Part shown: piece after piece, positions 1 to 64,000 of the stretch
Position numbering within the stretch: position 1 is the first letter of the stretch
Layout of the letters: each line of letters starts with the position of its first letter
Virus record (IMG/VR): IMGVR_UViG_3300032116_000001
Span: 1-64,000 of that record
Strand: one strand, 5' to 3'
Length of the DNA: 64,000 nt
The notes under the pieces: generated by a model
Database searches by the model: none
What the model saw: the letters and a program-made list of their open reading frames with translations, nothing else
What the model was told of the DNA's origin: nothing
Program-made: the position numbers and the translations under genes

Positions 1-27
1 GACCCTAAAACACTCCAGTTTTACTCT

Positions 28-507
28 GTGGATTTTGAAGATGACGACACATTGCGCACATTACAAGGCATCGGATCAGTTGTTGTCCGCACGCACCCGA
101 AAACTGAATTGATTTCTTTTTATTCTGATTTTCGAAACAGAGAAATGCAATATGCGCTCGGAGTTAAAATGCTCGGGGCTAATTTTGCCACGATCAGAGA
201 ACTAACTCCCAATTGCAGCTTTTTTGATGATGAATGTGCGTTCTATTTTCATGCCGAAAATCCAGATAAATTAGGAGATGTATATTTCCAAGAATATAGA
301 CGATATCACAATCTTAGAGACAATTTAGCACAAACATCAAAGCTCAGTCGAAAGAAAATCGAACAAGAACTCGTACATTTTGATTCTTACGAAGAATATC
401 GATCTTTTCGGGCTGGGGCAATTTACTTCGTGATCTTTAACATTTGCCGAAAGTATAATATGACTTTTGTGCAAATCCCTTCATGCAGGCTGGATCGAGC
501 TTTTTAA
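28..507 (+). CDS. hypothetical protein
   Basis: 159-aa ORF, same strand as its neighbours. Confidence 0.55.
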   Translation: MDFEDDDTLRTLQGIGSVVVRTHPKTELISFYSDFRNREMQYALGVKMLGANFATIRELTPNCSFFDDECAFYFHAENPDKLGDVYFQEYRRYHNLRDNLAQTSKLSRKKIEQELVHFDSYEEYRSFRAGAIYFVIFNICRKYNMTFVQIPSCRLDRAF

Positions 508-508
508 A

Positions 509-937
509 ATGCAGACATTTCTTCCATATCCTGATTTTAAGAAGAGCGCACAGTCACTCGACTATAGACGATTACAAAAACAGATTGTCGAGTGCCAGCA
601 GCTCCTTAACGCTCTCACGAGCCCCGATGCAAAAGGGTGGCGAAACCACCCAGCTGCACTTATGTGGAAAGGGCATGAAAAGGCACTTGCGCAATATGCC
701 GAAGCATGCTGGGATGAATGGAAAAATCGAGGATACGGCCCCGATCACAAATCCATTGTTAAAATTCGAGAAATAATGCGCGACTTTCAAACGACAGACG
801 AGATGCCCCGATGGATTGGAGATGAAAACTTTCATGCTTCTCATCGGGGAAATCTACTAAGAAAAGATTTGGCTTATTATAGCCAATACAACTGGACAGA
901 AAGCCCCGACCTGGAGTATATCTGGCCAACACCATAA
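509..937 (+). CDS. pyrimidine dimer DNA glycosylase/endonuclease V-like protein (MSMEG_6728 family)
   Basis: MQTFLPYPDF...LDYRRLQKQ...GWRNHPAALMWKGHE...HASHRGNLLRKD family signature. Confidence 0.85.
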   Translation: MQTFLPYPDFKKSAQSLDYRRLQKQIVECQQLLNALTSPDAKGWRNHPAALMWKGHEKALAQYAEACWDEWKNRGYGPDHKSIVKIREIMRDFQTTDEMPRWIGDENFHASHRGNLLRKDLAYYSQYNWTESPDLEYIWPTP

Positions 938-952
938 AAGAGAACAAACATA

Positions 953-1144
953 ATGACTGATAACGAACGACAAGAACTCGAACTCTTCCTTAAAGACATT
1001 GAAGTGCTTCAGGAAACTTTCACCACATTGCCCGATAAGATGCAAAGCAATATCGGCAAGGACATGACGATTCAGATGAACGATATTATGCGAGAGATCA
1101 AGCGACTCAGAGCAGAAACGCTTGTTGAACTTGGGTTGATTTAA
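953..1144 (+). CDS. hypothetical protein
   Basis: 63-aa ORF in operon-like spacing. Confidence 0.6.
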   Translation: MTDNERQELELFLKDIEVLQETFTTLPDKMQSNIGKDMTIQMNDIMREIKRLRAETLVELGLI

Positions 1145-1149
1145 TTGAC

Positions 1150-1509
1150 ATGACAGAGAAACAACAAATCAAACTTTTTCAAGAAATAGTCAAGATGGCA
1201 GCCAGTAATCCAACTGATCATGAATTGGGTGAGTCCGTTGCTGAGTTGTTAAAAAAGAATAACGCGCTCGAATGGTGGGACAAAAAAACCAACCGCACCA
1301 CATTCACCAAAGAAGAACAAGAGGTTATTCACGCAGTAAAAAGTGGTTGGCAGTTTTATCGAATGGATGGTAAAAACTGGTATTGGATGAATGATGTGGA
1401 AGACCCATGGACATGCCCGCGCATGCCGAATATAAGATATGTTTCTACGCGAATGATAAACAGGCTAAAAGCCTGCGGGCAGTTTCCCAAAAACTACAAA
1501 TTCGCTTAA
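1150..1509 (+). CDS. hypothetical protein
   Basis: 119-aa ORF. Confidence 0.65.
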   Translation: MTEKQQIKLFQEIVKMAASNPTDHELGESVAELLKKNNALEWWDKKTNRTTFTKEEQEVIHAVKSGWQFYRMDGKNWYWMNDVEDPWTCPRMPNIRYVSTRMINRLKACGQFPKNYKFA

Positions 1510-1524
1510 AAATCAATTCATATC

Positions 1525-1932
1525 ATGATCCTGTATCACATTAGCCATCAATACCTCGGGGAAAATCCAACTTTTTCCCCGAAAATCCCCGATCACCCAA
1601 TGCCAGGGGAAAATGAAACCATCCCTCGAATTTGCACGGCTCCAACAATCTCGGGATGTTATCTTGCAATTTTGTCAGATTTCTATCTGCTCGCCAAAGA
1701 AGGACAAGACATCCCCGAATATTTCGTCTATGCAACTGAAACTGACAAAGCTGTTTTCGCAGGGGAAAATGTCCCCGATTCCAACATAACAGGAGAACAC
1801 TGGATTAAGGAGCCAACACAATTTCATCTAATAGGCAAAGCACCTAGAATCAAAATCACAATGAAAAGATATGCCCAGAAACCATTTCTTAACCAACTCA
1901 GAAAAACCGTGGATGAAACGATCACTTTCTAA
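1525..1932 (+). CDS. hypothetical phage protein
   Basis: MILYHIS...ENETIPRICTAPTISGC...VPDSNITGEHW, a motif typical of phage hypothetical proteins. Confidence 0.7.
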   Translation: MILYHISHQYLGENPTFSPKIPDHPMPGENETIPRICTAPTISGCYLAILSDFYLLAKEGQDIPEYFVYATETDKAVFAGENVPDSNITGEHWIKEPTQFHLIGKAPRIKITMKRYAQKPFLNQLRKTVDETITF

Positions 1933-1973
1933 AAAATCCCCCTTTTCATAAACTCTGATCGGATATATAAATC

Positions 1974-2276
1974 ATGCCGAAATTCAAAGTTGATTTCATT
2001 GTTCAGAACTTTCCCGATCCCGACGAGTCCGCATACCTAGCGACAAGAGAAGCTGTTCGCAATCAGCTCAAACATACTAAGGTCAAAACTAGGCAATGGA
2101 ATAGGAGCACTACAACTATTGTCTATACAGAATTTTGTGATGATGCTGTGATCGGATATGAAGACTGGAAAGAAAAGTATCTCGAAAGCCTGATCGAAGA
2201 AGTCAAAGAAAAGGGAGTCGTGATCCGAAGTGTTGAGATCACTGCCACATCTTACGAATACATTATCCAAGACTGA
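1974..2276 (+). CDS. hypothetical protein, paralog of 2594..2902
   Basis: Directly follows the promoter motif; shares DDxVIGYxD...EKYL with 2594..2902. Confidence 0.75.
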   Translation: MPKFKVDFIVQNFPDPDESAYLATREAVRNQLKHTKVKTRQWNRSTTTIVYTEFCDDAVIGYEDWKEKYLESLIEEVKEKGVVIRSVEITATSYEYIIQD

Positions 2277-2283
2277 AAACACT

Positions 2284-2586
2284 ATGCCTAAAACTAACAC
2301 TCAAGAACTGCTTGATCAAATCGTAGAACAGTGCTTTAATCATCTAACCCCAGGTAAAAACATTCATCTTATCTACAGAGAAGGCAACCCAGTTCCATGG
2401 GAATTAAGAATTGATGATTTTGAAAGCTGGACACATTTGAAAAAAGGTATGTCTTTTATGGGAATGATGATGAAGGTAGCGCAAATTCTAGATTGCGAAA
2501 ATGGCGACCAAGAAGTATACAAGACTTATGGATGCCCCACTTGTGGCTGCGGCGACAAAGACATGTATACGCTTAAATTCTGGTGA
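2284..2586 (+). CDS. hypothetical protein with C-terminal CxxC
   Basis: ORF from ATG 2284; CPTCGC motif. Confidence 0.65.
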   Translation: MPKTNTQELLDQIVEQCFNHLTPGKNIHLIYREGNPVPWELRIDDFESWTHLKKGMSFMGMMMKVAQILDCENGDQEVYKTYGCPTCGCGDKDMYTLKFW

Positions 2587-2593
2587 AAACACT

Positions 2594-2902
2594 ATGCCGA
2601 AAATCAAAATTGAACTCCAAATTAAAGACTCGCAAAATCATACTAATCCGCCGCATGTCCTGATTAGAAATGTCTTTCGCGATCATATCAAGCACGCCAA
2701 GATTCAAACAAGAAACTGGAGGGCATATGCTCGATGGGGCTACTACTGGATGATTCTGAAATTCAATGATGATACAGTGATCGGATATGATGATTTTAAC
2801 GAAAAGTATCTCCGCGAAATTTTGGATGAAATCGAACAAAATGGTGTATGTGTCCCGAAGGCGGAAGTCACTGTCAAATCCAAAGAAACGATCACTTTCT
2901 AA
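2594..2902 (+). CDS. hypothetical protein, paralog of 1974..2276
   Basis: Sequence similarity to 1974..2276. Confidence 0.75.
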   Translation: MPKIKIELQIKDSQNHTNPPHVLIRNVFRDHIKHAKIQTRNWRAYARWGYYWMILKFNDDTVIGYDDFNEKYLREILDEIEQNGVCVPKAEVTVKSKETITF

Positions 2903-2943
2903 AAAATCCCCCTTTTCATAAACACTGATCGGATATATAAATC

Positions 2944-3609
2944 ATGAAAAACATTATTGACGTACATGGAAACAAAACCAGAGCCATTTATCATATCACC
3001 ATACGCGGAACTGGTGCATGGGCTCAAATTGATGTTAGATCAACTGGCCCTAAAGCGATCCCAGAATATACGATTGCAGTGGATGAGCCAGATCAATTAG
3101 TTAGTTGTATGACCAATGCGATTAATGCCGCAGAATTTCTAGTGCAGAAGGAAAGAGAAAAGGGTACGCTGTGCGCCAACATTTCGCCCAACAATACTTT
3201 CATTGCAATTGACAACACATACCTTCGGGGCATTGATGTGAATACTATCGTTGAAATTTTGGAAACAGACTTCATTCACGCATGGATTGAAAAAACAAAC
3301 AATAGACTGTCAGCTAACATTAAAGTCAATGTAGAAATGCCCATTTTAGAGTTGCTGGGTTGCACTACAATTGATTATCGCTTTGTGAGCAATAAACACA
3401 CCTCAATCCCTAAGCGCCGAATCAACTTCCCCGAAGGATTTATGTTGCGAGAAAACTCAATCGGAGACTGCAAATACTCTCTTGAAAATCTCACAAGAAC
3501 GAGCATGGACGGTTGCTATATTGCCGATCTGCAAATTCCAGATTGGATGATGCCTCTCGTTGACGCATTCATGGACGAAAACGCAGATTGGGTTAACAAT
3601 CATCCCTAA
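2944..3609 (+). CDS. hypothetical protein, paralog of 3958..4614
   Basis: Promoter motif; shares PxNTFIxID, ILELL and LxENxxGxxKYSL with 3958..4614. Confidence 0.75.
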   Translation: MKNIIDVHGNKTRAIYHITIRGTGAWAQIDVRSTGPKAIPEYTIAVDEPDQLVSCMTNAINAAEFLVQKEREKGTLCANISPNNTFIAIDNTYLRGIDVNTIVEILETDFIHAWIEKTNNRLSANIKVNVEMPILELLGCTTIDYRFVSNKHTSIPKRRINFPEGFMLRENSIGDCKYSLENLTRTSMDGCYIADLQIPDWMMPLVDAFMDENADWVNNHP

Positions 3610-3649
3610 AAATCCCCCATTTCACAAACCCCAATCGGATATATAAATC

Positions 3650-3958
3650 ATGCCAAAAGTTAACCTTACTGAACACGATACCACAATTCTTAGAGAAGCC
3701 AAAGCCTCCTTAGAACGACTTGCTGAAATGATCGGGCCAACTGGGTTTTACCCCATCAACTTGGCTAATCAAATCCAAGGTATCTTGGACAAAGCCGAAC
3801 AAACCAAGACCGCAACCCCCGAGCTGATCGAACTTGCCCGACAACAATACCAGCAAGAAGGATATGTTGAAATTGATGACAACGCGGAAGTTTCCGAAGG
3901 CAAAGATCAAGGCGTCTATGTGCAAGCATGGGTGTGGGTAGGCAAAGGAGAAGAATAA
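3650..3958 (+). CDS. hypothetical phage protein
   Basis: Promoter motif; EIDDNAEVS...GVYVQAWVWV. Confidence 0.75.
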   Translation: MPKVNLTEHDTTILREAKASLERLAEMIGPTGFYPINLANQIQGILDKAEQTKTATPELIELARQQYQQEGYVEIDDNAEVSEGKDQGVYVQAWVWVGKGEE

Positions 3959-4614
3959 TGGAAAACCATCTCGTTTACGGTGAAAAAGGAAAGACATATA
4001 GCATCACTTTGACTTTGCCTCGTCAAGATTGGCGATACGCTGACATTCACGTTGTTAATAACGCAAACTTACATCAACTGAATATGAACGTTGACCACAT
4101 AGCAGAGCTTTCCGAAAAACTGATGTACGCCGTGAGGGCAATGAATCTTGTTGCGCAAAAAACCAGAAATGAAGCTCGTGACGAAGTGGCGAATGAATGG
4201 CCCGAAATGACCCCATACAATACTTTTATTGATATTGATTACGATGAAGATATGACGGTCAAAATTCTGAGAGAGATTGAATATGAAACGATCAGCACAT
4301 TCGTCCCCGAATGGCAAGCAAAACATCAAGAAAAAACCATGGGATCAAGACAGATCAAGCTGGATCAAACTATTGATATTCTTGAACTTTTGGACTTTAA
4401 TAACCAAGAATATGAATGGGAGAGAGATGTGCCCCCTTATAAACGATCAGTAATGATCGGACCCAAAATCTATCTTCAAGAAAATGAAAAGGGGGAATAT
4501 AAGTATTCATTAGTTAAATTTGTCTGGGTAGGAGAGCGCTCAGTTAAAAATCTCCCTATTCAAAAATGGCTTATGCCGATCATTGATAAATTCATGAATG
4601 AAAACGCAAAGTAA
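3958..4614 (+). CDS. hypothetical protein, paralog of 2944..3609
   Basis: TAATG overlap with the upstream gene; paralogy. Confidence 0.75.
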   Translation: MENHLVYGEKGKTYSITLTLPRQDWRYADIHVVNNANLHQLNMNVDHIAELSEKLMYAVRAMNLVAQKTRNEARDEVANEWPEMTPYNTFIDIDYDEDMTVKILREIEYETISTFVPEWQAKHQEKTMGSRQIKLDQTIDILELLDFNNQEYEWERDVPPYKRSVMIGPKIYLQENEKGEYKYSLVKFVWVGERSVKNLPIQKWLMPIIDKFMNENAK

Positions 4615-4639
4615 ACAAAAAATCATAGCCATTTGAAGC

Positions 4640-4673
4640 AATCCCCGATCTGAATTATGATCGGGGATTTTTT
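4640..4673 (+). terminator. intrinsic terminator
   Basis: AATCCCCGATC-loop-GATCGGGGATT followed by a T-run. Confidence 0.7.
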
Positions 4674-4785
4674 ATGACTTTCTATCACGATCTTTTTTAT
4701 GACTTTCTATCACGATCTTTTTTATGACTTTCTATCACGATCTTTTTTATGACTTTCTATCACGATCTTTTTTATGACTTTCTAT
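4668..4785. repeat. 25-bp tandem repeat (TTTTTTATGACTTTCTATCACGATC) x4 plus a partial copy
   Basis: Identical head-to-tail units with no spacers. Confidence 0.95.
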
Positions 4786-4884
4786 GATCGGGTGCCACGG
4801 CGGGCTTATTTTCTAAAAAAATCCCCTTTTTTCATCTGCTCGATATACTATATAAACTACCTTTAATCAGGAATCCACCAGATA

Positions 4885-6984
4885 ATGATTACTAACCAAA
4901 CTAACAAGCCTGTTGAATCTCTTGGGGTTCAATCTGAAGCATTTTTCAACGTCAAGCAAGAAAACCTCGCGTTTATCTTTGGTATCCTCCGCAATAACCT
5001 TTACTCTGATAAGCCCCTGGCTATTCTGCGAGAGTATTCTGCTAATGCCAAGGATGCTCATGCTGAAAATGGTTGCCCTGAGCGACCGTTTGTCGTCACG
5101 ATGCCCACGGCCTTGTCTCCGAATCTTAGCATCCGAGACTTTGGCAAGGGTCTGAGCGAAGAACAAGTCTATAATATTTTTGCATCGTATGGTGCGTCAA
5201 CCAAGCGCGAAACCAATGACCAGATTGGGGGCTTTGGCATTGGCTCCAAGTCGGCTTTCTGTTATGTTAATGGTTTTACGATTGTTAGCATCTTTGAAGG
5301 CAAGAAGTCTACTTATCGTGCCTACATTGATGAAACCAATATCGGTAAAATCTCTCGAATGGGCGAGCCTACTGACACCGATGAAGAAAGTGGCCTTGAA
5401 ATCATTGTTGAAATCAAGCAAAATGATATTCACTCTTTTGTTGCGGCTGGAAAGTCTCTCTTTAAGCACTTCAATCCCAAGCCGATTATTGTTTCTTGCC
5501 GCGATTTGAGCGAGTATATTGCTAACTATCGTCAGGGTGAAGTCTTGATCGAAGGCTCTGATTGGAGCATTGTGAAGCGTCAAAACTATGGTTCTTCCGA
5601 GGCTTATTGTGTTATGGGAGATATTCGCTATCCCATTCAGATCAACAAGATCACTTCTGATCGTAAGGGCTGGGTTGATTCACTTTATGGTAGCACAATC
5701 AACATTGTCACTCCGATTGGGTCTGTGAAGATGAGCGCAAGCCGTGAATCACTTGAGTATGACGAGGTTACAATTGACTTTCTTAACAAGTCTGTCGAAC
5801 GAATCTATGCCGAAGCCTGCCAAATGGTGACGAATGAACTCAAGAATTGCAAGACTCTTTGGGAAGCGCGAATTTACCTCAAGGAAATGGACAAAATTTA
5901 CGGTAGCCTTAATGTTAAGGCTGAGTGGAATGGCGAACCTATTAAACTACCGCACGTCCATCTTGGGCCGAATGGTTCTGTTGGCGCGATTGAAGGTATT
6001 AGCCTTATTCGACGAGCAGAAAAGACCCGTAACGGGGACCTAAAGTGGTGCCGATGTGCTGATATTGTGCCTTCTAAGAATGTCATTATCTTTACGGACA
6101 ATGGCACGGTGAAGCGAAACACGCTCTTTTCGCGAATTAACAAGTACGTTGCTGACAACAACTTCGGGGGAACCTGCGTGCTTGCTCAATTCACTACGGC
6201 TGAGGCCCAGAAGGAGTTTGAGACTCACGAAGAAATCATCGGCGCGAATATCATTGATGTTGAAACCCTGGCTTATGTGCCTCCGATTCGTGCGAAGCGC
6301 ATTAGCACTGGTGCGCGTGATAAGCAAAAGTGTTCGGCTTTCACTTACAATGGCAAGACCTATGCCAGCGTGAAGTCTCAAGCCTGGGACCCCGTGGAAG
6401 TGGACCTTGTTAATGATGGCGGGGTTTATGTTTACATTGACAAATTCTTGCCAGTCGGTTTTAGTGGCTTTGGACACCTGAAAAAGATCATTGAAGCATT
6501 GGGAGAATTAACTAATGAAACGATCATTGTTCACGGGTTCCGCGCAATGAAGAAAACCGAAAACCTTGGAAGCAATTGGGTTAGCCTTGAGGACAAAATC
6601 AAGAGTGTTATGCAAGATTGGGCCGCTGATGAGCAAACTAGCATGATGGTTGCTTCAAACTACGTCCATGATGAAACGGAAAGAATTTTTGATTATATTC
6701 AAGCGCACCGTGACTTACTTGATGATTCAAGTGTCGCCGCTGAGTTTGTAGACTTTATCAGTGAGTTTCCGACTGTGGTTGATGAAAATGCTCTGGATAA
6801 TCTGAAATACCTGTCTAATTATTCTTGTGATTTTTACAATACGTCTGATGTGGATGAGCATCGGAGTAAGTATAATGAACTCAAGAAAAAGGTCTGGGAA
6901 ACTTATCCTATGCTGATATGCATTGCCCATAAGCATGAAGATCGGCGAGCTTTAGACTACATTGCTCTGGTGGACAAAAAGTAG
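4885..6984 (+). CDS. rIIA: rIIA-like protein (N-terminal GHKL/HATPase domain)
   Basis: NLYSDKPLAILREYSANAKDAH, RDFGKGLS, YGASTKR, GGFGIGSKS; adjacent to an rIIB-like gene. Confidence 0.85.
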   Translation: MITNQTNKPVESLGVQSEAFFNVKQENLAFIFGILRNNLYSDKPLAILREYSANAKDAHAENGCPERPFVVTMPTALSPNLSIRDFGKGLSEEQVYNIFASYGASTKRETNDQIGGFGIGSKSAFCYVNGFTIVSIFEGKKSTYRAYIDETNIGKISRMGEPTDTDEESGLEIIVEIKQNDIHSFVAAGKSLFKHFNPKPIIVSCRDLSEYIANYRQGEVLIEGSDWSIVKRQNYGSSEAYCVMGDIRYPIQINKITSDRKGWVDSLYGSTINIVTPIGSVKMSASRESLEYDEVTIDFLNKSVERIYAEACQMVTNELKNCKTLWEARIYLKEMDKIYGSLNVKAEWNGEPIKLPHVHLGPNGSVGAIEGISLIRRAEKTRNGDLKWCRCADIVPSKNVIIFTDNGTVKRNTLFSRINKYVADNNFGGTCVLAQFTTAEAQKEFETHEEIIGANIIDVETLAYVPPIRAKRISTGARDKQKCSAFTYNGKTYASVKSQAWDPVEVDLVNDGGVYVYIDKFLPVGFSGFGHLKKIIEALGELTNETIIVHGFRAMKKTENLGSNWVSLEDKIKSVMQDWAADEQTSMMVASNYVHDETERIFDYIQAHRDLLDDSSVAAEFVDFISEFPTVVDENALDNLKYLSNYSCDFYNTSDVDEHRSKYNELKKKVWETYPMLICIAHKHEDRRALDYIALVDKK

Positions 6985-7132
6985 TCTAGCATCGGGGAGC
7001 GGGCATAATGCCTGTCTCCCCATTTTTATGACTTTCTGCGATTATGCAGCACGATTAATCTTTTTTTAAAAAAATCCCCTTTTTTCGCAGAGAAACTTGC
7101 TATAATAAAGTATCGGAGACGTAGAATAAGTA

Positions 7133-8386
7133 ATGAAGATCACCGCATGTATTTACCAAACTGGCGATAGCCTCACAATCGCTTTTGACAATGGAAGTCC
7201 GCTGACTATCCATAGTTACGATGGCAATTTTAACAAGGCCGTTGAAGCCTATCGCAATGGGGATGTTGAAGAACTTTATAGTTTGATGAACATCCTCACA
7301 TCTATCGAAAAGATGAGCGAATCTATTGATGACATTAAGGTTGTCGGCAATAGCGTTTATTATCGTGATGAAGAAATCCACAACGTTATTGTTGATCGGA
7401 TTTTGGACTTCCGTAATAATGGCTTTGACATTAAGCCGCTTGCGCGAATGTTGTCCAAGCTGATGCTGAACCCCTCTCGCCGCGCCGTGGAAGAACTCTA
7501 CAAGTTCCTTGCCCACAAGAACCTTCCCGTCACCGATAATGGTAATTTTCTTGCCTATAAGGGCGTGACTTCGGATTATTGGAGCATTACGAGTGGTGAT
7601 GCCAAGCTGATTAAGGGGACGGTTGATGATGGAGGCCGTATCTACAATGGTGTCGGTGAAGAAATCCAAATGCACCGCAATAAGGTGGATGACAATAAGG
7701 ACAATCACTGTTCTTATGGCCTTCATGCTGGTAGCCTTGAATACGCTGATAACTTCCGTAGTTACGGCGGCTACGGCGGAAAGCTGATGATCGTGGAAAT
7801 TGACCCCGCTGATGTAGTGTCGATTCCTAGCGATTGTGGTTGCCAAAAGCTCCGAACTTGCCGCTATAAGGTTGTTGGCGAGTATGACGGACCTCTGACT
7901 CAGCCTCTGTACGAATCTAATTTTTCCACCGAAAATGACGATCTTTATGATGAAGATATTTTTGACGAAGATGATTGCAACGAAGGTGACTACGACTATA
8001 CTGAGCCCGAGGATTTTGACAATGAAGATGATTTAGGTGTCGTCACCGACCAGTGTGGGAATGTTCTTAATGATGGCGATGTTTGTCTGTCTGATGACGG
8101 CAAGTTGTACGCCTGGAATGAAAATAACAAGACGTTTGTTGACCTTGACGATTCTGAAAATGAGCTTGATAGCGCGATGTGGGAGAAGATGACCTATCTC
8201 GACCCCGATGCCCGAAATGATAGTGACTTTTTGGTACTGATTGATGGCATGATCTACGAGGACTCTTTCGGCAATAAACTCAAGTGGAATGAGACGGCTG
8301 ACTTGTTTGAATATGTCAATACAACGTCGTGGCCCAAGCCTACTTATCTTCAGGCAATTCGCAATAAGATTGTTCGCGTTCAGTGA
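7133..8386 (+). CDS. rIIB: rIIB-like protein with acidic C-terminal extension
   Basis: NPSRRAVEELYKFL, GNFLAYKGV, CSYGLHAGSLEYA, VEIDPADVVSIPSD, KLRTCRYKVV. Confidence 0.85.
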   Translation: MKITACIYQTGDSLTIAFDNGSPLTIHSYDGNFNKAVEAYRNGDVEELYSLMNILTSIEKMSESIDDIKVVGNSVYYRDEEIHNVIVDRILDFRNNGFDIKPLARMLSKLMLNPSRRAVEELYKFLAHKNLPVTDNGNFLAYKGVTSDYWSITSGDAKLIKGTVDDGGRIYNGVGEEIQMHRNKVDDNKDNHCSYGLHAGSLEYADNFRSYGGYGGKLMIVEIDPADVVSIPSDCGCQKLRTCRYKVVGEYDGPLTQPLYESNFSTENDDLYDEDIFDEDDCNEGDYDYTEPEDFDNEDDLGVVTDQCGNVLNDGDVCLSDDGKLYAWNENNKTFVDLDDSENELDSAMWEKMTYLDPDARNDSDFLVLIDGMIYEDSFGNKLKWNETADLFEYVNTTSWPKPTYLQAIRNKIVRVQ

Positions 8387-8400
8387 ACAATCAAATAAGA

Positions 8401-8430
8401 AGAAAGGCCCCTAAAAGGGGCCTTTCTTTA
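8401..8430 (+). terminator. intrinsic terminator after rIIB
   Basis: AGAAAGGCCCC-TAAAA-GGGGCCTTTCT-TT. Confidence 0.75.
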
Positions 8431-8463
8431 TGACTTTCTACGATTATGCGACAGCACAGCCGA

Positions 8464-8503
8464 TCACTCTCCAAGTCACTCTCCAAGTCACTCTCCAAGT
8501 CAC
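8464..8503. repeat. 12-bp tandem repeat TCACTCTCCAAG x3
   Basis: Read directly from the sequence. Confidence 0.9.
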
Positions 8504-8548
8504 CAAAAATCCCCTTTTTTCTGGCAAGCAACACAATATATAGAAGTA

Positions 8549-8848
8549 ATGAAAGTCCGAGTTTATCACAACCCCGATGATGTTTTTGATTTCACCAGCA
8601 TTGAAGATATGATCGCTGTTGCAGACGTTGAGTGTGATGATATTGAGCACGCAATGGAATTGACCATGAGTATTGATGACGATTGGTGGAAGAACAGCGG
8701 TGTGACCAAGTTATTTGAGGATGAAATTTGTCGCAGCACGAATGCTGGCGATGCGATTGTGAACTTGGATACTAATAAGATTCATGTTGTTGAGTTGCTT
8801 GGTTTTCGCACGATTGAATCTGACGTAATCTTTACGGGGAAGGAATAA
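8549..8848 (+). CDS. hypothetical protein
   Basis: Promoter motif upstream. Confidence 0.7.
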   Translation: MKVRVYHNPDDVFDFTSIEDMIAVADVECDDIEHAMELTMSIDDDWWKNSGVTKLFEDEICRSTNAGDAIVNLDTNKIHVVELLGFRTIESDVIFTGKE

Positions 8849-8850
8849 CA

Positions 8851-9066
8851 ATGCACGGTATTTTGTTGCTTGGTTTTTTAATGATCGGCTTTGTGGTCAT
8901 GGCTTGCGGCGTGACTGGTTGGATGATGGCTGGCGTGTTAAGTGACACTATTTTCAATGAGAAGTCCGAGATTGATTTTCATAAGCGAATGGCTTTGATC
9001 GGTTTTATGATTATGGTGCTTACTGTTCTTATTGACTGGGCAATTGGAGGGTTCCCATGGGCGTGA
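8851..9066 (+). CDS. small membrane protein (2 TM)
   Basis: Two hydrophobic segments. Confidence 0.65.
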   Translation: MHGILLLGFLMIGFVVMACGVTGWMMAGVLSDTIFNEKSEIDFHKRMALIGFMIMVLTVLIDWAIGGFPWA

Positions 9067-9389
9067 CACTTGAGTGTCGGTATTTGACCGAAGAGCGGAA
9101 GGGAGGATATGTAAATTTCATAAACGACAATTGTTTTATTTTTGCCAAGTTGCCAATTAATGATACTGGGATTGACGCGATTGGTAAAATGATTGTCCTT
9201 GAGGGTGATATCAGTAAGGTTGAAGAAGATCAACTTTTTGATTGGATCACAGGTGATATGGGAAGCCGAAAATATCACGAAGTGAAGTTTGTTGGGTCTT
9301 TTCAGCCAATTATCGAAGTAAAATACGAACCTTTGGAATTAGATCGGGTAAAAGAATATTTAAGTCTTTTGGAGAAAATCAATGGATAA
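9057..9389 (+). CDS. hypothetical protein, paralog of 9465..9839
   Basis: Shares VTLEC, GGY, GKMI and EVK motifs with 9465..9839. Confidence 0.7.
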   Translation: MGVTLECRYLTEERKGGYVNFINDNCFIFAKLPINDTGIDAIGKMIVLEGDISKVEEDQLFDWITGDMGSRKYHEVKFVGSFQPIIEVKYEPLELDRVKEYLSLLEKING

Positions 9390-9464
9390 TCTTGAAGCCA
9401 TGACAGATTCACAAACGAATATTTGTGATCGGAATTCTTGTTTTCTAACTGGCAGGAGTTTAAC

Positions 9465-9839
9465 ATGAGTGTAACGCTTGAGTGCAGTTTTCTGGATTTT
9501 GGTTATCGTCACCCACTGCGATTCGGTGTGTTGATGCTTGGCGGATATGCAAAATACATCGAGGGCAATTATTTTGTTTTTGTCAAGGTTCCTCCGCACA
9601 TTGGATGTGAATTTGTCGGGAAAATGATTAGTGAGTCGCATTTTCCTGATGATATAAGTAGCATGCGTGATGATGCTTTTCTTCGGTTGTTTAAGAACGA
9701 TGCAGTTAAAGGTGAGTTTCGCGAAGTAAAGGTTACATCATCATCATGGCGTCATCAAACTATCGAAGTTGACGATGAGCCAATGCATCCCGATAAGCTA
9801 AAAAAATTCATAAAATTATTAAAGGAAAGAAATGGATAA
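9465..9839 (+). CDS. hypothetical protein, paralog of 9057..9389
   Basis: AGGAG Shine-Dalgarno before ATG 9465; paralogy. Confidence 0.7.
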   Translation: MSVTLECSFLDFGYRHPLRFGVLMLGGYAKYIEGNYFVFVKVPPHIGCEFVGKMISESHFPDDISSMRDDAFLRLFKNDAVKGEFREVKVTSSSWRHQTIEVDDEPMHPDKLKKFIKLLKERNG

Positions 9840-10212
9840 GTACGAACATCTTGAAACCATGACCGCGGAAGAATTGCGCTTCAGAATCCACTATTTGGAA
9901 TCTGAGGTTGAAATGTTCCGTAGGCTTGGAAGAGACTTGCTTGAGCAGCGATTAAACTATCGTAGCTTAGTCAAGCATGCTATAGAAACGGGCGAATTAG
10001 ATGAACTGGAGCGGGCCTTGTATGAAACTCAGAGAGATGTTTCTGCTGACCCGCATGCTCATAAAGTGCTGCCAAATTCTCAATCGACTGTTTACACAGA
10101 CGAAAAAGTCACAGTTCAATGGGACCCCGCTTGTTTCAATTACATCAAAGTGTATTTGCCCAGTGAGTTTTCAAAAAAGAAAGTTCATGTTCGTGTTCGC
10201 GCTGTAGAATAA
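9832..10212 (+). CDS. hypothetical protein
   Basis: 126-aa ORF overlapping the previous stop. Confidence 0.65.
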   Translation: MDKYEHLETMTAEELRFRIHYLESEVEMFRRLGRDLLEQRLNYRSLVKHAIETGELDELERALYETQRDVSADPHAHKVLPNSQSTVYTDEKVTVQWDPACFNYIKVYLPSEFSKKKVHVRVRAVE

Positions 10213-10248
10213 TCCCCTATTTTTTCACTCTGAGTTGATATAAAAGAC

Positions 10249-10581
10249 ATGGAAGAACTTTTGTTTAAGCATTATGACTCTTTGCTCGGGGAAGAAAAGG
10301 CAAAGGAAGCTCGTGCTATGGGCAATACTGAAGAAGCTCGGGGCTGGCTGGCTTCCGCGATTATTCTTAATGTTGAGGCCACGGACATTCACGAAAGTGA
10401 GCATGGGGACCCGAAGCGTCCCGAAAAGCTATTAAGTGCAGCCAAGTTACTGTATGATATAAAAGAATGGCGTCATGCAGAGCGACTTGCTGCTGAAGGC
10501 ATTTCTTTGAATGCAGATAGGGACACGTTGGTATCGCTTCGCTCGTTGATGTTGGCGTGCCAAATTATGCTAGGGGATTAA
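10249..10581 (+). CDS. hypothetical helical protein
   Basis: Promoter motif upstream. Confidence 0.7.
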   Translation: MEELLFKHYDSLLGEEKAKEARAMGNTEEARGWLASAIILNVEATDIHESEHGDPKRPEKLLSAAKLLYDIKEWRHAERLAAEGISLNADRDTLVSLRSLMLACQIMLGD

Positions 10582-10585
10582 TCCA

Positions 10586-10927
10586 GTGGAAAAACAAAGA
10601 ATAAAGCACGATCTTGTTCAGATGGAGTGGGGCAATTATTATGGCAGAGAAGTCATCAAGAATGCTTTGAAAATTGTCAATGACCCCGATCAGGCTGCGA
10701 GGAAAGAGGCCTCATGTTGTGTTCGTTGTTATTATGTTACTCAAGTCGGCGGTGCAGCTATGACAACTTGGTATTGTGGCATTTGTGGAGCGAAGGACAT
10801 GCATGGTAGCACCAATACACCTTGTTTGTGCAAGGCGTGTGCGAAAGATAATGGATTGTGTTTTCGCTGCGGAGCGGACATGGAATTAAAGAATCGGAGA
10901 AAACAAAAATGGACGATAACGGACTGA
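10586..10927 (+). CDS. Cys-rich putative zinc-binding protein
   Basis: Four CxxC pairs. Confidence 0.7.
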   Translation: MEKQRIKHDLVQMEWGNYYGREVIKNALKIVNDPDQAARKEASCCVRCYYVTQVGGAAMTTWYCGICGAKDMHGSTNTPCLCKACAKDNGLCFRCGADMELKNRRKQKWTITD

Positions 10928-11221
10928 CATTAAAGTTTTTTACAGTCGGGCGGTTTTCCAAAGCTGCTTGGAATGAAATGGCAACTAAGTTTTTTGACCC
11001 TGGGGTTCAAACTACTATCCCGTCTTACACTCGCGCTGAGGCTTTGCGAACGAAAAAAAGAATGGCTAACAAGAAGATCAACATCATCAATGGTGATGGT
11101 GAAGTAGTTGAGTCTGTCAACTTATACGATCACGTTGTCGTCAGGAATGCCAAGGGTAAGATCGTAGGCTAAGCCACTAAAAAATCCCCTATAAAATCGT
11201 GGGGATTTTCCTATATAAATT

Positions 11222-11485
11222 ATGATTGTTCATCAGAGTTCTTATCGGGGGTGGGACATCGAGATTCGTGAAGTTGATGGTGGGTTTACTGCTGTTTTCT
11301 CGAACGAGTTTGTTGAGAGTTCTTTCCCCGAAGGTGTTCAAAGTGTCAGTATTGAAGACTGCGTTCGGAAGGCACAGCGTTGCATTGATGTGAACGACTA
11401 TCACGAGCCTCAGTATCGTTCTGCTTCTTATCGCGACGTTGAGCCTCCTGATATTGATGATTGGTTGATAGGTAAAGAAAAATGA
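11222..11485 (+). CDS. hypothetical protein
   Basis: Promoter motif upstream. Confidence 0.65.
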   Translation: MIVHQSSYRGWDIEIREVDGGFTAVFSNEFVESSFPEGVQSVSIEDCVRKAQRCIDVNDYHEPQYRSASYRDVEPPDIDDWLIGKEK

Positions 11486-11904
11486 AATGGTTTCCTCGAT
11501 TTGCATGGCTGAAGAAGAATGGATTCACTTACAGGCAGGTCGAGGAATTTTCTATTCCTTTGATTGATGATTGTGTGGCGAAATTGTGTGCAGCTACGGG
11601 CACTCCGATTGTCATCAGTAGTGTTTTACTGGGCGGTAAGTTAAGTGTTCGTGGCCGCTTGATTCGTCAAGTTAGGGTTGATGCTCGCGAGATTGATGGC
11701 TTTGATCGAGATACTCTGCCTCAGAGCGCGATCAAGTATTTCGATCAGTACGTGAATAGTGCTTCACAATCGGAGTTGCGTTACTCTGGCGAGTTTAATT
11801 GGGCTTTAATTGATTTGGATAATCGGACTGTTCAGCATATTCTTGGGCAATATGCTGAACATCTTCGCGTCCTTCATCCTGGTTGCGAGTTTATTGTAAT
11901 TTAA
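11482..11904 (+). CDS. hypothetical protein, related to the C-terminal half of 21692..22321
   Basis: ELRYSGEFNWALI vs EIRYSGDYNWSLL; HPGCEF vs YPGYDI. Confidence 0.7.
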   Translation: MKWFPRFAWLKKNGFTYRQVEEFSIPLIDDCVAKLCAATGTPIVISSVLLGGKLSVRGRLIRQVRVDAREIDGFDRDTLPQSAIKYFDQYVNSASQSELRYSGEFNWALIDLDNRTVQHILGQYAEHLRVLHPGCEFIVI

Positions 11905-12265
11905 CCGCGAGTCCTTGTTCAACTTCTTTTACATATCTATCAAAGAAGTTGGCTGTGATTCTTTTCATAATCGCAGGAGTGATTTCTTGTCCATGTGCCA
12001 CTGCGTTATAAATCTCTGGCAATTCATTGAAATCCTTTTCATACATACTTGGCATAACCATATCTTCCGCTGTCGCTGATTGAATAATATTCACAATAAT
12101 GATTGGGTTTCTTTCTATTTCGTCGATCAGAAAGCGATAAGCATGCTTTTTGATATGATATAGAACTTGAATATAGTCATCTTCCTGGATGTTGTCTGTG
12201 GAGAGGTCACAAATGGTTCCCCCGATCAATTTAACCAAAACTTCGCTCATTTGCTGCATTTGCAT
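11891..12265 (-). CDS. hypothetical protein
   Basis: Reverse-strand promoter-like motif at ~12283-12304 precedes the ATG. Confidence 0.6.
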   Translation of the reverse strand: MQMQQMSEVLVKLIGGTICDLSTDNIQEDDYIQVLYHIKKHAYRFLIDEIERNPIIIVNIIQSATAEDMVMPSMYEKDFNELPEIYNAVAHGQEITPAIMKRITANFFDRYVKEVEQGLAVKLQ

Positions 12266-12337
12266 TATGTATTTGTTTGTGACAGGAAAAATAGGGGATT
12301 TTTTGGAATACATAGTGGAGAGGACAGGAGAAGAACA

Positions 12338-13057
12338 ATGGCTCTTACAACTGCAAGTACATTTCAACCTATCGCTGAGGCCATTGGCGCAGCTGATCAC
12401 AACATACAGAGCACTTTAGACTTGGGTTCTGCCAGCAGCGCGGCGTCTAAGATTACAGATGCTCGCGAAGCGATTGGGGCTGAATCCCTTTTGGCAGCCG
12501 TGGCTGACTTTGACGACATGAACACTTATGAGACGTCGATGCGCACATTGGAAAAGGACTTGGTTACACGTGTTCAACCAGCCGTGGCTGCTGCGATCAC
12601 AGCGACACAAGTCTATTTCCTTGCGGAAACGGGCGCAAATTTTAGAGATTATTTTAATGCAACTACTAGTGGGAAAACATTTACATTTAACACGGACTTC
12701 AATCGATTCCGCACTGCCTGGCGCAGAGTAAGAAATGAAGAGTTAATCGTTCCCATTGGTAGTGTTACTCGATCTGCTGGTGTTTGGCCGACGTCCTTGA
12801 CCACCGAGCAAACATTCTCTTTGCCCAGTTTGCTTGAAGTTCGTGCTGGTAGTTTGATCGGGGCTGCTGCGATCACTCTGAATTTGACTTGTGTGCGTGC
12901 TGATGGGACAAATGATCTGATCGTTTTGAGCATCCCTGCCGCTACGCCCGATGGAACTCGCTTTTCTATTGGTGGGACGCAGAAATACACGAGTGTTACA
13001 ACGGTCACTGCAACTGGTGGCACGAACGCTGATGTGCTCGAAGTCTGGATTCGTTAA
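12338..13057 (+). CDS. putative virion structural protein (Ala/Thr-rich, beta-rich C-terminus)
   Basis: Strong AGGAG SD, MALTTAS start, composition typical of virion proteins, followed by a terminator-like hairpin. Confidence 0.55.
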   Translation: MALTTASTFQPIAEAIGAADHNIQSTLDLGSASSAASKITDAREAIGAESLLAAVADFDDMNTYETSMRTLEKDLVTRVQPAVAAAITATQVYFLAETGANFRDYFNATTSGKTFTFNTDFNRFRTAWRRVRNEELIVPIGSVTRSAGVWPTSLTTEQTFSLPSLLEVRAGSLIGAAAITLNLTCVRADGTNDLIVLSIPAATPDGTRFSIGGTQKYTSVTTVTATGGTNADVLEVWIR

Positions 13058-13153
13058 TTTTCTTGATCATGAGTCGATAGCAGAAGGGCGGAGATTTTCT
13101 CCGTCCTTTTTAATTTTCCCCTATTTTTCTAGGCTTTATTTGATATATAAAAC

Positions 13154-13429
13154 ATGAACGAAGTTTCAGAAAATCAAATTATCGTAGATTGTTATGTTTA
13201 TGAACAGGACCCTAATATGTGGTGTGTTCAGGGGCATCTGGTGACTGGAGGATTGTCTATGATGTTTACGGATGGTCTTGTAGACTGCACTGAGCATTTT
13301 GACGTGTATGTTGACCATTTGCGCACAATGGCCGAAAGCCTTGGAATCCCTTTTGTTCTTGAAAAAGATGCCGTAGAGATTCGGCAAGAACTGGAAGAAG
13401 AAGAAATGGGAGAAGAAAATCATGATTAA
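13154..13429 (+). CDS. hypothetical protein
   Basis: Promoter motif upstream. Confidence 0.7.
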   Translation: MNEVSENQIIVDCYVYEQDPNMWCVQGHLVTGGLSMMFTDGLVDCTEHFDVYVDHLRTMAESLGIPFVLEKDAVEIRQELEEEEMGEENHD

Positions 13430-13619
13430 GGTCGGGCAAGTTGTTTACAACCGTGACAAATCTGAGGTTGGTGTTACCACTGGTTCTGGTCGTCGTTGTC
13501 AATCAAGTGGATGTTCTGGGTTTTGGATTATGGTTCGGTGGGATGATGGGAAAGTCACATGGCCTTGTCTAAAAGGAATGAAATTTGACCCTGATGCGAA
13601 CTCTTGGCAAATTCTGTAA
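13422..13619 (+). CDS. small SH3-like hypothetical protein
   Basis: KVGQVVY...VRWDDGKVTWPC. Confidence 0.6.
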   Translation: MIKVGQVVYNRDKSEVGVTTGSGRRCQSSGCSGFWIMVRWDDGKVTWPCLKGMKFDPDANSWQIL

Positions 13620-13822
13620 AAAATCCCCTTTCTTCTTGATTGTGATCGGATATATAAAGTATGCGATTTAAGATTATTGATTTCAAGCCGTACTTCATTT
13701 TCGATGATGAAGATGAAGCCTATGGTTTTTACAATCGGATTCCCCGTTCTTTGCGGCGATTCTTCTTCTTTCAGTGTGTGGGCGGATATTACAACGCGGT
13801 GACGCTTCGCTACTAAGAAAAT

Positions 13823-14434
13823 ATGACTTACATTGTTAAGCCTTTGTGGGAAATCATGGTCCCCTATGTTATGGGCGATCATGATGGAACAAATCCTGAT
13901 TTACCGAAAAGAAATCGCAACATTCCCGTTCCCTATCATCAAGAATGGGATGAGTTTGTTCGCAATGTGACAGGCGGCTTAACGATTCATCGCGCTGCTC
14001 GTGGTCAGTGGGAAGATCGTGACGGAAAACTTTACAAGGAAATTATGATTCCTGTGCGGATTGCTTGCACACAAGAGCAGATCGCGGAAATCGCGGAATT
14101 TACAATTCAGCATTACAAGCAGAAGGCAGTTTTCGTTACCCTTGTTAGCGAAAAGACTCTGATCTTTTATGCCGATGGTGAAGCTCCTGAGCCAGACCCC
14201 AACACTATCGTTGCCGTGGCGTTTTACTGGGATGACTTGGAAGATATTGGTGGTTGGTGCTCCGATCTCAGTAAGGAAAGCCTCGATTATGAACGCAAAG
14301 AGTCCCCTGGCTTACGCTTCAAGCCCATCTATGCCAGCGATAAAGGACGATGGGAAAACGACATGGAAGATTGGACGTCAGATTGGATAAATGAGCTTTG
14401 CTCTCGTCCTTTTGTATTTGATAAAAATGATTAA
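13823..14434 (+). CDS. hypothetical phage protein
   Basis: LWEIMVP...WDEFVRNVTGGLTI...GQW...MIPVRIAC...HYKQKAV. Confidence 0.7.
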   Translation: MTYIVKPLWEIMVPYVMGDHDGTNPDLPKRNRNIPVPYHQEWDEFVRNVTGGLTIHRAARGQWEDRDGKLYKEIMIPVRIACTQEQIAEIAEFTIQHYKQKAVFVTLVSEKTLIFYADGEAPEPDPNTIVAVAFYWDDLEDIGGWCSDLSKESLDYERKESPGLRFKPIYASDKGRWENDMEDWTSDWINELCSRPFVFDKND

Positions 14435-14909
14435 GCCTCAGAAACCAAGTGCCCGATTAGGATGGATAGCGCCGAATGGTGATTGGTATCCATGCGCTTA
14501 TACTGCTCATCGACATTTAGCCTCGATCATTGGGCAGAATCTATTCCCAGACACATACTTTCATGACGAACTTCTTTTAGAGCAAAATGGATGGGTTTCT
14601 GTTCGATCTGGTGGCATGATTAGTAATGGCAAAATGATCACGCCCGATCAGATGAATACATTAAGGCTAATCGTGGAAGAATTTGAATACATGGAAAGTG
14701 AAAATCCTAATATAAGTTGGGATGAAGAACTCTGTCGTAATCCAGAACTATATTTTCGCGTCCGCTGTTTCACTATGCCAACAGAAGGCATGAAGGCCAG
14801 CTTTGCCAAAACACTACGATCACGATTTGATTACTTATCGGGGAATGATCATTCCTTGGTTGAAGAATCAAGATTGTCACGAAGAAATAACGTTCATCCA
14901 GGGGATTAA
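14427..14909 (+). CDS. hypothetical phage protein
   Basis: GWIAPNGDWYPC...H...LEQNGWV motif. Confidence 0.7.
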   Translation: MIKPQKPSARLGWIAPNGDWYPCAYTAHRHLASIIGQNLFPDTYFHDELLLEQNGWVSVRSGGMISNGKMITPDQMNTLRLIVEEFEYMESENPNISWDEELCRNPELYFRVRCFTMPTEGMKASFAKTLRSRFDYLSGNDHSLVEESRLSRRNNVHPGD

Positions 14910-14950
14910 AATATCCCCTTTCTTTTTGATTGTGATCGGATATATAAACC

Positions 14951-15310
14951 ATGGACTACAAGATCGAATTAAATGAATATTCTGGAATGCTTGTGGGGAA
15001 TAGATGGTACGAGATTGACATCTTCTATTTAAGCGGCGGATGTTTCGTAGTTGCCATTAACTTTTTGGGATTTTATTCAAAAGGAACAAAATTGTCTCAG
15101 CACGGCAAAAAAGAAGTTGTTAAGAAGGCTTGTGGCTCGGTCAATGATGTGAAAGATTTTGTTTTGGCACATTTTGAAATGGAACAATCCACACATGGTG
15201 GTGATGTTGAATTCACTGGGGCGATGATTGATAATGAAGTCCTGACCAAAAGCAAAATCCTTGGTTTTTCGCGGCGCGAAATTGTTATCCCTTCTGCGAG
15301 CTGCTGTTAA
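14951..15310 (+). CDS. hypothetical protein
   Basis: Promoter motif upstream. Confidence 0.65.
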   Translation: MDYKIELNEYSGMLVGNRWYEIDIFYLSGGCFVVAINFLGFYSKGTKLSQHGKKEVVKKACGSVNDVKDFVLAHFEMEQSTHGGDVEFTGAMIDNEVLTKSKILGFSRREIVIPSASCC

Positions 15311-16233
15311 CTTTTTTGATTATCATCATTAGGGTTGGGATCGGGGAAGTTTTCTTGATCTTGAACAAAGTCTCTCAAATCTTCGGTTCGATTAAACCAT
15401 CCTGGGTTTGCTTTGGCATGAGGTCTCGTCTTCAAATAGGCCTCTCGAAGATTCGTGATTTTAATTGCCAGCTCTTGGTCTTTTTCAGGTGTACTTGCGT
15501 ATTCCCACGTAAGTTTCATCGTTGCAGGCCCAAGAACGCCTGTTTGTGGAGCCCCGACAATTCTTTGAAGCAGCCTTATAGCCCTTGTTGTTCCCCCATG
15601 ATATCCCCAGTCGGCGAGGGCCACAGCAGTTCTTTCAGGAAGTTCATTTCCTCGAATGGGGTTCCAATACATCTTTTCCATAATTTTATGGGCTTCATTC
15701 GGGGTCATTTTTCTCACGCTTTGTCTTGGTAAATCCATCGAATCTCGCCATTGATTGTATGTGTTTTGTGTGACGCCCATGTTTGTGGCCCCGCCTGGGT
15801 CAGCGGATTTCTTTCTGTGGACAAATCCGCCTTCTGCTGGCAGCGTGAATTGTTTGAATTTTTTCAGATCGCCACGATTTGGTTTAACTTGTTTTGCTGG
15901 AGCTGGTTTAGTTGCTTGTTGTGGTGCAATAGGCTTGGATGTCTCTTTTCTGATCGGTTCTGGTGCTTTGGCTGCTGGCTGAACAAATTCTGTCGTGATC
16001 TTAACTGGTTCTCGATTTGAATCATAAGCGGGCGTCATTAATGCTTGGCCTGCAAGCATTGCTGGCACGCCGTACATCAGCGCTTTTGCAAATGGGTTTG
16101 TTCGTTTTTTTCTTGATTGAGCAAGTTTAACTGCGATGTCGTCAAGATAGTCAGCCTCTGTATAATGCCCGATATTATCAAGATGGCTGGCTATTCTATT
16201 CAGCTCTCCGATCATAGCAGTAACGTCTCTCAT
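15307..16233 (-). CDS. glycoside hydrolase family 108 lysozyme with PG-binding region and N-terminal leader
   Basis: EGGFVH...DPGGATNMGVTQ...YW...LQRIVGAPQTGVLGPAT...GWFNR. Confidence 0.85.
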   Translation of the reverse strand: MRDVTAMIGELNRIASHLDNIGHYTEADYLDDIAVKLAQSRKKRTNPFAKALMYGVPAMLAGQALMTPAYDSNREPVKITTEFVQPAAKAPEPIRKETSKPIAPQQATKPAPAKQVKPNRGDLKKFKQFTLPAEGGFVHRKKSADPGGATNMGVTQNTYNQWRDSMDLPRQSVRKMTPNEAHKIMEKMYWNPIRGNELPERTAVALADWGYHGGTTRAIRLLQRIVGAPQTGVLGPATMKLTWEYASTPEKDQELAIKITNLREAYLKTRPHAKANPGWFNRTEDLRDFVQDQENFPDPNPNDDNQKS

Positions 16234-16345
16234 ATTGGGCAATCTCCAGAACTTATATTTGGCGAAAATTCTGGCTCTCACCTTTGAGGCTAGACGACAT
16301 TTGAAAAATCCCTTATTTTCGAGGTTCTGATCGGATATATGAGCT

Positions 16346-16519
16346 ATGGACATTTTGCGTTCGCCTATGACTCTCAAACAAATCATTTCCATGTCTGAGA
16401 ATGATGAAAATGGCTACGTTCATGGAATTGTGCCCTTTTCGCTTGATGAAATCATGAACAACGATTTCGAGGGTATGATGGATTTGTTTTCGGAAAGACT
16501 CACTGCCACTGATCTTTAA
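16346..16519 (+). CDS. small hypothetical protein (possibly the 5' part of a frameshifted gene continuing in 16519..16794)
   Basis: Follows the promoter motif; MDILRSPMTL...ERLTATDL; TAATG overlap. Confidence 0.5.
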   Translation: MDILRSPMTLKQIISMSENDENGYVHGIVPFSLDEIMNNDFEGMMDLFSERLTATDL

Positions 16520-16794
16520 TGGATATTCATTACGAGGCTGTTGGCTTTGCTAATGGAATGATCTTGATTAAAGTTACTGGCGACCCTGAAACGATCATTG
16601 AGGGTGAATTTGGTCTAAAGGATGAGTTTCCCTACAATCTTCAACCTGGCGACGAGGTTACTTGGAACGACCCCGATGATGGCCTTTGCAGTGTCACAGG
16701 TATTATTTCTGAGATTGAGTGGAATGGCGACTCTGCAACAATCATGTTTACCTCTGGTCAAGAGATTGAAGTATTGGCAGGAGAGCTTTCGTGA
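16519..16794 (+). CDS. hypothetical protein (SH3-like C-terminus)
   Basis: LQPGDEVTWNDPD. Confidence 0.65.
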   Translation: MDIHYEAVGFANGMILIKVTGDPETIIEGEFGLKDEFPYNLQPGDEVTWNDPDDGLCSVTGIISEIEWNGDSATIMFTSGQEIEVLAGELS

Positions 16795-17321
16795 AGATTA
16801 CTAAGTTTGCAGACATTCCTCAATACACCCGAGGGGCAAATTACGCAGTTAATGTTCCCTGGAGCCACTTGGAACGTGCGCTTGAAGCTTACAATGAGGG
16901 ATGCACTAATCTTTATCTGGACCCTGATTTCCAACGCGGTCATGTCTGGTCACTTGATAAGAAGATTGCTTATGTTACATACATTCTTCGCGGTGGTCAA
17001 GGCAGTCGTGAAATTAAGTTCAATCATCCTAATTGGTCAAATAGTGTCAAAGGAGATATGGTTCTTGTTGACGGTAAACAAAGACTTGAGGCTGTTCGTG
17101 GATTTCTTAGAGATGAATTCCCAATTTATGGTAGCTTGTTCAGTGAATTTACTGATGAATTGCGAATCATGCGATGCGATTTTGTTTTCCAAGTGAATGA
17201 TTTGAAAACCAGAGAGGAAGTTTTACAATGGTATCTTGACTTGAATAGCGGTGGTGTTGTTCACACCGAAGAAGAGCTTAATCGAGTCAGAGAAATGCTT
17301 GAAAAGGAAAAGGGGAATTAA
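16791..17321 (+). CDS. DUF262 (ParB/GmrSD N-terminal-like) domain protein
   Basis: LDPDFQRGHVWS and LVDGKQRL motifs; LNSGG. Confidence 0.85.
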   Translation: MKITKFADIPQYTRGANYAVNVPWSHLERALEAYNEGCTNLYLDPDFQRGHVWSLDKKIAYVTYILRGGQGSREIKFNHPNWSNSVKGDMVLVDGKQRLEAVRGFLRDEFPIYGSLFSEFTDELRIMRCDFVFQVNDLKTREEVLQWYLDLNSGGVVHTEEELNRVREMLEKEKGN

Positions 17322-17361
17322 AAAATCCCCTTTTTCAGAATAATGATCGGATATAAGAAGC

Positions 17362-17709
17362 ATGAGTGAAGATTTTTTGAACGGTTTTGCTATCGGTGCT
17401 GTTGCGATTATAGTTATTTGGGTTTGCTCGGCAATTAAGGCGAGTATTCCAAAACCTACAAACATGGGGTGGCTCGATGGATCGGGTGATTGGATTGAGG
17501 TGGTTCGTATCGGTCACTCAGGAGTGACTGTGCGACATTGTGGGTATAATTCACGTAATTCACACTGGACATTTAGGCGCTGTGCAGAAGATGCTGGCTG
17601 GCCTCTTTCCAAGATGCTTGATTACCTGGGCCTTCCCGATGAAAAGACACTCAAGGAAGCTGACATGACCATGGGTGAATGGCTTTCACAAAAAAATAAA
17701 AATTCTTGA
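17362..17709 (+). CDS. membrane-anchored protein, paralog of 18211..18567
   Basis: N-terminal TM; CAxDAGW...LGLPDExxLKExxMTxGEWL shared. Confidence 0.75.
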   Translation: MSEDFLNGFAIGAVAIIVIWVCSAIKASIPKPTNMGWLDGSGDWIEVVRIGHSGVTVRHCGYNSRNSHWTFRRCAEDAGWPLSKMLDYLGLPDEKTLKEADMTMGEWLSQKNKNS

Positions 17710-17777
17710 AACTTTTCAAAGGTGATCGCCGTATAACAAAAGAACATACACAAAGCAAAAGCTTTAAGGACACAATT

Positions 17778-17846
17778 ATGACTCGCCGATATCTTTCACT
17801 GCTAGGACTCTTATCGCTTTCTCTTGAGAAAGCGGCGATTAGCTGA
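17778..17846 (+). CDS. Leu-rich leader peptide MTRRYLSLLGLLSLSLEKAAIS
   Basis: AAGGAC SD; 7 Leu codons in 22 aa; upstream of a terminator and two tRNA-Leu genes. Confidence 0.8.
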   Translation: MTRRYLSLLGLLSLSLEKAAIS

Positions 17847-17908
17847 TAGATTTTGCGATCAGTGTTTAATCCCCGATTTCTCTCAAGGAGTCGGGGATTT
17901 TTGTTTTT
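17815..17908 (+). promoter_or_regulatory. transcription attenuator (1:2, 2:3 and 3:4 terminator helices)
   Basis: 1:2 CGCTTTCT/AGAAAGCG; 2:3 GAGAAAGCGGCGATTA/TAATCCCCGATTTCTC; 3:4 AATCCCCGATTTC/GGAGTCGGGGATT followed by TTTGTTTTT. Confidence 0.8.
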
Positions 17909-17919
17909 GCGTTTCACAT

Positions 17920-18004
17920 ACCGCTCTGGAGTAGCCAAACTTGCTACAGGCAACAGTCTTAGAAACTGTCTCTTTTCTGGGTTGGAATCCCAGGGGCGGT
18001 ACCA
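17920..18004 (+). tRNA. tRNA-Leu (anticodon TAG), atypical
   Basis: ACCGCTC/GGGCGGT-ACCA; ACAGT-CTTAGAA-ACTGT; T-loop TTGGAAT. Confidence 0.75.
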
Positions 18005-18055
18005 ATATTGACAATAGAATAGAGGAAAGAGAAAATAGATTTTCGAGTGATAAAT

Positions 18056-18142
18056 GCGGACGTGGCGGAATTGGTTTACGCGCTACTTTGAGATGGTAGT
18101 CCCCGATTGGGGGTGTGGGTTCGAGTCCCACCGTCCGCACCA
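18056..18142 (+). tRNA. tRNA-Leu (GAG)
   Basis: Full cloverleaf, long variable arm, CCA. Confidence 0.95.
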
Positions 18143-18210
18143 AAAATCCCTCAAATTTTCGAGCCGCGATTGTATATATGAATTATGAATGATTTTCATG
18201 GGAGTGCTCT

Positions 18211-18567
18211 TTGTCTAGTTGGCTGATCGGGTTGATTATCACGTTCTTTGTGATTTATTTTTTCTTCGGGAGTCAAAACCTTGATGATGAAGAAGAAGAT
18301 TTAGAGTACTTACATTCTTGGAAAGATGGAAATGGCTTTACGACTAAAGTAATCCAAATCGGTCACGATAAGATCGTTGTAGAAAATTTTAGCAGAAAGC
18401 GCGGGCGAAAAGTTCGGGTGTGGACTGTTGAAGAATGCGCCAAAGACGCAGGATGGTCAGTTGAAAAGATGAGAGATCATCTTGGCCTTCCCGATGAAAG
18501 CGCTTTAAAAGAAGTTGAAATGACTCTTGGCGAGTGGCTTCACGAAAAGAATCAACATCAAAGATAG
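18211..18567 (+). CDS. membrane-anchored protein, paralog of 17362..17709
   Basis: Paralogy; start uncertain. Confidence 0.7.
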   Translation: MSSWLIGLIITFFVIYFFFGSQNLDDEEEDLEYLHSWKDGNGFTTKVIQIGHDKIVVENFSRKRGRKVRVWTVEECAKDAGWSVEKMRDHLGLPDESALKEVEMTLGEWLHEKNQHQR

Positions 18568-18621
18568 AACCGATCAGTAAAAAATCCCCTGTTTTCGTGG
18601 GGGATTTTTGATAGATAAAGC

Positions 18622-19747
18622 ATGGCAACACGAGGCTGGGAGCCCACAGACTACAATCCGAACATTATTCGTGATGTTTCTAATCGAACCATTGAAGAAT
18701 TTGAAAACGATATTCGATTTTCTCGTGACTGGGGCTTCGTACAAAGTTATGGCCTTGAAAGAGCTACTCAGCTTCTGGGTCGAGCCCCAGATACCCGAGC
18801 AGTTGAATTCTTTAATGAGTTCATGTCTCAGTATTCCCGAGCCGTCGAGCTTATGGAACAGCTAGGCATCAAAAAGAAGATTCTGAAAAAATTCAAGCGA
18901 TATCCGATTGCTCCTTGTCTTTATGCTGATTTGAATGAAGAATGTAATGATGTATTGACGGGATCGAAAATCGGTGGAATTCCTGACCAGCGCCAAGCTG
19001 GAAGTGCGCTGTCTTCAAGGCAATATTGTTAGTCGCATCAAGGCAGCTTGGCCCAAGGATTCAAATGGTAAATATATGATATTCGTTGGCCAAATCAAAG
19101 TGCCTGGACACATCGTCGCTCCCTGGGATTATATCATGGGCGAGAAAATAGACAAGTATGGAAATTATGATCGACCTCTTAATGGGTTTAGCCACGGGCA
19201 GAACATTTTTGAACAAGAGCATACTTATTTAATTTTTCGCAGTGCGCATGCACCAAATTTTGGAGACATGTTCGATTGTGCGATGGTGCATTCTCGCTTC
19301 GATGCCAATGAATCGGTAAAGGAAGATAAATATATTGAGGCTGTGAAAAAAGCTATTCCGCAGTATCGCCGAAGCAACATGGAAGACAATTGTCCAATTT
19401 GGAGTGATCGGTGTCACACGCTAACTGATTACCGAGTTAGCATGACGCTTGATTTAATTCGCGACTTTGAATGGGCAGGTGGGTTTGAAGGCAATGTATT
19501 TGATTACATAGATTCGTGGAGAGAACACTTCGGTTCTTATGGCACAATTCAAATTTTTGGCGATCCAAGATCACAACAGACCCCACAGCGATTTGCTGAA
19601 ACACGCACTGTTTACCGTCCTCGAATGATGCGCCCGTGGCTTGGAATGACAGACCTAAAGCACGATTACACTTGGCAATATAATTTTTGTCACGAAGGTT
19701 TTCTGAGTGAATCAATTATGGGCAAAGTTGATGGAAGCTGTACCTAA
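18622..19747 (+). pseudogene. probable single gene split by a frameshift (18622..19032 + 18974..19747)
   Basis: One promoter, two overlapping ORFs in different frames, no clear start signal for the second. Confidence 0.45.
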
Positions 19748-19791
19748 TTAAAAATCCCCTGTTTTTCATGGGGGATTTTGATATATAAGGC

Positions 19792-20193
19792 ATGGCTGAT
19801 TATTACACCCATTTTTCCTTTGTCGTTGACGTTAAGAATCGTGAACAAGCAGACGGTTTGAAGAAAATGCTCACCCAGGCCAAAAATGAAGAGCTAAATG
19901 AAGAAACTTTGTACACTCCTTGGAGTTGTGAAACTAAGGACGATTTAACTAGCTTTTGGTTTCACTCTGATGATTGTGGTCAGGTTGATCTTATTGTTGA
20001 CATTTTGGCTAAATGGCAAGAAGACTTCAATTACGATCAGCCCATTTGTTTTGAGTGGGCGAATACTTGTAGTAAGCCCAAACTGGATGCTTTTGGTGGT
20101 GGGTCAGTTCTGATTTACAAGGGCGAAGCTCATTACACGAACACTTTTGATTGGTTGACTAAAAAGAAAGCCGAACTTGGAATCGTTGACTGA
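19792..20193 (+). CDS. hypothetical phage protein
   Basis: Promoter motif; MADYYTHFS...FEWANTCSKPKLDAFGGG. Confidence 0.75.
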   Translation: MADYYTHFSFVVDVKNREQADGLKKMLTQAKNEELNEETLYTPWSCETKDDLTSFWFHSDDCGQVDLIVDILAKWQEDFNYDQPICFEWANTCSKPKLDAFGGGSVLIYKGEAHYTNTFDWLTKKKAELGIVD

Positions 20194-20240
20194 CTAAAAA
20201 ATCCCCTGTTTTTCAATAGGGGATTTGATATATCAATTGT

Positions 20241-20375
20241 GCCAAGAAGCACTTGAAGTGCAGTCTACGGATATGCCTTATTAGGGCATGTGATTACTGC
20301 GTAGGAAGGACAGGGTGTAATGAAGTACGGTCGCGACGAAAAGTTACATCGGGTTAAAATCCCAACTTGGCACCA
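20241..20375 (+). ncRNA. 135-nt tRNA-like RNA
   Basis: GCCAAG/CTTGGC-ACCA acceptor, D-like and T-like hairpins, elongated internal arms, own promoter. Confidence 0.6.
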
Positions 20376-20397
20376 AATTGAAAAATGAGAATCTAAT

Positions 20398-20698
20398 CGG
20401 GGCGTGGCGAAATGGCAGACGCAGGGGACTTATAAAATGAGCACTTGTTTGTGAAAGCTGCAAGTGAATGCAATCAAATTCGGTGAAACCTTAACAGTTA
20501 GGCTGATGGCAATACCGAGCCAAGCTAACTCAAAACAGAGTTAGAAGGTGTAGAGACTAGATGGTTGCTGCCTAAGTCGAAAGATATGGCAAAGGTATAG
20601 TCCAGACCACAAAATCCTTTGGGATCGTAGTGAAAGCTATAGTGGTATGAAAATCCCTTAGTAGCAATACTGTGTGGGTTCGAGTCCCACCGCCCCGA
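20398..20698 (+). tRNA. tRNA-Leu (TAA) interrupted by a group I intron
   Basis: Exons 20398-20431 and 20650-20698; joining them restores GGGGA-CTT^AAAA-TCCCT. Confidence 0.92.
20432..20649 (+). mobile_element. group I intron (tRNA-Leu UAA type, IC3-like), 218 nt, no ORF
   Basis: Inserted after the U of the anticodon, ends in G; P AAATTCGGTGAAA, Q AATACCGAGC, R GTAGAGACTAGATGG, S AAGGTATAGTCC. Confidence 0.9.
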
Positions 20699-20748
20699 TT
20701 AGGTTATATATTGATTACTAATGCGCTTTGTGTGCTTTTAGTATAAGA

Positions 20749-21246
20749 ATGTTTGTGTCACGTTTGCAAAAATATACCCTAGAGGAGATAAAAGAAATAA
20801 TATCTAAATCAAAATCTTATGCTGAAGTAATTCGATCTATTGGTTTAATTCCTGCTGGTGGAAATTACAAAACATTGCAAAGTTTTGTACATGAATACCG
20901 AATTGATACTTCGCATTTTCTGGGCTCAGCTTGGGGGCGAGGAAACCAATTGGATTATCTCCACAATAGCAATAGAAAATCATTAGAAGATGTTTTTTCG
21001 GGAAAAGTAGCTTATAAATCAAGCCATAAATTAAGGCTTCGGCTGATTAAAGAAGGATATTTTGAGCATAAATGCTATAAATGTGGACTAAAAGAGTGGC
21101 AAGGACACGAAATACCCTTGGAATTAGAGCATATAAATGGAGATCATTGTGATAACAGTCTCGAAAACCTCATTATTCTTTGCCCCAACTGTCATGCTCA
21201 AACAGAAACTTATGCTGGTAAAAACAAAAAAAGACGATTAGGTTAA
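20749..21246 (+). CDS. HNH homing endonuclease
   Basis: CYKCG...LELEHINGDHCDNSLENLIILCPNCH. Confidence 0.9.
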   Translation: MFVSRLQKYTLEEIKEIISKSKSYAEVIRSIGLIPAGGNYKTLQSFVHEYRIDTSHFLGSAWGRGNQLDYLHNSNRKSLEDVFSGKVAYKSSHKLRLRLIKEGYFEHKCYKCGLKEWQGHEIPLELEHINGDHCDNSLENLIILCPNCHAQTETYAGKNKKRRLG

Positions 21247-21286
21247 AAATCCCCTAAATTTTTCTTCAGATTTCGATAAATTAATT

Positions 21287-21535
21287 ATGATCGATGACAA
21301 AAGAACTTCAGAATGTGTTATTCTTCATATTGAAGTTGATGTTGAGTACCCTGAAGGAATGCATCTTGGGGTTGTTCTATCTGGTTTGCAAAACAATGCG
21401 AAAATTGCCATTACTGAACTTGATGACGATAGGGTCCAAATCACAGCAAATAGAATCACAGCAGTTGAACATTTTGTTACTGGAGAAATTTTAGAAGATT
21501 ACCAGTGGAAAAAGAAAAAAGAATCTCCTCGATAA
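21287..21535 (+). CDS. hypothetical protein
   Basis: Promoter-like motif upstream. Confidence 0.6.
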   Translation: MIDDKRTSECVILHIEVDVEYPEGMHLGVVLSGLQNNAKIAITELDDDRVQITANRITAVEHFVTGEILEDYQWKKKKESPR

Positions 21536-21539
21536 ATGT

Positions 21540-21623
21540 GCCGCAGTGGTGGAATGGTAGACACGGCAAGCTCAAACCTTGCTGCCGAAAGGCGTGAAGG
21601 TTCGAATCCTTTTTGCGGCACCA
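21540..21623 (+). tRNA. tRNA-Leu (CAA)
   Basis: Cloverleaf, GCAAG-CTCAAAC-CTTGC, CCA. Confidence 0.95.
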
Positions 21624-21691
21624 TATTTTCACATATGCATGACTATGTGAAAAATCCCCTGTTTTCTCTTTCTTGATCGGATATATAAATC

Positions 21692-22321
21692 ATGTTTAAT
21701 ATGAATGTGATTCTTTTCAAGAACAATTCTATCGAAGAAAATTATCTTTTCTCTGGTGAAAATTCTGAAGATGTTGCGAAAAAGGCAGAAAGCAAAATGA
21801 TTGAAATTCTTCGTTCAGAAATGTCTAACTTTGACGAATACACGTCGGAAGATATTGACAACATTTTGGAAGATGGATATGAATCCTTTGGAAATGGAGC
21901 GGTTTTTATTACGTGGCCTGACATTGTTGATGTTGATAAGGAGATTGATTCGGAAAATAATTTTGTTTTTCGTGGCACTATTGAATACTCCATCCCGCAC
22001 ATTGATTCAGAAGTAGTTCGCCTGTGCGCCGCACTAAATGAGCCCATTGAAGTTGGTCTACAGTGGGAATCACATTATCGCAATGGTAATGGCTACGCTG
22101 TCCGCGTTAATGCAGATATCTACTCAGTTGATGAAGAACTTGCTGCCGAGGAATTTAGTGATTATTGGGATTCAGGATGCGATGATGAAATTCGCTATTC
22201 TGGGGACTACAATTGGTCCCTTTTGGGCAAAGACTATAAAGAGGCCATCAGTATTCTCCAAAAGTATGTTGATGAGCAAAAGCGTCGTTACCCAGGCTAC
22301 GATATTAGAATTAGCAAATAA
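21692..22321 (+). CDS. hypothetical two-domain protein
   Basis: Promoter motif; C-terminal half resembles 11482..11904. Confidence 0.75.
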   Translation: MFNMNVILFKNNSIEENYLFSGENSEDVAKKAESKMIEILRSEMSNFDEYTSEDIDNILEDGYESFGNGAVFITWPDIVDVDKEIDSENNFVFRGTIEYSIPHIDSEVVRLCAALNEPIEVGLQWESHYRNGNGYAVRVNADIYSVDEELAAEEFSDYWDSGCDDEIRYSGDYNWSLLGKDYKEAISILQKYVDEQKRRYPGYDIRISK

Positions 22322-22358
22322 TCCCCTGTTTTCTCTTTCTTGATCGAATATATAAATC

Positions 22359-22781
22359 ATGACAATTGACGGAAAGTTGCTTAAAAGACTAATGTGTAGC
22401 AACGAGGCTTTTGATATTTTGGGTGACATCGTAAGTTGGAATTCTGGAGGTTGCTGGATTCTTGCCGAAGCTCTGCGCCGATTCATTGGCGATCAGGCTA
22501 CTATCGTGGCCATCGCTGATGATCGCTGCCAACACCAACATATTGTCGTGAAAGTGGGGAATTTGTATTATGACGCCGACGGAGAGTCGAACGAAGGGCG
22601 TCTGCTGCATCGCTGGATGGATTATGAACGACTCCGTAATCCTCGAATCGTAGGTTTTGATCCAGAACTGGCCGCTGATTTAGAAATTCCTTGCGAAGAA
22701 GAACTTGTAACGCAAGTCTATAACTTGCTGAACTCGCGTCTGAAAAATCCCCTTTTTTCACAATCGGGAGCGCATATATAA
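22359..22781 (+). CDS. hypothetical protein, possible papain/transglutaminase-like Cys-His-Asp fold
   Basis: GGCWILAEAL...HIVV...YYDADG. Confidence 0.55.
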   Translation: MTIDGKLLKRLMCSNEAFDILGDIVSWNSGGCWILAEALRRFIGDQATIVAIADDRCQHQHIVVKVGNLYYDADGESNEGRLLHRWMDYERLRNPRIVGFDPELAADLEIPCEEELVTQVYNLLNSRLKNPLFSQSGAHI

Positions 22782-22784
22782 ATC

Positions 22785-22991
22785 ATGGACCCATTTCTTT
22801 TTTATTCTACCTATTTTATCTTGGGACTTGGTTTTATGTTCGCATTGATGGCAATCGGAGCGCATCACTATACCAATGGCCCATCTCGTGAACAAGAACA
22901 AAAACAAAGAATCAAGTTTATTATTCTATCAGTGCTTTTAATAGCTAGTGCAATTTTTCTGGGCCGTTATGCTGCGGGTCTGCTTTTTTGA
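22785..22991 (+). CDS. small membrane protein
   Basis: Promoter motif; 2 TM. Confidence 0.7.
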   Translation: MDPFLFYSTYFILGLGFMFALMAIGAHHYTNGPSREQEQKQRIKFIILSVLLIASAIFLGRYAAGLLF

Positions 22992-23057
22992 TTTCATTCT
23001 CTTGAAATGGTTTTAAAAAATCCCCTTTTTTCAGAAAACCAAATCAATATAAAAAAT

Positions 23058-23378
23058 ATGCGAATTCGACCGCAATCCGACCCGAACAAGGAATATCTCA
23101 TCGACTTTTACTACCCGTATGGGAAGCAAGGACACAAGAAGAAGGGCACCAAGACTGTCTGCACTATCTCTGTCGGCCCTGTGGGTAGTCTCGACAAGGA
23201 CAAGACCGAAGTCTCGACCACTACCGTTCGCCGACATAGTACCGATCAGGACAATCTTGTCGTAGCTCGTAATTATGCACTGGCCAAGGCCCTATCCCCG
23301 ATTGAAGCTAGTGTCCGACAAGAGATTTGGGAACAGGCTCCGATTCGACGAGCAGACATTTCCCTGGAACTCGACTAA
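23058..23378 (+). CDS. hypothetical phage protein
   Basis: Promoter motif; followed by an inverted repeat at 23391-23426. Confidence 0.7.
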   Translation: MRIRPQSDPNKEYLIDFYYPYGKQGHKKKGTKTVCTISVGPVGSLDKDKTEVSTTTVRRHSTDQDNLVVARNYALAKALSPIEASVRQEIWEQAPIRRADISLELD

Positions 23379-23505
23379 ACTCCAAAAACATTCTCATTGA
23401 GGGAGAATTTAATCCCTCAATGAGAAAAAACAAAAAACTGCTAACAAAAAGCAGGTGATCGTCGTATAATAAGAGAAGAAACTGAAAAGCACAAAGAGCT
23501 ATATT

Positions 23506-23628
23506 ATGAATCATCTCTTATCGACGACAATATGTGGAACAACAGGAACCTCAACAAGAGGAATCCTTTCCCTTGGCGTTATCGGCAAGGATAGTGATTC
23601 TGATTCAGGAGAACCCATCGAATCGTAG
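23506..23628 (+). CDS. Gly/Ser/Thr-rich leader peptide (40 aa)
   Basis: MNHLLSTTICGTTGTSTRGILSLGVIGKDSDSDSGEPIES; run of GGA/ACA/TCA codons; upstream of a terminator and tRNA-Gly/Ser/Thr. Confidence 0.8.
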   Translation: MNHLLSTTICGTTGTSTRGILSLGVIGKDSDSDSGEPIES

Positions 23629-23689
23629 CTTTACTGTGATTACAGAACAAAGAGGCTCGATTCGATAAGATCGAGCCTCTTTTCTTTTT
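23617..23689 (+). promoter_or_regulatory. transcription attenuator (antiterminator overlapping the leader stop, plus terminator)
   Basis: 2:3 ATCGAATCG(T)AGCTTT/GAGGCTCGATTCGAT; 3:4 AAAGAGGCTCGAT/ATCGAGCCTCTTT followed by TCTTTTT. Confidence 0.8.
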
Positions 23690-23818
23690 AGATATGATGT
23701 CTGGGAAGAGAAAGATCGAATATTGAAAATTTCATACAGGTATAGATATAAAAGTGTTAGGGGGTGTTGGATCGATCTTTGATCGCAGGCCTCACCCCCT
23801 TGATCGAGACACATTTTC

Positions 23819-23892
23819 GCGAGATTGGTATATGGGTTGTGCCCTAGCCTTCCAAGCTAGAGAAAAGGGTTCGAATCCCTTATCTCGCTCCA
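23819..23892 (+). tRNA. tRNA-Gly (TCC)
   Basis: GCGAGAT/ATCTCGC-TCCA; CTAGC-CTTCCAA-GCTAG. Confidence 0.95.
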
Positions 23893-23943
23893 ATTTAAGA
23901 CACATTTCTTTGTGCTGCCAATGGGCAGCTTTCAAAAGAAAAC

Positions 23944-24030
23944 GGATGGGTGACAGAGCGATCTATTGTAGCGGTCTTGAAAACCGCCGTGCCAAAAGCA
24001 CCGTGGGTTTGAATCCCACCCCATCCTCCA
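23944..24030 (+). tRNA. tRNA-Ser (TGA)
   Basis: GGATGGG/CCCATCC-TCCA; long variable arm. Confidence 0.92.
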
Positions 24031-24128
24031 TTTTGTAACAAAATCATAAAATTCAAAGCAGGTGTAGCTCAGTGGTAGAGCGCCCGCCGCGAAGGTTGAT
24101 GGTTGCAATATCGATAAATAGATTATGT

Positions 24129-24545
24129 ATGGCAATAACAAAATACAAAGGAGCCGTCGGGCTAACTAATGTAATGGCCTGTCTTGTCAATCAAAAAGCA
24201 AAAATCTTTGTTCCAATAGACGAAGACTGTCAATATGACCTGGTGGTAGATTATCAAAATTATCTTTACAGAGTGCAAGTTAAATATGCTGAGGCAAAAA
24301 ATGGCAAGATCGTTGTAAAGACGCGCTCAACGAATAACTATTGTGAAATTCGTTATACTAAAGATCATTTTGACGTGATTGCTGTTTGGGACAATGTTGG
24401 CAAAAAAGCATATTTTATTTCATCGAATTTAATCACAGAAGGAATGACGGAAATGACCTTGAGATTAGATGCACCAAAAAACAATCAAACTAAAAACATA
24501 AGATTGGCTCGTAATTATGAGCAATTTAATGCTGCGGTCGCATAG
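24129..24545 (+). CDS. PD-(D/E)XK homing endonuclease (I-Ssp6803I/PDDEXK_5-like)
   Basis: YDLVVD...RVQVK...YTKDHFD...LRLDAPKNNQ. Confidence 0.85.
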   Translation: MAITKYKGAVGLTNVMACLVNQKAKIFVPIDEDCQYDLVVDYQNYLYRVQVKYAEAKNGKIVVKTRSTNNYCEIRYTKDHFDVIAVWDNVGKKAYFISSNLITEGMTEMTLRLDAPKNNQTKNIRLARNYEQFNAAVA

Positions 24546-24613
24546 TGGTCGATTGCACCTCTCTTGTAAAGAGGAACTCCACACCGTGGGTTCGAATCCC
24601 ACCCGTAGCTCCA
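24531..24613 (+). tRNA. tRNA-Thr (TGT)
   Basis: GCTGCGG/CCGTAGC-TCCA; CCTCT-CTTGTAA-AGAGG; overlaps the endonuclease stop. Confidence 0.9.
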
Positions 24614-24725
24614 TTTTTCGCACATATGTGTCAGGGGTTCGAATCCCCTCTCCTGCTTTGAGTTGAGTGATGATATCCGATCATAAAAAATCCCCCTTTT
24701 TCTCAATAGTGATCGGATATATAAA

Positions 24726-25325
24726 GTATTGCTGTGAGCTAAATCAATTGACACAGCATGATGAAACCAAAATCATCTAAAAACAATAAGGTGCTCCATA
24801 TACGTCTGGGAAAGATAAATTAGACGTGGACACACTGTGATGTGGACTAATCACAGCGCACTGGGGCATGTGTGCAAGCCCGAAAAGCCTATCTTTACTG
24901 ATATAGTTAAAGAGAAAGAGCAGAGAGTTAAGGCTTAAAATAAACTCCATGCGTTCGTAAGGATGAACTCAAAGACGAGTTCAGTTATGACTAGGATACG
25001 AGAGGAGGGAGGCAATGAGTTTCTCTCCTCTCCCCGACAAAGCGATTTCCGACTGCTCATCGGAGAAGTGATCTAGTAAAACACTCAGAAAAACACTAGC
25101 GTAGGAAATGCGTTAATCCCTGATTTTTTATCGGTTTTTAGAGACAAAAAACTGTTCGTATAGGGCTTGCGGTAAGCCTCTTGTTTTAGCTAGGTGATCC
25201 TGTATGTAAAAACCAAGCGGATGGAACAAATCAATTTGTTTTCGCGAGCAAATGATCCATTGACTTTGGGGAACAGCGTAAGAACGTTTCGCCATGAGGC
25301 TTTGAGCAAAGTCTCGTTCCCCAAA
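24726..25325 (+). ncRNA. large structured ncRNA (~600 nt), ROOL/GOLLD-like
   Basis: No + strand ORF of 60 aa or more, own promoter, many helices, located between tRNAs. Confidence 0.65.
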
Positions 25326-25339
25326 AATAAAAAGATTCT

Positions 25340-25416
25340 GGGTATGTAGTTCAGTTGGTTAGAGCACCTGCCTGTCACGCAGGAAGTCGCGAGTTCAAGT
25401 CTCGTCATATCCGCCA
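25340..25416 (+). tRNA. tRNA-Asp (GTC)
   Basis: Canonical cloverleaf, CCA. Confidence 0.97.
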
Positions 25417-25436
25417 AAATTTCCAAAGGAGACAAA

Positions 25437-25652
25437 ATGAATAGACAAATAGAAAGCCTCGATCATCTGGTGTCTCTTGGGCTACTGACATCATATGAGT
25501 TTGTAAACGTGTCAGCCAATAACATTGAGGGCGAGATTTCAGAACATCATAATTCTGATCGATTGAAACTCATATTCCCGAATGGGTTGGAAGTGAAGAT
25601 CACTGCGATCACAACAGGCATGGAAGAAGATGCTCTTTTGAGATTGGAATAA
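25437..25652 (+). CDS. hypothetical protein
   Basis: AAGGAG SD. Confidence 0.65.
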   Translation: MNRQIESLDHLVSLGLLTSYEFVNVSANNIEGEISEHHNSDRLKLIFPNGLEVKITAITTGMEEDALLRLE

Positions 25653-25692
25653 AAATCCCCCATTTTCAGAAGAGTGATCGGATATAAGAAGT

Positions 25693-25950
25693 ATGGAAGC
25701 AAAGATTTATCGCCAGGCTCATCCCCAGGATGAAAATCGTCTTTCTGTTGCCGCTGATATTTTTGCACGGCGGCACCGCCTTGAGATTTCTCACCACAGC
25801 GATTTGAACTACACTGATCTAACTGGGGCAAACAATTTGGCTTTCCTTTGGGAACGCGCAAAGTGCCGAGCATTACTTATGCCCTTGAAGATCAGTGAAA
25901 AGCATCAAATTTGGCTTGAGAACGACAAAATTGTTCTGACTCCTTACTGA
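25693..25950 (+). CDS. hypothetical protein
   Basis: Promoter motif upstream. Confidence 0.7.
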   Translation: MEAKIYRQAHPQDENRLSVAADIFARRHRLEISHHSDLNYTDLTGANNLAFLWERAKCRALLMPLKISEKHQIWLENDKIVLTPY

Positions 25951-26000
25951 CAATGGTCCCGCTTGGGAACACTATCGGCAAGACCAATCGTAGAACAAGT

Positions 26001-26291
26001 ATGAATAGTTCAGACAACATTCTTCAGGAACAAGAAATCGAAAGAATTCTCACGTCATTTATCCAATCGCGAAATCGACAAGAAAGAGAATGCTCATTGG
26101 AGGAATGCCAAGGGATTATTAATTGGGCAGCTGAAGTTATTGTGAATTACACAGCCTTGCAGCTTTTATTAAAAGGTCATGCGGAAATCGAAGATTTTGA
26201 TGGTGATGATGTTCGTCTCACCACTCCCGAAAACATTCAGTTTCATACTCCGCTGATGAATCAAATCGCGAGGCAAATTGAAGAACTTTAA
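26001..26291 (+). CDS. hypothetical protein
   Basis: 96-aa ORF. Confidence 0.6.
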   Translation: MNSSDNILQEQEIERILTSFIQSRNRQERECSLEECQGIINWAAEVIVNYTALQLLLKGHAEIEDFDGDDVRLTTPENIQFHTPLMNQIARQIEEL

Positions 26292-26488
26292 TAATTGATT
26301 TTCCAACGAAGCACCTTGGCAAGAGCTTTTTCTAACAGTTTTGGCTCCATGCCAAGAAGGACACGTGCCCTGAAACCACGTGTTAATGCTGAAAATATGG
26401 GGACAATCGGGAGAGACCGATAAAAAATCCCTCTTTTTTGGGGAATGAAATTCATATAAGAAATGTGAAGTGAAAGAAAAGTAAAAAG

Positions 26489-26634
26489 TTCGCCCGAATT
26501 AAATATCGGAACAATCCTTTCCTGAAGAGGTTTAGCACTAATTAGGATTAAAGACACTTGGAGTGGGAACTCTGTTTGAAAGAAGTAACATATACCCCGC
26601 AATGGTAACAGACCTACCACCGAGGCGAAAAATT
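26489..26634 (+). ncRNA. putative structured ncRNA, copy A (related to 50739..50906)
   Basis: Identical 22-nt and 19-nt end blocks shared with 50739..50906; the ends pair (TTCGCC/GGCGAA). Confidence 0.55.
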
Positions 26635-26801
26635 GCTAGATAAATGGAAATCTAGCTCAACGAGCACAGACACCTTGTAGCTAAAAGCGTCGCATGTGAG
26701 AGCCATTGCGGAAGTGGTGTGACAATCGGGAGAGACCGATAAAAAATCCCCTTTTTTCGAGGGATAAAACAATATAAAAGATATCAGTGCAGTGCGGAGT
26801 G

Positions 26802-26934
26802 ATAGCTACACGAAGCACCTGGAAAAGCTAACCAGAGACACTGTGATGCTACGGTGGTGTATAGAGCACAGCAGAACGAATTGACCTCGGTCATGCAGGG
26901 ACGCAGGAGGCGACTTCGCTCGCCCCGTAGCTAT
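26802..26934 (+). ncRNA. putative structured ncRNA upstream of the tRNA-Ser pair
   Basis: Closing helix ATAGCTAC/GTAGCTAT; internal hairpins; motif shared with 24806-24857. Confidence 0.5.
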
Positions 26935-26942
26935 AATTTTTC

Positions 26943-27030
26943 GGAGAGTAAACCAGTCAAGGATTGGGGCATCCTGGAAAGATGATCGGATGTGCGAACA
27001 TCTACGGGGCAGGTCCGTTGCTCTCCTCCA
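26943..27030 (+). tRNA. tRNA-Ser (GGA), atypical T-loop
   Basis: GGAGAGT/GCTCTCC-TCCA; CATC-CTGGAAA-GATG; long variable arm. Confidence 0.75.
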
Positions 27031-27047
27031 TTTTCATTCAAAAGAAC

Positions 27048-27133
27048 GGAACGTAATCCCGACAGGTGCTGGGCGATGTTTGCTAAACAATCGGCTTTGT
27101 AAAAGAAGTGGGGTTCGAGTCCTCTGCGTTCCT
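27048..27133 (+). tRNA. tRNA-Ser (GCT)
   Basis: GGAACGT/GCGTTCC; anticodon loop TTGCTAA; GGTTCGAGTCC; no encoded CCA. Confidence 0.75.
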
Positions 27134-27178
27134 AAAAAAATCCCCCTTTCTTTTTGTTCCTGGAGTGATATATAAAAC

Positions 27179-27379
27179 ATGAAAGATTTTGAAGACGTGG
27201 TTTTTGGAAGTTCCGATGAATGGAATGGGGCAGCTGGTATTGTGCCTGAGGACAAGTTTTACGTTTCTTATCCCGATTGTTCCATTCAGATTTGCGACAC
27301 CGAAGGAGAGTGTGCGGCAATTCAAAGAGAATTCCGTGTTATGCACCGCCGAAACCCGATCACTGGCGAAGCAACTTAA
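27179..27379 (+). CDS. hypothetical protein
   Basis: Promoter motif upstream. Confidence 0.7.
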   Translation: MKDFEDVVFGSSDEWNGAAGIVPEDKFYVSYPDCSIQICDTEGECAAIQREFRVMHRRNPITGEAT

Positions 27380-27419
27380 AAATCCCCTTTCTTTCGTGGC
27401 CTAATCGGATATATAAGAT

Positions 27420-27602
27420 ATGGAACGAGACTACCAAGTTGATATTAGTGCCACGGCTGTGGTGCGAACCTGTGTTGAAGTTCGGGCTTCCAGCCCCGAA
27501 GAGGCCGTAGGCTTGGCCATCGAAGTTGCTGAAAGCGGCAACGTGATCTGGAAGTATGACGGCGTAAACGATGGGACTATGATCGTTTTTAACGTGGAAT
27601 AA
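27420..27602 (+). CDS. small hypothetical protein (VxAxSxEEA motif)
   Basis: Promoter motif; VEVRASSPEEAV. Confidence 0.7.
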   Translation: MERDYQVDISATAVVRTCVEVRASSPEEAVGLAIEVAESGNVIWKYDGVNDGTMIVFNVE

Positions 27603-27643
27603 AAAATCCCCTTTTTGTTCACAAGCAAAATCATATAAAAGAC

Positions 27644-27994
27644 ATGGGAAACACATCTTACAAACCCACGCTCGGATTCTATATCACTTTTGGTATTTTG
27701 AATCTTGTCACTTCGATTTTTTCAGGCTACGCCGTCTCGACTCTCTGGGAATGGTTTGTTGTTCCCCTTGGGGTTCCTAGCATCGGGCTTTTTCATGCGA
27801 TTGGGCTCGTTGTCTTGGGGACTGTGTTCACGATGGGAATCACCCAAGTTCTTGCGATTCTTAACATGAACACTAGCGAGAATGTTTCACCAGAAGAGAG
27901 TTACACTCGTTTGAATGTTGTCCTCGGGTTTGTTGGCATTATGCTTCCCGCAATTGCTCTTGGCTCGGGATACATCTGCAAGATTTTGATGTAA
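27644..27994 (+). CDS. membrane protein, paralog of 28819..29187
   Basis: LWxWFxxPxG...xFxAI shared; 3 TM. Confidence 0.75.
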   Translation: MGNTSYKPTLGFYITFGILNLVTSIFSGYAVSTLWEWFVVPLGVPSIGLFHAIGLVVLGTVFTMGITQVLAILNMNTSENVSPEESYTRLNVVLGFVGIMLPAIALGSGYICKILM

Positions 27995-28039
27995 AACATT
28001 ATCCAGGGGGAGTAATTCCCCCTGGAAGCGAGCATAAAC

Positions 28040-28306
28040 ATGAAATTCAAAGTTTGCAACATTCAACATGGCGAAGAAGATTTTTGTGTCATGGTGTCTA
28101 TTCATCAAGACCCGATCAGTGATCTGACCGTAGTGCAATGCTTGGATTATGATATTGCTTCACAAGGCAAAACCGAAGAAGCTGCGATGATTCGATTTGA
28201 GCGATGTTTTATTGTCGCTATCGAAGCCTTTGAAAAATACGGCGTGAACTTTCGAGAAAGTCTTGCTGAAGCTCCGCCCGAATACTGGAAAGGCTGCCCG
28301 ATTTAA
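28040..28306 (+). CDS. HicB-like N-terminal domain protein
   Basis: QCLDYDIASQGKTEEAA resembles the HicB xxGxTxEEA motif. Confidence 0.5.
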   Translation: MKFKVCNIQHGEEDFCVMVSIHQDPISDLTVVQCLDYDIASQGKTEEAAMIRFERCFIVAIEAFEKYGVNFRESLAEAPPEYWKGCPI

Positions 28307-28381
28307 GCTGATATGGCGCAGTGGTAGCGCATCTCCTTGGTAAGGAGAAGGCCGCGAGTTCAAATCTCGCTATCAGCTCCA
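28307..28381 (+). tRNA. tRNA-Thr (GGT)
   Basis: Canonical cloverleaf, CCA. Confidence 0.97.
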
Positions 28382-28423
28382 AAAAATCCCCCATTTTCTA
28401 AACTCTTATCGGATATATAAGAT

Positions 28424-28765
28424 ATGAGCAATTACATCAAGAAGGCAGATGAAATTTACAAAGCAATCGAAGACCTGAGCCGAAATGACGATGGAGTTGA
28501 ACGATTTAAGAAAGCCGAAGAAGATGATCTGATTGACGTTGAGGTTTATGGCAAGGACTTTCGTCACGCAAAGCATGGTGAAGGATGCTATGTTCTGCAA
28601 ATCACGATTTGCGATAAGGATTATTGCGCCGTTTGGTTCAACACTGTTGGCGGCGATTGGATTGAAATCAATCACTATGAATTTTCCGAATGGCGTCAGC
28701 TATACAAGAAGTATATTTCCAACACTTCTAATGATATTTTGGGCGATGATTTGGTGACCAATTGA
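28424..28765 (+). CDS. hypothetical protein
   Basis: Promoter motif upstream. Confidence 0.7.
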   Translation: MSNYIKKADEIYKAIEDLSRNDDGVERFKKAEEDDLIDVEVYGKDFRHAKHGEGCYVLQITICDKDYCAVWFNTVGGDWIEINHYEFSEWRQLYKKYISNTSNDILGDDLVTN

Positions 28766-28818
28766 AAATCGGGTAAAAAAATCCCCTTTTTTCATTCAAT
28801 CAGAATCATATAAGAAAT

Positions 28819-29187
28819 ATGGGTAATGATCCTGTAGTAATCAAAGTTCGGGCGTCGGCCTTTTTCGGATTTCTTTTCATGTCTGTTTTGGTGGGCATCT
28901 ATCGAGCCTTCGTACTGACTCAAATTTGGCTTTGGTTTGCCACCCCTCATGGAGCCACGCCTTTGACGATCTTCCAGGCTATTGTGATTATGCTTGTAAC
29001 CTCACTTCTGTCATATTCCAAGTCATTGTCAAATACTCAATATAAAGTCGAAGAAAAGACTGAGACTAAGCCGAATGAAAAGTTCAATGATTTTGTGAGT
29101 ATTCTTTACAGCAATCTCAACTCTTCCCTAGTGTTGATCACGTTCGTTTACATCACTTGTTTCGCCATCTACAAACTGGCCCCCTAA
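28819..29187 (+). CDS. membrane protein, paralog of 27644..27994
   Basis: Promoter motif; paralogy. Confidence 0.75.
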   Translation: MGNDPVVIKVRASAFFGFLFMSVLVGIYRAFVLTQIWLWFATPHGATPLTIFQAIVIMLVTSLLSYSKSLSNTQYKVEEKTETKPNEKFNDFVSILYSNLNSSLVLITFVYITCFAIYKLAP

Positions 29188-29235
29188 AAGATTTGTCCCC
29201 TGTAAACCAGGGGGCAAACTCCCCATAATATCACC

Positions 29236-29496
29236 ATGAATTCAGAAACCGAAAAGCAAGAAAGTATTCTTGTCGTGAAAGATCACAAGACGCTCAGAAA
29301 TCATCCCGTGCCCGTGCTGAAAGCCTGGTTGAATAGATTTGTTGAGAATGGAGATCAAGTGACAATCAAACAAGTGGACGATGACATTCTATTTACTTGT
29401 CCTAATCGATCACTTGAATTTTATGTTCTTAAACTTTGTGATGTGATCGATGAATTTGGATTTGCAAAAACACTCTTCCCCGAGGACACGATCTAA
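29236..29496 (+). CDS. hypothetical protein
   Basis: 86-aa ORF. Confidence 0.6.
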   Translation: MNSETEKQESILVVKDHKTLRNHPVPVLKAWLNRFVENGDQVTIKQVDDDILFTCPNRSLEFYVLKLCDVIDEFGFAKTLFPEDTI

Positions 29497-29540
29497 AAAA
29501 TCCCCCTTTTTTGCACGACGAAACAGATATATAAAAAGTA

Positions 29541-29735
29541 ATGGTAATTTTCAACAAAGGTGATCGAGTTCAAATCTCCGCAAAAGAATCCACTTCCGTG
29601 GATGAATGGGGTAGAATCTCCTCGACTGGAACCGTGGAAAGCAACATCCCAGACCAAAATGGCGAAATCTTAGTGCATGCTGATGGCCTTTTGGCTATGA
29701 TTAGTGTTCTGCCTACAGAATTGACGAAAATCTAA
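29541..29735 (+). CDS. small SH3-like protein
   Basis: FNKGDRVQI...GTV...ELTKI. Confidence 0.6.
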   Translation: MVIFNKGDRVQISAKESTSVDEWGRISSTGTVESNIPDQNGEILVHADGLLAMISVLPTELTKI

Positions 29736-29753
29736 AACAACGTAAAACACCTT

Positions 29754-29831
29754 GGGGGTGTAGCTTAGTTGGACTAAAGCAAACCGCTCATAACGGTTAG
29801 ATCGTGGGATCGTAGCCCACCGCCCCCACCA
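29754..29831 (+). tRNA. tRNA with CAT anticodon (Ile2 or elongator Met)
   Basis: G1-C72 paired, AACCG-CTCATAA-CGGTT, atypical T-loop ATCGTAG. Confidence 0.85.
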
Positions 29832-29873
29832 AATTTCCCCTTTTTTCACCCGATCAGAATCATATAATAGATA

Positions 29874-30353
29874 ATGAACATCTCAGTTAGAAACGCAAAG
29901 GTTGACGCACATAATTCCCAGGAAACTCTGTGCTTTTCGGCGCAAATAACCATTGATGACAAACTTGCTTTTTATGCCGAAAACAATGGCACTGGCGGAA
30001 CTAATACTTATTATCTCAACACTGATGAAGATCAATCCGCACAATTCCTTGAAGATGCAGAGGAATTTGCTAAGAATCTAACTGGAGAAAATTTTGAAGC
30101 ACTGGATTTGCTGATCGGGTCACTGGTAAGCGCATACACAACCGCGAACGAAAAGATTGACACGACCATTTTTATGATCGAAGATTCACAAGTTTACACC
30201 GTGGATTTTGGAAAGAATCTTACCCTGTTGGATATTGTAGGCTTTGTTAAAGACAATCCCAACGCAAAGGTTCTGAATATGCTGAATTTTTCAGACGCAG
30301 TTCGCGAAATCGCCCTGGCAGATTTGAAGAACCAGGATTTTTCCCAAGTTTAA
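29874..30353 (+). CDS. hypothetical phage protein
   Basis: SQETLCFSA...AENNGTGG. Confidence 0.75.
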   Translation: MNISVRNAKVDAHNSQETLCFSAQITIDDKLAFYAENNGTGGTNTYYLNTDEDQSAQFLEDAEEFAKNLTGENFEALDLLIGSLVSAYTTANEKIDTTIFMIEDSQVYTVDFGKNLTLLDIVGFVKDNPNAKVLNMLNFSDAVREIALADLKNQDFSQV

Positions 30354-30398
30354 GAGAAAAATCCCCTAAGTTTTGGAAATCAAAAGGATATATAAAAC

Positions 30399-30980
30399 AT
30401 GAACCAGCTGCTTTCGGAAGAAGAACAACAAGATCGCGCAAGCTTCTTGAAGAAACAAAAGTTATCTCAAATCAAGACAATCGCGATCATTATGGTGATC
30501 GTGTTCACTGGAATCTGGGGCACGACTAGTATCATCAAGAACCATCAAAACATGATTGCACAACAAAAAGCCGCGCAAGAACGACAAGCAAAGAAAGATC
30601 AAGAAGCTGCACGGCTCGCAGAACAATCGAAGGCTGAACAAGATTTTATCGAATCCTATAAAGGACGACTTGAAGCATGGGAGAACATTCTCGGCAATGA
30701 CAACCCCATTAAGGGCTGGCCCGTGCGCCGACGAGAATACATCATTCAAGACATTGCCAATAAAGAAGCAGAGATCACAAATATCTTGAGCAAAATTGGT
30801 TCAGCCACAACTAGGACTGAACACAATAACGGAAACACATCGCTTGCTTACAACGTAGAACAGATGAGCGAACTGCAAAGTCAACTCAAAAAGGCTGAAT
30901 ACGAGCTTTATCTACTGAATACAGAACTCCGCCGCGATGAATACTTTGAAGGACGAATCGCTGGATACGATCTAAAATGA
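30399..30980 (+). CDS. membrane-anchored coiled-coil protein
   Basis: One TM followed by a Q/E/K-rich helix. Confidence 0.75.
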   Translation: MNQLLSEEEQQDRASFLKKQKLSQIKTIAIIMVIVFTGIWGTTSIIKNHQNMIAQQKAAQERQAKKDQEAARLAEQSKAEQDFIESYKGRLEAWENILGNDNPIKGWPVRRREYIIQDIANKEAEITNILSKIGSATTRTEHNNGNTSLAYNVEQMSELQSQLKKAEYELYLLNTELRRDEYFEGRIAGYDLK

Positions 30981-31083
30981 TTAGCTTTTTCTATGTCATG
31001 TCGTTTGTAACGATCATAGCCATTGTTCTGATCGTAGCGTGGATTAAAGAAGTGATTCATCACTTCAAAAAGTAAAACAAAAT

Positions 31084-31159
31084 GCCCCAGTAGCTCAGTG
31101 GATAGAGCAGCGGCCTTCTAAGCCGTTTGTCGGAGGTTCGAGTCCTCTCTGGGGCACCA
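31084..31159 (+). tRNA. tRNA-Arg (TCT)
   Basis: Canonical cloverleaf, CCA. Confidence 0.97.
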
Positions 31160-31202
31160 AATTTTCCCCTTATTTCAAAACACTTTTATACTATATCAAA
31201 GT

Positions 31203-31913
31203 ATGAAGCTCTACACCACGCAACCAATTGAAGTGTGGAACAAACTCCAAGAACAAAAGATTCTGATCGCAGATGCGATGCTGGGAGAACACATCGATCA
31301 AGAATACGCAGAAAAGAATGGGTTTTCTATCGAAGATGATAGCTTCTATGCCGCCTATTCGTGGATGAAAGAGCAAATGGAACATCGAATTCCAGGCTAC
31401 CAAGGTAACTGGCCGTGGTGGGCATGGACGCATAAAATTGACATCCGATCAGAACGACATCTGTACCCAAAGGGAGAAGAATTTGTTATGATCGAACTCG
31501 AAATCCCCGATGAGAAAGTATTATGTTCTTGCTTCCAGGGATGGCACTCCGTTTTGAATCGACGCTATCTAGCGAAAACTATGATCGAAGAAGCCAAAGC
31601 CGATCAAGAATGGATGGAGATTACGAACATGGACACAGACCCCGAGAAACCCAAAATCTCACTCTACCAATTACGAAAGTATGCCAAGGGCGAAGAACCA
31701 TGGCCCGAAACAATCGAAGATTCCCCCGAAAAAGCACGAAAGAAGCAAGAATATAAAGAAAAGCAAAAACGAACATGGGAAAATATCTTCGACATTGAAT
31801 GGATGAAGAAATCACAGTACGAAGGCGGGGACCAGATTCAAGCCTGCTTTGAAGAACTAAACATCAACCAAGTCATCAAAGCAAAGATGTTCAAAGGGGC
31901 GCGAAAGTCATAA
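31203..31913 (+). CDS. DUF3841 domain protein
   Basis: LYTTQ...AYSWMKEQM...WPWWAW...ELEIPDEKVLCS..WHSVLN...WENIFD...IQA. Confidence 0.8.
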   Translation: MKLYTTQPIEVWNKLQEQKILIADAMLGEHIDQEYAEKNGFSIEDDSFYAAYSWMKEQMEHRIPGYQGNWPWWAWTHKIDIRSERHLYPKGEEFVMIELEIPDEKVLCSCFQGWHSVLNRRYLAKTMIEEAKADQEWMEITNMDTDPEKPKISLYQLRKYAKGEEPWPETIEDSPEKARKKQEYKEKQKRTWENIFDIEWMKKSQYEGGDQIQACFEELNINQVIKAKMFKGARKS

Positions 31914-31953
31914 AAATCCCCCTTTTGTTTACGATCAAATTCATATAATAGAT

Positions 31954-32163
31954 ATGAACGATTCAAATCGCTTTGAAGTAATCAGCTCAGGTCCATACAA
32001 TTTGAAGATTGTTGCGCAAACTATGACTGAGTGCATGGATATGATTCGACGAAACTCTGACATGGTGGACTTCTGGGCAGTTTTAGACCATTCTACGAAA
32101 ACCGTGGTCGCTTTAAGCCAGGACTGGAAAGTCTTGCCAACATTCAAACCCGCAGTAAACTAA
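31954..32163 (+). CDS. hypothetical protein
   Basis: Promoter motif upstream. Confidence 0.6.
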   Translation: MNDSNRFEVISSGPYNLKIVAQTMTECMDMIRRNSDMVDFWAVLDHSTKTVVALSQDWKVLPTFKPAVN

Positions 32164-33443
32164 TGAAAGAATCTCGATATATTTTCGCTGACGTGAGCGC
32201 GAATAATAACAAGTTTTGGAACATCAAAATTGAACCAAACTTCACGGTCGTAACTTCGTGGGGCCGAGTCGGAGATAACGCACAATCAAAGGAATTTCCC
32301 CACGGAAGCCTTGCAGACGCAGAAAAGTTCTTCGATAGGAAATGCCGCGAAAAGGAACGAAAAGGATACGTTAAGCAAAGAGTTCTGATCGGAGAATACA
32401 CCACGCAAGATAACACTTCGCTTGCGTCAGTTGCCAAACAACAAATCAACACAAATAGCCCCGAATTAGATGAACTAATTGCCTTCCTGACTAAAGCAAA
32501 CGTTCATAACATTCTAACAGCAACAGCTATGGAATACGACACTTCAAAGGGAGTTTTTACAACGCCCCTCGGAGTTGTCACGAACGATGCCATTCAAGAT
32601 GCACGAAGCATCTTGGCATCAATGGGCCTTCTTGTGCATAATCAAGATTGGAACTCCCCCGATTGGAATTCGCTCTTGTCTATGTACCTTACTGCCATCC
32701 CTCAAAAGATTGGACGCAGAAAGCCAGACCCAAGAGAACTCTTCCCGAGCCTTCAAGCTATTCAAAATCAAAGCAAAATTCTTGACGACCTGGAAGCATC
32801 ATTCCAATCTGTCGTGAGCGCACCACTGACGCAGAAAGGGGATGACACAAACACGCCACAAGTGTTTGATGTGAAATTGCATCTTGTAGACGATCAAAGC
32901 ATAATTCGACGAATCAAAAACAAATACGACTCCACACGAAAGACCATGCACGCATCATATCATCTGGGGGTGAAACGAGTCTTTTCTGTCGAAATTAACG
33001 CGATGGCAAAGGCATATGGTGATCGGGGAAAGAACGTCGGCAACGTGATGGAACTCTGGCATGGGACACGAGCGGGGAACCTTTTGAGCATCCTTAAAGG
33101 CGGACTGCAAGTCCCACCCGCATCGAGCCCTCATGTGACGGGGAGAATGTTCGGGGATGGATTGTATTTTTCAGATCAGTCCACGAAAAGCCTCAATTAT
33201 GCCTATGGAGCAGCACCAGGACAAAGAGGAGGAATTGAATCGTCCACGTTCATGTTTCTCGCAGATGTAGCAATGGGACGCCCATTTGTCCCAACGTCCT
33301 ATACACGACCGTCAAAGTACCCCGTGCAAGGACATGATTCAATATTTGCAAAAGCAGGACAATCAGGCGTACACAATAATGAAATGATCGTATACACCAC
33401 CGATCAATGCAACCTCACCTACCTGGTTGAATTCGGAAACTAA
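32163..33443 (+). CDS. WGR-domain poly(ADP-ribose) polymerase (PARP)
   Basis: WGRVG; helical regulatory domain; LWHGT, GRMFGDGLYF, KSLNY, NEMIVY (H-Y-E triad). Confidence 0.92.
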   Translation: MKESRYIFADVSANNNKFWNIKIEPNFTVVTSWGRVGDNAQSKEFPHGSLADAEKFFDRKCREKERKGYVKQRVLIGEYTTQDNTSLASVAKQQINTNSPELDELIAFLTKANVHNILTATAMEYDTSKGVFTTPLGVVTNDAIQDARSILASMGLLVHNQDWNSPDWNSLLSMYLTAIPQKIGRRKPDPRELFPSLQAIQNQSKILDDLEASFQSVVSAPLTQKGDDTNTPQVFDVKLHLVDDQSIIRRIKNKYDSTRKTMHASYHLGVKRVFSVEINAMAKAYGDRGKNVGNVMELWHGTRAGNLLSILKGGLQVPPASSPHVTGRMFGDGLYFSDQSTKSLNYAYGAAPGQRGGIESSTFMFLADVAMGRPFVPTSYTRPSKYPVQGHDSIFAKAGQSGVHNNEMIVYTTDQCNLTYLVEFGN

Positions 33444-33492
33444 AAAAATCCCCCGTTATCAAAAGGGGGATTTGATATAATAAAATACCACA

Positions 33493-33786
33493 ATGACCGT
33501 TAAACAAGCATTTGAAAAGGCCTTTGGACCAATCCCCGAAGGGGCTACTTGCCATATCGGGTGCCGCGACATGTACAAGAACATCGAAGTGGACGCTTGC
33601 TATCGCCACATTGGTGAGACGTTCTTTTTGAACGTTCATAACAAGTTTGTTAGGTTCTGCGACCATTTTGCGTTTGGACCCGACATTAGCCACCGACCCG
33701 CGTCAGCGTTCCTCGGCTTCTTTGGGGGTGAGTATGATCGTGTGGTCGAAGAATGGATCGAATCTCAAAACGAAAAGCATAACTAA
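33493..33786 (+). CDS. hypothetical protein
   Basis: Promoter-like motif upstream. Confidence 0.65.
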   Translation: MTVKQAFEKAFGPIPEGATCHIGCRDMYKNIEVDACYRHIGETFFLNVHNKFVRFCDHFAFGPDISHRPASAFLGFFGGEYDRVVEEWIESQNEKHN

Positions 33787-33831
33787 AAAAAATCCCCCTT
33801 TTTTCAAAAGGGGATTGAATATATAGAAGAG

Positions 33832-34506
33832 ATGAGCATTTCTCAATCGCAAACCAATAGCATCAAGAACATCGTAAACGAGCTTGTGAAGAAGGGGACT
33901 TCCTTCACCGCCCATGACATCACCCTGATTATGCGCGGCTCTGGCAATGACGTTACGCATAATTCCGTCAAGCCCGTTGTGCATGATTATATGCAGAGCG
34001 TAGGAAAGTATTCCAGTAAGCTGCGCACCTTCGGCCTCGCCGTGTTCGGCACGCTCGTCGCCATCCGCGCCATTGTCTATGGCCCGACTTCCACGGACAT
34101 TGCCAATTATGACCCGAATTCCATTCGGAATATTCTTGCCAATAATCAGGCACCCGTGACCTCCAACACGAATCAGCCCACGACTAGTTCTGCTCGTGGA
34201 ACTAAGACCACCAACACTCAAAACAAGGGAGTGATTAAGGTGGGTAGTGGTGGCCGTGTCCGCGTCCCGACCAAGTATGTAAACGCCCTTGGAGTGAACT
34301 GGCAAGGCAAGGAAGTTGGACCTTACGTTTACTACTCGAAAACCAGTGACGGCTTTATCGTCGCCAAGAATGACCAAGGTCAAGGATGGAAGTCCATCAC
34401 CGTCGATCAATACGGAAACGTTCTGCTCCGAACCAATCTCAACGTAAGTAACTTTACGATTGAACAAGTTGGCTCCGACAAGATTGAAATTCGCGCAAGT
34501 CAATAA
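33832..34506 (+). CDS. putative DNA-binding protein with AbrB/MraZ-like C-terminal repeats
   Basis: KVGSGGRVRVPTKY and TVDQYGNVLL. Confidence 0.5.
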   Translation: MSISQSQTNSIKNIVNELVKKGTSFTAHDITLIMRGSGNDVTHNSVKPVVHDYMQSVGKYSSKLRTFGLAVFGTLVAIRAIVYGPTSTDIANYDPNSIRNILANNQAPVTSNTNQPTTSSARGTKTTNTQNKGVIKVGSGGRVRVPTKYVNALGVNWQGKEVGPYVYYSKTSDGFIVAKNDQGQGWKSITVDQYGNVLLRTNLNVSNFTIEQVGSDKIEIRASQ

Positions 34507-34682
34507 ACTGACTTAACACAATCGGCTATAGGCGGAAGTGATTTTATCACTTCCGCTTTTCTTTTATGAACACGATTTTTTATGACTTTATATCATGATC
34601 TTTTTTATGACTTTCTATGATCGGGTGGCACGATTATAATAAAAATCCCCTTTCTTTTGTGGTCCAATCGGATATATAAATT

Positions 34683-35264
34683 GTGATTAATATCAGTAAT
34701 TTCCGCGGTCCTATCGTCCAAATCGAACTTCGCCAGGGGAGTCTTTTGGAAGCAAAAGACTTAGACATCATTGTTAATGCTGCGAACTGTAAGATGCGCG
34801 GTGGCGGAGGATTAGACGGCGCGGTTCATGATGCTGCAGGCCCTAACCTTCTTGAAAAGCTGAAAGAACTTGCCCCCTACGGCAGCCCGACTTCCCATCC
34901 CGTTGTTACAGATGGCTTTGAAACTGGATTTAAGAAAATCATTCACACTCCTGGTCCTGTGTGGGCTGATGGTGTTTCAGGCGAGCGCATTGCACTTCGG
35001 GCAACATATGATTATGCTCTTGATGCCGCTAATGCGATCTGCAAAAACAAGAATTATAAATCAGTGGGGTTTGGTTCTATTAGCACAGGAATCTTTGGAT
35101 TTCCTCTTGACCTTGCAATGCCCATCGCTCTTGGTGCCGTATCTGAATGGGTGCGGGTTGCGCAAAATGTTTATTTCAACAAAATTGTCTTTGTGATGTA
35201 CGGGGAAGAAGAATACAACAAGTATAAAACAGCTTTTGACGCTATTAAAGCGTGGAACCCGTAA
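34683..35264 (+). CDS. macrodomain ADP-ribose hydrolase (MacroD/YmdB-like)
   Basis: IVNAAN..MRGGGGLDGAVHDAAG, IIHTPGP, ISTGIFGFP. Confidence 0.92.
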   Translation: MINISNFRGPIVQIELRQGSLLEAKDLDIIVNAANCKMRGGGGLDGAVHDAAGPNLLEKLKELAPYGSPTSHPVVTDGFETGFKKIIHTPGPVWADGVSGERIALRATYDYALDAANAICKNKNYKSVGFGSISTGIFGFPLDLAMPIALGAVSEWVRVAQNVYFNKIVFVMYGEEEYNKYKTAFDAIKAWNP

Positions 35265-35412
35265 AATATCGCCAAAATCAAAAGAACTCTAATATGGGTT
35301 CTTTTGATTTTATAACGCTCTTCCATCGTGACGCATAAAAATAGAAAGTCATAAAAATCCCCGATTTTCGAGCGAAAACCTACTATAATAATTAAGGAAA
35401 ATCGAGGAAACA

Positions 35413-35961
35413 ATGAAAACCCTGAGTGAATGGAAATCTTTCCTGAAGACAAATCCCTGCATGAACTCTCGATTTGCCAAGGCACGAGAAGAATGTCCCG
35501 ATTTAATTAACAAAGAATTAAATCAATTGCCTGTCCCACCATTGGATTTGATTTTCGAGGCTGTAAGTCGTGCGTCTTGCGATCCAAACTTTGATCCTTA
35601 CGAGCCTTTCGAGGCCCTTTTGCACGAAGACCCGATGCGGCGCATGCGGGCACTTTCAGAGGTTAACATGCGCATGGATCATATTTACACTCTGGTTCAC
35701 AAAACACATTGTCGAGGATGCTTAGCGAGAGGCAATTTTGAATACATTTGGCAAATCATCAAGCATTACTGCCCCGATCACGATATTGACTGGCCCGACA
35801 TTGAATATAAAAAATTCTCATTGAGTGATTATGTTCGTGACGTAACTAAAACGCTTAATAGTCGCATGTGTTACGATATTGGCTGCATGGATTCCATGAG
35901 TGAAGATTATGGTCGAGAAGGCAAAGCGCAGCTTTTGCCACATGTGCTTGACGAGGGATAA
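35413..35961 (+). CDS. hypothetical protein
   Basis: 182-aa ORF with GAGG SD. Confidence 0.7.
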   Translation: MKTLSEWKSFLKTNPCMNSRFAKAREECPDLINKELNQLPVPPLDLIFEAVSRASCDPNFDPYEPFEALLHEDPMRRMRALSEVNMRMDHIYTLVHKTHCRGCLARGNFEYIWQIIKHYCPDHDIDWPDIEYKKFSLSDYVRDVTKTLNSRMCYDIGCMDSMSEDYGREGKAQLLPHVLDEG

Positions 35962-36002
35962 AAATCCCCTTATTTTCGAGGTTCTGATCGGATATATAAG
36001 CC

Positions 36003-36251
36003 ATGAAGTCTTGTGATTTCGAGCTTAGTGGCCAGTTATTGATCGACGAAAATCTTGCCCCCCAACACGATTTTGAAGGAAAGTGCTTTGGATTCAAGCT
36101 GCCTGATGGTCGTATTGTTCGAATGGTAATGGCCTTGGAGATTGAAAACCCAGACACGGGGAATTTCGAGTATTTTTCTGATTGTTCCAAGATGGAATCC
36201 ATCGGGATGACTCTTCTCGATTACTTTAAGTCTAATTTTACTTTGATCTGA
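36003..36251 (+). CDS. hypothetical protein
   Basis: Promoter motif upstream. Confidence 0.7.
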   Translation: MKSCDFELSGQLLIDENLAPQHDFEGKCFGFKLPDGRIVRMVMALEIENPDTGNFEYFSDCSKMESIGMTLLDYFKSNFTLI

Positions 36252-36268
36252 AGTGGAGAAGAATAAAA

Positions 36269-36658
36269 ATGTCTAAGTGGACCAAAGAAATTCCGACGGA
36301 ACCTGGGTATTATTGGTTCTACGGATGGTTTGAAAAAAACAGCTCTTACTACAAAAAAGACGGAAGTATGTATTTTGTCGAGGTTAGTAAAGCGGCAAAT
36401 TCTCTTGTCTTCGTAACGAAAGGTACGTTTCTTTATCCCACAATGGCCCTTGGACAATGGTCTAAAGCTGATGTCCCCGATGTGCCCGATCTTGGTCCGC
36501 ATTTTTATGAGGGTTGTGAAGCATTGTTGATTGAAGATCAAGAGCGCCATATAGTCGCAAAAATAGATGCCCCCACCACCCGTGTGAAAACCCACCCGAT
36601 TGGTGTTGACCCAATTCATGCGGTGTGGCGGGCAATGGATGATCTTGAATTCATCTAA
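36269..36658 (+). CDS. hypothetical phage protein (WTxExPTEPGxYW)
   Basis: Common phage N-terminal motif. Confidence 0.7.
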   Translation: MSKWTKEIPTEPGYYWFYGWFEKNSSYYKKDGSMYFVEVSKAANSLVFVTKGTFLYPTMALGQWSKADVPDVPDLGPHFYEGCEALLIEDQERHIVAKIDAPTTRVKTHPIGVDPIHAVWRAMDDLEFI

Positions 36659-36989
36659 AAATCCCCTTTCTATCGTTGCAGAAAATAATATAAAACCGAG
36701 GATACACATTTTGATTTCAAAGCAACAAGCACTTGATTATAATACGAAAGAGTCTTTATTGATGCGTTACATTGATTCAAAGATTCTTCTCTATCGCGGT
36801 CGTATATTAGAGTTTTCGGTTGAGGGTCATTCTCAAGAATTGCTTGATAAGTTGATGCCATTGTATCAAGAAAATGGGTGGGATATCAAGCAAATTAATC
36901 GAAAAAAGACAGGTGGACACAGCAAACATCGGTATTGGCGCGTAAAATAATCCCCCATTTTCCATAGCCGAAAATAATATAAAAAGAAC

Positions 36990-37065
36990 GGGTCAGTAGC
37001 TCAGCAGGTAGAGCAGCGGTCTTTTAAACCGCGGGTCGTGGGTTCGAGTCCCACCTGGCCCACCA
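36990..37065 (+). tRNA. tRNA-Lys (TTT)
   Basis: Canonical cloverleaf, CCA. Confidence 0.97.
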
Positions 37066-37081
37066 AATTTCCATCACTCTC

Positions 37082-37306
37082 ATGAACATATATTCAACCA
37101 GCGCAGAAGAAATCGTTTCGGCGATTGTCAAGCAGCAAAAGAACAAGCCGACATTTGTGCATGTTCAAGGTGATGACAGTTATGAATTTTACATGACTGA
37201 TGCCAATGTGTTCCTGTGCTACGATTGGAATATTAACAAGGAATTTAAGGTCGAAACGATTGAAGAACTGATCGACGAAATCAATCGACTCAAGTCGTAC
37301 ACCTAA
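37082..37306 (+). CDS. hypothetical protein
   Basis: 74-aa ORF. Confidence 0.6.
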   Translation: MNIYSTSAEEIVSAIVKQQKNKPTFVHVQGDDSYEFYMTDANVFLCYDWNINKEFKVETIEELIDEINRLKSYT

Positions 37307-37351
37307 TTTTCCCCCGTTTTTACACGATCAGAATCAATATATAAAGGTATC

Positions 37352-38260
37352 ATGGACGAATCGCAGATCATCTTTTATTCTGTTTTTCTGGGGTTGATTT
37401 TCTTGAGCATTGCGATTTACGCATTGTGCCAACACCTAGACAAGAAAAAGAAAGTAGAAAGAGTAGAGCTTTATTCATTTATCAAAACTGGTCTGGCACA
37501 GACGGTTGATATCAAAGTGTTTTTTTCTACAATTGAAACAATGGCTCATAAGCAGCGCTGGAGTTGTTATCAGGTATCTAGGGCGATTGCTGAAGTTACT
37601 TGCACTTCGATGCTTAATAAACCAATAGGATCAGCATTATTTTCCTGGATTGATATACCCCGCTTTGCTGTGTGGTATGCAGTAAATGTTTTTGCCAGCG
37701 AAAACACAAGAAAAATGGCATGCATCAATCCACTTACTGCAATTGACTACGCTCTATATGTTGACAAAATGCCTCACCACACAACCAGATCAGCAGCATG
37801 TAGACTAGGCGTTGTCCCGAACTATCTCGAAGCCCCATACAATACTTTTTTTGCTATTGATCGCAGCTTTGGTTACACTAATGTTGAAAAACAACATAAT
37901 TATAGTTTGCCTTGGAAGGTTTTAGTGTCATCTGGCAGGTTCGCAATAGATTATGCATTAAAGGTTGATAAATCCCCCAACGAAGAAACTAGAGAGGCGG
38001 CATGCAGGCATTTTGTAACGGCGATGGAGTATGCTATTCAGATTGATCGAGGTCCTAATGAAAAAACTCGGAAGGCCTGTTGTGAAGATGCACGCTGCGC
38101 CTTTGAATATGCTTTTAATATAGATAAGTCGGCGCATCCTGATACGTATAGATCAGTTTGCGGTTTGCAGCTCCATCACGGCCTTGTTAGGTGGAAGCAT
38201 GTTAAATTCAATGATTTAGTTAGACAATATGAAGCTTCGTTGGGTAAACCAAAGATTTAA
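37352..38260 (+). CDS. membrane-anchored helical-repeat protein
   Basis: N-terminal TM; ~25-aa repeats AxxYAxxVDKxPxxxTRxAAC x4-5. Confidence 0.75.
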   Translation: MDESQIIFYSVFLGLIFLSIAIYALCQHLDKKKKVERVELYSFIKTGLAQTVDIKVFFSTIETMAHKQRWSCYQVSRAIAEVTCTSMLNKPIGSALFSWIDIPRFAVWYAVNVFASENTRKMACINPLTAIDYALYVDKMPHHTTRSAACRLGVVPNYLEAPYNTFFAIDRSFGYTNVEKQHNYSLPWKVLVSSGRFAIDYALKVDKSPNEETREAACRHFVTAMEYAIQIDRGPNEKTRKACCEDARCAFEYAFNIDKSAHPDTYRSVCGLQLHHGLVRWKHVKFNDLVRQYEASLGKPKI

Positions 38261-38305
38261 CTTAATTTTCCCCGTTTTTGCACGATCAGAATCAATATAT
38301 AAAGT

Positions 38306-38633
38306 ATGAGCAAAATCACAATTGGAATCTACAAGTCCGATGGCACTCTACTTGGTTACAAGGCAAGCCCCAAGTGGACACTCACTTCTGACAAAAGTGA
38401 TGCCGAACGCTACGTTTACAATCCAAGCGGGGATGGTTACAATTACAACATTGAGAAAGTGTTCCATATTGTCACGCGCAATCATGGGGCCTCTAAATTT
38501 CGTTTTCGATGAAATCTTCAACATACTAAAGTCTCACAAAGGTTTGAGAATCGGATATGAGTTTGAGGATTCTGACGAGCCTGTAATCACACACATGATT
38601 GAAAGCTCGGGTGTCTACCAAATTTCCCCTTAA
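38306..38633 (+). pseudogene. frameshifted paralog of 38663..38992
   Basis: Extra C at ~38483 (CGCAATCATGGG vs CGCAATATGGG in the paralog). Confidence 0.75.
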
Positions 38634-38662
38634 TTTCTAAAAAGCAATCAATATATAAAGCA

Positions 38663-38992
38663 ATGAAGGACACAATTGCTATTGGCATTTACCACTCTGA
38701 CGGAAAACTTCTCGGATACAAAGTAGACACGTTTTGGTCACTTTCTCAAGACAAAGCTGATGCCAAGCCTCACATTTTTGATGAAAAAGGAGAAATCCCC
38801 GATAATATTATTGGTAATCTAAGTCAGATTGTCACGCGCAATATGGGTCCTCTAGCCTTCTTCTCCGCAGAAACCGTGAACAAGATCAGTTCTCATAAGG
38901 GTCTCCGAGTGGGCTATGAACAAGATGGCTCCGACAAGCCTGTGATCACACACATGATCGAGGCTACAGGGGTTCATAAAATTTCCCCTTAA
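38663..38992 (+). CDS. hypothetical protein
   Basis: Intact paralog; promoter motif upstream. Confidence 0.75.
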   Translation: MKDTIAIGIYHSDGKLLGYKVDTFWSLSQDKADAKPHIFDEKGEIPDNIIGNLSQIVTRNMGPLAFFSAETVNKISSHKGLRVGYEQDGSDKPVITHMIEATGVHKISP

Positions 38993-39020
38993 TTCCAAAC
39001 AAAACTCCCTATATAAAGAC

Positions 39021-39917
39021 ATGAGTAGAGTAAAGAGAGTTATTGATAATGGTCTGGTATCGAAAAACTCAGTGCCAAAGCACTTCCCCGATTCGATTCA
39101 ATACGAGACGATCATGGGAAGTGTGGCCTACGGAGTGTCTTCTGATACGTCGGATATGGATATTTATGGATTTTGTATCCCGCCCAAGCACATTGTCTTT
39201 CCTCACTTAGCGGGACATATCCCTGGCTTTGGTCAACAGCCTGAGAAATTCGAGCAATGGTCGGTGCATCATATCAAAGATGAAGAAAAAAATACCGAGT
39301 ACGATTTTTGCATTTACAATATCGTCAAGTATTTTAGTTTGGTTATGGAAAACAATCCCAACATGGTGGATTCTCTTTTCACTCCACAAAACGCGATTTT
39401 GCACTGCTCTCCAATCGCTCAAATGGTGCGTGACGAACGTCATATCTTCTTGCATAAGGGAGCGTGGCACAAGTTCAAGGGCTATGCCTACTCGCAGATG
39501 CACAAAATTCGATCAAAGGAGGCTCCGCAAGGCAAGCGAAAAGAGCTGGTGGAACAGTTTGGATTCGACGTGAAGTTTGCTTATCATGTTGTAAGATTGA
39601 TTGACGAAGTTGAGCAAATTCTTGTTGAGGGCACTCTTGATCTTCAAAGAAATCGAGAACAGCTTAAATCTATTCGGAGAGGTGAATGGACTTTAGAGGA
39701 AATCGAGGAATACTTTACTCGTCGAGAAAAAGAACTTGAGCTGGCTTATGCTAACTCAAAGCTGCCTCACACGCCCGATGAAAAGCGAATCCGCCAGCTT
39801 TTGATGAATTGCCTTGAGCATCATTACGGAAACCTATCAGACGCCGTAGTGGATGTTGACGCGGCCACGAGAACACTTCAGCAAGTTGCGCATCTAATTC
39901 GACAAGGGGGATTCTAA
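39021..39917 (+). CDS. DNA polymerase beta-superfamily nucleotidyltransferase (YcgL-like)
   Basis: GSVAYGVSSDTSDMDIYG; NPNMVDSL; DVKFAYHVVRL. Confidence 0.88.
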   Translation: MSRVKRVIDNGLVSKNSVPKHFPDSIQYETIMGSVAYGVSSDTSDMDIYGFCIPPKHIVFPHLAGHIPGFGQQPEKFEQWSVHHIKDEEKNTEYDFCIYNIVKYFSLVMENNPNMVDSLFTPQNAILHCSPIAQMVRDERHIFLHKGAWHKFKGYAYSQMHKIRSKEAPQGKRKELVEQFGFDVKFAYHVVRLIDEVEQILVEGTLDLQRNREQLKSIRRGEWTLEEIEEYFTRREKELELAYANSKLPHTPDEKRIRQLLMNCLEHHYGNLSDAVVDVDAATRTLQQVAHLIRQGGF

Positions 39918-39957
39918 AAATCCCCCGTTTTTTCTTTTTTGATCAATATATAATTCC

Positions 39958-40308
39958 GTGAGCATCAACAGATTGCAGCTATCACCATCGGTTCTCGAAA
40001 AGCTCGATTCTCTAATTAATCGAGCTAAGGAAATTGAGAAGAACGCTCCTGATGACTATGACGAAAATGGAGTCATCATTGATTTTTTGGGAGACAACAC
40101 AAAGACCAAGGCCCAATCAGCGATCAGTTTTTTCCGCGATTCTATTACAGAACGAGCAACACGCCTTTCTGAAAATCTTGTTGAAGCTATTGAGCAACAG
40201 GTTCCGCAATTACCAGATCATCCTCTTGAAGCCTTTGATATCGCGAATCAACCCAAAAGCCCAATGAGAAACATGATGATTCGGAATGAAATTGATCTTC
40301 TTGATTGA
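39958..40308 (+). CDS. hypothetical protein
   Basis: GTG start after the promoter motif. Confidence 0.65.
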   Translation: MSINRLQLSPSVLEKLDSLINRAKEIEKNAPDDYDENGVIIDFLGDNTKTKAQSAISFFRDSITERATRLSENLVEAIEQQVPQLPDHPLEAFDIANQPKSPMRNMMIRNEIDLLD

Positions 40309-40351
40309 TAAAATTCCCCTTTGTTTTTGAATCCAATCGGATATATAAGAA

Positions 40352-40708
40352 GTGAAGTTCAATCAAGAAGCGCCTGGTGAATTTGTTTCGTCCTGTGGCA
40401 ATTGGTGCATTCAAGCATCCAATTCTAAGTTCCGCGCATTTAAGGTTTTCACTCAAATCAACCTTGGGCCTTTTGACACTTTTGAATTAGCAGTCGCGGG
40501 CATCGGCGATTATGACCCCAGCACTTGCAGCCGCGATGAAGAATTCGATGTTGATGACCGTGTGCAAGTTCCCGCGCCCGTAGAGGGCGATTTGCACAAT
40601 CATGAATTTGTTGGTACAATTGTGGGTTTTCGTGAAGATTATGCCCAGGTCGAAGATATGGAAGGTAATGTTTTCGATATTGAACCATGCAGACTCGAAA
40701 AGATTTAG
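40352..40708 (+). CDS. hypothetical protein (SH3-like C-terminus)
   Basis: GTG start after the promoter motif. Confidence 0.7.
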   Translation: MKFNQEAPGEFVSSCGNWCIQASNSKFRAFKVFTQINLGPFDTFELAVAGIGDYDPSTCSRDEEFDVDDRVQVPAPVEGDLHNHEFVGTIVGFREDYAQVEDMEGNVFDIEPCRLEKI

Positions 40709-40753
40709 TCAAAAAATCCCCTTAGTTCATGGTGCAAAAATCATATATTAAGG

Positions 40754-41065
40754 GTGGACAAGCGAGAACCCAGTAACCTTTTTGACGCTTTTAGCATTTG
40801 TGCAGAAATTATTAAGCAAATGCTAGCAGGACGTTCGACTGCCGAAATCATCGACAGCATTGACGTGAATGAAGAACATCTTGCCAACATTGCCGCCGAC
40901 ATGATTGTTGTTTGTGGGTTGAATAATGATTTGGCGATGGTTCTTAATGATGGAGAAACTTACACAAACATCTCAGGGTGTTCTATTCGGCAAATGACCG
41001 AAGAGTTTGACGAAGATGGGGAGTTCGTTGAAGATACGTTCGGTGACCCTATCATCGTAATGTGA
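40754..41065 (+). CDS. hypothetical protein
   Basis: GTG start after the promoter motif. Confidence 0.65.
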   Translation: MDKREPSNLFDAFSICAEIIKQMLAGRSTAEIIDSIDVNEEHLANIAADMIVVCGLNNDLAMVLNDGETYTNISGCSIRQMTEEFDEDGEFVEDTFGDPIIVM

Positions 41066-41188
41066 GTAAATTGACAGGAAACTAATCGGGGCAATGAAGC
41101 CCTGATTTTTTATAACTTTCTACGATTGTGCGGCACGATCATTATAAAAATCCCCCTTATTAATCGGCTCAATTTACTATAATGATAT

Positions 41189-41527
41189 ATGTACCACGTA
41201 GACGATTGCGTTATCGGAAAAGAAATTGCAAGTCAGGCTGAATATCATATCAATGTTTATGACTATGACGTTCGGTTATGTTCCGATGGCTGTTGCATTG
41301 AGGCGCGGACGGCAGCTGAACTTTGGAGCAACGACTGTAAAACTTTTCTAACCGAAGATGTGGATGGGTTTTGCAATAGTGGCGAGGCCGCTCAGAAGGT
41401 AATCAATTTGGCCAAGGCGCGTGGCCTCAATGTTCATCGAGGTAATACGGCGATCTATGTGGACGGCGATAGAGATTGTTCTAACGAATTGATTTACGGA
41501 TTGAAAAAATTTCCCCTAGATTACTGA
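41189..41527 (+). CDS. hypothetical protein
   Basis: Promoter-like motif upstream. Confidence 0.65.
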   Translation: MYHVDDCVIGKEIASQAEYHINVYDYDVRLCSDGCCIEARTAAELWSNDCKTFLTEDVDGFCNSGEAAQKVINLAKARGLNVHRGNTAIYVDGDRDCSNELIYGLKKFPLDY

Positions 41528-41551
41528 GACAAGAGGCATATATAAACTACC

Positions 41552-42292
41552 ATGACAATCGAACACGATAACATCGAAGAGCGAGTTGGAAAGGGAACTT
41601 TAATTCGTATTTCCAAGCTGCTTACCATGGCGAAGGATAAGCGCACGAACGAGAATGAAGCCCATAGCGCTATGCAATCGGCTCTTGCGCTTTTGTCTCG
41701 GTATAACATTACGGCTTCTGATGTTGAGAATTCGGGCATTTTCGAGGAAGCAGTGGGTTCTGAATCTTTTAATCCAACTGAAAATCGAAATCACTCCACA
41801 TGGCGATCCCAGCTAATCAATTCCATCGCAAGCACTCACTTCTGTCATGTCTATCGACGAAACGGGGGCGAGTTTATTCTGACTGGTAAGGAAACTAATC
41901 GTGCCGCCGCGATGATGCTTTTTCAGTATCTTTCCGTCGTGATTGAAGAAAATGCCCTTCAGGCTGTCCGCGAATACGACGGATGGGAATCGAAAAAGAC
42001 TTATGGCAATGCCTATCGGCTTGGAATGGTGACTCGAATTAATGAACGACTTATTGACCAAAAGCGCCAAATTATTCAAGAGGCTTCATCCAATAACACT
42101 GAAATTGTTGCTGTCAATCCTTATGAACAGGCCGAAAAAGAAAATCAAGCCTATGTCAAATCGAAGGGCGTAAAACTGTCGTCACACGCCTCAAGCAGTA
42201 ATCTTGGAAGTGGCGCGGGTTGGCATCGAGGGCGCAAAGATGGCGAGCGCGTTGGGCTTACCGCTGGGCGAGCACTAGGATATAAAAAGTGA
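41552..42292 (+). CDS. DUF2786 domain protein
   Basis: RISKLLTMA...NENEAHSAMQSALALLSRYNI; AYRLGMV; GWHRGRKDG. Confidence 0.8.
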   Translation: MTIEHDNIEERVGKGTLIRISKLLTMAKDKRTNENEAHSAMQSALALLSRYNITASDVENSGIFEEAVGSESFNPTENRNHSTWRSQLINSIASTHFCHVYRRNGGEFILTGKETNRAAAMMLFQYLSVVIEENALQAVREYDGWESKKTYGNAYRLGMVTRINERLIDQKRQIIQEASSNNTEIVAVNPYEQAEKENQAYVKSKGVKLSSHASSSNLGSGAGWHRGRKDGERVGLTAGRALGYKK

Positions 42293-42717
42293 GAGATACG
42301 CAAAAAGCCAAATTTTACAAATTCGAGGACTATATCATCAAGCGATTCCTCCAAAAAGAACTACATGATGGACTTGAATTTCGAGAAATCGAAGGGCTTG
42401 TTGGAAGAATCTGCCATTCTTATAATGTCCGCCCGCCAAAGATAAAGGTCGGTCGGCAGAATTCGAGCAAAGCCTACTACAAAACGATTGACCATAGTAT
42501 CACGCTTCCGCCATGGGCTCAGAGAACATGGACGGTAGTCCATGAAACAGCTCATGCAATTACTTATGGGAAAGGATATAAGGACCCTGGGCACGATGGT
42601 GATTTTGTTGGAGTATGGGTAGAGCTTTTTTCAAGAATGTATGACATCCCCAAGGAAACTCTTGAGTCGGAAGTTAAGCTGGCGGGATTGAGATATGTCA
42701 AATTTTCCCCCAAATAA
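42289..42717 (+). CDS. SprT-like HExxH zinc metallopeptidase
   Basis: ITLPPWA...VVHETAH...GHDGDF. Confidence 0.75.
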   Translation: MRDTQKAKFYKFEDYIIKRFLQKELHDGLEFREIEGLVGRICHSYNVRPPKIKVGRQNSSKAYYKTIDHSITLPPWAQRTWTVVHETAHAITYGKGYKDPGHDGDFVGVWVELFSRMYDIPKETLESEVKLAGLRYVKFSPK

Positions 42718-42742
42718 ATCAGAAAGAAATCATATATAAGAC

Positions 42743-42958
42743 ATGAACACCAAGCAAAATCAGGTCGCAGATGACATTTATAATCGGCTTTCCAGTTCCG
42801 CGCCTGGGTTTTATCGATATTGGTCTGATACGGTTGACCGATCAGTGGCCCAAGCACTAATCAAAAAGGGACCATTTTTCAGTTACGGCAATTCTTGGCG
42901 ATTCAAGGCCGAAAGTCTCGGGGCTGGAATGTATCGTGTCAAGATCATTGAAGCCTAG
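42743..42958 (+). CDS. hypothetical protein
   Basis: Promoter motif upstream. Confidence 0.65.
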   Translation: MNTKQNQVADDIYNRLSSSAPGFYRYWSDTVDRSVAQALIKKGPFFSYGNSWRFKAESLGAGMYRVKIIEA

Positions 42959-43029
42959 TCCCGATCAGGCCATCTTCATAAAAATCCCTTATTTTTATCG
43001 TTTCGATTCGATATAAAAAGGGAGGCTAA

Positions 43030-43482
43030 ATGATTACCCTTTTCAAGTTCGAGACCGAAGATGACGGCACGATTATCATTCCGATGGAGAAAATCGGAGT
43101 CACTATCAAGGACCTACAAGATGCCTTCAAGGAGGCAAAAGAACACGCCCAAGACGAATATGATGTAGAGCTGACCAAAGACACGATTTTCACAGTCGAA
43201 GAAGTCCACGGCCTGAAAGATTTTCTTGAGAAATACACTCTAATCGAGCGTCCGACGGCGAAGGCTGGCAAACCGTTCTCTAAAGCCGTTTTTGACCCTG
43301 ATTTGCATACCCTTCCCGAAGTTGCAGACCAGAACCAAGTCTGGACCTGGACCGATTGTGATGATGGCGGAAGTTATCTGATTCAAGGATACCATCATGC
43401 CAATCGCTTGGGCTATATCTTTACTGAAAACAAAGATGGAGAACCAGTGCCGATTGATGGAAACTCCTACTTTGTAGACTAG
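43030..43482 (+). CDS. hypothetical phage protein
   Basis: GGAGG SD; VWT...GYHHANRLGY. Confidence 0.7.
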   Translation: MITLFKFETEDDGTIIIPMEKIGVTIKDLQDAFKEAKEHAQDEYDVELTKDTIFTVEEVHGLKDFLEKYTLIERPTAKAGKPFSKAVFDPDLHTLPEVADQNQVWTWTDCDDGGSYLIQGYHHANRLGYIFTENKDGEPVPIDGNSYFVD

Positions 43483-43850
43483 GTGACTGGGAACAAGAAA
43501 GGGGGAAGTAACTCCCTCTTTCTTTATGACTTTCCGTGATTATGCGCCACGATCATTAAAAATCCCCTATATCTTATATTCCAATCGGATATATAAGATA
43601 TAATGAAAACCAAACATGTTTTTCGAGTTTACCCCAAGAATGCAACATCTTCCGAGGATGCTTTGGTAATTGAGAAAACCATAAGCCCGAAATCTGTCCT
43701 TCGAGTAATGGGAAACCTTCTTGGCAAGTATAATGCTTCAGAAGTGGCTTTATTGAAATCCGAGGACAAATAAGACTTTTTTAACAAAAAGTCCCAAAAT
43801 CATAGGACGATTTTGTTTTTTGATCGTATAATAGATAAGGACACTTTATT

Positions 43851-43943
43851 ATGAAGACCCACACCACATCAAATACGAATATGGTCTTCACCCGACGCAA
43901 TTCCGCGACGGGCGTCCAACAACGCTGTCGGCGTTCCGCTTAA
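43851..43943 (+). CDS. Gln/Arg/Cys leader peptide MKTHTTSNTNMVFTRRNSATGVQQRCRRSA
   Basis: AAGGAC SD; CAA CAA CGC TGT CGG CGT codon run; upstream of tRNA-Gln x2, tRNA-Arg x2 and tRNA-Cys. Confidence 0.75.
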   Translation: MKTHTTSNTNMVFTRRNSATGVQQRCRRSA

Positions 43944-44032
43944 GTCGGGCTGACACGTTACCACCTGCAAGTAACTTCTTTTTCGAAGAATTAGCCCGCT
44001 CTCTGAGCGAGACGTCGATTATCATCTCGTGC

Positions 44033-44106
44033 TCGGGGATCGTCTAGAGGCAGGACTCTGGTCTCTGGAACCAGAAGCGGTGGTTCGAATCCATCTCTCC
44101 GAGCCA
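44033..44106 (+). tRNA. tRNA-Gln (CTG)
   Basis: TCGGGGA/TCTCCGA-GCCA; CTGGT-CTCTGGA-ACCAG. Confidence 0.93.
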
Positions 44107-44113
44107 GCTTCAC

Positions 44114-44199
44114 TGGGTCTTAGGCGAATTGGTAGAGCCGCCTGTCTTTGGAACAGGACTCCTGAAAAGGTGGAGGTTCGAATCCTCCCGACCCAGCCA
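44114..44199 (+). tRNA. tRNA-Gln (TTG) with enlarged variable arm
   Basis: CCTGT-CTTTGGA-ACAGG; GCCA end. Confidence 0.88.
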
Positions 44200-44271
44200 A
44201 TTAAAGGCTTTATGCATTTTGAAAAAATAATTAAAAAAGGCTTTCTTAACAGAAGTACATAATTAAAACGA

Positions 44272-45057
44272 GTGATTCAAACTTCCAATAAGAAAACAAG
44301 AGTAAAGCGCAGTCGAATTTGGACGATGCCTAAAGACGAGTTCGCTCAACTAGTGGCCTCAAGTCAAACTTATGTCGAAATTCTCCGAGCCATTAACTAC
44401 ACCATACGAGGAGGAGCTTTTCGAATTTTAAAAGAACGAATTGCGACAGAAATGATCGACGATTCACATATATTAAAGAATGGAAGGCAAACCATTTATG
44501 CCCATAGATTCAATACTCGGTCAGATGACGATATATTTTGCGAAAATTCTACATACAATAGTGGCCCTGCCCTGAAAAAGAGAATGATTAAGCTAGGCTT
44601 ACCTGAAGAATGCACAAAATGTGGGCTTGGTGCAACATGGAATGATGAACCTCTATCTCTGCAAGTAGACCATATCAATGGGGTGCGCAACGATAACAGA
44701 TTAGAGAATTTGAGGCTTCTGTGCCCAAATTGTCATTCTCAAACCGAAAATTTTGCTGGCAGAAAGTTGAACGCAAAAAACAAATCATGTCCAGAATGCT
44801 GCGCTAAGATCAGTGGATACCGTAAAGATCAGAGATGCCAATCTTGTGCCAATAAGATCAGGTCTAGAGAAATGCAACTAATATCAAAACCATCAAAAGA
44901 CGAGCTTCAAGATATGTTGTGGAAAATGCCCGCGACTAGGATTGCTAAGATATACAATGTGTCCGATAAAACAGTTGGTAATTGGGCTAAATCCTACAAA
45001 ATTGACAAACCGAGCCGTGGACACTGGGTCAAAAAAAATACTCCCCCCCCCTTGTAG
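44272..45057 (+). CDS. HNH homing endonuclease with C-terminal zinc-finger/HTH
   Basis: LQVDHINGVRNDNRLENLRLLCPNCHSQT; ATRIAKIYNVSDKTVGNW. Confidence 0.9.
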   Translation: MIQTSNKKTRVKRSRIWTMPKDEFAQLVASSQTYVEILRAINYTIRGGAFRILKERIATEMIDDSHILKNGRQTIYAHRFNTRSDDDIFCENSTYNSGPALKKRMIKLGLPEECTKCGLGATWNDEPLSLQVDHINGVRNDNRLENLRLLCPNCHSQTENFAGRKLNAKNKSCPECCAKISGYRKDQRCQSCANKIRSREMQLISKPSKDELQDMLWKMPATRIAKIYNVSDKTVGNWAKSYKIDKPSRGHWVKKNTPPPL

Positions 45058-45123
45058 CTTAATGGATAGAGCGCAGCACTTCGGATGCTGATGTTATGGG
45101 TTCGAGTCCTATCGAGGGGGCCA
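45048..45123 (+). tRNA. tRNA-Arg (TCG)
   Basis: CAGCA-CTTCGGA-TGCTG; overlaps the HNH stop. Confidence 0.9.
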
Positions 45124-45134
45124 AAATTTAAAAC

Positions 45135-45210
45135 ACGCCTGTAGCTCAGTGGATAGAGCATCAGCTTGCGGAGCTGAGGGTCGGAGGTTCGAACCCTCTC
45201 AGGCGTGCCA
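45135..45210 (+). tRNA. tRNA-Arg (GCG)
   Basis: TCAGC-TTGCGGA-GCTGA; GCCA end. Confidence 0.92.
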
Positions 45211-45216
45211 ATATAC

Positions 45217-45291
45217 GGCCACGTACCCAAATGGTTAAGGGCTCCCTCTGCAAAAGGGATGTTGCGAGTTCGATTCTCGCCGTGGCCTCCA
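45217..45291 (+). tRNA. tRNA-Cys (GCA)
   Basis: GGCCACG/CGTGGCC-TCCA; U73 discriminator. Confidence 0.95.
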
Positions 45292-45335
45292 AAAATCCCC
45301 TATATTTTTGTCACAATCGGATATATAGTTAGAGA

Positions 45336-45902
45336 ATGACCCAGATTCAAATCGAAGCCGCGAAGCAAATGAAAAAGGCCTGCTATCGGAGTCGCGGGAC
45401 CTTAATCAAAGCAATTCTGGCTTATGTCGAATACCTGATGCGATGTTCGGATTGCCCGCGCAATTGGCCCAAGCACAATCAAGTGAACGTTTCTGCCGAA
45501 ACTCTAAAGTCTCTTGCGTGGCTTTACGGCAATTATCATACTGCGGTTTTAGGACAGAAGTTAAACAACCTTCAGTTTTGGATTGAAGAAAGTGGTCGTC
45601 AAATCCCGAGCGAATCTATCGAAGACTATCATGTAAACTCTCTTGACAATAGGATGCTTACCCGAAGAGAGATTTGGGCTGGTGAGATTTTGAGTCACTT
45701 GGTTTTTGCGATTGTCTTTCCCGAAGAAATGGCTCAGACGGGGCTGACTGCTGATGGAATGAATCAAAGATTCGCGGAACTTGATTATGATTTTAACTTG
45801 GTGCTTGAAGATGCTTCAGAAGGCTACGGGACGATTTGCGCATGGATGTCTAAATCAACATCGGTTGAAGTCTTGCGAGACATCTGGCACTTAAACAAGT
45901 AA
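45336..45902 (+). CDS. hypothetical protein
   Basis: Promoter motif; terminator at 45910-45942. Confidence 0.7.
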   Translation: MTQIQIEAAKQMKKACYRSRGTLIKAILAYVEYLMRCSDCPRNWPKHNQVNVSAETLKSLAWLYGNYHTAVLGQKLNNLQFWIEESGRQIPSESIEDYHVNSLDNRMLTRREIWAGEILSHLVFAIVFPEEMAQTGLTADGMNQRFAELDYDFNLVLEDASEGYGTICAWMSKSTSVEVLRDIWHLNK

Positions 45903-46021
45903 GTTGATAAAAATACCCCTGTCCACCAAGGGGTATTTTTTATTACTTTCTACGATTATGGTTCACGATCATTATAAAAAATCCCCTGTTTTCGAGAAAT
46001 CAAAACAATATATAAAATAGA

Positions 46022-46261
46022 ATGTTGATTCAAGTGTATGACAGTCTTGACGGCAATTATGTCGGCGGCATCTACAAAGTCACTCGCAATGATGGCGGAG
46101 ACCAATCGCAACACCAATTCATTGATGCTTGGGCTCGTGCTGTGGAACAAGCGAAAAGCATTGGAGAGGATTGGGGAGAAGATGACATTTTCGAGGCTCT
46201 GAAAGAGTTTGGTTGGGAAGTCGTGCTTCCAGCCATTGACATTTTGCCAGTACAATACTAA
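46022..46261 (+). CDS. hypothetical protein
   Basis: Promoter motif upstream. Confidence 0.65.
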   Translation: MLIQVYDSLDGNYVGGIYKVTRNDGGDQSQHQFIDAWARAVEQAKSIGEDWGEDDIFEALKEFGWEVVLPAIDILPVQY

Positions 46262-46262
46262 A

Positions 46263-46592
46263 ATGACCGCAAAACAAGCAAAAGAAATTCAACAAGAAGT
46301 CATTGTGAAGCAAAACAATGATAACGCAAGCATCATCGACAATCTTCTTGAAAAGGGTATTTTTAAGAAGATTGAAGACGCGGCTAGGGATGGTAGAAAT
46401 TCAACTCGTATTGGGCGTCCTTACCACGATACTGGTTTTGAAACTCCAGAATTCCGTTGTGGCGACTTTAGCCTAAATTATGTTTTGGGCTTCATTGACA
46501 ACAATGCGATGCGCGAGATTATCATTCAAAAACTCAAAAACCTGGGATATACTGTGTCTGTTGAGGCCTCTAGTTTGATAATTGAGTGGTAA
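46263..46592 (+). CDS. hypothetical phage protein
   Basis: IEDAARDGRN...LKNLGYTV...IEW. Confidence 0.7.
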   Translation: MTAKQAKEIQQEVIVKQNNDNASIIDNLLEKGIFKKIEDAARDGRNSTRIGRPYHDTGFETPEFRCGDFSLNYVLGFIDNNAMREIIIQKLKNLGYTVSVEASSLIIEW

Positions 46593-46640
46593 AAATCCTT
46601 TCTTTTCATTGATGCAATCGGATATATGATTTAGGTCACG

Positions 46641-46925
46641 ATGAGAAACGAAGACGCCTCTAGCATTAATTTTGACATTGATAAGCCCTTTCATGTATTT
46701 ATTTGCGATGGATGTCGGGAGGCTGGCCCGTATACTCAATATGGCATAAGTCATCTTGACGCTGCTGGTCGCTTTGCAGAACGATGGAACAAGAATCTTA
46801 TGTCATGCTCTAAATCGCATTATGGCTATGGGAAACAATGGGAGGAAGCCCCCCGTAAACCTGAACAGTACGCAAACCATCACTATTTCCAAGACGAGCG
46901 AGGCAACAAACTCTTGATTATCTAA
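46641..46925 (+). CDS. hypothetical protein (Lar-like CxxC...WN motif)
   Basis: CDGCREAGP...AERWN. Confidence 0.55.
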   Translation: MRNEDASSINFDIDKPFHVFICDGCREAGPYTQYGISHLDAAGRFAERWNKNLMSCSKSHYGYGKQWEEAPRKPEQYANHHYFQDERGNKLLII

Positions 46926-47019
46926 CCAAGAGTTTGTTGCAATATAATTATTTTTCACGACAAAATGATCGTGCCGCATAACCATAGAAAGTTATAAAAA
47001 AGAAGGGGGCAGTGCCCCC

Positions 47020-47706
47020 TTAGTGTTTGAGAAAAGCAATATCTTTCTTATGCTTGGGATTGAAGCACAGACGACAGGCCGCGCAATTTGTTTTCTTATC
47101 ACTTCCTTTATGAAGTGCCAAGTCATAAGGGCAAAGAGTCGTATTATCGTCCTGGTCTGCAATCGTATCAATGACTTGCGCGGTTCGGAATCCGTTATCC
47201 TTCGCAATCTTGCGCTCAATCGGAGACTCTACAGAGGCCACAATATGTAGGTTTTCGGGGAAACTTCCCTTGGCATAACTGAAGCCCGCCGCAATCATAC
47301 AACGCACGTCATGAGTATACGTCCATACCGTCACGTCGGGATTCTGCTTGCACCATTCAATAACTTCCGTTAGATACGGCACGTCTAGCGCATGAACACC
47401 GTTCCCGTCAGAAGTAAAGAAGTCGCCAGAAGTATGCAAACGAACCAATCTGGCACCTTTTGAAGTCAGGCGGTCAAGGTCATCATGCCGCGCCGCAGAC
47501 TTTTTTTGTTGCTGATTTACAAGAAACTTCCGAGTGTAACACCCTCCGCCCTTACTCGGCAAGTGAGGACAGGTGCCAGGACAGGTGCCTTCACCCTTGC
47601 CAGCATCCCCGACAGGGCGATAAGTCGTCGCCACCTTATTGAGTTTATCCTTGGGGTCGCTCAGTTTGGAGTTCTGCGACCAAGGAGAAATCAAAGTCGT
47701 GTTCAT
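47020..47706 (-). CDS. gene product 88-like (radical-SAM-related Fe-S) protein
   Basis: NSKL; TCPGTCP...CY; VRLHTSGDF; WTYT; CP...CAACRLC...IAFLKH. Confidence 0.75.
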   Translation of the reverse strand: MNTTLISPWSQNSKLSDPKDKLNKVATTYRPVGDAGKGEGTCPGTCPHLPSKGGGCYTRKFLVNQQQKKSAARHDDLDRLTSKGARLVRLHTSGDFFTSDGNGVHALDVPYLTEVIEWCKQNPDVTVWTYTHDVRCMIAAGFSYAKGSFPENLHIVASVESPIERKIAKDNGFRTAQVIDTIADQDDNTTLCPYDLALHKGSDKKTNCAACRLCFNPKHKKDIAFLKH

Positions 47707-47823
47707 GCTTTATATATCCGATTGTGCTACGGCAGAAAGGGGATTTTTTATGACTTTCTAAGGTTATGTGCCACGATCATAAAAAATCCCTTGCTTTTTG
47801 TGTTTCAAGCGGATATATAAGAT

Positions 47824-48300
47824 ATGTTGATTTTGCCTAAGTTTCACAGCCGATTTGGTGATAAGGGTTTTGCACGCACGCTAGGCAGGCTTATCAGATT
47901 TTATTTTTGGCCTGTTGCCTTTTTTGTCATTTCTCTTGTCTGCCGATTTCAGACTAACCATCATGCAGCGTTTATCTTTAGTGTAGCCACACTGGGAGTG
48001 GTAATCGTTCTGTGCGTTTTATCGGGGTTCGTTGCAAAACTTTCTGAGTCAAGCAATGAACAAGTAGATGCTTTTTGGGCTTTTCTTTCGCATACGGCAA
48101 AGGGCATTTCTGTTGGGTTTTCGCTTTCTGTTTTGAGTTTCATCTTGTGCGTGGCAAGCGTTGTAATTTATAACACCCAAGTCAATGACTTGGTGTCTAT
48201 AACTCTATCGTCTCTTATCGTGGCAAATCTTGTGGTAATGGGCTCTATCGTAAAAGAAACCTTTGAAGACATCGTGCTTGCTTTTAGGGAGCAAAAATAA
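47824..48300 (+). CDS. multi-pass membrane protein
   Basis: 4 TM; promoter motif. Confidence 0.7.
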   Translation: MLILPKFHSRFGDKGFARTLGRLIRFYFWPVAFFVISLVCRFQTNHHAAFIFSVATLGVVIVLCVLSGFVAKLSESSNEQVDAFWAFLSHTAKGISVGFSLSVLSFILCVASVVIYNTQVNDLVSITLSSLIVANLVVMGSIVKETFEDIVLAFREQK

Positions 48301-48394
48301 TGCGACACTATATCATTTTTATGACTTTCTACGATTGTGTGGCACGATCATAAAAAATCCCCCTAATAAAGCTGAGTAATCGGATATATAATGT

Positions 48395-48474
48395 GGGGCA
48401 AATAGCTCAGTAAAGACATATGGGAATGTAACAGTAGAGGTTTCCGCGTATGTTCAAATCCTGTTGCTCCACCA
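48395..48474 (+). ncRNA. tRNA-Ala-like mini RNA lacking an anticodon arm
   Basis: GGGGCAA/TTGCTCC-ACCA with G3:U70; own promoter. Confidence 0.55.
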
Positions 48475-48515
48475 AAAATCCCCTATATTTTCCGCGTTCA
48501 TGCCATATATAAACT

Positions 48516-48698
48516 ATGGCAAAATACACTGTCACCTGCTACAATCCTCACTGCGGCCAAAATGGTCAAGTCATCAATAAAATTGACGTTGACGAGGCTA
48601 ACGAAAATCTACTCGTAGAAAACTTTGGTCAAGGAGGAGAAGATGAAGAAGATTTTTGTGAAGAGTGCGGAATGTTAGGGGTTTTGGAAGAAGCCTAA
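48516..48698 (+). CDS. small Cys-containing protein
   Basis: Promoter motif; CxxxxC...CxxC. Confidence 0.65.
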   Translation: MAKYTVTCYNPHCGQNGQVINKIDVDEANENLLVENFGQGGEDEEDFCEECGMLGVLEEA

Positions 48699-48737
48699 AA
48701 CCATTTTTTGAGGAAAAAATCGAAGGAGAAAATCGAA

Positions 48738-49055
48738 GTGAACAACCAAACCGTAACAATCCCGCAGGTGGGCATGGGAGCCACTCAATGCGTCGGCTCT
48801 GACCGACGAGCGTATACAGTCGTTGAAATTATCAATGACCGAAAAATTGTCCTCCAGCGAGACAAGGTAAAGCGCATCGACTCGAACGGTTTTAGCACAG
48901 AACAAAAGTACTCTTATGAACCAAACCCCAATGGTCACGAAGTTGTTGTGACTTTACGCAAGAATGGACGATGGTGCGAGGTTGGAGAGGCCATCGACAA
49001 CGGAGTTCAATATGTAGTTGGGCATCGAAAAGAATACGACGACCCGCACTTCTAA
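48738..49055 (+). CDS. hypothetical phage protein
   Basis: AGGAG SD with GTG start; PQVGMGAT...SDRRAYTV...YDDPHF. Confidence 0.7.
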   Translation: MNNQTVTIPQVGMGATQCVGSDRRAYTVVEIINDRKIVLQRDKVKRIDSNGFSTEQKYSYEPNPNGHEVVVTLRKNGRWCEVGEAIDNGVQYVVGHRKEYDDPHF

Positions 49056-49192
49056 AACAAAAGCAAAAGACAATGGTATCTAAGAAAATGATGCCATTGT
49101 CTTTTGCGAAAAAATCGAAAAATCGTGGCACACAATCGCAGAAAGTCATAAAAAATCCCTTATCTTTGAGATTCTAATCGGATATATAAATT

Positions 49193-49405
49193 ATGAAGAA
49201 GTTTCTCCTTTTCGCTGGCGAATATACTCCCGAGGGAGGAATGAAAGATTTTCAGGCCTCTGATGACAATGTCGATGCTCTTTACAGAATTTTGTCTTAC
49301 GAAATGGTCAAGCATGATTGGCGATGGTGGCATATTGTTGATAGAGACACTATGAACATTGTTTCAGACAGCAAGTTCCCCGAAGATGGTCCGACCCGAG
49401 TGTAA
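49193..49405 (+). CDS. hypothetical protein, paralog of 49407..49604
   Basis: MKKFLLFAG...WWHIV shared. Confidence 0.75.
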   Translation: MKKFLLFAGEYTPEGGMKDFQASDDNVDALYRILSYEMVKHDWRWWHIVDRDTMNIVSDSKFPEDGPTRV

Positions 49406-49406
49406 A

Positions 49407-49604
49407 ATGAAGAAGTTTCTCCTTTTCGCTGGCTCTTTCCCAAATGAGGGGCAAGGCTGGCGAGATTATAAGTTCACAGCAGATACGATAGGGGAGGTTC
49501 ACGCCTTCCTTGCCAACTACATGGTAAACGAAATGGTGGGCTGGTGGCATATTGTATCTGCGGAAACGATGGAAATTGTAGATAATAACAAGCCGATTCA
49601 TTGA
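49407..49604 (+). CDS. hypothetical protein, paralog of 49193..49405
   Basis: Paralogy. Confidence 0.75.
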   Translation: MKKFLLFAGSFPNEGQGWRDYKFTADTIGEVHAFLANYMVNEMVGWWHIVSAETMEIVDNNKPIH

Positions 49605-49723
49605 TAAGGGCAATTCGTTGAAAAGCGAAAAGTCCTTTTTTCACGCCTTAATGATCGTGCCGCACAATCGTAGAAAGTCATAAAAAATGGGGGCCAATCC
49701 CCCATTTTTTATCTTAGTCCTTT

Positions 49724-50599
49724 TTAGGCCGTCGCCAGTTCTTTCTTTGCTTCCAGGCTCTTGGCCTTGCCTCGGCCCATAATGAAGTTTGCGGCTTTCC
49801 CCGCAAGTCCTGCGGCCTGCACGACCATTTTGGGGTCGTCATTCAGAACCTTGAGCCAGCCCTGAATATAGGCCTGGGTGTTCTCGGTGTCATTGTCGAT
49901 GCCGATTTCTTGGCAGAGAAAGGCGGCTGTGAGTTCTGCTACCAGTTCCTCGCGGCTGTAACCTTCCTTGTCAAGCGTTGAGATTTGCATGACTTCGGGT
50001 CGAGCCAATCGGGATTCGTGGCCCGTCGCGTGACCAAGTTCATGGAATAAGGTCGCGTAATAGGCTTCGGAACTGACAAAAGATTCGATAATAGGCATTT
50101 GGACCCAATCGCCATAAGGCGAATAACAGGCACGATTTCCACCGTGACGAATCTCAGGCACCAGCGGCATTTCTTGGACCACTTCCTCACAACGTTCGAT
50201 GCGGCGATTGTCTTTCAGTTCCTCAATCGGCGGCAGGTCGAGCCCTTCGGTTTGCTCCACATTGAAAACATAAAATTGCTTCAATACGGGGTAGGAACCT
50301 GTCTTGCCAGTCTTATCATCCTCATAACTCACCTGCTTCCAGAACACAATCGGTGTGCCCTTCTCGCCCTTCTTGATTCGCCCGCCCATCTTGTTGATTT
50401 GATTGCAAGTCATCCAGCGCGGGTCGGCAAAGGTAGACATTGACAAAAGCAGAAGGTTGAGCCCGCTATACTTGGTTCCGCTACTGGGGTTGCAGGGTCG
50501 AATCACCGACCAGGGTCGCTTCCAAGCAACGTTTCCGCTCTTTAGGCCCTCGATGATGGTGTTGGTTACGATTTCGTAGACTTCGGACTTCTTCTTCAT
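49724..50599 (-). CDS. ardC: ArdC-like antirestriction protein (ssDNA-binding + zincin-like)
   Basis: WKRPW, YSGLN, IKKGEKG, VFNVEQ, YYATLFHELGHATGH, YSREELVAEL, AYIQGW. Confidence 0.92.
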   Translation of the reverse strand: MKKKSEVYEIVTNTIIEGLKSGNVAWKRPWSVIRPCNPSSGTKYSGLNLLLLSMSTFADPRWMTCNQINKMGGRIKKGEKGTPIVFWKQVSYEDDKTGKTGSYPVLKQFYVFNVEQTEGLDLPPIEELKDNRRIERCEEVVQEMPLVPEIRHGGNRACYSPYGDWVQMPIIESFVSSEAYYATLFHELGHATGHESRLARPEVMQISTLDKEGYSREELVAELTAAFLCQEIGIDNDTENTQAYIQGWLKVLNDDPKMVVQAAGLAGKAANFIMGRGKAKSLEAKKELATA

Positions 50600-50738
50600 T
50601 AGTCTGCCTCTCTTTATATATCCGATTAGACTACGATAGAAAGGGGATTTTTTATGGCTTTCTGAGATTATGGGCCACGATCATTAAAAATCCCCTTTTC
50701 AAGTAAATTCATATAATATAATAGAAAGAAAGGCAAAA

Positions 50739-50906
50739 TTCGCCCGAATTAAATATCGGATTAATGAAGCGAACACATGAATAAATCATGTGGTGACATT
50801 GAAAATAAAGAGGCCGTAAAGATAAGACTTGGCATCCAAGTCAATGCCGTGAAGCCAAGGGCCAACGACATCTGGTGGAGCCTTACCACCACCGAGGCGA
50901 AAAATT
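50739..50906 (+). ncRNA. putative structured ncRNA, copy B (related to 26489..26634)
   Basis: Shared end blocks with copy A. Confidence 0.55.
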
Positions 50907-50960
50907 ACTTGACAATCGGAAAAATCCCCCTTTTCCACTAACACAATCGGATATATAAGC

Positions 50961-51064
50961 AGGTGTCCAGGGGGCGGTGAAAGTCCGCAAGGCGGCTGCA
51001 GAGTCATGAATCTGCAGTGCGGCTGGTTTCCTCTGCGCTTGCGCAAGACCACCCTGGCGAGCCT
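50961..51064 (+). ncRNA. GC-rich structured RNA / 5' leader
   Basis: CCAGGG/CCCTGG, GCGG/CCGC, CTGCAGA/TCTGCAG and TGCGC/GCGCA helices directly after a promoter. Confidence 0.5.
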
Positions 51065-51079
51065 TCACAAGAGAGAAAT

Positions 51080-51292
51080 ATGCACGAGTTTGGTATAACT
51101 TTCCAAAACATCCATGGCGAAACATATGACAGCCCCGAATATGTTGGTCTTACGCTGCCGTTTCGCCCAAATGTTGGTGATGAAATCCTGATTGTGGGGG
51201 CAGGAGGAAAATCCTACAGAGTCTTGAAAGTTGAATATTGCGCTGGGCCATCGTTTGGTGACTTTCTTCTCACCGTCGAACCCGTGGTGTAA
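51080..51292 (+). CDS. hypothetical protein
   Basis: LPFRPNVGDEI. Confidence 0.6.
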   Translation: MHEFGITFQNIHGETYDSPEYVGLTLPFRPNVGDEILIVGAGGKSYRVLKVEYCAGPSFGDFLLTVEPVV

Positions 51293-51333
51293 AAAATCCC
51301 CTATATCTTTTCATCACAAAAGATATAACAAGT

Positions 51334-51570
51334 ATGCTGGAACAGCTGACTCTTGAACATCACGGCGACTTTCATTGCGTGCGTGAGTTTTGGGATTGTG
51401 AATGTGATGATGATTACATTCGGGGCAATGATGACCACAAGTGCGAAAAGTGCGGCATTGAACGCGATGATGCGCCAAACTCTCGACTGACCGAAGTGAT
51501 TGAACGCTATCCCGATTTGGAGAACGTTCCCTGGGTCATTGACCAAGCGTCCAAGAGCTTCATTCACTAA
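51334..51570 (+). CDS. small zinc-binding protein
   Basis: FWDCEC...CEKCG...PNSR. Confidence 0.7.
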   Translation: MLEQLTLEHHGDFHCVREFWDCECDDDYIRGNDDHKCEKCGIERDDAPNSRLTEVIERYPDLENVPWVIDQASKSFIH

Positions 51571-51665
51571 AGGTTCAAACAAAAAAGAGGGCATTGCCCT
51601 CTTTTTTATAACTTTCCATGATTATGGGCCACGATCATTAAAAATGGAAACAAAAAAATGAGACC

Positions 51666-51848
51666 CTATAAGGGCCTCTCGGAGATTTCTTTCTTCCATT
51701 CGGTAATGGTTCGATACCATCCTGGGTACGTATCGGTTTTCCATCCGCCTTGGTATCTAAAGATATTACAAACCGCCACCCAGCCGTGACCATTGTGATA
51801 GCCAATTTGCTTCGAGCCGTCTGACAAAACCGTGGTTTGGATTCTCAT
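51666..51848 (-). CDS. hypothetical protein
   Basis: Coupled to 51845..52057. Confidence 0.55.
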   Translation of the reverse strand: MRIQTTVLSDGSKQIGYHNGHGWVAVCNIFRYQGGWKTDTYPGWYRTITEWKKEISERPL

Positions 51849-52057
51849 TGCGACTTTGCATTGCTGCGAACTTGGCAGCAGTGACAGGGAAAAAACATGT
51901 TATTCACCAAAATCATAAGAATGGCGACATTAAGCCAATCTTGAGTATCAAGTGGAATGCCCAGCGAGAAAACAGAATTACACAGCACAAGAAGAGCCAA
52001 CGGGATGAGAGTGATTGTGTTATTGATGATATTGTTCTTGATGGTCGAAAAACTCAC
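51845..52057 (-). CDS. small membrane protein
   Basis: Reverse promoter motif, GTG start. Confidence 0.65.
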   Translation of the reverse strand: MSFSTIKNNIINNTITLIPLALLVLCNSVFSLGIPLDTQDWLNVAILMILVNNMFFPCHCCQVRSNAKSQ

Positions 52058-52146
52058 ACTTTATATATCCGATTAGACCACGAAAAACAAGGGATTTTTC
52101 AATAATCGTGACACATAATCTCAGAAAGTTATAAAAAATCCGCTTC

Positions 52147-52587
52147 CTAAAAGGAAACGGATTTGAGTGTGTCTAGTATGGCTTCGTTCGATTTGATTTC
52201 GGCTTCCATTTCTTTAAGTCTTTGTTTAGCCCGAGGTATCGAATCCGATAAACGCCTAATTCTATCCTTTCTCCACTTTTCAAGATTCCCCCGCAAAATG
52301 TCATTGTCCAAAATCGCTTTCACCACCAAGTCCTGAAGTTCTTGAGGCACTTGAAACGACTGGCGTCCAGGTCCATGTTTATTGGGCTCCCATCCTTTGA
52401 AACGCCATTCACCGTTATCAAAAGTTGCGCTAATAACATGGCTCATTTGCCTAAAGTGAATAATAGGGGCATTTGAAAGAAGAGTTCCATAACCGACTTC
52501 AAACTGATTGTTATAGTGTCCTTCACCCATGAAACACACCCCATATTTGCCCAAATCACCTTGGTGGTTATAACATCTTGTGTTCAC
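52147..52587 (-). CDS. hypothetical protein
   Basis: Reverse promoter motif. Confidence 0.7.
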   Translation of the reverse strand: MNTRCYNHQGDLGKYGVCFMGEGHYNNQFEVGYGTLLSNAPIIHFRQMSHVISATFDNGEWRFKGWEPNKHGPGRQSFQVPQELQDLVVKAILDNDILRGNLEKWRKDRIRRLSDSIPRAKQRLKEMEAEIKSNEAILDTLKSVSF

Positions 52588-52627
52588 ACTTTATATATCC
52601 GATTAGGCCATGAAAAACAAGGGATTT

Positions 52628-52972
52628 TTATCGAACCCAGTGAATTGCCACGGTTCGCTCACCCTGTTGAAGCCCCAGCCCGTGAACACTTGGCTTGCTT
52701 ACAGCAATTTCACGCGCTTCCTCGAAAGTCTTAGTTACTAGGTCGCCAGTCAAATCATAAATGGCACTCCACGCTTCTGCATCTTGCTCAGACGCGAAAG
52801 TAGCCAAAAGACCAACCGTCATAGGGTCTGGCGCAGGAGTCGTTGCATTTACAGCCGCAAAACGACCACTACCAAGTGAAATCATCACTACAGCATCGGG
52901 GAAAGATTCATCCCCGCCAAGAACATCATTGACTTCAATGTCCAAATCACTCAGAATATCTTCGAGGGGCAC
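52628..52972 (-). CDS. hypothetical protein
   Basis: Reverse promoter motif. Confidence 0.7.
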   Translation of the reverse strand: MPLEDILSDLDIEVNDVLGGDESFPDAVVMISLGSGRFAAVNATTPAPDPMTVGLLATFASEQDAEAWSAIYDLTGDLVTKTFEEAREIAVSKPSVHGLGLQQGERTVAIHWVR

Positions 52973-53646
52973 CCTTTATATATCCGATTAGAACAAGAAA
53001 AACAAGGGATTTTTATGACTTTCTACAATCATGTGCCACACCCAAAGAACACACCAAAATCTCGGATGGAGCGAACACACTTTTGTGCGCCGCTCAAGCC
53101 GAGAAACATACAGAAAACAGAAAATGCCAGAATACTTAGATGCTACATGGTTTTGTTCTCCTCGATGGTGTTTCGCATATTGATTTGATTTTCCTTCGAG
53201 TTTAGAGCTGTTGCCAACTCTTCTTTATATATCCGATTAGAGCCATGCAAAAAGGGGATTTTTTATATAATGATCGTATCACATAATCTCGGAAAGTCAT
53301 AAAGAAAGGCCCCATTTTAGGGGCCTTGTTTTCTTAGACGCTAGTCGTCATAATCGTCATTCCGACGTTCTTTTCCTCGGCGGCGAGACCAATTTAGGTC
53401 CTCACGAGCATGCTTCCCCGCCTTTTCTTTCTTTCTCTTGTTTTTGATGTCTTTGGGCACTAGCCCCCAGTGTTTTTCTGGCCAATCCGAGTTTCGGTTG
53501 GGATTCATCATTACCCTCCTTTTTATATATCCGATTGAAACCATTCAAAAAGGGGATTTTTATAATGATCGTGGCGCATAATCGCAGAAAGTTATAAAGA
53601 AAGGGGCATTAGCCCCTAGTCTTTACTTATGCCCCAGAAGGCAACT

Positions 53647-53841
53647 TCACTTAGCCGTCGGCTTGAGATAAAACATTCCGTCAGTGGCGTCCACACGTTC
53701 AAGAGGTAATTGTTCAGTCACCCCAAGTGACTCCGCAAAACCAAGAAGCGAATAATACGCACTTTCCACCACGCCCATGTCGTTGTCAAGAAGCTCATTG
53801 AAGAGTAGAAGGAATTGCTTTTGTATGAGTCCCTTATTCAC
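53647..53841 (-). CDS. hypothetical protein
   Basis: Reverse promoter motif. Confidence 0.65.
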   Translation of the reverse strand: MNKGLIQKQFLLLFNELLDNDMGVVESAYYSLLGFAESLGVTEQLPLERVDATDGMFYLKPTAK

Positions 53842-53881
53842 TCTTTATATATCCGATTAGAACACGAAAGAAAAGGGATTT

Positions 53882-54277
53882 TTATGAAGCCCACTCGAAG
53901 CGATTCCGCTCAATATGATTCTGAAACACGCGGACAACGGCATCAATGTCCGTGAGTTTTTCATACTCCATATGAGTGTTGAGGCCACCACGGTAGTCCT
54001 TTTGCCCCTTAACGCATCGATAGTAGAACTCAGGTCGCGGAATGCTTCCACCCAGGTGAACATAAAGATTGTCCGAGTGCAAAATCACTTCACCAAGACA
54101 AGCCACGCCAGCCTTGTTTGAGCGAATAGAATACTGCCCGTCTCTCAGGCCAAGACCGTGAGCAATTTCTTCAAGATACTGCTTTGCAAGACGATGAAAA
54201 GTTCGCTTAGCCCTATCATTATAGCCACTATGGGTGGAAGCGATATGAGCCATCATCCTAATGTCTTTAACGTCCAT
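53882..54277 (-). CDS. hypothetical protein of mobile elements
   Basis: IRSNKAGVACLGEVILHSDNLYV...YYRCVKGQKDY. Confidence 0.7.
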   Translation of the reverse strand: MDVKDIRMMAHIASTHSGYNDRAKRTFHRLAKQYLEEIAHGLGLRDGQYSIRSNKAGVACLGEVILHSDNLYVHLGGSIPRPEFYYRCVKGQKDYRGGLNTHMEYEKLTDIDAVVRVFQNHIERNRFEWAS

Positions 54278-54408
54278 GGTTTGTTCCTACATTATATATC
54301 TGATTGAAATACAAAAGAAAAGGGATTTTTTATAATGATCGTGGCGCATAATCTCAGAAAGTTATAAAGAAAGCCCCGTTTTCAGGGGCATTTCTTTGAA
54401 GTCAGTTA

Positions 54409-54870
54409 TTAGAACCCAAAAGACGGGGTTTTCAGCAAGGTGGGCAGTTCTTGAATCGGCACCAACTTCACCTTCCCGTTGGTCTTTTGGTGGACCAAAT
54501 CCGCCCACTTTTCATCCAAGTGCGTGTTAGCGTTGTAAACGATGAGCCCGCCGTCGTAATTCCCGATAATGCTCATCAATCGGGCCACATTGTTCTTCAC
54601 CATAGACCCGATGTAAAGTTGCTGGGTGGCGAAGATTTCAACGGCAATTTTCTTGCCGTTAGTCACCACTTCAAGGTCAATGGTGTGTTCAAATCCAGGC
54701 CGCTCAACGACCGCTTGCGGAACAACCATACCCTTTCCAACGACGGCCTCGAAGGCCTGTTGGACAACAAGTTCGAGCTGAGAGTGCTCGTTGCTGGTGG
54801 AGCGGAAAAGCTTTAGGGGCCAATTGTCGGGGATTTGAAGAAGGGCGACGATGGTTGCAATCTCAGTCAT
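54409..54870 (-). CDS. possible PD-(D/E)XK nuclease-fold protein
   Basis: TIDLEV...KIAVEIF; GAGG SD; reverse promoter. Confidence 0.5.
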   Translation of the reverse strand: MTEIATIVALLQIPDNWPLKLFRSTSNEHSQLELVVQQAFEAVVGKGMVVPQAVVERPGFEHTIDLEVVTNGKKIAVEIFATQQLYIGSMVKNNVARLMSIIGNYDGGLIVYNANTHLDEKWADLVHQKTNGKVKLVPIQELPTLLKTPSFGF

Positions 54871-55275
54871 GATTGTTTTCCTCTCCTTATATATCAGATT
54901 GGGCTACGAAAGAAAGAGGATTTTTTATGACTTTCTGCGATTGTGTGACACAATTCAATGCAAGCCAAATATAAACAAAATCCCTGGCCACGGAGCCTCA
55001 TGCTCATGCGCGACCAGGGTGCCGTCAGTTTTTGGATAATCTCTATACTGTTTGCAACCAATATAGAACCACGTAATCGCGTCCTGAGACTGACCGTTGC
55101 ATTTTCACGCTCTGCAACTAGAGGGGAAGCGGATACTCTTTGGTGTGCAGTCCACTTCTCAGCACTAGCGAGGTTGAGGCCTCGTTCTTCTTATATATCC
55201 GATTAGGCCAATGTAAAAAGGGGATTGTTTATAAAAAAACCCCCGCATTTTCAAACACAATCGGATATATAAAAT

Positions 55276-55674
55276 ATGACCGAAGTCTTTGGACAGACCA
55301 CAGTCGCCGAGGCACTGCACTCGTCAGTTCACGAAGTCGCAAATCTCATTCTTGACAAAGGTTACCAAATCTTTACAGCTGACTGCCGCCCCGACATTCA
55401 CTTCGCATGGCCCAATCGTGACTTTTACTTCACTGACGGGAAGCGCGTTGGATATTGCCAGTATGACAATCTCAATGGACTTGTATTTTGTCAAGTGTTG
55501 AAGGGTCATGGGTTTGGGAATGTCTACGATTATAAAAGCCCCCTGAGCGATTTAGTAGAAAAGACCCTAAACGAAATGCATGAACGACAATATCAAGACT
55601 TTGCAGAGTTTTTGGAATACAGAAAGCAAATTGGTGTACTGTATGAAGTGAAGTCTTTTGAAGTGAAGTTGTAA
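55276..55674 (+). CDS. hypothetical protein
   Basis: Promoter motif upstream. Confidence 0.7.
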   Translation: MTEVFGQTTVAEALHSSVHEVANLILDKGYQIFTADCRPDIHFAWPNRDFYFTDGKRVGYCQYDNLNGLVFCQVLKGHGFGNVYDYKSPLSDLVEKTLNEMHERQYQDFAEFLEYRKQIGVLYEVKSFEVKL

Positions 55675-55771
55675 ATCTCAGGGGCAAAATAAGCCCTTGA
55701 TATTTACTTTTATAACCAAAATGATCGTGCCACACAATCGTAGAAAGTTATAAAAAAGACTAGGGCAAGCC

Positions 55772-55960
55772 CTAGTCCAAATCCTCAAGAAGTTCAGCGT
55801 CGCCTTCATCCATCTCGTTGTCAGAATACCATCGAGAAAATGGGATACTGGCTTTGAAATCTTCCCATGCTTGCCCCAATTCATCTGCTGAATTTACAGA
55901 GAATGATGCCGTATAAGCGGCACTACTGTCTTTATCACAAGCCCGAAAGATTCCAGTCAT
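55772..55960 (-). CDS. hypothetical protein
   Basis: Reverse promoter motif. Confidence 0.65.
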   Translation of the reverse strand: MTGIFRACDKDSSAAYTASFSVNSADELGQAWEDFKASIPFSRWYSDNEMDEGDAELLEDLD

Positions 55961-56000
55961 GCCTTATATATCCGATTGGGACAAAACAAACGGGGGATTT

Positions 56001-56396
56001 TTAGATTTGACTCTCTCGAACAGGAATCCAGTTCTTTTGACGTTCAACTCTTTGGCCAAACTTACCAACCGTGGAAATCAACTCACGAAGTGAAGCGTAT
56101 CCCTTCTCTCGCTCATTGCCCTCGACAATCCCGTAAAACAGGAAGTCATGAGCCTCGGACTGGCGGGCAGTCGAATCTTCGGGGTGAATCATCACACCAT
56201 TTTCGTCCACGGGGCTGCCCTCGATTATAAACCATCGCCAAGTAGGAGCAACAAAGAACAGTTTCAAAACCACCATCGGATTCGGATTCGAGTCTTGAGA
56301 GTAGAGCGGAGGAAGAATGTCCAAAATCTCATCGGGGAGCAAGTGAGAAGCCTGCTTCATGAGTTCAGAGTAGGAAAGTTCAGCGGTGGTGGACAT
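56001..56396 (-). CDS. DUF2958 domain protein
   Basis: LPPLYSQ...VVLKLF...WRWFIIE...FYGIV.G.E.E.GY.SL.EL...VER. Confidence 0.8.
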   Translation of the reverse strand: MSTTAELSYSELMKQASHLLPDEILDILPPLYSQDSNPNPMVVLKLFFVAPTWRWFIIEGSPVDENGVMIHPEDSTARQSEAHDFLFYGIVEGNEREKGYASLRELISTVGKFGQRVERQKNWIPVRESQI

Positions 56397-56451
56397 TTTC
56401 TGTTAACCTCTGTCTTATATATCCGATTAGAATACGAAAGAAAGGGGTTTT

Positions 56452-56676
56452 TTATAATGAGCTTGGCCTATACTCACGGACCACAGGTGCATCATAGACA
56501 TCGTTGGAAATGTCACTCTGAAGGTCACCACAATCCATTATTTTGCTGCACTTATCAAAAAAAGATTTATCAATGCTTTCACCAAGAAGTTCAGCACACA
56601 AAGCCGCGACCTGAAAGTTGTATTCGCTCGGAACACCAGATTCAGCCATGAGCTTTAGGTTTCGCATTTTATCCAT
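56452..56676 (-). CDS. hypothetical protein
   Basis: Reverse promoter motif. Confidence 0.65.
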   Translation of the reverse strand: MDKMRNLKLMAESGVPSEYNFQVAALCAELLGESIDKSFFDKCSKIMDCGDLQSDISNDVYDAPVVREYRPSSL

Positions 56677-57152
56677 ATTTTCATATATCCGATTAGAACA
56701 CGAAAAACAAGGGTTTTTTTATAATGATCGTGTCACACAATCGTAGAAAGCCATAAAGAAAAAGACCCGTCCATCCATGACGGGCCTTTCTTCCTCTTCT
56801 TTTTGTACTTGTATTTTTTTATTCTGGATTTTTGATAGAGTGTGACTTGGGAAACCCAAACAAGATACAAATGAAAATGGTTAATTACTCCATCCTCATA
56901 ATCTCTTGCATCTGATATACGCCCATCGTATACTTCGACACCGCTAAGTTTCAAGACAACGCGCCCGCCTTGCAAGGGACTCGAACCCAAGCTTCGATGT
57001 TAAACGTTTCTCAGATTGTGAAACTTAATTCACTATCACACTCTTCTTTATATATCCGATTAGAGCCATGCAAAAAGGGGATTTTTTAATGATCGTGGCG
57101 CACAATCGTAGAAAGTCATAAAAAAGACGGATGCTCATATTGAGCATCCAAT

Positions 57153-57353
57153 TTAGAGTCTGCGGTATACCGTTACCCCATTGCGATTATGAGACTTCAT
57201 ATAGCCTAGATTTTCCAGTTTTTCAAGTCTCTCAGCCAAAATCACATCATCAAAAGACACTTTAAGGGACAATTGATAGAGCGTTTTTCGCTCGTTGGTG
57301 CCACCGAATTGTCTCAGAATGGCATGGTCGTATGCGGTCAGATTCTTATCCAT
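57153..57353 (-). CDS. small winged-helix protein
   Basis: LTAYDHAIL...LEKLENLGYM...VYR. Confidence 0.6.
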   Translation of the reverse strand: MDKNLTAYDHAILRQFGGTNERKTLYQLSLKVSFDDVILAERLEKLENLGYMKSHNRNGVTVYRRL

Positions 57354-57571
57354 TAGGACACTCGCTCAAGCCGAATCACACCCGCATCATCGAGTTGCAT
57401 AAGTGCTGGGCAAACGACGTAAGACCTATTGCAGTAATAGCCGTCAGCAGGAAATGCAACACAATCCCCATGAACATCATGGTTTTGTTCGCGCCAAGGC
57501 ATCATATCCATGCCTTTCAGAAGTTCCTTGATGGCTTGCTTGAGAATGTCATTTTCTTCTTGAACCGTCAT
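57353..57571 (-). CDS. hypothetical protein
   Basis: Reverse promoter motif. Confidence 0.65.
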   Translation of the reverse strand: MTVQEENDILKQAIKELLKGMDMMPWREQNHDVHGDCVAFPADGYYCNRSYVVCPALMQLDDAGVIRLERVS

Positions 57572-57923
57572 ATCTTATATATCCGATTAGACCACGAAAG
57601 AAAGGGGATTTTTAATCAACGGCGTAAACAGAAAAGTTTAGCCCCAACAAATAATTGTTGGGGCTAACGACATGCCTATCTTGTCTTGGTTTTTGAGTTT
57701 TCAGTTACACTTTCTTTCTCATGCTGGTAAGGTTCGTCCAGCTACTATAAGGGCTACAGGGCCTGGTCATCGAGCACAATCTGAGTCTCGCGCTTTCCTC
57801 AGTCTTGTTACTTTATATATCCGATTAGAGCCATGCAAAAAGGGGATTTTTTAATGATCGTGCCACATGATCACGGAAAGTCATAAAGAAAGACAGATAA
57901 CTTGTATCTGCCTTTCCAAGTTT

Positions 57924-58328
57924 TCAATCCCCGATGGAGTAGTATTGTTTGAACACCACTACTTGAATGTTCGCCATTATGCAGTGAACAGAAATGTCCC
58001 CGCCCTGCCATGCATTGCCAATGTCATAAAGAACATTTGCAAGTTCGGAGTTTTCAAGCCCAGCCGTGGTGAAGAGATTGTATCTGACCGCACTGTAAGA
58101 CGCATTGCCCCAGGCCTCTTCAACATTTTGGATTCGATTGAACGCATTGTCGCTTGAAATGTCAATCCAAAGCCGCTCTCCATTTGACAAATCGGCGATA
58201 TAGTATTCTCCCCGATTGGTTACAACCTTGCGAATGGCATGATTCAGAAAGTGTTCGCCCGACCGCGTGGGAAGGATTTTTTCAGGCTGAGTAGGATACT
58301 CGGCTGTGATTGTGGGGACTTTGATCAT
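57924..58328 (-). CDS. hypothetical protein
   Basis: Reverse promoter motif. Confidence 0.65.
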   Translation of the reverse strand: MIKVPTITAEYPTQPEKILPTRSGEHFLNHAIRKVVTNRGEYYIADLSNGERLWIDISSDNAFNRIQNVEEAWGNASYSAVRYNLFTTAGLENSELANVLYDIGNAWQGGDISVHCIMANIQVVVFKQYYSIGD

Positions 58329-58470
58329 CTTGACTTTCCACCTAGTTTATATATCCGATTAGAATACAAAAGACAAGGGATTTTTTTAATGATCGTGCCA
58401 CATAAAAACAGAAAGCCATAAAAAATCCCCTTTCTGCATGGCTCCAATCGAATATATAAAGAGAGGAACA

Positions 58471-58953
58471 ATGACTACTGAACAAGTCGCCGCCGCCCTC
58501 GCCACCAAGCGCAAGGGAACAATATTCACCCTTCGCGTTGCACGTCCCGCCAAACTTCGCGCTGGTTCGCGAGATATGGATATTGTCAAGGCTTCCGTTA
58601 TGCAAGGCATGGCGAACACTGACTATGCCAGCCGTGGCCCCGTTCGCGAAGCCGTGGCCCTGGGAGAACGTGATGCCCCTGCCCTGCCCAAGCATATTGA
58701 AAAGACATTCACGGAAAACGACGTGAAGTTTTGGAAAGGCCACAATGGCGAAATCTACTTGCCCGTTTGCCTTACGGGGAATCATGCCGAAGTCACCTGG
58801 CTTCAGGATGGCGAGGAAGTCAGCCTGGACGAAATCAAGGACCATCTGCTTGCTTCCGAATATGCAAGCCGCACCGATAAGGATGACCTTGCAGAACGCG
58901 GCCAAGTGCCCTTTATCGGCGTAAATGTCAAGCACATCGAATCGGTAAACTAA
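58471..58953 (+). CDS. hypothetical phage protein
   Basis: Promoter plus GAGG SD; terminator at 58970-58993. Confidence 0.75.
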   Translation: MTTEQVAAALATKRKGTIFTLRVARPAKLRAGSRDMDIVKASVMQGMANTDYASRGPVREAVALGERDAPALPKHIEKTFTENDVKFWKGHNGEIYLPVCLTGNHAEVTWLQDGEEVSLDEIKDHLLASEYASRTDKDDLAERGQVPFIGVNVKHIESVN

Positions 58954-59068
58954 GCCAGACCATAAAGACTAGGGGCGCAAGCCCCTTTCTTTATAACTTT
59001 CTATGATTGTGTGCCACGATCATTATAAAAATCCCCTTTCTTTTGTGTTCTAATCGGATATATAAAAC

Positions 59069-59176
59069 ATGAACAAAGGATTTACGCTCCCAGAACTTGT
59101 TTTCCTCATGCTTGGAGTTATTATCTTTGTCATCTTGACCCTTGCTGCTATTTACATCGGGATGCGAGTCTTTTGA
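59069..59176 (+). CDS. 35-aa type IV prepilin-like peptide
   Basis: MNKG|FTLPELVFLMLGVIIFVILTLAAIYIGMRVF directly after the promoter motif. Confidence 0.7.
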   Translation: MNKGFTLPELVFLMLGVIIFVILTLAAIYIGMRVF

Positions 59177-59502
59177 TGCCAGAAGTTATCAATGCAGAAA
59201 AATGGCTAAAGGCACCCAATAGACAGGGTAAATGGCTTTGCCTGACCGTGGGCTTCCAAAATTACGACCCACAAACAATCCGAGATTACGATGTCAATAA
59301 TGAACGTGATGGCGCAAGGGTGGTCAAAGCCGATTTCATCTACGTCCATTGGGCATATGACCAAAAGACCAAATCAAAGATTTTGCTCCAGGTGTATGCA
59401 CCGTTCACTTCCCGATGCCCGTCTATGCCACTGCCCGAAGATACCGATGCGGTAAAGTATTTCTATATCGGGCCTTTTGAACTTCCTTTTGACCAGCGAT
59501 AA
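59173..59502 (+). CDS. hypothetical protein
   Basis: Overlaps the stop of the pilin-like ORF (ATG at 59176 also possible). Confidence 0.6.
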   Translation: MMPEVINAEKWLKAPNRQGKWLCLTVGFQNYDPQTIRDYDVNNERDGARVVKADFIYVHWAYDQKTKSKILLQVYAPFTSRCPSMPLPEDTDAVKYFYIGPFELPFDQR

Positions 59503-59964
59503 AAATCCCCTGTATTTTCAAACACAATCGGATATATAAGATATGCAGAACGTAGAAGGAACAAACACCTGGGTGGGCGAGACTGTGCCAATGCAGTTCG
59601 GACGCATGGCTGATGAATGTGGCGAACCGATTGACCATACCGCTGTCACTATCGTTGTCCCCGATTGCCTTGAACACAAAAATGTTCGCATCACCATTGA
59701 AGTCATTGAATGATGGGCAGGCAGTGACCACAATAAAAATCCCCCGTTTCTTATAAGGCAAAACCATATATAAGAGGAGGGGGCAAAAACCCCTACCCAC
59801 ATCCGACCACCAAGACCCTGTACCACGATCAACAACGATGATGATTATGATCGGGCACCCATGTGTCATGATCGCTGCTATAGTAGAGGGGGGGGTACTA
59901 AAACTTTTAGGTACCATAAGGAAGCGGTACGCCACCCCGTCATTTTTTCGATCATGCCAAAAAA

Positions 59965-60225
59965 ATGGCCCCGATAGTTTCCCCGATCATAACTAATATT
60001 GTAGTTTACCCGATAGTTTTCTCGATCATAACCGATCAGAATCCACCCCGATAGTTTTCCCGATCATCTCGCCAGAGTAAGAAAAATAATTTGCGCTTAC
60101 TTTGCCCCCTATGATTATTTTTGTGATAGCAGGGGGGGTGGTAAAATTTTCGAGTAAGGTATCCCCCACCATTTCGGGAATCTTTCTATATATGTATATA
60201 ATTCTTTTCCCCGATCATAATTCTG
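59965..60225. repeat. iteron-like direct repeats CCCGATAGTTT(T)CCCGATCAT
   Basis: Copies near 59969, 60009 and 60046, and a partial copy at 60209. Confidence 0.7.
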
Positions 60226-60438
60226 ATAGTGTATGGGGGGTATTGAAATTTTTCTTAAGGTATCCCTGGTGGGGCCTTGAGTATACGTGAGGAGATTAGA
60301 GTGTTTATTCTCCTCATTTTTTGATGCGAATAACTACGCTATTCGCATCAAGATATTTTGGGCTTTTAAAATGGCTTGTCCATTTTAAAATTTGTTTGCG
60401 ATAAAAATGGTTTTCTTTTCGTAGTATTGTTTGTAGTT

Positions 60439-60975
60439 ATGTTTAAAATAGAAAGTCATTTATCTAAGTTGGCCGAGCATTTTTCTCGGCGCGTTCACAG
60501 TGAGACGGGCTGCACTTATGATGGTGTTGCTTATGACAAGCATTTGGATCATGTTTATGAAGTTTATTATAGATATTCTTATTTGCTTGATGATTCTGTT
60601 AAGACTTTCGTAGAGTGTGGAATTTGGCTTCATGATGTGATGGAAGACTGTCGTATTTCTTACGAGGAGTTATCTATTATGTTTGGTGTTGAAGTTGCTG
60701 ATTTGGTGTATGCGTTGACGAATGAGTTGGGTAAAACTCGATCTGATATTGTGAAGCGTACATATCCGAAAATCCGCGATCATGGTGATTTGGCTATTTT
60801 CGTAAAGCTTTGTGATCGTATTGCGAATACAGAGGCTTCTTTACGTGATGGTAATGAAAAGTACCGATCATTATATTTTCTTGAGTATTTTTATTTTAAG
60901 CAAGCTTTAAAGACTGATGCTTGGGATATCATGTGGCTACATTTGGATTCTTTGCATACGAGGCTTTGCGAATAA
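60439..60975 (+). CDS. HD-domain hydrolase, (p)ppGpp hydrolase/Mesh1-like
   Basis: H...Y..HL, WLHDVMED, VADLVYALT, VKLCDRIAN. Confidence 0.85.
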   Translation: MFKIESHLSKLAEHFSRRVHSETGCTYDGVAYDKHLDHVYEVYYRYSYLLDDSVKTFVECGIWLHDVMEDCRISYEELSIMFGVEVADLVYALTNELGKTRSDIVKRTYPKIRDHGDLAIFVKLCDRIANTEASLRDGNEKYRSLYFLEYFYFKQALKTDAWDIMWLHLDSLHTRLCE

Positions 60976-60978
60976 TTT

Positions 60979-61524
60979 ATGCGTTATTTTTTTGACACTG
61001 AGTTTTTCGAAGACGGCAAGACTATTGATTTAATTTCCATTGGTGTTGTTGCTGAAGATGGCCGCACCTTTTACGCAATTTCTTCTGAATTTGATGTTGA
61101 TCGTGTATTAGATGATCCGTGGATGCGCGATCATGTTTGGTCTTTTATCAAGGATGATTACGAGCATGGAAATACTTTAAGCCGCGAGGAAATAGCTGTT
61201 AAGTTTTTAGATTTCGTTGCTCCTCACCATCACTGGGATATTTTGCATATGAATATTCTGCCATTTGATTCCCCTTATGATTCGGAGTTATGGGGATATT
61301 ACTGTGCTTATGATTGGGTGGCTGTTCGCCAACTATATGGCAAGATGATTAACGGTCCACGAGGATTACCTCATTATTGCAATGATATTATGCAATATCG
61401 CGGCAAGTTGGGTGAGATTGCTTTGCCTCGCATACCCGAAAAGGATCGGCATCATGCTTTAGCAGATGCTGAAGAAGTAAAGCTGATGTTCGAATATTTG
61501 CGTGAAATTGAGGCGAATAAATAA
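60979..61524 (+). CDS. DEDDh 3'-5' exoribonuclease, Rv2179c-like
   Basis: MRYFFDTEF...LISIGVVAEDGRTFYA...AYDWV...HHALADA. Confidence 0.88.
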   Translation: MRYFFDTEFFEDGKTIDLISIGVVAEDGRTFYAISSEFDVDRVLDDPWMRDHVWSFIKDDYEHGNTLSREEIAVKFLDFVAPHHHWDILHMNILPFDSPYDSELWGYYCAYDWVAVRQLYGKMINGPRGLPHYCNDIMQYRGKLGEIALPRIPEKDRHHALADAEEVKLMFEYLREIEANK

Positions 61525-61544
61525 GTTAAAATCTTCAAGAGAAT

Positions 61545-61991
61545 TTATTTATTTCTCTTGAAGATTTTCTTCCACCACGGTTGTGGATCATCAATTTTTG
61601 GTTTTGTGTTTTGTATAGGATCGGGGAATTTTGGATGAAAGATTTGTCTTTCATTTTCGATCATTGTTGCGTTATTAATTTGGTTAATCGCCCAGTTTGC
61701 TTTTTGTATGAGAAAGTCTTCAACTTTTGTTTTTTCTCTTTTTCTCTTACCCATTTCATCGATCATTTTAAAGTATGCTTCTTCGGCTTCTTCTGGCGTT
61801 GCGTTTGGAGAAATTCCTAATACATAGAATGGATTTTCTATAACTTGTGCCAATCTTTTCATTACATCCGTGGATGCTGTTTTAATAGCAAGTTGTTTTG
61901 TAATTTCGTCGGCCAATTTATAAAGCCCCATTGAATCCGCGATTTGTGCGAGTTCACAGTATTCATTTATAGAATTCAATGGGTTCATCAT
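61545..61991 (-). CDS. protein with N-terminal AQ-leader and degenerate J-domain
   Basis: NPFYVLGISPNATPEEAEEAY but no HPD. Confidence 0.65.
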   Translation of the reverse strand: MMNPLNSINEYCELAQIADSMGLYKLADEITKQLAIKTASTDVMKRLAQVIENPFYVLGISPNATPEEAEEAYFKMIDEMGKRKREKTKVEDFLIQKANWAINQINNATMIENERQIFHPKFPDPIQNTKPKIDDPQPWWKKIFKRNK

Positions 61992-62521
61992 TACTGTCGA
62001 TTTTGGAGCGCCTTTTGGCTAGCAATTTGTGCATCAAATGCGCTAAGTGTTTTGATACCAAATTCGAGTGATTGTTTGCTTGATTTCAGATGTTGTTCAA
62101 GCGCGGCTCTTGTTTCTGATACGTTCTTGCCTTTTCTTGTGATCGCGTCGAATGCCCAGCCAAGATATCTTTTAATAAGTTCATTTTCTGGAGTAGTGGC
62201 TTGTGCTGGTTGCTGTGCATTGGGATTTTGCATAAAGTTCTGCAAAGACTGAGGGGCTTGTACATTTGCTGGCAATGTGTATACGGGACTGGCTAGAGCA
62301 GGAGTTTGAGGAATATTCACCGATCTTAAATCAACTGGTGCCAATGGATTGTAGGAATTTTGCTGTGGCATTTGTTGTGTAAACGGCATGGGGCTAAATT
62401 GCGCCACTCTTTTCATAACATCCGTGACTACATCTGCTTCTTTGGTCATATTTTGATTATCGAGATCAGATGCGATCCCTGCCAGAGTTTCGAGAATATC
62501 TTTGTTTTCCATTTTTATCAC
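61991..62521 (-). CDS. hypothetical protein with N-terminal AQ-leader
   Basis: LAGIASDLDNQNMTKEADVVTDVMKRVAQ. Confidence 0.7.
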   Translation of the reverse strand: MIKMENKDILETLAGIASDLDNQNMTKEADVVTDVMKRVAQFSPMPFTQQMPQQNSYNPLAPVDLRSVNIPQTPALASPVYTLPANVQAPQSLQNFMQNPNAQQPAQATTPENELIKRYLGWAFDAITRKGKNVSETRAALEQHLKSSKQSLEFGIKTLSAFDAQIASQKALQNRQ

Positions 62522-62548
62522 CGTGGAGAAGTTATTATATATTTTCTT

Positions 62549-63859
62549 TTATTGATTATGAATCCCTTCTTTATTTGGTCTTCCGATAGAATAATATTCA
62601 TATCCGATTCGTTTCATTTCTTCTTCTTCGAACATATTTCTTCCGTCAAAAATCCGCGGATTTCTCATTTTCTGTTTAATTTCGCGCCATTTAATGTCTT
62701 TGAATTCTTTCCATTCTGTAATGATCAGTATCGCGTCTGTGTTTTCGGCTAGTTCTTCGATAGTGTTAGTCCATTGCACATTCGTTAATATTTTTTCAGC
62801 ATTATGTTTGGCCACGGGATCATATACTTTAACGATGGCTCCTTCCTTGACAAGTTTTTGAATAATTGGAATTGACCTAGCGTCTCTCATATCATCAGTA
62901 TCGGGTTTAAATGCAACTCCGAGCACTCCGATAATTTTGTCATTGACTCCATTGAGATTCGTTTGAATTTTTTGGATAAATTCTTTAGGCATTTGTTCAT
63001 TAATTTCTTTAGTTGCTTTAAGCATTTTGAAATCATATCCGATTTGATCGGCGATATGGATAAGTGCGCTTGTATCTTTCCCGAAGCAGCTTCCACCCCA
63101 TCCTATTCCAGCCCCGAGGAATTTATCTCCGATTCTATGATCGAGTCCCATTCCTCTTGCCACTTCTTTTACATCGGCCCCGACTTGTTCGCATATTTGT
63201 GCAATGGCGTTGATAAAGCTAATTTTCGTGGCGAGGAATGCGTTTGATGCATATTTAATCATTTCGGCGCTAATTGTATCTGTGAGGAAAACTTGTGTTT
63301 GTAGTTCTTGATATGCTTCGATCAATTTCTCCGCGGTTTTCCAGTTATCTGTTCCGATCACGATTCTATCTCCATTCATAGCGTCATGGATTGCGCATCC
63401 TTCTCTAAGGAATTCTGGATTACTTACGACATCGAATGTTGTTGGAAATTTTTGATATTTTTGAATAATTTCTTTGACTCTATGTGCTGTTCCAGGGGGT
63501 ACTGTGGATTTATTCACCACGATGATATGTTCTCTCATGGACTCTCCGATTTCTTTCGCAACATTATCAATATATTGCAGATCGGGGCTGCCGTCTTCTT
63601 TTTCTGGAGTTCCCACGCACACAAAGACAATTTCGCCCCAGTTTGCGGCTTGTTCCACCGTGTTTCCGTAGAATATTTGTGCTTTAGCGTCTTCGATCAT
63701 ATCTTGGAGTTCTGGCTCATAGATAGGGCATTCTCCATTTTTGAGTTTTTTAATTTTTTCTGGATCACTATCTACGCACATAACATCGTGCCCGATGTTT
63801 GCCATGATTGCTGTTTGCACGAGTCCCACATATCCTGCTCCGATCACGCTAATTCTCAT
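62549..63859 (-). CDS. ugd: UDP-glucose 6-dehydrogenase
   Basis: GAGYVG, VCVGTP, NKSTVPPG, SNPEFLREG, KYASNAFLA, GGSCFGKD, AFKPDTDDMRD, DGRN. Confidence 0.96.
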   Translation of the reverse strand: MRISVIGAGYVGLVQTAIMANIGHDVMCVDSDPEKIKKLKNGECPIYEPELQDMIEDAKAQIFYGNTVEQAANWGEIVFVCVGTPEKEDGSPDLQYIDNVAKEIGESMREHIIVVNKSTVPPGTAHRVKEIIQKYQKFPTTFDVVSNPEFLREGCAIHDAMNGDRIVIGTDNWKTAEKLIEAYQELQTQVFLTDTISAEMIKYASNAFLATKISFINAIAQICEQVGADVKEVARGMGLDHRIGDKFLGAGIGWGGSCFGKDTSALIHIADQIGYDFKMLKATKEINEQMPKEFIQKIQTNLNGVNDKIIGVLGVAFKPDTDDMRDARSIPIIQKLVKEGAIVKVYDPVAKHNAEKILTNVQWTNTIEELAENTDAILIITEWKEFKDIKWREIKQKMRNPRIFDGRNMFEEEEMKRIGYEYYSIGRPNKEGIHNQ

Positions 63860-64000
63860 ATTTACTACTTATACCTTATAATTGCTTATTTTTCCTAATT
63901 GATTATCGTATTACATTTAGTTATGGACATGAAAACATTTATTAGTGAGTTGTCTGATGGCGAGGCTCTTTTTATTGATGGTTTTGACAATGCTTTATTG

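What the first reader, a model, noticed from the sequence alone, without database searches (positions are those of the whole stretch)
20241..20375. Oversized tRNA-like RNA with CCA end but no normal anticodon arm
It has its own promoter, an acceptor helix GCCAAG/CTTGGC + ACCA, a D-like hairpin GCAC/GTGC and a T-like hairpin GGG-TTAAAAT-CCC. The middle is two long arms (CTACG..ATGCC/GGCAT..CGTAG and GGTGTAAT/GTTACATC). It could be a tRNA mimic or decoy for host tRNA-targeting nucleases or synthetases, or a tRNA with insertions.
Basis: partly seen in the sequence, partly recalled or inferred. Interest (0 to 1): 0.6.

Follow-up and report, generated by a model that had tools for sequence, protein, structure and literature searches.

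The report
Orphan tRNA-like RNA in jumbo phage
A 379-kb phage carries, among its tRNA genes, a 135-base gene that folds with the two ends of a tRNA (acceptor helix, encoded ACCA, T-loop-like hairpin) but has two long hairpins where the anticodon part should be; it resembles in layout the still-unexplained "RNA C" of phage T4, has no detectable relatives, and its function is unknown.

Summary
The fold is more stable than shuffles (z = -2.8). The tRNA-end hallmarks occur together: U-1, G1-C72, A73, encoded CCA, and a 7-nt T-like loop closed by G-C. A scan for that combination expects about 0.2 chance hits per window.

No tool calls it a tRNA, tmRNA or any Rfam family. A model of the T4 RNA C family, which I show has strong covariation, does not match it either. 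It shares only RNA C's layout: acceptor-like closure, long arm, A-rich linker, second arm, T arm.

The host is a 378,848-bp rIIA/rIIB jumbo phage. All copies from many samples are identical. One diverged relative covers only bases 1-68 and shows one change, G-C to G-U. Covariation therefore cannot be tested.

My best reading (0.45) is a non-decoding tRNA mimic that is matured like a tRNA. The main rival (0.25) is a decaying tRNA relic. The decoy function is not tested. The claimed promoter is only a recurrent hairpin plus TGATATAT cassette, not a consensus promoter.

The parts
20199..20226 (+). Upstream hairpin (AAATCCCCT / AGGGGATTT, 10-nt loop) after the stop codon of the 133-aa gene. It is terminator-like and forms the first half of a recurrent intergenic cassette.
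   Evidence: Sequence. The same cassette lies before the genes at 19792, 18622 and 33493. In the diverged relative, two of the three intergenic changes fall in its loop.
20226..20234 (+). TGATATATC, an extended -10-like element ending 6 nt before G1. It is a possible promoter; nothing shows that it is one.
   Evidence: recurrent motif. The consensus scan did not call it. In the relative the G of TG is T.
20241..20375 (+). The 135-nt tRNA-like RNA gene as a whole.
   Evidence: Fold z = -2.82. No ORF of 50 aa or more on either strand. Hallmark scan.
20241..20246 (+). 5' strand of the acceptor-like helix (GCCAAG), preceded by T at -1.
   Evidence: Pair probability 0.98-1.0.
20249..20261 (+). Mini D-like hairpin (GCACT-TGA-AGTGC). 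It has no G18 G19.
20264..20305 (+). Long arm 1. It has a 6-bp outer stem, an asymmetric internal loop (GAU / GUGAUUACUG), a 5-8-bp inner stem and an apical loop UUAUUAG (or the triloop AUU).
   Evidence: The one substitution in the relative (C20287T) turns G35-C47 into G-U.
20306..20313 (+). Purine-rich 8-nt linker GAAGGACA.
20314..20350 (+). Long arm 2. It is an 8-bp stem with a 21-nt loop that holds a small GC hairpin, and it occupies the place of a variable arm.
20351..20363 (+). T-like hairpin GGG-UUAAAAU-CCC. It keeps G53-C61, U54, U55, R57 and A58, but position 56 is A rather than C.
   Evidence: Comparison with the T loops of the 15 tRNAs.
20366..20375 (+). 3' strand of the acceptor-like helix (CTTGGC), then discriminator A and the encoded CCA. 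The trailer AAATT matches that of several tRNAs in the window.
20398..20698 (+). Neighbouring tRNA-Leu(UAA), 23 nt downstream, probably co-transcribed. It is interrupted by a 218-nt group I intron (20432-20649) and has no encoded CCA.
   Evidence: Rfam RF00028, 58.2 bits. ARAGORN with introns.

Best explanation
This is a real small RNA gene of the phage's tRNA island: a non-decoding tRNA mimic.

Its two ends form the 'top half' of a tRNA. That half consists of a 6-bp acceptor helix with G1-C72, U at -1, discriminator A and encoded CCA, stacked next to a T-loop-like hairpin. These are the handles that bacterial RNase P, the 3'-trimming and CCA-repair enzymes and other tRNA-end readers use. The RNA would therefore be cut out and kept like a tRNA. 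It could be transcribed from its own cassette or together with the tRNA-Leu(UAA) 23 nt downstream.

The 'bottom half' is replaced. Instead of a D elbow and anticodon arm there are a mini hairpin and two long perfect hairpins, so the RNA cannot read codons.

I take it to act as a stable tRNA look-alike that occupies or titrates a factor recognising tRNA ends. The equally unexplained RNA C of T4 is built the same way.

Shown here: the sequence features, the fold stability, the genomic setting and the absence of any coding potential. Inferred: expression, processing and any binding partner.
For: - All helices are present and perfect (33 pairs, no mismatch), with z = -2.82.
- The tRNA-end hallmark combination is expected about 0.2 times per window by chance. 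Otherwise it picks out only tRNAs.
- The element is intergenic, on the same strand as the 15 tRNAs, and has the same ACCA-AAATT 3' context.
- A recurrent gene-start cassette precedes it.
- A relative whose neighbouring gene is 88% identical in nucleotides keeps the element. It has one change in 68 nt, G-C to G-U, and an intergenic distance of 554 nt before the next gene against 555 nt here.
- T4 RNA C has the same order of modules, and its own structure is well supported by covariation (22 of 44 pairs).
- The island also encodes an RlaP RNA-repair nucleotidyltransferase, a PARP-like protein and a Macro domain.
Against: - No homologue exists anywhere beyond near-identical copies, so there is no covariation test.
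- The low divergence in the relative also covers the last 100 nt of the neighbouring gene (98%). It may therefore reflect recent recombination rather than selection.
- The T stem is only 3 bp, or 5 with a C-A mismatch, and the acceptor only 6 bp. The stacked helix is one layer short of a tRNA's 12.
- There are no expression data.
- The same window holds other sub-threshold tRNA-like sequences, which fits ongoing tRNA decay in this island.
Confidence: 0.45

Rival explanations
1. It is a tRNA relic. A former (perhaps type II) tRNA gene acquired insertions in the anticodon and variable regions and lost its elbow. It is now decaying, possibly still transcribed but without function.
For: - Jumbo-phage tRNA islands turn over. 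The same window has two other sub-threshold tRNA-like sequences (17920-18004, tRNA model 25 bits; 27047-27133, tRNA-Sec model 35.6 bits, below the cut-off of 47).
- There are HNH and PD-(D/E)XK endonuclease genes between the tRNAs.
- The T stem and the acceptor are both shortened.
- Relaxed ARAGORN can force a tRNA-Tyr with an insert.
Against: - The non-tRNA parts are two long perfect helices and a perfect mini hairpin. Decay should leave mismatches, yet the fold beats 198 of 200 shuffles.
- The arms are not copies of any repeat in the window.
- The only substitution seen preserves pairing.
Confidence: 0.25
2. It is a cis-acting part of the tRNA-Leu(UAA) transcript. On this reading it is a structured leader, insulator or processing module rather than a free-standing RNA, and the ACCA is incidental.
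For: - Only 23 nt separate it from the intron-containing tRNA-Leu.
- With flanks included, the closing helix can extend by 2 + 6 pairs into leader and trailer (TCAATTGT... / ...CAAATTGA), burying A73 and C74. That looks more like an excision stem than a free acceptor end.
Against: - The extension rests largely on AATT pairing with AATT. ACCA-AAATT is also the ordinary 3' context of other tRNAs here.
- The hallmark combination (U-1, G1-C72, A73CCA, T-loop motif) is not needed for a leader.
Confidence: 0.12
3. It is a chargeable non-canonical tRNA. An anticodon-independent synthetase, such as the LeuRS, SerRS or AlaRS types, would aminoacylate it. It would then be used in translation, or as an aminoacyl donor outside the ribosome.
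For: - It has a discriminator A, an encoded CCA, a G1-C72 pair and a T-loop motif.
- The apical loop of arm 1 can be drawn as a 7-nt loop UU-AUU-AG with U33 and a purine at 37.
- Established knowledge of synthetase identity sets: several synthetases ignore the anticodon.
Against: - There is no G3-U70 (Ala), no G73 (Ser), and no G18 G19/C56 elbow as used by LeuRS.
- An AUU anticodon with unmodified A34 is not a normal decoder.
- The anticodon arm would be about twice the normal length, which does not fit the ribosome.
- The MFE closes that loop to a triloop.
Confidence: 0.08
4. It is a chance constellation in an AT-rich intergenic spacer and not an RNA gene at all.
For: - It was selected a posteriori by a reader who was looking for structure.
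- It is an orphan.
- z = -2.8 is not extreme.
Against: - The hallmark scan expects 0.2 hits per 128 kb scanned. Restricted to + strand spacers of the tRNA island, the expectation is far lower.
- The spacer is kept, with nearly the same length, in a diverged relative.
Confidence: 0.07

Closest known systems
Phage T4 RNA C (species 1 RNA, rnaC) and its family in Tevenvirinae
   Same: - It is a ~140-nt stable RNA encoded inside a tRNA cluster.
- The order of modules is the same: acceptor-like closing helix, long arm, A-rich linker, second arm abutting a T arm, 3' acceptor strand.
- Its function is unknown (PMC3014915; PMC9697503).
- The host here is also an rIIA/rIIB phage.
   Different: - There is no sequence or profile similarity. 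Model R2 of the family gives no match to the candidate at E <= 10, while ordinary tRNAs score 9-13 bits.
- RNA C has a canonical 5-bp T arm (UUCGAAU), a 7-bp acceptor with two U-U mismatches, no D-like hairpin and no encoded CCA.
- The candidate has a 3-bp T stem with UUAAAAU, a 6-bp acceptor, a mini D hairpin and an encoded ACCA.
tmRNA tRNA-like domain
   Same: The 5' and 3' ends form an acceptor helix with a T arm and CCA. There is no anticodon arm, and the D region is reduced.
   Different: - There is no G3-U70.
- It is 135 nt rather than 260-400 nt and has no pseudoknot set.
- The only internal ORF is a 22-codon ATG ORF that runs past the CCA.
- ARAGORN and Rfam tmRNA models do not match it.
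Bacterial and phage Y RNA-like YrlA (partner of Ro/Rsr in RNA-repair operons)
   Same: It is a non-coding RNA with a tRNA-like module. Some jumbo phages carry Ro/TROVE with a tRNA-like partner (PMC7824862). This island holds an RlaP RNA-repair enzyme.
   Different: - From knowledge of the family (recalled, not tested here): in YrlA the closing helix is the Ro-binding stem, and the tRNA-like part is internal with canonical T and D loops.
- No Rfam match of any kind was found.
- No TROVE or RtcB gene was found among the 30 window ORFs scanned.
Canonical type II tRNA (long variable arm), with or without an intron
   Same: It has an acceptor helix, discriminator, CCA and T-loop motif, an arm in the variable-arm position, and a location among tRNAs.
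   Different: - There is no D loop with GG and no C56.
- There is no 5-bp/7-nt anticodon arm at the right distance.
- An 8-nt linker precedes the 'variable' arm.
- It is 135 nt long.
- It is not detected at default thresholds.
147-nt element of Klebsiella phages RaK2/K64-1 (L094:4758-4904), just after tRNA-Asn
   Same: It is an oversized structured spacer in a jumbo-phage tRNA cluster, closed by 6 bp and followed by ACCA, with z = -3.5. It lies close to a tRNA that carries a group I intron with an HNH gene after it.
   Different: - The match to the candidate's model is weak (10.3 bits, E about 0.5).
- Forcing the candidate's architecture on it costs about 9 kcal/mol against its MFE.
- It is absent from the Muenster tRNA region searched (L095), and blastn finds it only in identical RaK2-type copies.
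- I do not claim it as a homologue.

Membership tests
tRNA (Rfam RF00005 / ARAGORN) | Cloverleaf scoring above the family threshold | tested here: not met
   There is no ARAGORN call. There is no RF00005 match at the gathering score, nor at E <= 10 in a 701-nt search. ARAGORN reports a tRNA-Tyr with a 46-nt insert only at 80% of its threshold.
tRNA (Rfam RF00005 / ARAGORN) | 7-bp acceptor helix, discriminator, CCA | tested here: inconclusive
   It has 6 bp plus an A-A mismatch, then A73 and an encoded CCA.
tRNA (Rfam RF00005 / ARAGORN) | T arm: 5-bp stem and a T-psi-C-R-A loop with G53-C61 | tested here: inconclusive
   G53-C61, U54, U55, R57 and A58 are kept. C56 is A, and the stem is 3 bp, or 5 with a C-A mismatch.
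tRNA (Rfam RF00005 / ARAGORN) | D loop with G18 G19, and a 5-bp anticodon stem with a 7-nt loop at the standard distance | tested here: not met
   The D-like loop is TGA/TTGAA. The anticodon position is occupied by a 42-nt two-tier arm.
tRNA (Rfam RF00005 / ARAGORN) | Aminoacylation and use on the ribosome | not testable with these tools
   This needs a biochemical assay.
T4 RNA C (rnaC) family | Match to a covariance model of the family | tested here: not met
   Model R2 was built from 7 Tevenvirinae sequences (A5; 44 pairs, 22 with compensatory changes). It gives no match at 20241-20375 at E <= 10 with filters off.
T4 RNA C (rnaC) family | Module order: acceptor-like closure, long arm, A-rich linker, second arm, T arm; located in a tRNA cluster | tested here: met
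   Compare. The location is given.
tmRNA | tRNA-Ala-like domain with G3-U70, a tag reading frame and pseudoknots | tested here: not met
   Position 3-70 is C-G. ARAGORN finds no tmRNA. The only Rfam tmRNA match in the region is the 3' end of the neighbouring tRNA-Leu.
YrlA / bacterial Y RNA | Match to the Rfam Y RNA-like models, plus a Ro/TROVE partner gene | tested here: not met
   No match at E <= 10. No TROVE domain among the 30 window ORFs scanned. The other ~315 kb of the genome was not available to me.
tRNA with group I intron | Group I core between tRNA halves | tested here: not met
   RF00028 matches only the neighbour at 20421-20624. The candidate's inserts are 30-40 nt hairpins.

The most novel reading that the evidence does not exclude
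The RNA is a dedicated counter-defence decoy. It would be a minimal acceptor/T 'top half' with a ready-made ACCA end on a non-decoding scaffold. It would soak up host effectors that attack or modify tRNA 3' ends or acceptor stems, such as nucleotidyltransferase toxins of the MenT/AbiEii type or HEPN RNases that clip the ACCA end. Alternatively it would feed the phage's own RlaP-type repair enzyme. T4 RNA C would then be an independent solution to the same problem, which would give a function to a class of phage RNAs unexplained for 50 years.
Probability: 0.12. Interest if true: 0.8.

Novelty: new variant of a known kind. Interest (0 to 1): 0.5.

Why it matters
Phage tRNA clusters are now read as counter-measures to host attacks on the translation apparatus. 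Yet the non-tRNA RNAs embedded in them, T4 RNA C and D, have had no function since the 1970s.

This window adds a second tRNA-like RNA with the same layout and no sequence relationship, in a distant jumbo phage next to RNA-repair and ADP-ribose genes. That suggests non-decoding tRNA mimics are a recurrent component of such islands.

It also shows that standard tRNA and Rfam annotation misses them. A simple 'tRNA-end hallmark' scan finds them.

Tried and rejected
**Searches for homologues** (all found only the phage itself or nothing)
- blastn of the element and of 3 kb around it against 50,697 phage records.
- Exact and loop-anchored degenerate patterns in IMG/VR and in GTDB genomes.
- Synteny through the upstream 133-aa protein in IMG/VR and JGI metagenomes, where the next-best relatives are 44% identical or less and lack the element.
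- Synteny through the 257-aa and 209-aa neighbours.
- Covariance model R1 of the element over about 530 kb of fetched loci, including tRNA regions of RaK2-like, Muenster, 7t3, Atu_ph07 and two huge uncultured phages.

**Searches for variants**
- The protein database gave 54-64 contigs of the same phage. All seven further copies I fetched through it (L097, L099-L103, L105) are identical in the RNA.
- One 82%-identical lineage exists. One contig (L098) stops at base 68. The DNA of the other (1292 bp, sample 3300059473) could not be fetched.
- A search with the N-terminal 70 residues of the HNH protein found nothing.

**Ideas tested and dropped**
- T4 RNA C homology was rejected at the model level.
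- RaK2 element: considered as a family member and not claimed.
- attP-like copy of a host tRNA end: no bacterial match.
- Antisense regulator or repeat-derived arms: only 12-nt chance matches in the window.
- Small peptide gene: a 22-codon ATG ORF (20320-20388) with an AGGAAGGA stretch upstream exists. An ORF of that size is common by chance, so I dropped it.
- SRP, 6S, YrlA and riboswitch classes: no Rfam match.
- A hallmark scan of 530 kb of other phage loci for elements of 96-220 nt gave two hits. I folded the 7t3 one (L096:4830-4960): it is not a structured oversized element (z = -0.8) and its 3' part looks like a missed ordinary tRNA. I did not follow up the other (L095:7924-8056), which lies inside an annotated CDS.

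Full report
**Where it sits.** The window is part of IMGVR_UViG_3300032116_000001, a 378,848-bp phage contig. It encodes rIIA and rIIB homologues. Between about 18 and 45 kb it carries 15 tRNA genes, all on the + strand and all with encoded CCA. The finding lies in a 534-nt spacer (20194-20727) between a 133-aa gene and an HNH endonuclease gene. No ORF of 50 aa or more lies on either strand there. Only ORFs of 20-39 codons overlap it.

**The observation.** The parts list gives coordinates.
- The MFE structure has six helices, with 38 canonical or G-U pairs and no mismatch inside any helix.
- Its energy is -42.2 kcal/mol, against -32.4 +/- 3.5 for dinucleotide shuffles (z = -2.82, 2 of 200 shuffles as good).
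- Pair probabilities are near 1 for the acceptor-like helix, inner arm 1 and arm 2. They are 0.9 for the D-like and T-like hairpins and about 0.46 for the outer stem of arm 1.

The ends carry the set of features that mark bacterial tRNA ends. This reading rests on established knowledge of RNase P and T-loop determinants.
- T at -1, G1-C72, discriminator A and encoded CCA.
- A 7-nt loop UUAAAAU closed by G-C. It keeps U54, U55, R57 and A58 and changes only C56, the partner of the D-loop G19, which is also missing.

I coded these features as a scan: 6-bp closure, NCCA, and an adjacent hairpin with a TT..A loop closed by G-C.
- It recovers 14 of the 15 tRNAs, this element and one further tRNA-like gene, all on the + strand.
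- Random Markov copies of the window give 0.2 hits.
- The same scan, restricted to 96-220 nt, over 530 kb of other phage loci gave two hits. The 7t3 one (L096:4830-4960) folds poorly (z = -0.8) and its 3' part looks like a missed ordinary tRNA. I did not follow up the other (L095:7924-8056), which lies inside an annotated CDS.

**The promoter claim.** The claim is not established. The consensus scan finds no + strand promoter. Upstream there is a hairpin (20199-20226) and then TGATATATC, ending 6 nt before G1. The same hairpin + TGATA(T/G)A cassette precedes protein genes at 18622, 19792 and 33493. At 33493 it reads TGATATAAT. It may be an extended -10 promoter, in which case G1 sits about where transcription would start. 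In front of protein genes, however, it lies only 4-11 nt from the ATG, so its role is open.

**What it is not.**
- ARAGORN and the Rfam tRNA, tRNA-Sec, tmRNA, Y RNA-like and all other families give nothing on it, even at E <= 10 in a 701-nt search.
- ARAGORN with introns allowed, at 80% of its threshold, forces a tRNA-Tyr(GTA) with a 46-nt insert. That model has a mismatched anticodon stem and an unstructured variable region, and I do not credit it.
- It has no G3-U70 and no tag frame, so it is not a tmRNA.
- The arms are not copies of any repeat. The RNA has no antisense match beyond 12-nt chance hits in the window.
- Its 3' end is not a copy of any bacterial gene in GTDB genomes, so it is not an attP-type tRNA fragment.

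**Relatives.** I found no homologue.
- Sequence searches in the phage collection, IMG/VR and GTDB genomes returned only the phage itself.
- Synteny searches through three neighbouring proteins found the same phage in three JGI contigs, with the RNA identical in all three. The protein database records it on 54-64 contigs, and the seven further copies I fetched are also identical.
- The next relatives of the 133-aa protein in those contig collections are 44% identical or less and have no such element.
- A single-sequence covariance model (R1), run with filters off over tRNA regions of RaK2-like, Muenster, 7t3, Atu_ph07 and uncultured huge phages, gave nothing significant.

One intermediate lineage exists. 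Its neighbouring protein is 82% identical, and the gene is 88% identical in nucleotides.
- The contig I could read (L098) ends at base 68 of the RNA.
- Within those 68 nt there is one change, C20287T, which turns G35-C47 of inner arm 1 into G-U.
- Of three changes in the 47-nt spacer, two lie in the loop of the upstream hairpin and one removes the G of TGATATAT.
- The last 100 nt of the neighbouring gene are also 98% identical. The low divergence may therefore be a recombination tract and is not evidence of selection on the RNA.
- A second contig of that lineage has a 554-nt gene-free gap before the next gene, against 555 nt here. The whole spacer layout is therefore probably kept, but its DNA could not be fetched.

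**Closest known thing.** T4 annotates two small stable RNAs, rnaC (139 nt) and rnaD (119 nt), at the end of its tRNA cluster. Reviews and a 2022 omics study state that their roles are unknown (PMC3014915, PMC9697503).

I collected rnaC from seven Tevenvirinae genera or lineages. The consensus structure has 44 pairs, and 22 of them show compensatory changes. Its modules run in this order:
- a 7-bp acceptor-like helix, with two U-U mismatches that become U-A and C-G in Yersinia phage TG1;
- a long arm closed by AGG/CCU;
- an A-rich linker;
- a 10-bp second arm with a conserved loop;
- one nucleotide, then a canonical T arm.

The candidate has the same order of modules, plus a mini D hairpin and an encoded CCA. 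A model of the family (R2) does not match it at E <= 10 with filters off, whereas ordinary tRNAs score 9-13 bits through their T arms. So it works like, or at least is built like, RNA C, but it is not a member of that family.

A 147-nt spacer element of RaK2/K64-1 is closed by 6 bp plus ACCA and lies next to tRNAs and an intron-containing tRNA (z = -3.5). It gave the only full-length hit of R1, at 10.3 bits. The candidate's architecture costs it about 9 kcal/mol against its MFE. blastn finds it only in identical RaK2-type copies, and neither model R1 nor that blastn search finds it in the Muenster tRNA region I searched. I note it as a parallel and do not count it as kin.

**Context.**
- Twenty-three nt downstream lies a tRNA-Leu(UAA) (20398-20698). 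It is split after U34 by a 218-nt group I intron, has no encoded CCA, and is followed by the HNH gene.
- The island also encodes a WGR-PARP-like protein, a Macro-domain protein, an RlaP 'RNA repair pathway' nucleotidyltransferase, DUF3841, a PD-(D/E)XK nuclease and a second HNH.
- This is the mix that comparative work on jumbo phages links to defence of the translation apparatus (PMC7824862).
- No Ro/TROVE or RtcB gene was seen in the 30 ORFs I scanned.

**Interpretation.** I commit to a non-decoding tRNA mimic that is transcribed and matured like a tRNA (0.45). The features, the fold and the setting are shown. Expression, RNase P cleavage at G1, a stable CCA end and any partner are inferred.

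A speculative detail fits a retained elbow. Canonical tRNAs here pair G19 with C56. The atypical gene at 17920 has G56 and a D loop with C but no GG. The candidate has A56 and U in its D-like loop. This is inference only.

The rivals are:
- a decaying tRNA relic (0.25), favoured by the other sub-threshold tRNA-like sequences and the shortened stems, and disfavoured by five perfect non-tRNA helices;
- a cis-acting leader or excision module of the tRNA-Leu transcript (0.12), favoured by a possible 8-pair extension of the closing helix into the flanks, though this rests mostly on AATT pairing with AATT;
- a chargeable odd tRNA (0.08);
- chance (0.07).

**Verdict.** This is a real and unusual feature that standard annotation does not see. 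It is best filed as a new variant of the known but unexplained kind 'tRNA-like stable RNA inside a phage tRNA cluster'. The lack of any comparative or expression evidence keeps both the confidence and the score moderate.

Noticed in passing
window 20398-20698 (+): This is a tRNA-Leu(UAA) interrupted after U34 by a 218-nt group I intron (20432-20649), the classic cyanobacterial/plastid insertion site. It is the only tRNA here without an encoded CCA. A free-standing HNH endonuclease gene (20728-21246) follows it. Default ARAGORN misses it. Intron relatives occur in huge uncultured phages, Atu_ph07 and RaK2-like phages.
   Followed up: partly
window 17920-18004 (+): This is an 85-nt cloverleaf ending in ACCA that ARAGORN and Rfam miss (tRNA model 25 bits, cut-off 29). 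It has a 7-bp acceptor, an anticodon loop CUUAGAA (UAG), a D loop without GG and a T loop UUGGAAU with G56. A G19-C56 to C-G swap at the elbow is possible.
   Followed up: partly
window 27047-27133 (+): This is an 87-nt tRNA-like sequence that matches the tRNA-Sec model below threshold (35.6 bits, cut-off 47, E = 0.001). It has no encoded CCA, and its loop contains CUA. It could be an atypical or decaying tRNA.
   Followed up: no
window 18577-18618, 19752-19790, 20196-20234, 33442-33482 and others: A recurrent intergenic cassette: stop codon, then a hairpin AAAAATCCCC(loop)GGGGATTT, then TGATA(T/G)A(T/A), only 4-11 nt before the next start codon (8 nt before G1 of the RNA). It resembles the promoter-stem-loop cassettes of T4-type phages (recalled from memory, not tested). 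It could imply very short leaders.
   Followed up: partly
window 31203-31913, 32163-33443, 34683-35264, 39021-39917: DUF3841, a WGR-PARP_reg-PARP catalytic protein, a Macro-domain protein and an RlaP RNA-repair nucleotidyltransferase are interleaved with the tRNA genes. This is an ADP-ribose/RNA-repair set inside the tRNA island.
   Followed up: no
L094:4758-4904 (Klebsiella phage RaK2/K64-1 type, OU509535): This is a 147-nt structured spacer element closed by GUACCU/AGGUAC plus ACCA (z = -3.5). It lies right after tRNA-Asn and before a truncated tRNA-Asn copy. Nearby (L094:3921-4220) is a tRNA(CAU) split by a group I intron, followed by an HNH-like ORF. The element is unannotated in RaK2 and is overlapped by a 'hypothetical protein' annotation in K64-1 (NC_027399).
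   Followed up: partly
L090:1909-2047 (T4 rnaC) and alignment A5: T4 RNA C is conserved between tRNA genes in at least six Tevenvirinae genera. Its tRNA-like structure is strongly supported by covariation (22 of 44 pairs). No Rfam family turned up for it in my scans of other sequences, though I did not scan T4 itself.
   Followed up: partly
L106:3619-5939 (Ga0364573_10216, 156-kb contig): A different huge phage has a run of 11 tRNA-Leu genes plus one tRNA-Arg within 2.3 kb. They lie next to a class I aminoacyl-tRNA synthetase, a release-factor-like gene and a formyltransferase.
   Followed up: no

What the first reader, a model, noticed from the sequence alone, without database searches (positions are those of the whole stretch)
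20398..21246. Phage tRNA-Leu(UAA) with a cyanobacterial/plastid-type group I intron and a free-standing HNH 50 nt downstream
The 218-nt ORF-less intron is at the classic U^AA anticodon position, with recognisable P/Q/R/S elements. The adjacent HNH gene suggests collaborative homing, where the intron disrupts the target of a neighbouring free-standing endonuclease. Splicing would be required to produce the tRNA for TTA codons.
Basis: partly seen in the sequence, partly recalled or inferred. Interest (0 to 1): 0.65.

Follow-up and report, generated by a model that had tools for sequence, protein, structure and literature searches.

The report
Phage tRNA-Leu intron with linked HNH
A 379-kb freshwater phage carries a leucine tRNA gene split by a small self-splicing-type intron, followed by a mobile nuclease gene whose relatives cluster beside or inside this same kind of tRNA gene in many phages. 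This shows that intron-bearing tRNA genes, once thought absent from phages, are common there.

Summary
Window 20398-20698 (+) is a tRNA-Leu(UAA) gene split after U34 by a 218-nt ORF-less group I intron (20432-20649). It scores 58.2 bits on Rfam RF00028 (cut-off 50) and is called by ARAGORN in intron mode. It has a U.G pair at the 5' splice site and a terminal G. In 20 phage homologues, 48 of 73 predicted pairs show compensatory changes. An intact 165-aa HNH gene (20749-21246) follows 50 nt downstream.

The intron shares the cyanobacterial insertion site and architecture, but it groups with other phage tRNA introns, and the same site is occupied in many bacterial phyla.

Relatives of the HNH are strongly tied to tRNA(UAA) genes. 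Of the 80 closest IMG/VR homologues, 38 lie just downstream of intronless copies, 9 downstream of intron-bearing copies and 6 inside the intron. The cassette shows presence/absence polymorphism, inserted 0-15 nt past the tRNA end. Identical HNH proteins sit beside both intron-bearing and intronless genes, so the intron is not needed for the nuclease to reside there. Trans-homing or hitchhiking fits better than strict collaborative homing.

Metatranscriptome contigs cover the intron and break at the predicted 5' splice site. No ligated-exon contig was seen. No cleavage site is known.

The parts
20398..20431 (+). tRNA-Leu(UAA) 5' exon: acceptor 5' strand, 3-bp D stem, anticodon stem 5' strand, C32 U33 U34
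   Evidence: Sequence; ARAGORN intron mode; acceptor, D and anticodon stems covary in 20 homologues
20432..20649 (+). 218-nt ORF-less group I intron of IC3-like architecture
   Evidence: RF00028 58.2 bits against a cut-off of 50; no ORF of 40 aa or more; consensus fold with 48 of 73 pairs compensated
20429..20441 (+). P1 hairpin: C20429-G20441, U20430-A20440, U20431.G20439 (5' splice-site wobble pair), A20432-U20438, loop 20433-20437
   Evidence: RNAalifold pairs at columns 34-37/48-51; the U.G pair is invariant in 20 of 20 sequences
20442..20466 (+). P2 hairpin (CACUUG ... CAAGUG)
   Evidence: Sequence; the equivalent helix covaries in the alignment
20470..20475 (+). P3 5' strand (GCAAUC), pairs with 20563-20568 (GGUUGC)
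   Evidence: Columns 81-86/174-179; 5-9 sequences per pair have changes on both sides
20480..20549 (+). P4-P5-P6 domain: P4 20480-20485/20513-20518; P5 20489-20490/20508-20509 with a window-specific L5 insertion; P6 20519-20521/20547-20549; P6a 20525-20531/20538-20544
20555..20559 (+). P7 5' strand (GACUA) within the invariant block GUGUAGAGACUAGA ('R'); proposed partner 20598-20602 (UAGUC) within AAGGUAUAGUCC ('S')
   Evidence: Both blocks are invariant in the 20 sequences. The pseudoknotted helix is read by eye. With no variation, covariation cannot test it
20569..20591 (+). P8 hairpin with GAAA tetraloop (20579-20582)
   Evidence: Columns 180-189/204-212 covary
20606..20648 (+). P9 region with a second GAAA-capped hairpin (20630-20641)
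   Evidence: Columns 227-271; pairs 252-255/260-263 have 4-10 double changes
20649..20649 (+). Terminal G of the intron (omega-G) before the 3' splice site
   Evidence: G in 20 of 20 aligned homologues
20650..20698 (+). tRNA-Leu(UAA) 3' exon: A35 A36 A37 A38, anticodon stem 3' strand, long variable arm, T arm, acceptor 3' strand, A73; no encoded CCA
20749..21246 (+). Free-standing HNH endonuclease gene, 165 aa. An N-terminal helical domain is followed by a Cys4 HNH domain (residues about 109-149, nt 21073-21195)
   Evidence: phrog_10822 E = 7e-49; invariant C109, C112, H128, N140, C145, C148, H149; AF2 model with mean pLDDT 84; residues 91-162 are 54% identical to BF23 hegA/F-TflIV
44272..45057 (+). 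Paralogue of the HNH (38% identity; ATG at 44326) with a C-terminal extension. It lies 70-125 nt downstream of a long-armed tRNA with anticodon UUG (44114-44199). A third paralogue lies outside the window at genome 315374-315802, downstream of tRNA-Pro(UGG)
   Evidence: tblastn on the genome; ORF list; translations

Best explanation
Two separable selfish elements share one phage tRNA gene.

(1) The intron. The phage's only tRNA-Leu(UAA) gene is interrupted between U34 and A35 by a compact group I intron. The intron must excise itself by the usual two-step route: attack by free guanosine at U20431|A20432, then ligation after G20649. Only then is a functional tRNA for UUA/UUG made.

(2) The HNH gene. 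The HNH gene 50 nt downstream belongs to a clade of free-standing homing-endonuclease cassettes whose home is the 3' flank of tRNA(UAA) genes. I infer that the enzyme nicks or cuts tRNA(UAA) loci lacking the cassette in co-infecting relatives. Recombinational repair would then copy the cassette in. Because the intron lies less than 100 bp away, it can be carried along (trans-homing, mobE-like), but it does not have to be.

The intron is not required as self-immunity for the nuclease. Over evolutionary time the same HNH clade has repeatedly moved into the intron itself, creating composite mobile introns.

Shown here: the anatomy, the conservation and covariation of the intron, intact HNH motifs, the cassette polymorphism and its recent transfer among homologues, and the three genomic configurations.

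Inferred: splicing activity, nuclease activity and its target, and mobilisation of the intron.
For: Intron:
- RF00028 scores above its cut-off, and ARAGORN calls the gene in intron mode.
- The U.G pair and terminal G are invariant. 48 of 73 consensus pairs show compensatory change across 20 phage homologues.
- Intronless homologues carry an uninterrupted CUUAAAA loop at the same point.

RNA:
- Contigs from three freshwater metatranscriptomes cover 20248-20417 and 20432/20434/20435 onwards to 20590, 20657 or 20704 by run. They do not cover the flanking ORFs.
- None bridges 20431|20432. All three break within 0-3 nt of the predicted 5' splice site.

HNH:
- phrog_10822 at E = 7e-49. The catalytic and zinc-binding residues are intact. 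It is related to the T5/BF23 tRNA-region nuclease F-TflIV.

Link to tRNA(UAA):
- Of the 80 closest IMG/VR homologues, 38 lie 39-69 nt downstream of intronless tRNA(UAA). Nine lie downstream of intron-bearing tRNA(UAA), 6 lie inside the intron and 3 lie just upstream.
- The link recurs in unrelated backbones: this 379-kb phage, the 595-kb LR756511, and contigs that carry T4-like late-promoter motifs.

Mobility:
- In three lineages the cassette is present or absent at a point 0-15 nt past the tRNA end. One example is a 749-bp cassette inserted 4 nt after the tRNA.
- L136 and L139 share a 97-100% identical cassette. The right flank is 65-80% identical, and the tRNA on the left is different.

Intron invasion:
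- The HNH ORF occurs in the P6 loop in sense (L127), in the P6 loop in antisense (L140, L142, L115), and in the P1/P2 region (L076, L105, L157; L129, L159 and L181 are also intron-borne, with the ORF starting 84-95 nt into the L159 and L181 introns).

Precedents:
- Trans-homing and collaborative homing (PMC2790892, PMC3984707). SegB and F-Tfl nucleases in phage tRNA clusters (PMC2330249).
Against: - No contig with ligated exons was seen, so exon ligation is not shown.
- The window phage has no close relative in the collections searched. Cassette mobility is therefore shown for homologues at 40-53% identity, not for this copy.
- The window's HNH is placed with weak support in the protein tree, near its own paralogues.
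- The L136/L139 pair shows the cassette moving without the neighbouring tRNA or intron. Co-conversion of the intron is therefore not obligatory and may be rare.
- 18 of the 80 homologues have no tRNA within 160 nt.
- The window copy lacks the TATAAATA hairpin that precedes many homologues.
- No RNA contig covers the HNH ORF.
Confidence: 0.55

Rival explanations
1. Strict collaborative homing. [quoted passage not shown] The intron interrupts that site and so protects the carrier genome. Intron and HNH spread as a pair.
For: - An ORF-less intron with an adjacent free-standing nuclease is the arrangement described for S-PM2 psbA/F-CphI and Aeh1 nrdA/MobE (PMC3984707, PMC2790892).
- The HNH clade is found beside tRNAs of two different body types that share mainly the CUUAAAA anticodon loop.
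- The same clade has entered the intron at least three separate ways. This is what the model predicts as its end point.
Against: - 38 of the 47 homologues lying downstream of a tRNA(UAA) are next to intronless genes with an intact anticodon loop.
- Identical HNH proteins sit beside intron-bearing (L136, L137) and intronless (L139) genes.
- Starred (well-supported) branches of the HNH tree force at least 8 changes each of the intron-bearing and intronless labels.
- Paralogues in this same genome sit beside intronless tRNA(UUG) and tRNA-Pro genes.
Confidence: 0.2
2. Two independent residents with no interplay. The HNH family simply populates phage tRNA clusters, as the T5 F-Tfl enzymes do. The intron is an unrelated, mostly vertically inherited or separately transferred ribozyme. 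Their adjacency here has no consequence for either element.
For: - The cassette moves without the tRNA or intron in the L136/L139 pair.
- Many intron-bearing tRNA(UAA) genes have no HNH nearby. Examples are Atu_ph07, LR756501 and about 40 IMG/VR loci.
- Paralogues lie next to other tRNAs.
Against: - Nine intron-borne HNH genes, in three configurations, show repeated physical interaction between the two elements.
- The intron lies within about 100 bp of the cassette insertion point. That is far inside the co-conversion tracts of up to 2 kb reported for T4 homing (PMC2790892).
- 72% of the evaluable close homologues are tied to one anticodon class.
Confidence: 0.2
3. The interrupted gene is a dead tRNA. 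The intron no longer splices, and the locus is a decaying remnant.
For: - No ligated-exon RNA was seen.
- The Rfam score is only 8 bits above the cut-off.
- P1 has only four pairs.
Against: - All core blocks invariant in the 20 homologues are intact in the window.
- Helices are maintained by compensatory change.
- The exons fold into a complete type II tRNA with A73.
- RNA contigs end at the predicted 5' splice site in three runs.
- Low Rfam scores are typical of this compact class. The homologues in LR756501 and Atu_ph07 fall below the cut-off.
Confidence: 0.04

Closest known systems
[quoted passage not shown] 1990 and Kuhsel et al. 1990, as cited in PMC3984707)
   Same: Same gene, same insertion point (CUU^...G^AAAA), ORF-less, compact IC3-like core, short P1 next to the anticodon stem.
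   Different: Encoded by a phage. Shorter, at 218 nt against 220-312 nt in the cyanobacterial loci fetched here. Falls outside the cyanobacterial clade in the intron tree. Followed by a homing-endonuclease gene.
Group I introns of bacterial tRNA genes outside cyanobacteria (Azoarcus tRNA-Ile, Agrobacterium tRNA-Arg; the 21 types in Williams 2020, bioRxiv 10.1101/2020.01.27.920355)
   Same: Same ribozyme class and anticodon-loop location. tRNA-Leu(UAA) introns were found here in at least nine bacterial phyla.
   Different: Those are chromosomal. That survey covered bacterial and archaeal assemblies, not phages.
Collaborative homing: cyanophage S-PM2 psbA intron with F-CphI, and Aeromonas phage Aeh1 nrdA intron with MobE (PMC3984707, PMC6083498)
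   Same: [quoted passage not shown]
   Different: The host gene is a tRNA, not a protein-coding gene. The nuclease is an HNH enzyme, whereas F-CphI uses an Endo VII-type motif. Most relatives of this nuclease live beside intronless targets, which does not fit the strict model.
Trans-homing of the T4 nrdB intron by MobE (PMC2790892)
   Same: An HNH free-standing nuclease whose nick outside the intron insertion site mobilises a neighbouring intron by co-conversion. This is the best mechanistic analogue for the data here.
   Different: No experimental cross or nick mapping exists for this system.
Homing endonucleases of phage tRNA clusters: T4 SegB (GIY-YIG) and T5/BF23 F-TflI, F-TflII, F-TflIV (HNH) (PMC2330249, PMC10644984)
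   Same: Free-standing nuclease genes sit between phage tRNA genes. SegB recognises a conserved tRNA-gene element. The window's HNH domain is 54% identical to BF23 F-TflIV over residues 91-162.
   Different: No intron is involved in T4 or T5. The N-terminal half of the window protein is not shared with F-TflIV.
Intron-encoded endonuclease of the cyanobacterial tRNA-fMet intron (Bonocora and Shub 2001, cited in PMC3984707)
   Same: A nuclease carried in a tRNA group I intron and specific for the anticodon region. It is comparable to the intron-borne HNH relatives found here.
   Different: A different nuclease gene in a different tRNA, and it is bacterial. The window's own intron carries no ORF.

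Membership tests
Group I intron (Rfam RF00028) | Covariance-model score at or above the curated gathering score | tested here: met
   58.2 bits against 50, at 20421-20624
Group I intron (Rfam RF00028) | U.G wobble pair at the 5' splice site in P1, and a terminal G before the 3' splice site | tested here: met
   U20431.G20439 and G20649; both invariant in 20 of 20 homologues
Group I intron (Rfam RF00028) | Conserved core helices P3-P9 supported by covariation | tested here: met
   P2, P3, P4, P6, P8 and P9 have compensatory changes; 48 of 73 pairs overall
Group I intron (Rfam RF00028) | P7 helix with the guanosine-binding site | tested here: inconclusive
   Both strands are present and invariant. 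With no variation there is no covariation test, and RNAalifold cannot draw the pseudoknot
Group I intron (Rfam RF00028) | Splicing: 5' cleavage and exon ligation | tested here: inconclusive
   RNA contigs from three runs break at 20432-20435 and none bridges the 5' splice site, but no ligated-exon contig was found. In vitro self-splicing cannot be tested with these tools
Cyanobacterial/plastid tRNA-Leu(UAA) intron lineage | Insertion between U34 and A35 of tRNA-Leu(UAA) | tested here: met
Cyanobacterial/plastid tRNA-Leu(UAA) intron lineage | Phylogenetic placement within the cyanobacterial intron clade | tested here: not met
   The cyanobacterial introns form their own clade (SH-aLRT 100, branch length 0.55). 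The window lies outside it in a polytomy with phage introns (quick tree, window on a long branch)
HNH (His-Me finger) endonuclease | Catalytic His, Asn, His and two CxxC zinc-binding pairs | tested here: met
   H128, N140, H149, C109/C112 and C145/C148 are invariant in 34 sequences
HNH (His-Me finger) endonuclease | Significant profile match | tested here: met
   phrog_10822 at E = 7e-49 and 11 further HNH PHROGs. Pfam HNH_3 is below its cut-off, at 16.7 against 24.8 bits
HNH (His-Me finger) endonuclease | Beta-beta-alpha-metal fold | tested here: inconclusive
   The AF2 model (mean pLDDT 84) has strands 125-128 and 141-144 followed by helix 146-150. Most of the top Foldseek PDB matches are HNH proteins (McrA, Cap5, Cas9 HNH), but none reaches E <= 0.001; the best is E = 0.04. 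There is no PDB sequence match
Free-standing homing endonuclease cassette | Presence/absence polymorphism at a fixed site among related genomes | tested here: met
   Met for homologues in three lineages. Not testable for the window's own copy, because no close relative of this phage was found
Free-standing homing endonuclease cassette | Signature of recent transfer: a near-identical cassette in diverged flanks | tested here: met
   L136 against L139: 97-100% identity across the cassette, 65-80% in the right flank, and a different tRNA on the left
Free-standing homing endonuclease cassette | Site-specific cleavage of cassette-less alleles | not testable with these tools
   Needs purified protein or phage crosses
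Collaborative homing (free-standing nuclease plus ORF-less intron) | The nuclease target coincides with the intron insertion site | not testable with these tools
   No cleavage data exist
Collaborative homing (free-standing nuclease plus ORF-less intron) | Carrier genomes are protected by the intron, so the nuclease gene should co-occur with the intron | tested here: not met
   38 homologues lie downstream of intronless tRNA(UAA) genes against 9 downstream of intron-bearing ones. Identical proteins occur beside both

The most novel reading that the evidence does not exclude
Phage tRNA(UAA) genes may be a battleground for interference between co-infecting phages. On this reading the HNH clade damages rivals' tRNA-Leu(UAA) loci. 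Group I introns (and cassette insertion) serve as shields that are repeatedly gained, lost and merged with the nuclease. Intron-bearing tRNA genes would then be a widespread, so far unannotated feature of phage genomes, including cultured jumbo phages.
Probability: 0.2. Interest if true: 0.8.

Novelty: new variant of a known kind. Interest (0 to 1): 0.62.

Why it matters
A 2014 review stated that every group I intron then known in phages sat in a protein-coding gene, despite the many phage tRNA genes (PMC3984707). I found no later paper in the held library that reports one in a phage tRNA.

Here a single capped scan found about 60 viral contigs with intron-split tRNA genes. Unannotated examples also turned up in cultured jumbo phages: Agrobacterium phage Atu_ph07 (tRNA-Leu) and Klebsiella phage RCIP0023 (tRNA-CAU). 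Standard tRNA and Rfam annotation therefore under-counts both phage tRNAs and phage introns.

One nuclease clade is found beside intronless genes, beside intron-bearing genes, and inside the intron in three configurations. This gives a natural series for asking how free-standing nucleases and ORF-less introns fuse into mobile introns. It could be tested in culturable phages.

Tried and rejected
- Close relatives of this phage, to find an empty site. blastn against 50,697 phage records gave only short core matches. Relatives of the upstream ORF (five IMG/VR loci at 29-37% identity) hold no tRNA-Leu, intron or HNH.
- Solved structures. No PDB sequence match and only weak Foldseek matches.
- Promoter and terminator scan of 20100-21700. 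Nothing above the shuffled expectation.
- Rfam at permissive thresholds on 20150-21300. It added nothing beyond the intron.
- Ligated-exon RNA. Not seen in Logan contigs of three metatranscriptomes. Contigs are a poor probe for an 83-nt modified tRNA.
- Inferring the nuclease target from comparison alone. The insertion point and the shared anticodon loop point in different directions, so I left this open.
- Literature search for phage tRNA introns. None found. This is absence from the held library, not proof of absence.
- Not used: the large protein searches, because family scans and tblastn were sufficient, and complex prediction, because no protein-protein claim is made.
- Not done: I did not build or search a joined-exon sequence. 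The mature tRNA was judged from ARAGORN's intron mode on genomic DNA and from exon-wise alignment.
- No alternative genetic code was applied.
Full report
**What the window is.** The window is the first 64 kb of a 378,848-bp IMG/VR virus record with 40.6% G+C. ARAGORN with introns allowed finds 36 tRNA genes in the genome, 16 of them in the window. The exact sequence around the finding occurs in freshwater metagenomes and in some labelled 'fungus metagenome', across 13 studies.

**The observation.** Reading 20398-20698 gives a type II tRNA:
- acceptor stem CGGGGCG/CGCCCCG and A73;
- a 3-bp D stem;
- anticodon stem GGGGA/UCCCU;
- a long variable arm;
- T arm GUGGG-UUCGAGU-CCCAC.

The anticodon loop C-U-U|A-A-A-A is split after U34 by 218 nt (20432-20649).
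- ARAGORN's default mode misses the gene. In intron mode it calls tRNA-Leu(taa) with a 218-nt intron.
- Rfam RF00028 matches 20421-20624 at 58.2 bits against a gathering score of 50. It is the only such match in the genome.
- No ORF of 40 aa or more lies within the interval.

- About 60 of these are tRNA genes with a 190-220-nt intron in the anticodon loop. Most are tRNA(UAA) with the same CUU^...G^AAAA junctions. ARAGORN's 'Tyr(ata)' calls are the same arrangement shifted by two bases. Some are tRNA-Met(CAU), Asn, Gln and Tyr.
- I aligned 20 diverse pre-tRNAs (A1). RNAalifold recovers the four tRNA stems plus P1, P2, P3, P4, P5, P6, P8 and the P9 hairpins. 48 of 73 pairs show changes on both sides.
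- The U.G pair at the 5' splice site and the terminal G are invariant.
- The 'R' and 'S' blocks that form P7 are invariant too. They are present, but covariation cannot test them.
- Intronless homologues of the same tRNA bodies carry an uninterrupted CUUAAAA at this point.

**Is it 'cyanobacterial/plastid-type'?** Only in part. One scan of bacterial genomes with the J6/7-P7-P3' block found 120 loci.
- At least 50 are tRNA-Leu(UAA) genes split at the same position.
- They occur in Pseudomonadota, Acidobacteriota, Bacteroidota, Vulcanimicrobiota, Verrucomicrobiota, Chloroflexota and other phyla, as well as Cyanobacteriota.
- In a quick maximum-likelihood tree of 117 introns, the cyanobacterial tRNA-Leu introns form their own clade (SH-aLRT 100). 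The window intron sits outside it, in an unresolved group with other phage introns. Its best identity is 72%, to L133. The window is on a long branch, so its exact position is unsure.

A preprint had already extended bacterial tRNA introns to 21 types across phyla (10.1101/2020.01.27.920355). That work surveyed bacterial and archaeal assemblies, not phages.

**The HNH gene.** ORF 20749-21246 encodes 165 aa.
- It matches phrog_10822 (HNH endonuclease) at E = 7e-49. The Pfam HNH_3 match is weak.
- In an alignment with 33 homologues, the invariant residues C109, C112, W117, H128, N140, C145, P146, N147, C148 and H149 are all present.
- An AlphaFold2 model has mean pLDDT 84. It shows an N-terminal helical domain, a disordered linker at 64-74, and a C-terminal two-strand-plus-helix unit.
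- Most of the top Foldseek PDB hits are HNH proteins, but none is significant. There is no PDB sequence hit.
- tblastn against phage records gives 240 records. One is BF23 hegA, annotated as H-N-H endonuclease F-TflIV, at 54% identity over residues 91-162. Several hits lie next to annotated tRNA genes.
- T5's F-Tfl nucleases and T4's SegB are known homing endonucleases located in phage tRNA clusters (PMC2330249; PMC10644984).

**The HNH clade is tied to tRNA(UAA) genes.** The genome has two paralogues, both just downstream of tRNA genes. One is at 44272-45057, after a long-armed tRNA with anticodon UUG. The other is at 315374-315802, after tRNA-Pro(UGG).

The 80 closest IMG/VR homologues (40-51% identity) break down as follows:

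| Context | Count |
|---|---|
| 39-69 nt downstream of an intronless tRNA(UAA) | 38 |
| Downstream of an intron-bearing tRNA(UAA) | 9 |
| Inside a tRNA(UAA) intron | 6 |
| Just upstream of a tRNA(UAA) | 3 |
| Downstream of tRNA(UUG) | 4 |
| Beside other tRNAs | a few |
| No tRNA within 160 nt | 18 |

Of the 78 homologues that can be evaluated (two lie at contig ends), 56 (72%) are tied to a tRNA(UAA) gene.

The link recurs in unrelated backbones:
- this 379-kb phage;
- the 595-kb uncultured phage LR756511;
- contigs whose cassettes carry a TATAAATA motif, which resembles a T4 late promoter (that resemblance is from my own knowledge).

**Cassette mobility.**
- In lineage A, contigs with the HNH (L045, L070, L075) align with contigs lacking it (L019, L038, L060) up to 4 nt past the tRNA end. 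They align again after a 749-bp insertion.
- Two other lineages show the same pattern within 2-15 nt of the tRNA end.
- L136 and L139 share a cassette that is 97-100% identical from the tRNA 3' end to about 40 nt past the stop codon. The right flank is 65-80% identical. The tRNA on the left differs: a type II body with the intron in one, and a 73-nt class I body without an intron in the other.

This is the signature of a recently transferred free-standing homing-endonuclease gene. It also shows the cassette moving without the intron.

**Intron-borne copies.**
- In LR756511 the tRNA-Leu(UAA) intron is 700 nt long. It carries an HNH ORF, 43% identical to the window's, in the P6 loop. The ORF's TAG stop lies inside the conserved GGUGUAGAGAC block.
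- In IMG/VR the ORF is found in the P6 loop in antisense orientation (L140, L142, L115).
- It is also found in the P1/P2 region in sense orientation, where the P4 motif lies downstream of the ORF (L076, L105, L157). L129, L159 and L181 also carry the ORF in the intron in sense, starting 84-95 nt into the L159 and L181 introns.
- In the HNH tree these copies fall in several places. Parsimony needs 4 changes for the sense copies and 3 for the antisense copies, and well-supported branches force at least 2 for each.

Collaborative homing has the free-standing nuclease cut at the intron insertion site, so the intron protects the carrier. Trans-homing has it cut nearby, with the intron carried along by co-conversion (PMC2790892; PMC3984707).

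Three findings argue that the intron is not the clade's means of self-protection:
- Most homologues sit beside intronless tRNA(UAA) genes.
- Identical HNH proteins sit beside both forms.
- Starred (well-supported) branches of the HNH tree force at least 8 changes each of the intron-bearing and intronless labels.

Two findings still argue that the two elements interact:
- The insertion point is at the tRNA 3' end. Everything in the tRNA gene is within about 100 bp of the cassette, well inside known co-conversion tracts.
- The HNH has repeatedly invaded the intron.

I therefore favour two separable elements sharing a locus, with opportunistic trans-mobilisation. The strict model stays as a live rival, because the only feature shared by all the neighbouring tRNAs is the CUUAAAA loop.

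**RNA evidence.** Three freshwater metatranscriptome runs hold parts of the stretch. Their Logan contigs lie on:
- 20248-20417 (X18);
- 20434-20657 (X18);
- 20432-20704 (X19);
- 20435-20590 (X20).

The same runs show nothing on the ORFs at 19700-20235 or 20705-21700, except for a 34-nt conserved HNH motif that comes from other organisms. DNA contigs from run X1 cover everything. No RNA contig bridges 20431|20432.

In X19 the contig continues upstream of 20432 into 162 nt whose last 29 nt match the same phage at 313252-313280, with one non-templated G at the joint. That is what reverse-transcriptase template switching would give at the 5' end of a G-capped intron-3'-exon intermediate. A rearranged variant genome is not excluded.

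This is suggestive of cleavage at the predicted 5' splice site. It is not evidence of exon ligation.

**Literature.** The 2014 review says all phage group I introns then known were in protein-coding genes. Searches of the held library found no later report of one in a phage tRNA.

Cultured phages carry them unannotated:
- Atu_ph07 has a tRNA-Leu(UAA) with a 278-nt intron, under a stretch partly annotated as a hypothetical protein.
- Klebsiella phage RCIP0023 has a tRNA(CAU) with a 231-nt intron. It lies in an unannotated gap and scores 104 bits on RF00028.
- Compact introns such as those of LR756501 and Atu_ph07 fall below Rfam's cut-off. This helps explain why they are overlooked.

**Limits.**
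- No alternative genetic code was used.
- Both trees are 'quick' trees with long branches.
- IMG/VR contigs are predicted viruses.
- All statements about splicing, nuclease activity and target are inferences.

Noticed in passing
window 20239-20380 (+): A tRNA-like structured RNA of about 140 nt lies just upstream of the tRNA-Leu gene. It has a 7-bp acceptor-like stem (UGCCAAG/CUUGGCA) followed by an encoded CCA, a D-like hairpin, a long interrupted arm and a T-like hairpin (GGG-UUAAAAU-CCC). MFE is -46.6 kcal/mol, z = -3.25. It has no Rfam match. A metatranscriptome contig covers 20248-20417 exactly.
   Followed up: partly
window, 31 copies between 4817 and 59501 on the + strand (e.g. 20197 and 21245): The intergenic motif AAAAATCCCCT recurs 35 times on the + strand of the genome, almost all in the first 60 kb. 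It often overlaps the stop codon of the preceding small ORF. Two copies bracket the unit formed by the tRNA-like RNA, tRNA-Leu and HNH. It is probably a regulatory signal of an early-gene region.
   Followed up: no
genome G000:C1 294691-294858 (outside the window): Two adjacent tRNA genes with anticodon CUA (amber suppressors, called 'Pyl' by ARAGORN). They raise the possibility that TAG is read through in part of this genome. No alternative code was applied here.
   Followed up: no
window 44114-44199 (+): An 86-nt tRNA with a long variable arm (type II body, Leu/Ser/Tyr-like) but anticodon UUG (Gln), with an encoded CCA. An HNH paralogue (44272-45057) follows it and runs 10 nt into tRNA-Arg(UCG).
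   Followed up: partly
genome G000:C1 313113-313281, and window 20432: A second long tRNA-like RNA (11-bp terminal stem TACGTTGTGCG/CGCACAACGTA, with T arm). In metatranscriptome run X19 it is joined through one extra G to the exact first base of the intron. This could be a chimeric cDNA, a variant genome or a trans reaction; it is unresolved.
   Followed up: partly
L019:2742-3013, L033:1303-1577, L099:1511-1784 (-), L107:8698-8971, L044:11077-11347; intronless form in L139 at about 2365-2437: 73-nt class I tRNAs (short variable arm) with anticodon UAA carry the same intron at the same site as the type II tRNA-Leu genes. The same HNH clade follows them. Their amino-acid identity is unclear.
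   Followed up: partly
L329:1253-1614 (Agrobacterium phage Atu_ph07, MF403008) and L328:1414-1721 (Klebsiella phage RCIP0023, OR532817): Unannotated intron-split tRNA genes in cultured jumbo phages. Atu_ph07 has a tRNA-Leu(UAA) with a 278-nt intron. RCIP0023 has a tRNA(CAU) with a 231-nt intron after the anticodon. Neither has the HNH in the 3-kb stretch fetched around the tRNA.
   Followed up: partly
L140:2311-3066, L142:2325-3087, L115:1300-2073: HNH ORFs lie in the P6 loop of tRNA(UAA) introns, but on the strand opposite to the tRNA. This is an unusual antisense arrangement for an intron-borne endonuclease gene.
   Followed up: partly
L021, L024, L058, L075, L070, L120, L136 (the 40-60 nt between tRNA end and HNH start): HNH cassettes in these contigs begin with a conserved hairpin (GGTAAAC ... 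GTTTACC) that encloses TATAAATA just before the ATG. It recalls the late-promoter-in-hairpin control of T4 endonuclease genes (a resemblance from memory). The window's copy lacks it.
   Followed up: no
L148, L161/L162, L199/L201 (HNH ORFs): Five HNH homologues have one in-frame stop codon. They may be decaying copies or come from recoded genomes; this was not examined.
   Followed up: no

Follow-up and report, generated by a model that had tools for sequence, protein, structure and literature searches.

We analysed a 64 kb window (positions 1 to 64,000 of IMG/VR record IMGVR_UViG_3300032116_000001). This is the promoter-dense, tRNA-rich region of a jumbo phage of about 380-420 kb. The cassettes and tRNA units described here are on the plus strand. 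We focused on a tRNA unit that includes tRNA-Gly(TCC) (23819-23892), tRNA-Ser(TGA) (23944-24030) and tRNA-Thr(TGT) (24531-24613), the last with an 11-nt variable region. An earlier note had proposed that a multi-input Gly/Ser/Thr attenuator lies upstream of these genes. Every element listed in that note is present. Two details required correction. The terminator stem is 14 bp, rather than 13 bp, and tRNA-Thr is separated from tRNA-Ser by a disrupted tRNA and an endonuclease gene. The 5' fragment of the disrupted tRNA (24058-24088) includes the acceptor, D arm and 5' anticodon stem. The 3' fragment (24630-24657) includes the T arm and acceptor. Inserted in the disrupted tRNA is a PD-(D/E)XK endonuclease ORF (24129-24545; Pfam PF11645, E = 4e-23), which is called as a gene in other assemblies. 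No group I intron was found here, relaxed ARAGORN could not rebuild an intron-containing tRNA, and blastn could not assign an identity to the disrupted tRNA. The next major promoter motif is at 24686. Hence, the unit ends at the 3' fragment.

Upstream of tRNA-Gly is a promoter-like box, AGGTGATCGTCGTATAATAA (23453-23472), with a -10 element TATAAT at 23465-23470. A scan for sigma70-like sites gives CTAACA-18-TATAAT, matching at 10/12 positions. The box is followed by a start context, AAGAGCTATATTATGA (23494-23509), with an SD-like AAGAG 8 nt before the ATG. The leader ORF runs from the ATG at 23506 to a TAG ending at 23628. It encodes 40 amino acids, MNHLLSTTICGTTGTSTRGILSLGVIGKDSDSDSGEPIES, of which 6 are Gly, 7 are Ser and 6 are Thr (19/40). 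A cluster of candidate regulatory codons, TCG ACG ACA ATA TGT GGA ACA ACA GGA ACC TCA ACA AGA GGA, occupies 23521-23562. Within it, the string GGA ACA ACA GGA ACC TCA ACA lies at 23536-23556. A late TCA GGA lies at 23605-23610. Downstream of the ORF is a predicted intrinsic terminator hairpin (23649-23682) with 14 pairs (6 G-C), a 6-nt loop and the tail TCTTTTTAGA. The T tract is at 23683-23690. The predicted antiterminator 5' strand (23617-23632) spans the stop codon (23626-23628). Here, 23617-23631 pairs with 23652-23666, in the 5' arm and loop of the terminator, as 9 + 6 bp with one bulge. This is the MFE structure of the transcript before the 3' arm of the terminator exists. The two hairpins have nearly equal energy: -19.8 kcal/mol for the antiterminator and -21.1 kcal/mol for the terminator.

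We next asked if these features exceed chance expectation. Only 1 of 1000 dinucleotide shuffles of the upstream 45 nt reaches the antiterminator duplex energy of -19.4. Furthermore, among 38 strong terminator-like hairpins in the window, this one has the strongest upstream complementarity (z = -4.8, rank 1). GGA, ACA and TCA make up 10 of the 39 codons after the start, compared to 3.4% in 47 promoter-defined genes (binomial 5e-7). As a conservative null, we took all mechanical ATG ORFs of 15-80 codons in six frames; 5 of 670 reach that fraction. With wobble partners added, the count is 13/39. This enrichment is frame-specific: there are 13 such codons in the ATG frame and 2 and 2 in the other frames.

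Of particular note, the leader is one of three paralogous cassettes in the window, here termed L1, L2 (the Gly/Ser/Thr leader) and L3. The sequence AGGTGATCGYCGTATAAYAA occurs only at 17720 and 23453, against 0.01 expected. The looser pattern GATCG-N0-3-TATAAY and the start context AAGnnC-N3-5-ATTATGA each occur exactly three times in the 64 kb, always together and always before a multi-tRNA unit. The start context hits are at 17766, 23494 and 43837.

L1 has the promoter-like box AGGTGATCGCCGTATAACAA (17720-17739), which is invariant in two related strains. Its leader ORF (17778-17846; 22 codons) encodes MTRRYLSLLGLLSLSLEKAAIS, with 7 Leu; 6 of the 21 codons after the start are CTN. The predicted structures of L1 have the full trp-type 1:2, 2:3 and 3:4 anatomy. 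Briefly, an anti-antiterminator (1:2) hairpin, CGCUUUCUC/GAGAAAGCG (17814-17835; -10.4 kcal/mol), overlaps the last Leu codons. The antiterminator 5' strand (17826-17841) pairs with 17867-17882 (-20.3 kcal/mol; reached by 3 of 1000 shuffles). The 14-bp intrinsic terminator and T tract occupy 17868-17909 (-20.6 kcal/mol). This terminator ranks third of the 38 in the window for upstream complementarity. A tRNA-like element (17920-18004) begins 10 nt after the T tract and has an acceptor, T arm, CCA and, in the Rfam alignment, the anticodon-loop CUUAGAA. It scores 25 bits with the Rfam tRNA model, below the 29-bit threshold, and relaxed ARAGORN gives ambiguous calls. tRNA-Leu(GAG) follows at 18056-18142.

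L3 has the box GATCGTATAAT followed by AAGGACAC (43822-43844) and a 30-codon leader ORF, MKTHTTSNTNMVFTRRNSATGVQQRCRRSA (43851-43943). The run CAA CAA CGC TGT CGG CGT lies at 43917-43934. It is the only run of at least 6 such codons in all six frames, unique in 128,000 codon positions (expected 0.23). The downstream unit (44033-45291) comprises tRNA-Gln(CTG), tRNA-Gln(TTG), an HNH endonuclease ORF (44272-45057), tRNA-Arg(TCG), tRNA-Arg(GCG) and tRNA-Cys(GCA). The next major promoter is at 45291. We found no recognisable intrinsic terminator in L3. A long-range helix pairs 43927-43953 with 43991-44019 (z = -4.55).

Each leader is enriched in codons read by its own downstream tRNAs. In a 3x3 matrix of leaders against cognate codon sets, the diagonal values for L1, L2 and L3 are 6/21, 13/39 and 8/29 (binomial 9e-4, 4e-7 and 3e-3). 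All off-diagonal cells are non-significant. Enrichment appears only in the ATG frame, with counts across the three frames of 6/2/2, 13/2/2 and 8/4/4. On the conservative mechanical-ORF null the individual p-values are modest (0.003, 0.015 and 0.031) but combine to give Fisher 1.5e-4. The scoring also flagged an out-of-frame ORF inside a real gene upstream of tRNA-Leu(CAA), which looks like a compositional false positive. As a negative control, we applied the same scoring to 9 tRNA clusters of Rhodobacter phage RcXuper and Rhizobium phage RHph_I1_18. No upstream ORF scored better than p = 0.02.

To examine how a ribosome might influence folding, we used a footprint model. In both L1 and L2, the stop codon lies inside or next to the antiterminator 5' strand (segment 2), and 20-21 nt before the terminator stem (20 and 21 nt in the two cassettes). 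For L2, the antiterminator stays formed (P = 0.98-0.99) for stalls at every Gly/Ser/Thr codon of the cluster and at the late TCA GGA (0.99 and 0.98). The value drops from the next codon on; segment 2 is masked only when the A site is on the last five sense codons or the stop codon. For L1, P(antiterminator) is 0.09 with no ribosome. It rises to 0.6-0.8 with the A site on codons 2-13, which include five of the seven Leu codons, and is 0.05-0.2 from codon 14 (the last two CTT codons) to the stop codon. No anti-antiterminator was found in L2. Its default state in the model is read-through, and termination needs a closely coupled ribosome.

Comparative evidence is thin. Exact-protein look-ups found the locus in dozens of assemblies, all 100% identical over L2, so there is no covariation. 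Only L1 has a diverged strain. This carries CTC to CTA (Leu to Leu) in the leader and one change in a loop, with none in any stem. However, the divergence is mosaic (flanks 92-99.7%, cassette 98%) and does not demonstrate selection. A blastn search of 22900-25400 against 50,697 phage records matched only tRNAs. Pattern scans of IMG/VR and JGI metagenomes, for the upstream protein, the major promoter, the cassette box, the shared 5'UTR and the combined cassette signature, returned only this phage; other hits had no tRNA downstream in the right orientation. No homologues of the flanking ORFs were found beyond the phage itself. The 40-codon ORF, which has only a weak SD-like element, is not on record as a called gene.

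The interpretation best supported by these data is that L1 and L2 are ribosome-mediated transcription attenuators that feedback-control phage tRNA supply. We consider this probable, although it remains a computational inference without transcript ends or translation data. In this model, slow decoding of the test codons causes the ribosome to lag. The antiterminator (2:3) then forms before the 3' arm of the terminator is made, and RNA polymerase reads into the tRNA genes. Conversely, if decoding is fast, the ribosome reaches the last codons or the stop codon and covers segment 2. The terminator (3:4) forms and transcription stops. Because the regulated product is the tRNA that relieves the stall, the circuit would be a codon-specific negative feedback. 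The model infers that the ORFs are translated, that the hairpins terminate the relevant polymerase and that transcription and translation are coupled. Consistent with the earlier note, which had argued that a ribosome reaching the stop would block the antiterminator while an upstream stall would free it, every structural prediction that can be tested in silico was fulfilled for L2, except that no anti-antiterminator was found. Replication within the genome is what lifts the interpretation from plausible to well supported. L3 has the codon-matched leader but an unresolved output. Against this reading, the test codons are minor codons in the window's own genes. The benefit must lie elsewhere, for example in late genes that were not examined.

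We considered three alternatives, each of which appears unlikely. The cassettes could be ordinary small genes or insulators, in which a host-type promoter drives a small peptide gene ending at a normal terminator and the codon match is coincidental. The tRNAs would then be made from other promoters or by constitutive read-through. Strong terminator-like hairpins are indeed common at gene ends in this genome, the conservative codon p-values are only modest, and the scoring produced one compositional false positive. Moreover, an orphan -10-like core, GATATAAAAG, lies at 23745, between the L2 terminator and tRNA-Gly, and TTGACA-17-GAAAAT lies at 18008-18036, just before tRNA-Leu(GAG). Part of tRNA expression may therefore bypass the switches. 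However, three of three cassettes match their own tRNA set and not the other sets, and only in frame. The near-equal hairpin energies and the first and third ranks for upstream complementarity also argue against this view, and the three peptides share no sequence similarity. Furthermore, there is no space for a promoter between the L1 terminator and the tRNA-like element, so RNA downstream must come from read-through.

It is also possible, though doubtful, that the roughly 170-210-nt transcripts from box to terminator are untranslated structured RNAs, acting as a protein sponge, an antisense regulator or a processing signal. All three leader RNAs fold much better than shuffles (z = -5.7, -5.3 and -4.6), and attenuator RNAs are known to act in trans in Sinorhizobium (PMC7968998). 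A sigma70-like site and terminator-like hairpins on the minus strand (23530 to 23390) would allow an antisense RNA, but nothing supports this beyond consensus matches. L2 has five GGA motifs, but these are mostly in stems in the MFE, rather than in exposed loops, and L1 and L3 show no such pattern. Hence, a CsrB/Rsm-type sponge is not supported. The ATG context, ATTATGA with an SD-like AAGGA or AAGAG 8-10 nt upstream, is the best-conserved part outside the promoter. Together with the frame-specific enrichment and the synonymous nature of the one substitution seen inside a leader ORF, this argues against incidental ORFs. Alternatively, the leaders could be translated codon sensors that control RNA processing, stability or factor-dependent termination of the tRNA precursor. 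This applies mainly to L3, and possibly to all three. In L3, the test codons and stop codon lie in one strand of the long helix of about 25 bp, which ends 13 nt before tRNA-Gln. In addition, most single tRNAs in this phage are simply co-transcribed behind ORFs and must be cut out. Conversely, the canonical hairpin-plus-T-tract terminators and matched antiterminators of L1 and L2 are unnecessary for a processing switch.

No known leader, riboswitch or sRNA family in Rfam matched. The only leader family hit is a minus-strand Thr_leader match over the L2 terminator hairpin, at 22.7 bits against a gathering score of 55; nothing was found for L1. T-box riboswitches sense tRNA status and act through a terminator/antiterminator choice, but bind uncharged tRNA directly through a specifier codon and the T-box sequence, and need no ribosome or ORF. 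There was no T-box hit in either L1 or L2, even at E <= 10. The closest parallels are probably the leader-peptide attenuators of enterobacterial amino-acid operons, such as trpL, hisL, leuL and pheL (PMC1183508). The parallels are a short ORF holding a run of regulatory codons, mutually exclusive terminator and antiterminator, and a stop codon placed so that a finishing ribosome masks segment 2. L1 also appears to have the 1:2 hairpin that gives termination without translation, whereas none was found in L2. L2 and L3 are multivalent, as thrL and ilvL appear to be. However, the controlled genes here are phage tRNA genes, not biosynthetic enzymes. The signal would therefore be decoding capacity for particular codons (A-ending GGA/ACA/TCA in L2), not amino-acid supply as such. 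The pheM leader of pheST probably provides a cellular precedent for control of the translation apparatus, but with a single amino-acid input and a synthetase as the target. An engineered hisL reporter shows that a leader-peptide attenuator can read out the translation speed of chosen codons (Chevance et al. 2014, PMC4046918). That laboratory construct drives his genes; the phage cassettes would be a natural version wired back to the tRNA genes.

Our literature searches found no report of leader-peptide attenuation of tRNA genes. More likely than not, this jumbo phage carries a small family of natural codon-specific sensors; to our knowledge, this would be the first such case, and the first in which the sensed quantity is codon-level decoding capacity rather than amino-acid supply. 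Each tRNA operon would be transcribed only while decoding of its own codons is limiting. Such a circuit would show that a phage actively tunes the decoding capacity of its host and does not simply add tRNAs. It would extend leader-peptide attenuation from metabolic operons to RNA genes. The three natural variants, with different codon inputs on one chassis, would provide modular codon-speed sensors usable as reporters of tRNA availability. The arrangement, a short ORF matched to downstream anticodons together with a terminator/antiterminator pair, also gives a search pattern for other phages and bacteria. Finally, homing endonuclease genes embedded within a phage tRNA cluster are also seen in the phage T4 tRNA region, with SegB (PMC2330249), where no leader-peptide control has been described. 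In our window, the endonucleases are of the PD-(D/E)XK and HNH types.

The 64 kb studied here are the first part of a 378,848-bp IMG/VR contig. The same sequence also lies in a 420,993-bp ENA contig. The region encodes an rIIA-like protein, many small ORFs and at least 15 tRNAs. A highly conserved, promoter-like motif precedes nearly every gene. This consists of AAAAATCCCCTTTnTTn, about 13 nt, (ATCG)GATATATAA and then an ATG only 3-6 nt later. We found 70 matches against 0.9 expected (e.g. at 1932, 13619, 22743, 23016 and 24686 on the plus strand and at 47748-57851 on the minus strand). This implies leaderless or near-leaderless mRNAs. In the 378-kb contig the motif is confined to roughly the first 67 kb. 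In a subset of these major promoters (18580, 19750, 20197, 33444 and 33788) the AAAAATCCCC box pairs with a following GGGGATTT(T). The result is a hairpin with a T run that overlaps the promoter, so the site combines a terminator-like hairpin with a promoter. Single tRNAs mostly sit directly behind an ORF and are followed immediately by the next such promoter.

An earlier note proposed an attenuator upstream of tRNA-Gly(TCC), tRNA-Ser(TGA) and tRNA-Thr(TGT). Everything that it described is present. The 40-codon leader ORF (23506-23628) has 19/40 Gly/Ser/Thr. A terminator with 14 pairs (23649-23682) and a T tract follows, with the three tRNA genes downstream. An alternative helix pairs 23617-23631 with 23652-23666. 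This helix is the MFE structure of the nascent transcript before the 3' arm of the terminator exists. Its energy is -19.8 kcal/mol, against -21.1 kcal/mol for the terminator. Only 1 of 1000 dinucleotide shuffles of the upstream 45 nt matched the complementarity, which is the strongest among 38 strong terminator-like hairpins in the window. The codon content of the ORF is also unusual. Together, GGA, ACA and TCA make up 10 of the 39 codons after the start, compared with 3.4% in 47 promoter-defined genes. With standard wobble partners the count is 13/39, while the other two frames of the same stretch hold 2 each. Downstream of tRNA-Ser(TGA), a tRNA gene has been broken into a 5' fragment (24058-24088) and a 3' fragment (24630-24657). 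The insertion carries a PD-(D/E)XK endonuclease gene and a complete tRNA-Thr(TGT) with an unusually long (11-nt) variable region. The endonuclease cassette seems to bring its own tRNA.

We next examined how the other tRNAs are arranged. The stretch before tRNA-Leu(GAG) opens with almost the same 20-mer as the Gly/Ser/Thr unit: AGGTGATCGCCGTATAACAA at 17720, against AGGTGATCGTCGTATAATAA at 23453. These are the only two matches in the window, against 0.01 expected. We refer to the Leu cassette as L1 and the Gly/Ser/Thr cassette as L2. In L1, the 20-mer is followed by a conserved 5'UTR and start context, and then by a 22-codon ORF, MTRRYLSLLGLLSLSLEKAAIS, with 7 Leu codons, 6 of them CTN. A 14-bp terminator with a T tract comes next (17868-17909). 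A tRNA-like element (17920-18004) begins 10 nt later and is followed by tRNA-Leu(GAG). The tRNA-like element has a good acceptor stem, T arm and CCA but an aberrant D region. Its anticodon loop reads CUUAGAA in the Rfam alignment (25 bits, below the threshold) and it is not called by ARAGORN.

A third, more diverged copy (L3) lies at 43822-43943, with GATCGTATAAT, AAGGACAC and ATTATGA. Its 30-codon ORF ends with CAA CAA CGC TGT CGG CGT. The unit behind it comprises tRNA-Gln(CTG), tRNA-Gln(TTG), an HNH endonuclease ORF (44272-45057), tRNA-Arg(TCG), tRNA-Arg(GCG) and tRNA-Cys(GCA). The endonuclease gene is inserted between the tRNA-Gln pair and the tRNA-Arg/Arg/Cys trio, and its 3' end overlaps the start of tRNA-Arg(TCG). 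The next major promoter follows at 45291. The run of six Gln/Arg(CGN)/Cys codons in the leader is the only run of at least six such codons in all six frames of the window, where 0.23 are expected. Two loose patterns, GATCG-N0-3-TATAAY and AAGnnC-N3-5-ATTATGA, each hit exactly three times in 128 kb of both strands. All hits are at these three places.

To compare codon matching across the three leaders, we derived cognate codon sets from the downstream anticodons by ordinary wobble rules. Each leader was then scored against each set. For leaders L1, L2 and L3, matches to their own sets are 6/21, 13/39 and 8/29, respectively, with binomial p of 9e-4, 4e-7 and 3e-3 against genic codon usage. The six remaining combinations are unremarkable, with p from 0.11 to 1. 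The enrichment is confined to the ATG frame. The harshest null that we could build used all mechanical ATG ORFs of 15-80 codons in six frames. Against this, p is 0.003, 0.015 and 0.031, and Fisher's combination gives 1.5e-4. We note that a generic version of this scoring also flagged an out-of-frame ORF inside a real gene upstream of tRNA-Leu(CAA), which looks like a compositional artefact. On nine tRNA clusters of two other phages the scoring gave nothing below 0.02.

The predicted structure of L1 is that of a textbook three-hairpin attenuator. The 1:2 hairpin pairs 17814-17822 with 17827-17835 (-10.4 kcal/mol) and overlaps the last Leu codons. The antiterminator pairs 17826-17841 with 17867-17882 (-20.3 kcal/mol) and the terminator occupies 17868-17899 (-20.6 kcal/mol). 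To model the effect of a ribosome, we masked a 28-nt footprint at each A-site position and folded the transcript up to the terminator loop. In L1, the probability that the terminator 5' arm is held by upstream sequence is 0.09 with no ribosome. This becomes 0.6-0.8 with the A site on codons 2-13, which include five of the seven Leu codons, and 0.05-0.2 with the A site from codon 14 (the last two CTT codons) to the stop codon. In L2, the value is 0.98-0.99 with no ribosome, or with any stall up to and including the late TCA GGA. With the A site on the last five sense codons or the stop codon, segment 2 is masked, but a residual 0.66-0.78 remains. The residual value comes from a long-range pairing with the 5'UTR. 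In both cassettes the stop codon lies 20-21 nt before the terminator stem. Hence, a terminating ribosome covers segment 2 but not the terminator. L3 is different. No hairpin-plus-T-tract terminator exists between its stop codon and tRNA-Gln. Instead, the test codons and the stop codon form one strand of a long helix (43927-43953 with 43991-44019) that ends 13 nt before the tRNA. The whole L3 leader folds with z = -4.55, but its output is unresolved.

We propose the following mechanism. A promoter of the GATCG...TATAAY type fires and a ribosome loads on the leader. If the codons served by the downstream tRNAs are decoded slowly, the ribosome lags, the 2:3 helix forms and the polymerase reads into the tRNA genes. 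Conversely, if they are decoded quickly, the ribosome reaches the end of the ORF and masks segment 2. The 3:4 helix then forms and transcription ends at 23683-23690 or 17900-17909. Because the product relieves the stall, this would be negative feedback on decoding capacity for specific codons. The proposal rests on sequence elements, energies, statistics and geometry. Translation of the leaders, termination by the relevant polymerase and coupling of transcription and translation are inferred. The data support the interpretation in the earlier note and extend it to a three-member family. We consider it likely, though not certain, that L1 and L2 are ribosome-mediated attenuators of tRNA operons.

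Some of the tRNA expression could be independent of attenuation. An orphan -10-like core (GATATAAAAG, 23745) lies between the L2 terminator and tRNA-Gly, and is one of 4 such cores without the upstream motif. Similarly, a sigma70-like TTGACA-17-GAAAAT precedes tRNA-Leu(GAG). Either site could give attenuator-independent expression. However, there is no room for a promoter between the L1 terminator and the tRNA-like element that follows it. This argues that at least that RNA depends on read-through. The L2 SD-like element is poor and gene callers never call its ORF. Furthermore, the test codons are minor codons in the genes of this window. Comparison between genomes adds little. All other assemblies are identical over L2. 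One related strain covers L1, and shows a synonymous Leu change (CTC to CTA), a 1-nt insertion in the 5'UTR and a loop change, with no stem changes. This is weak evidence, as divergence in that strain is mosaic (flanks 92-99.7%, cassette 98%). Two paralogous ORFs of about 115 aa (17362-17709 and 18211-18567) flank the L1/tRNA-Leu unit. The related strain is 92% identical in the left one but 99.7% identical in the right one, which indicates mosaic recombination around the tRNA cassette.

Functionally, the cassettes would work like the trpL, leuL and hisL attenuators, and the multivalent thrL and ilvL attenuators. They are not sequence relatives of any Rfam leader family and they are not T-boxes. 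They depart from these known attenuators in their target (tRNA genes), the sensed variable (decoding of particular codons) and the setting (a phage). Full-text literature searches found no report of such control of tRNA genes. The hisL-based codon-speed reporter shows that attenuators can read codon speed, which makes the proposal mechanistically reasonable (PMC4046918).

An unannotated tRNA-Leu(UAA) (20399-20700) appears to be split in its anticodon loop by a group I intron, found by Rfam at 20421-20624. This is the classical cyanobacterial/plastid insertion site and may hint at a cyanobacterial host. An HNH-like ORF follows at 20728-21246. Between a major promoter and the intron-containing tRNA-Leu is a structured RNA of about 135 nt (20239-20376). 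It is closed by GTGCCAAG...CTTGGCAC followed by CA, has a T-arm-like GGGTTAAAATCCC and has no Rfam match. About 650 nt with no convincing ORF (24686-25340) lie between a major promoter and tRNA-Asp. This stretch contains hairpins, for example at 25163-25179, and has no Rfam match in the part that was searched. Finally, CGATCG and GGATCC are both absent from the window (0 observed, about 11 expected each), although GATCG is twice as frequent as expected. This suggests avoidance of PvuI- and BamHI-type restriction sites.
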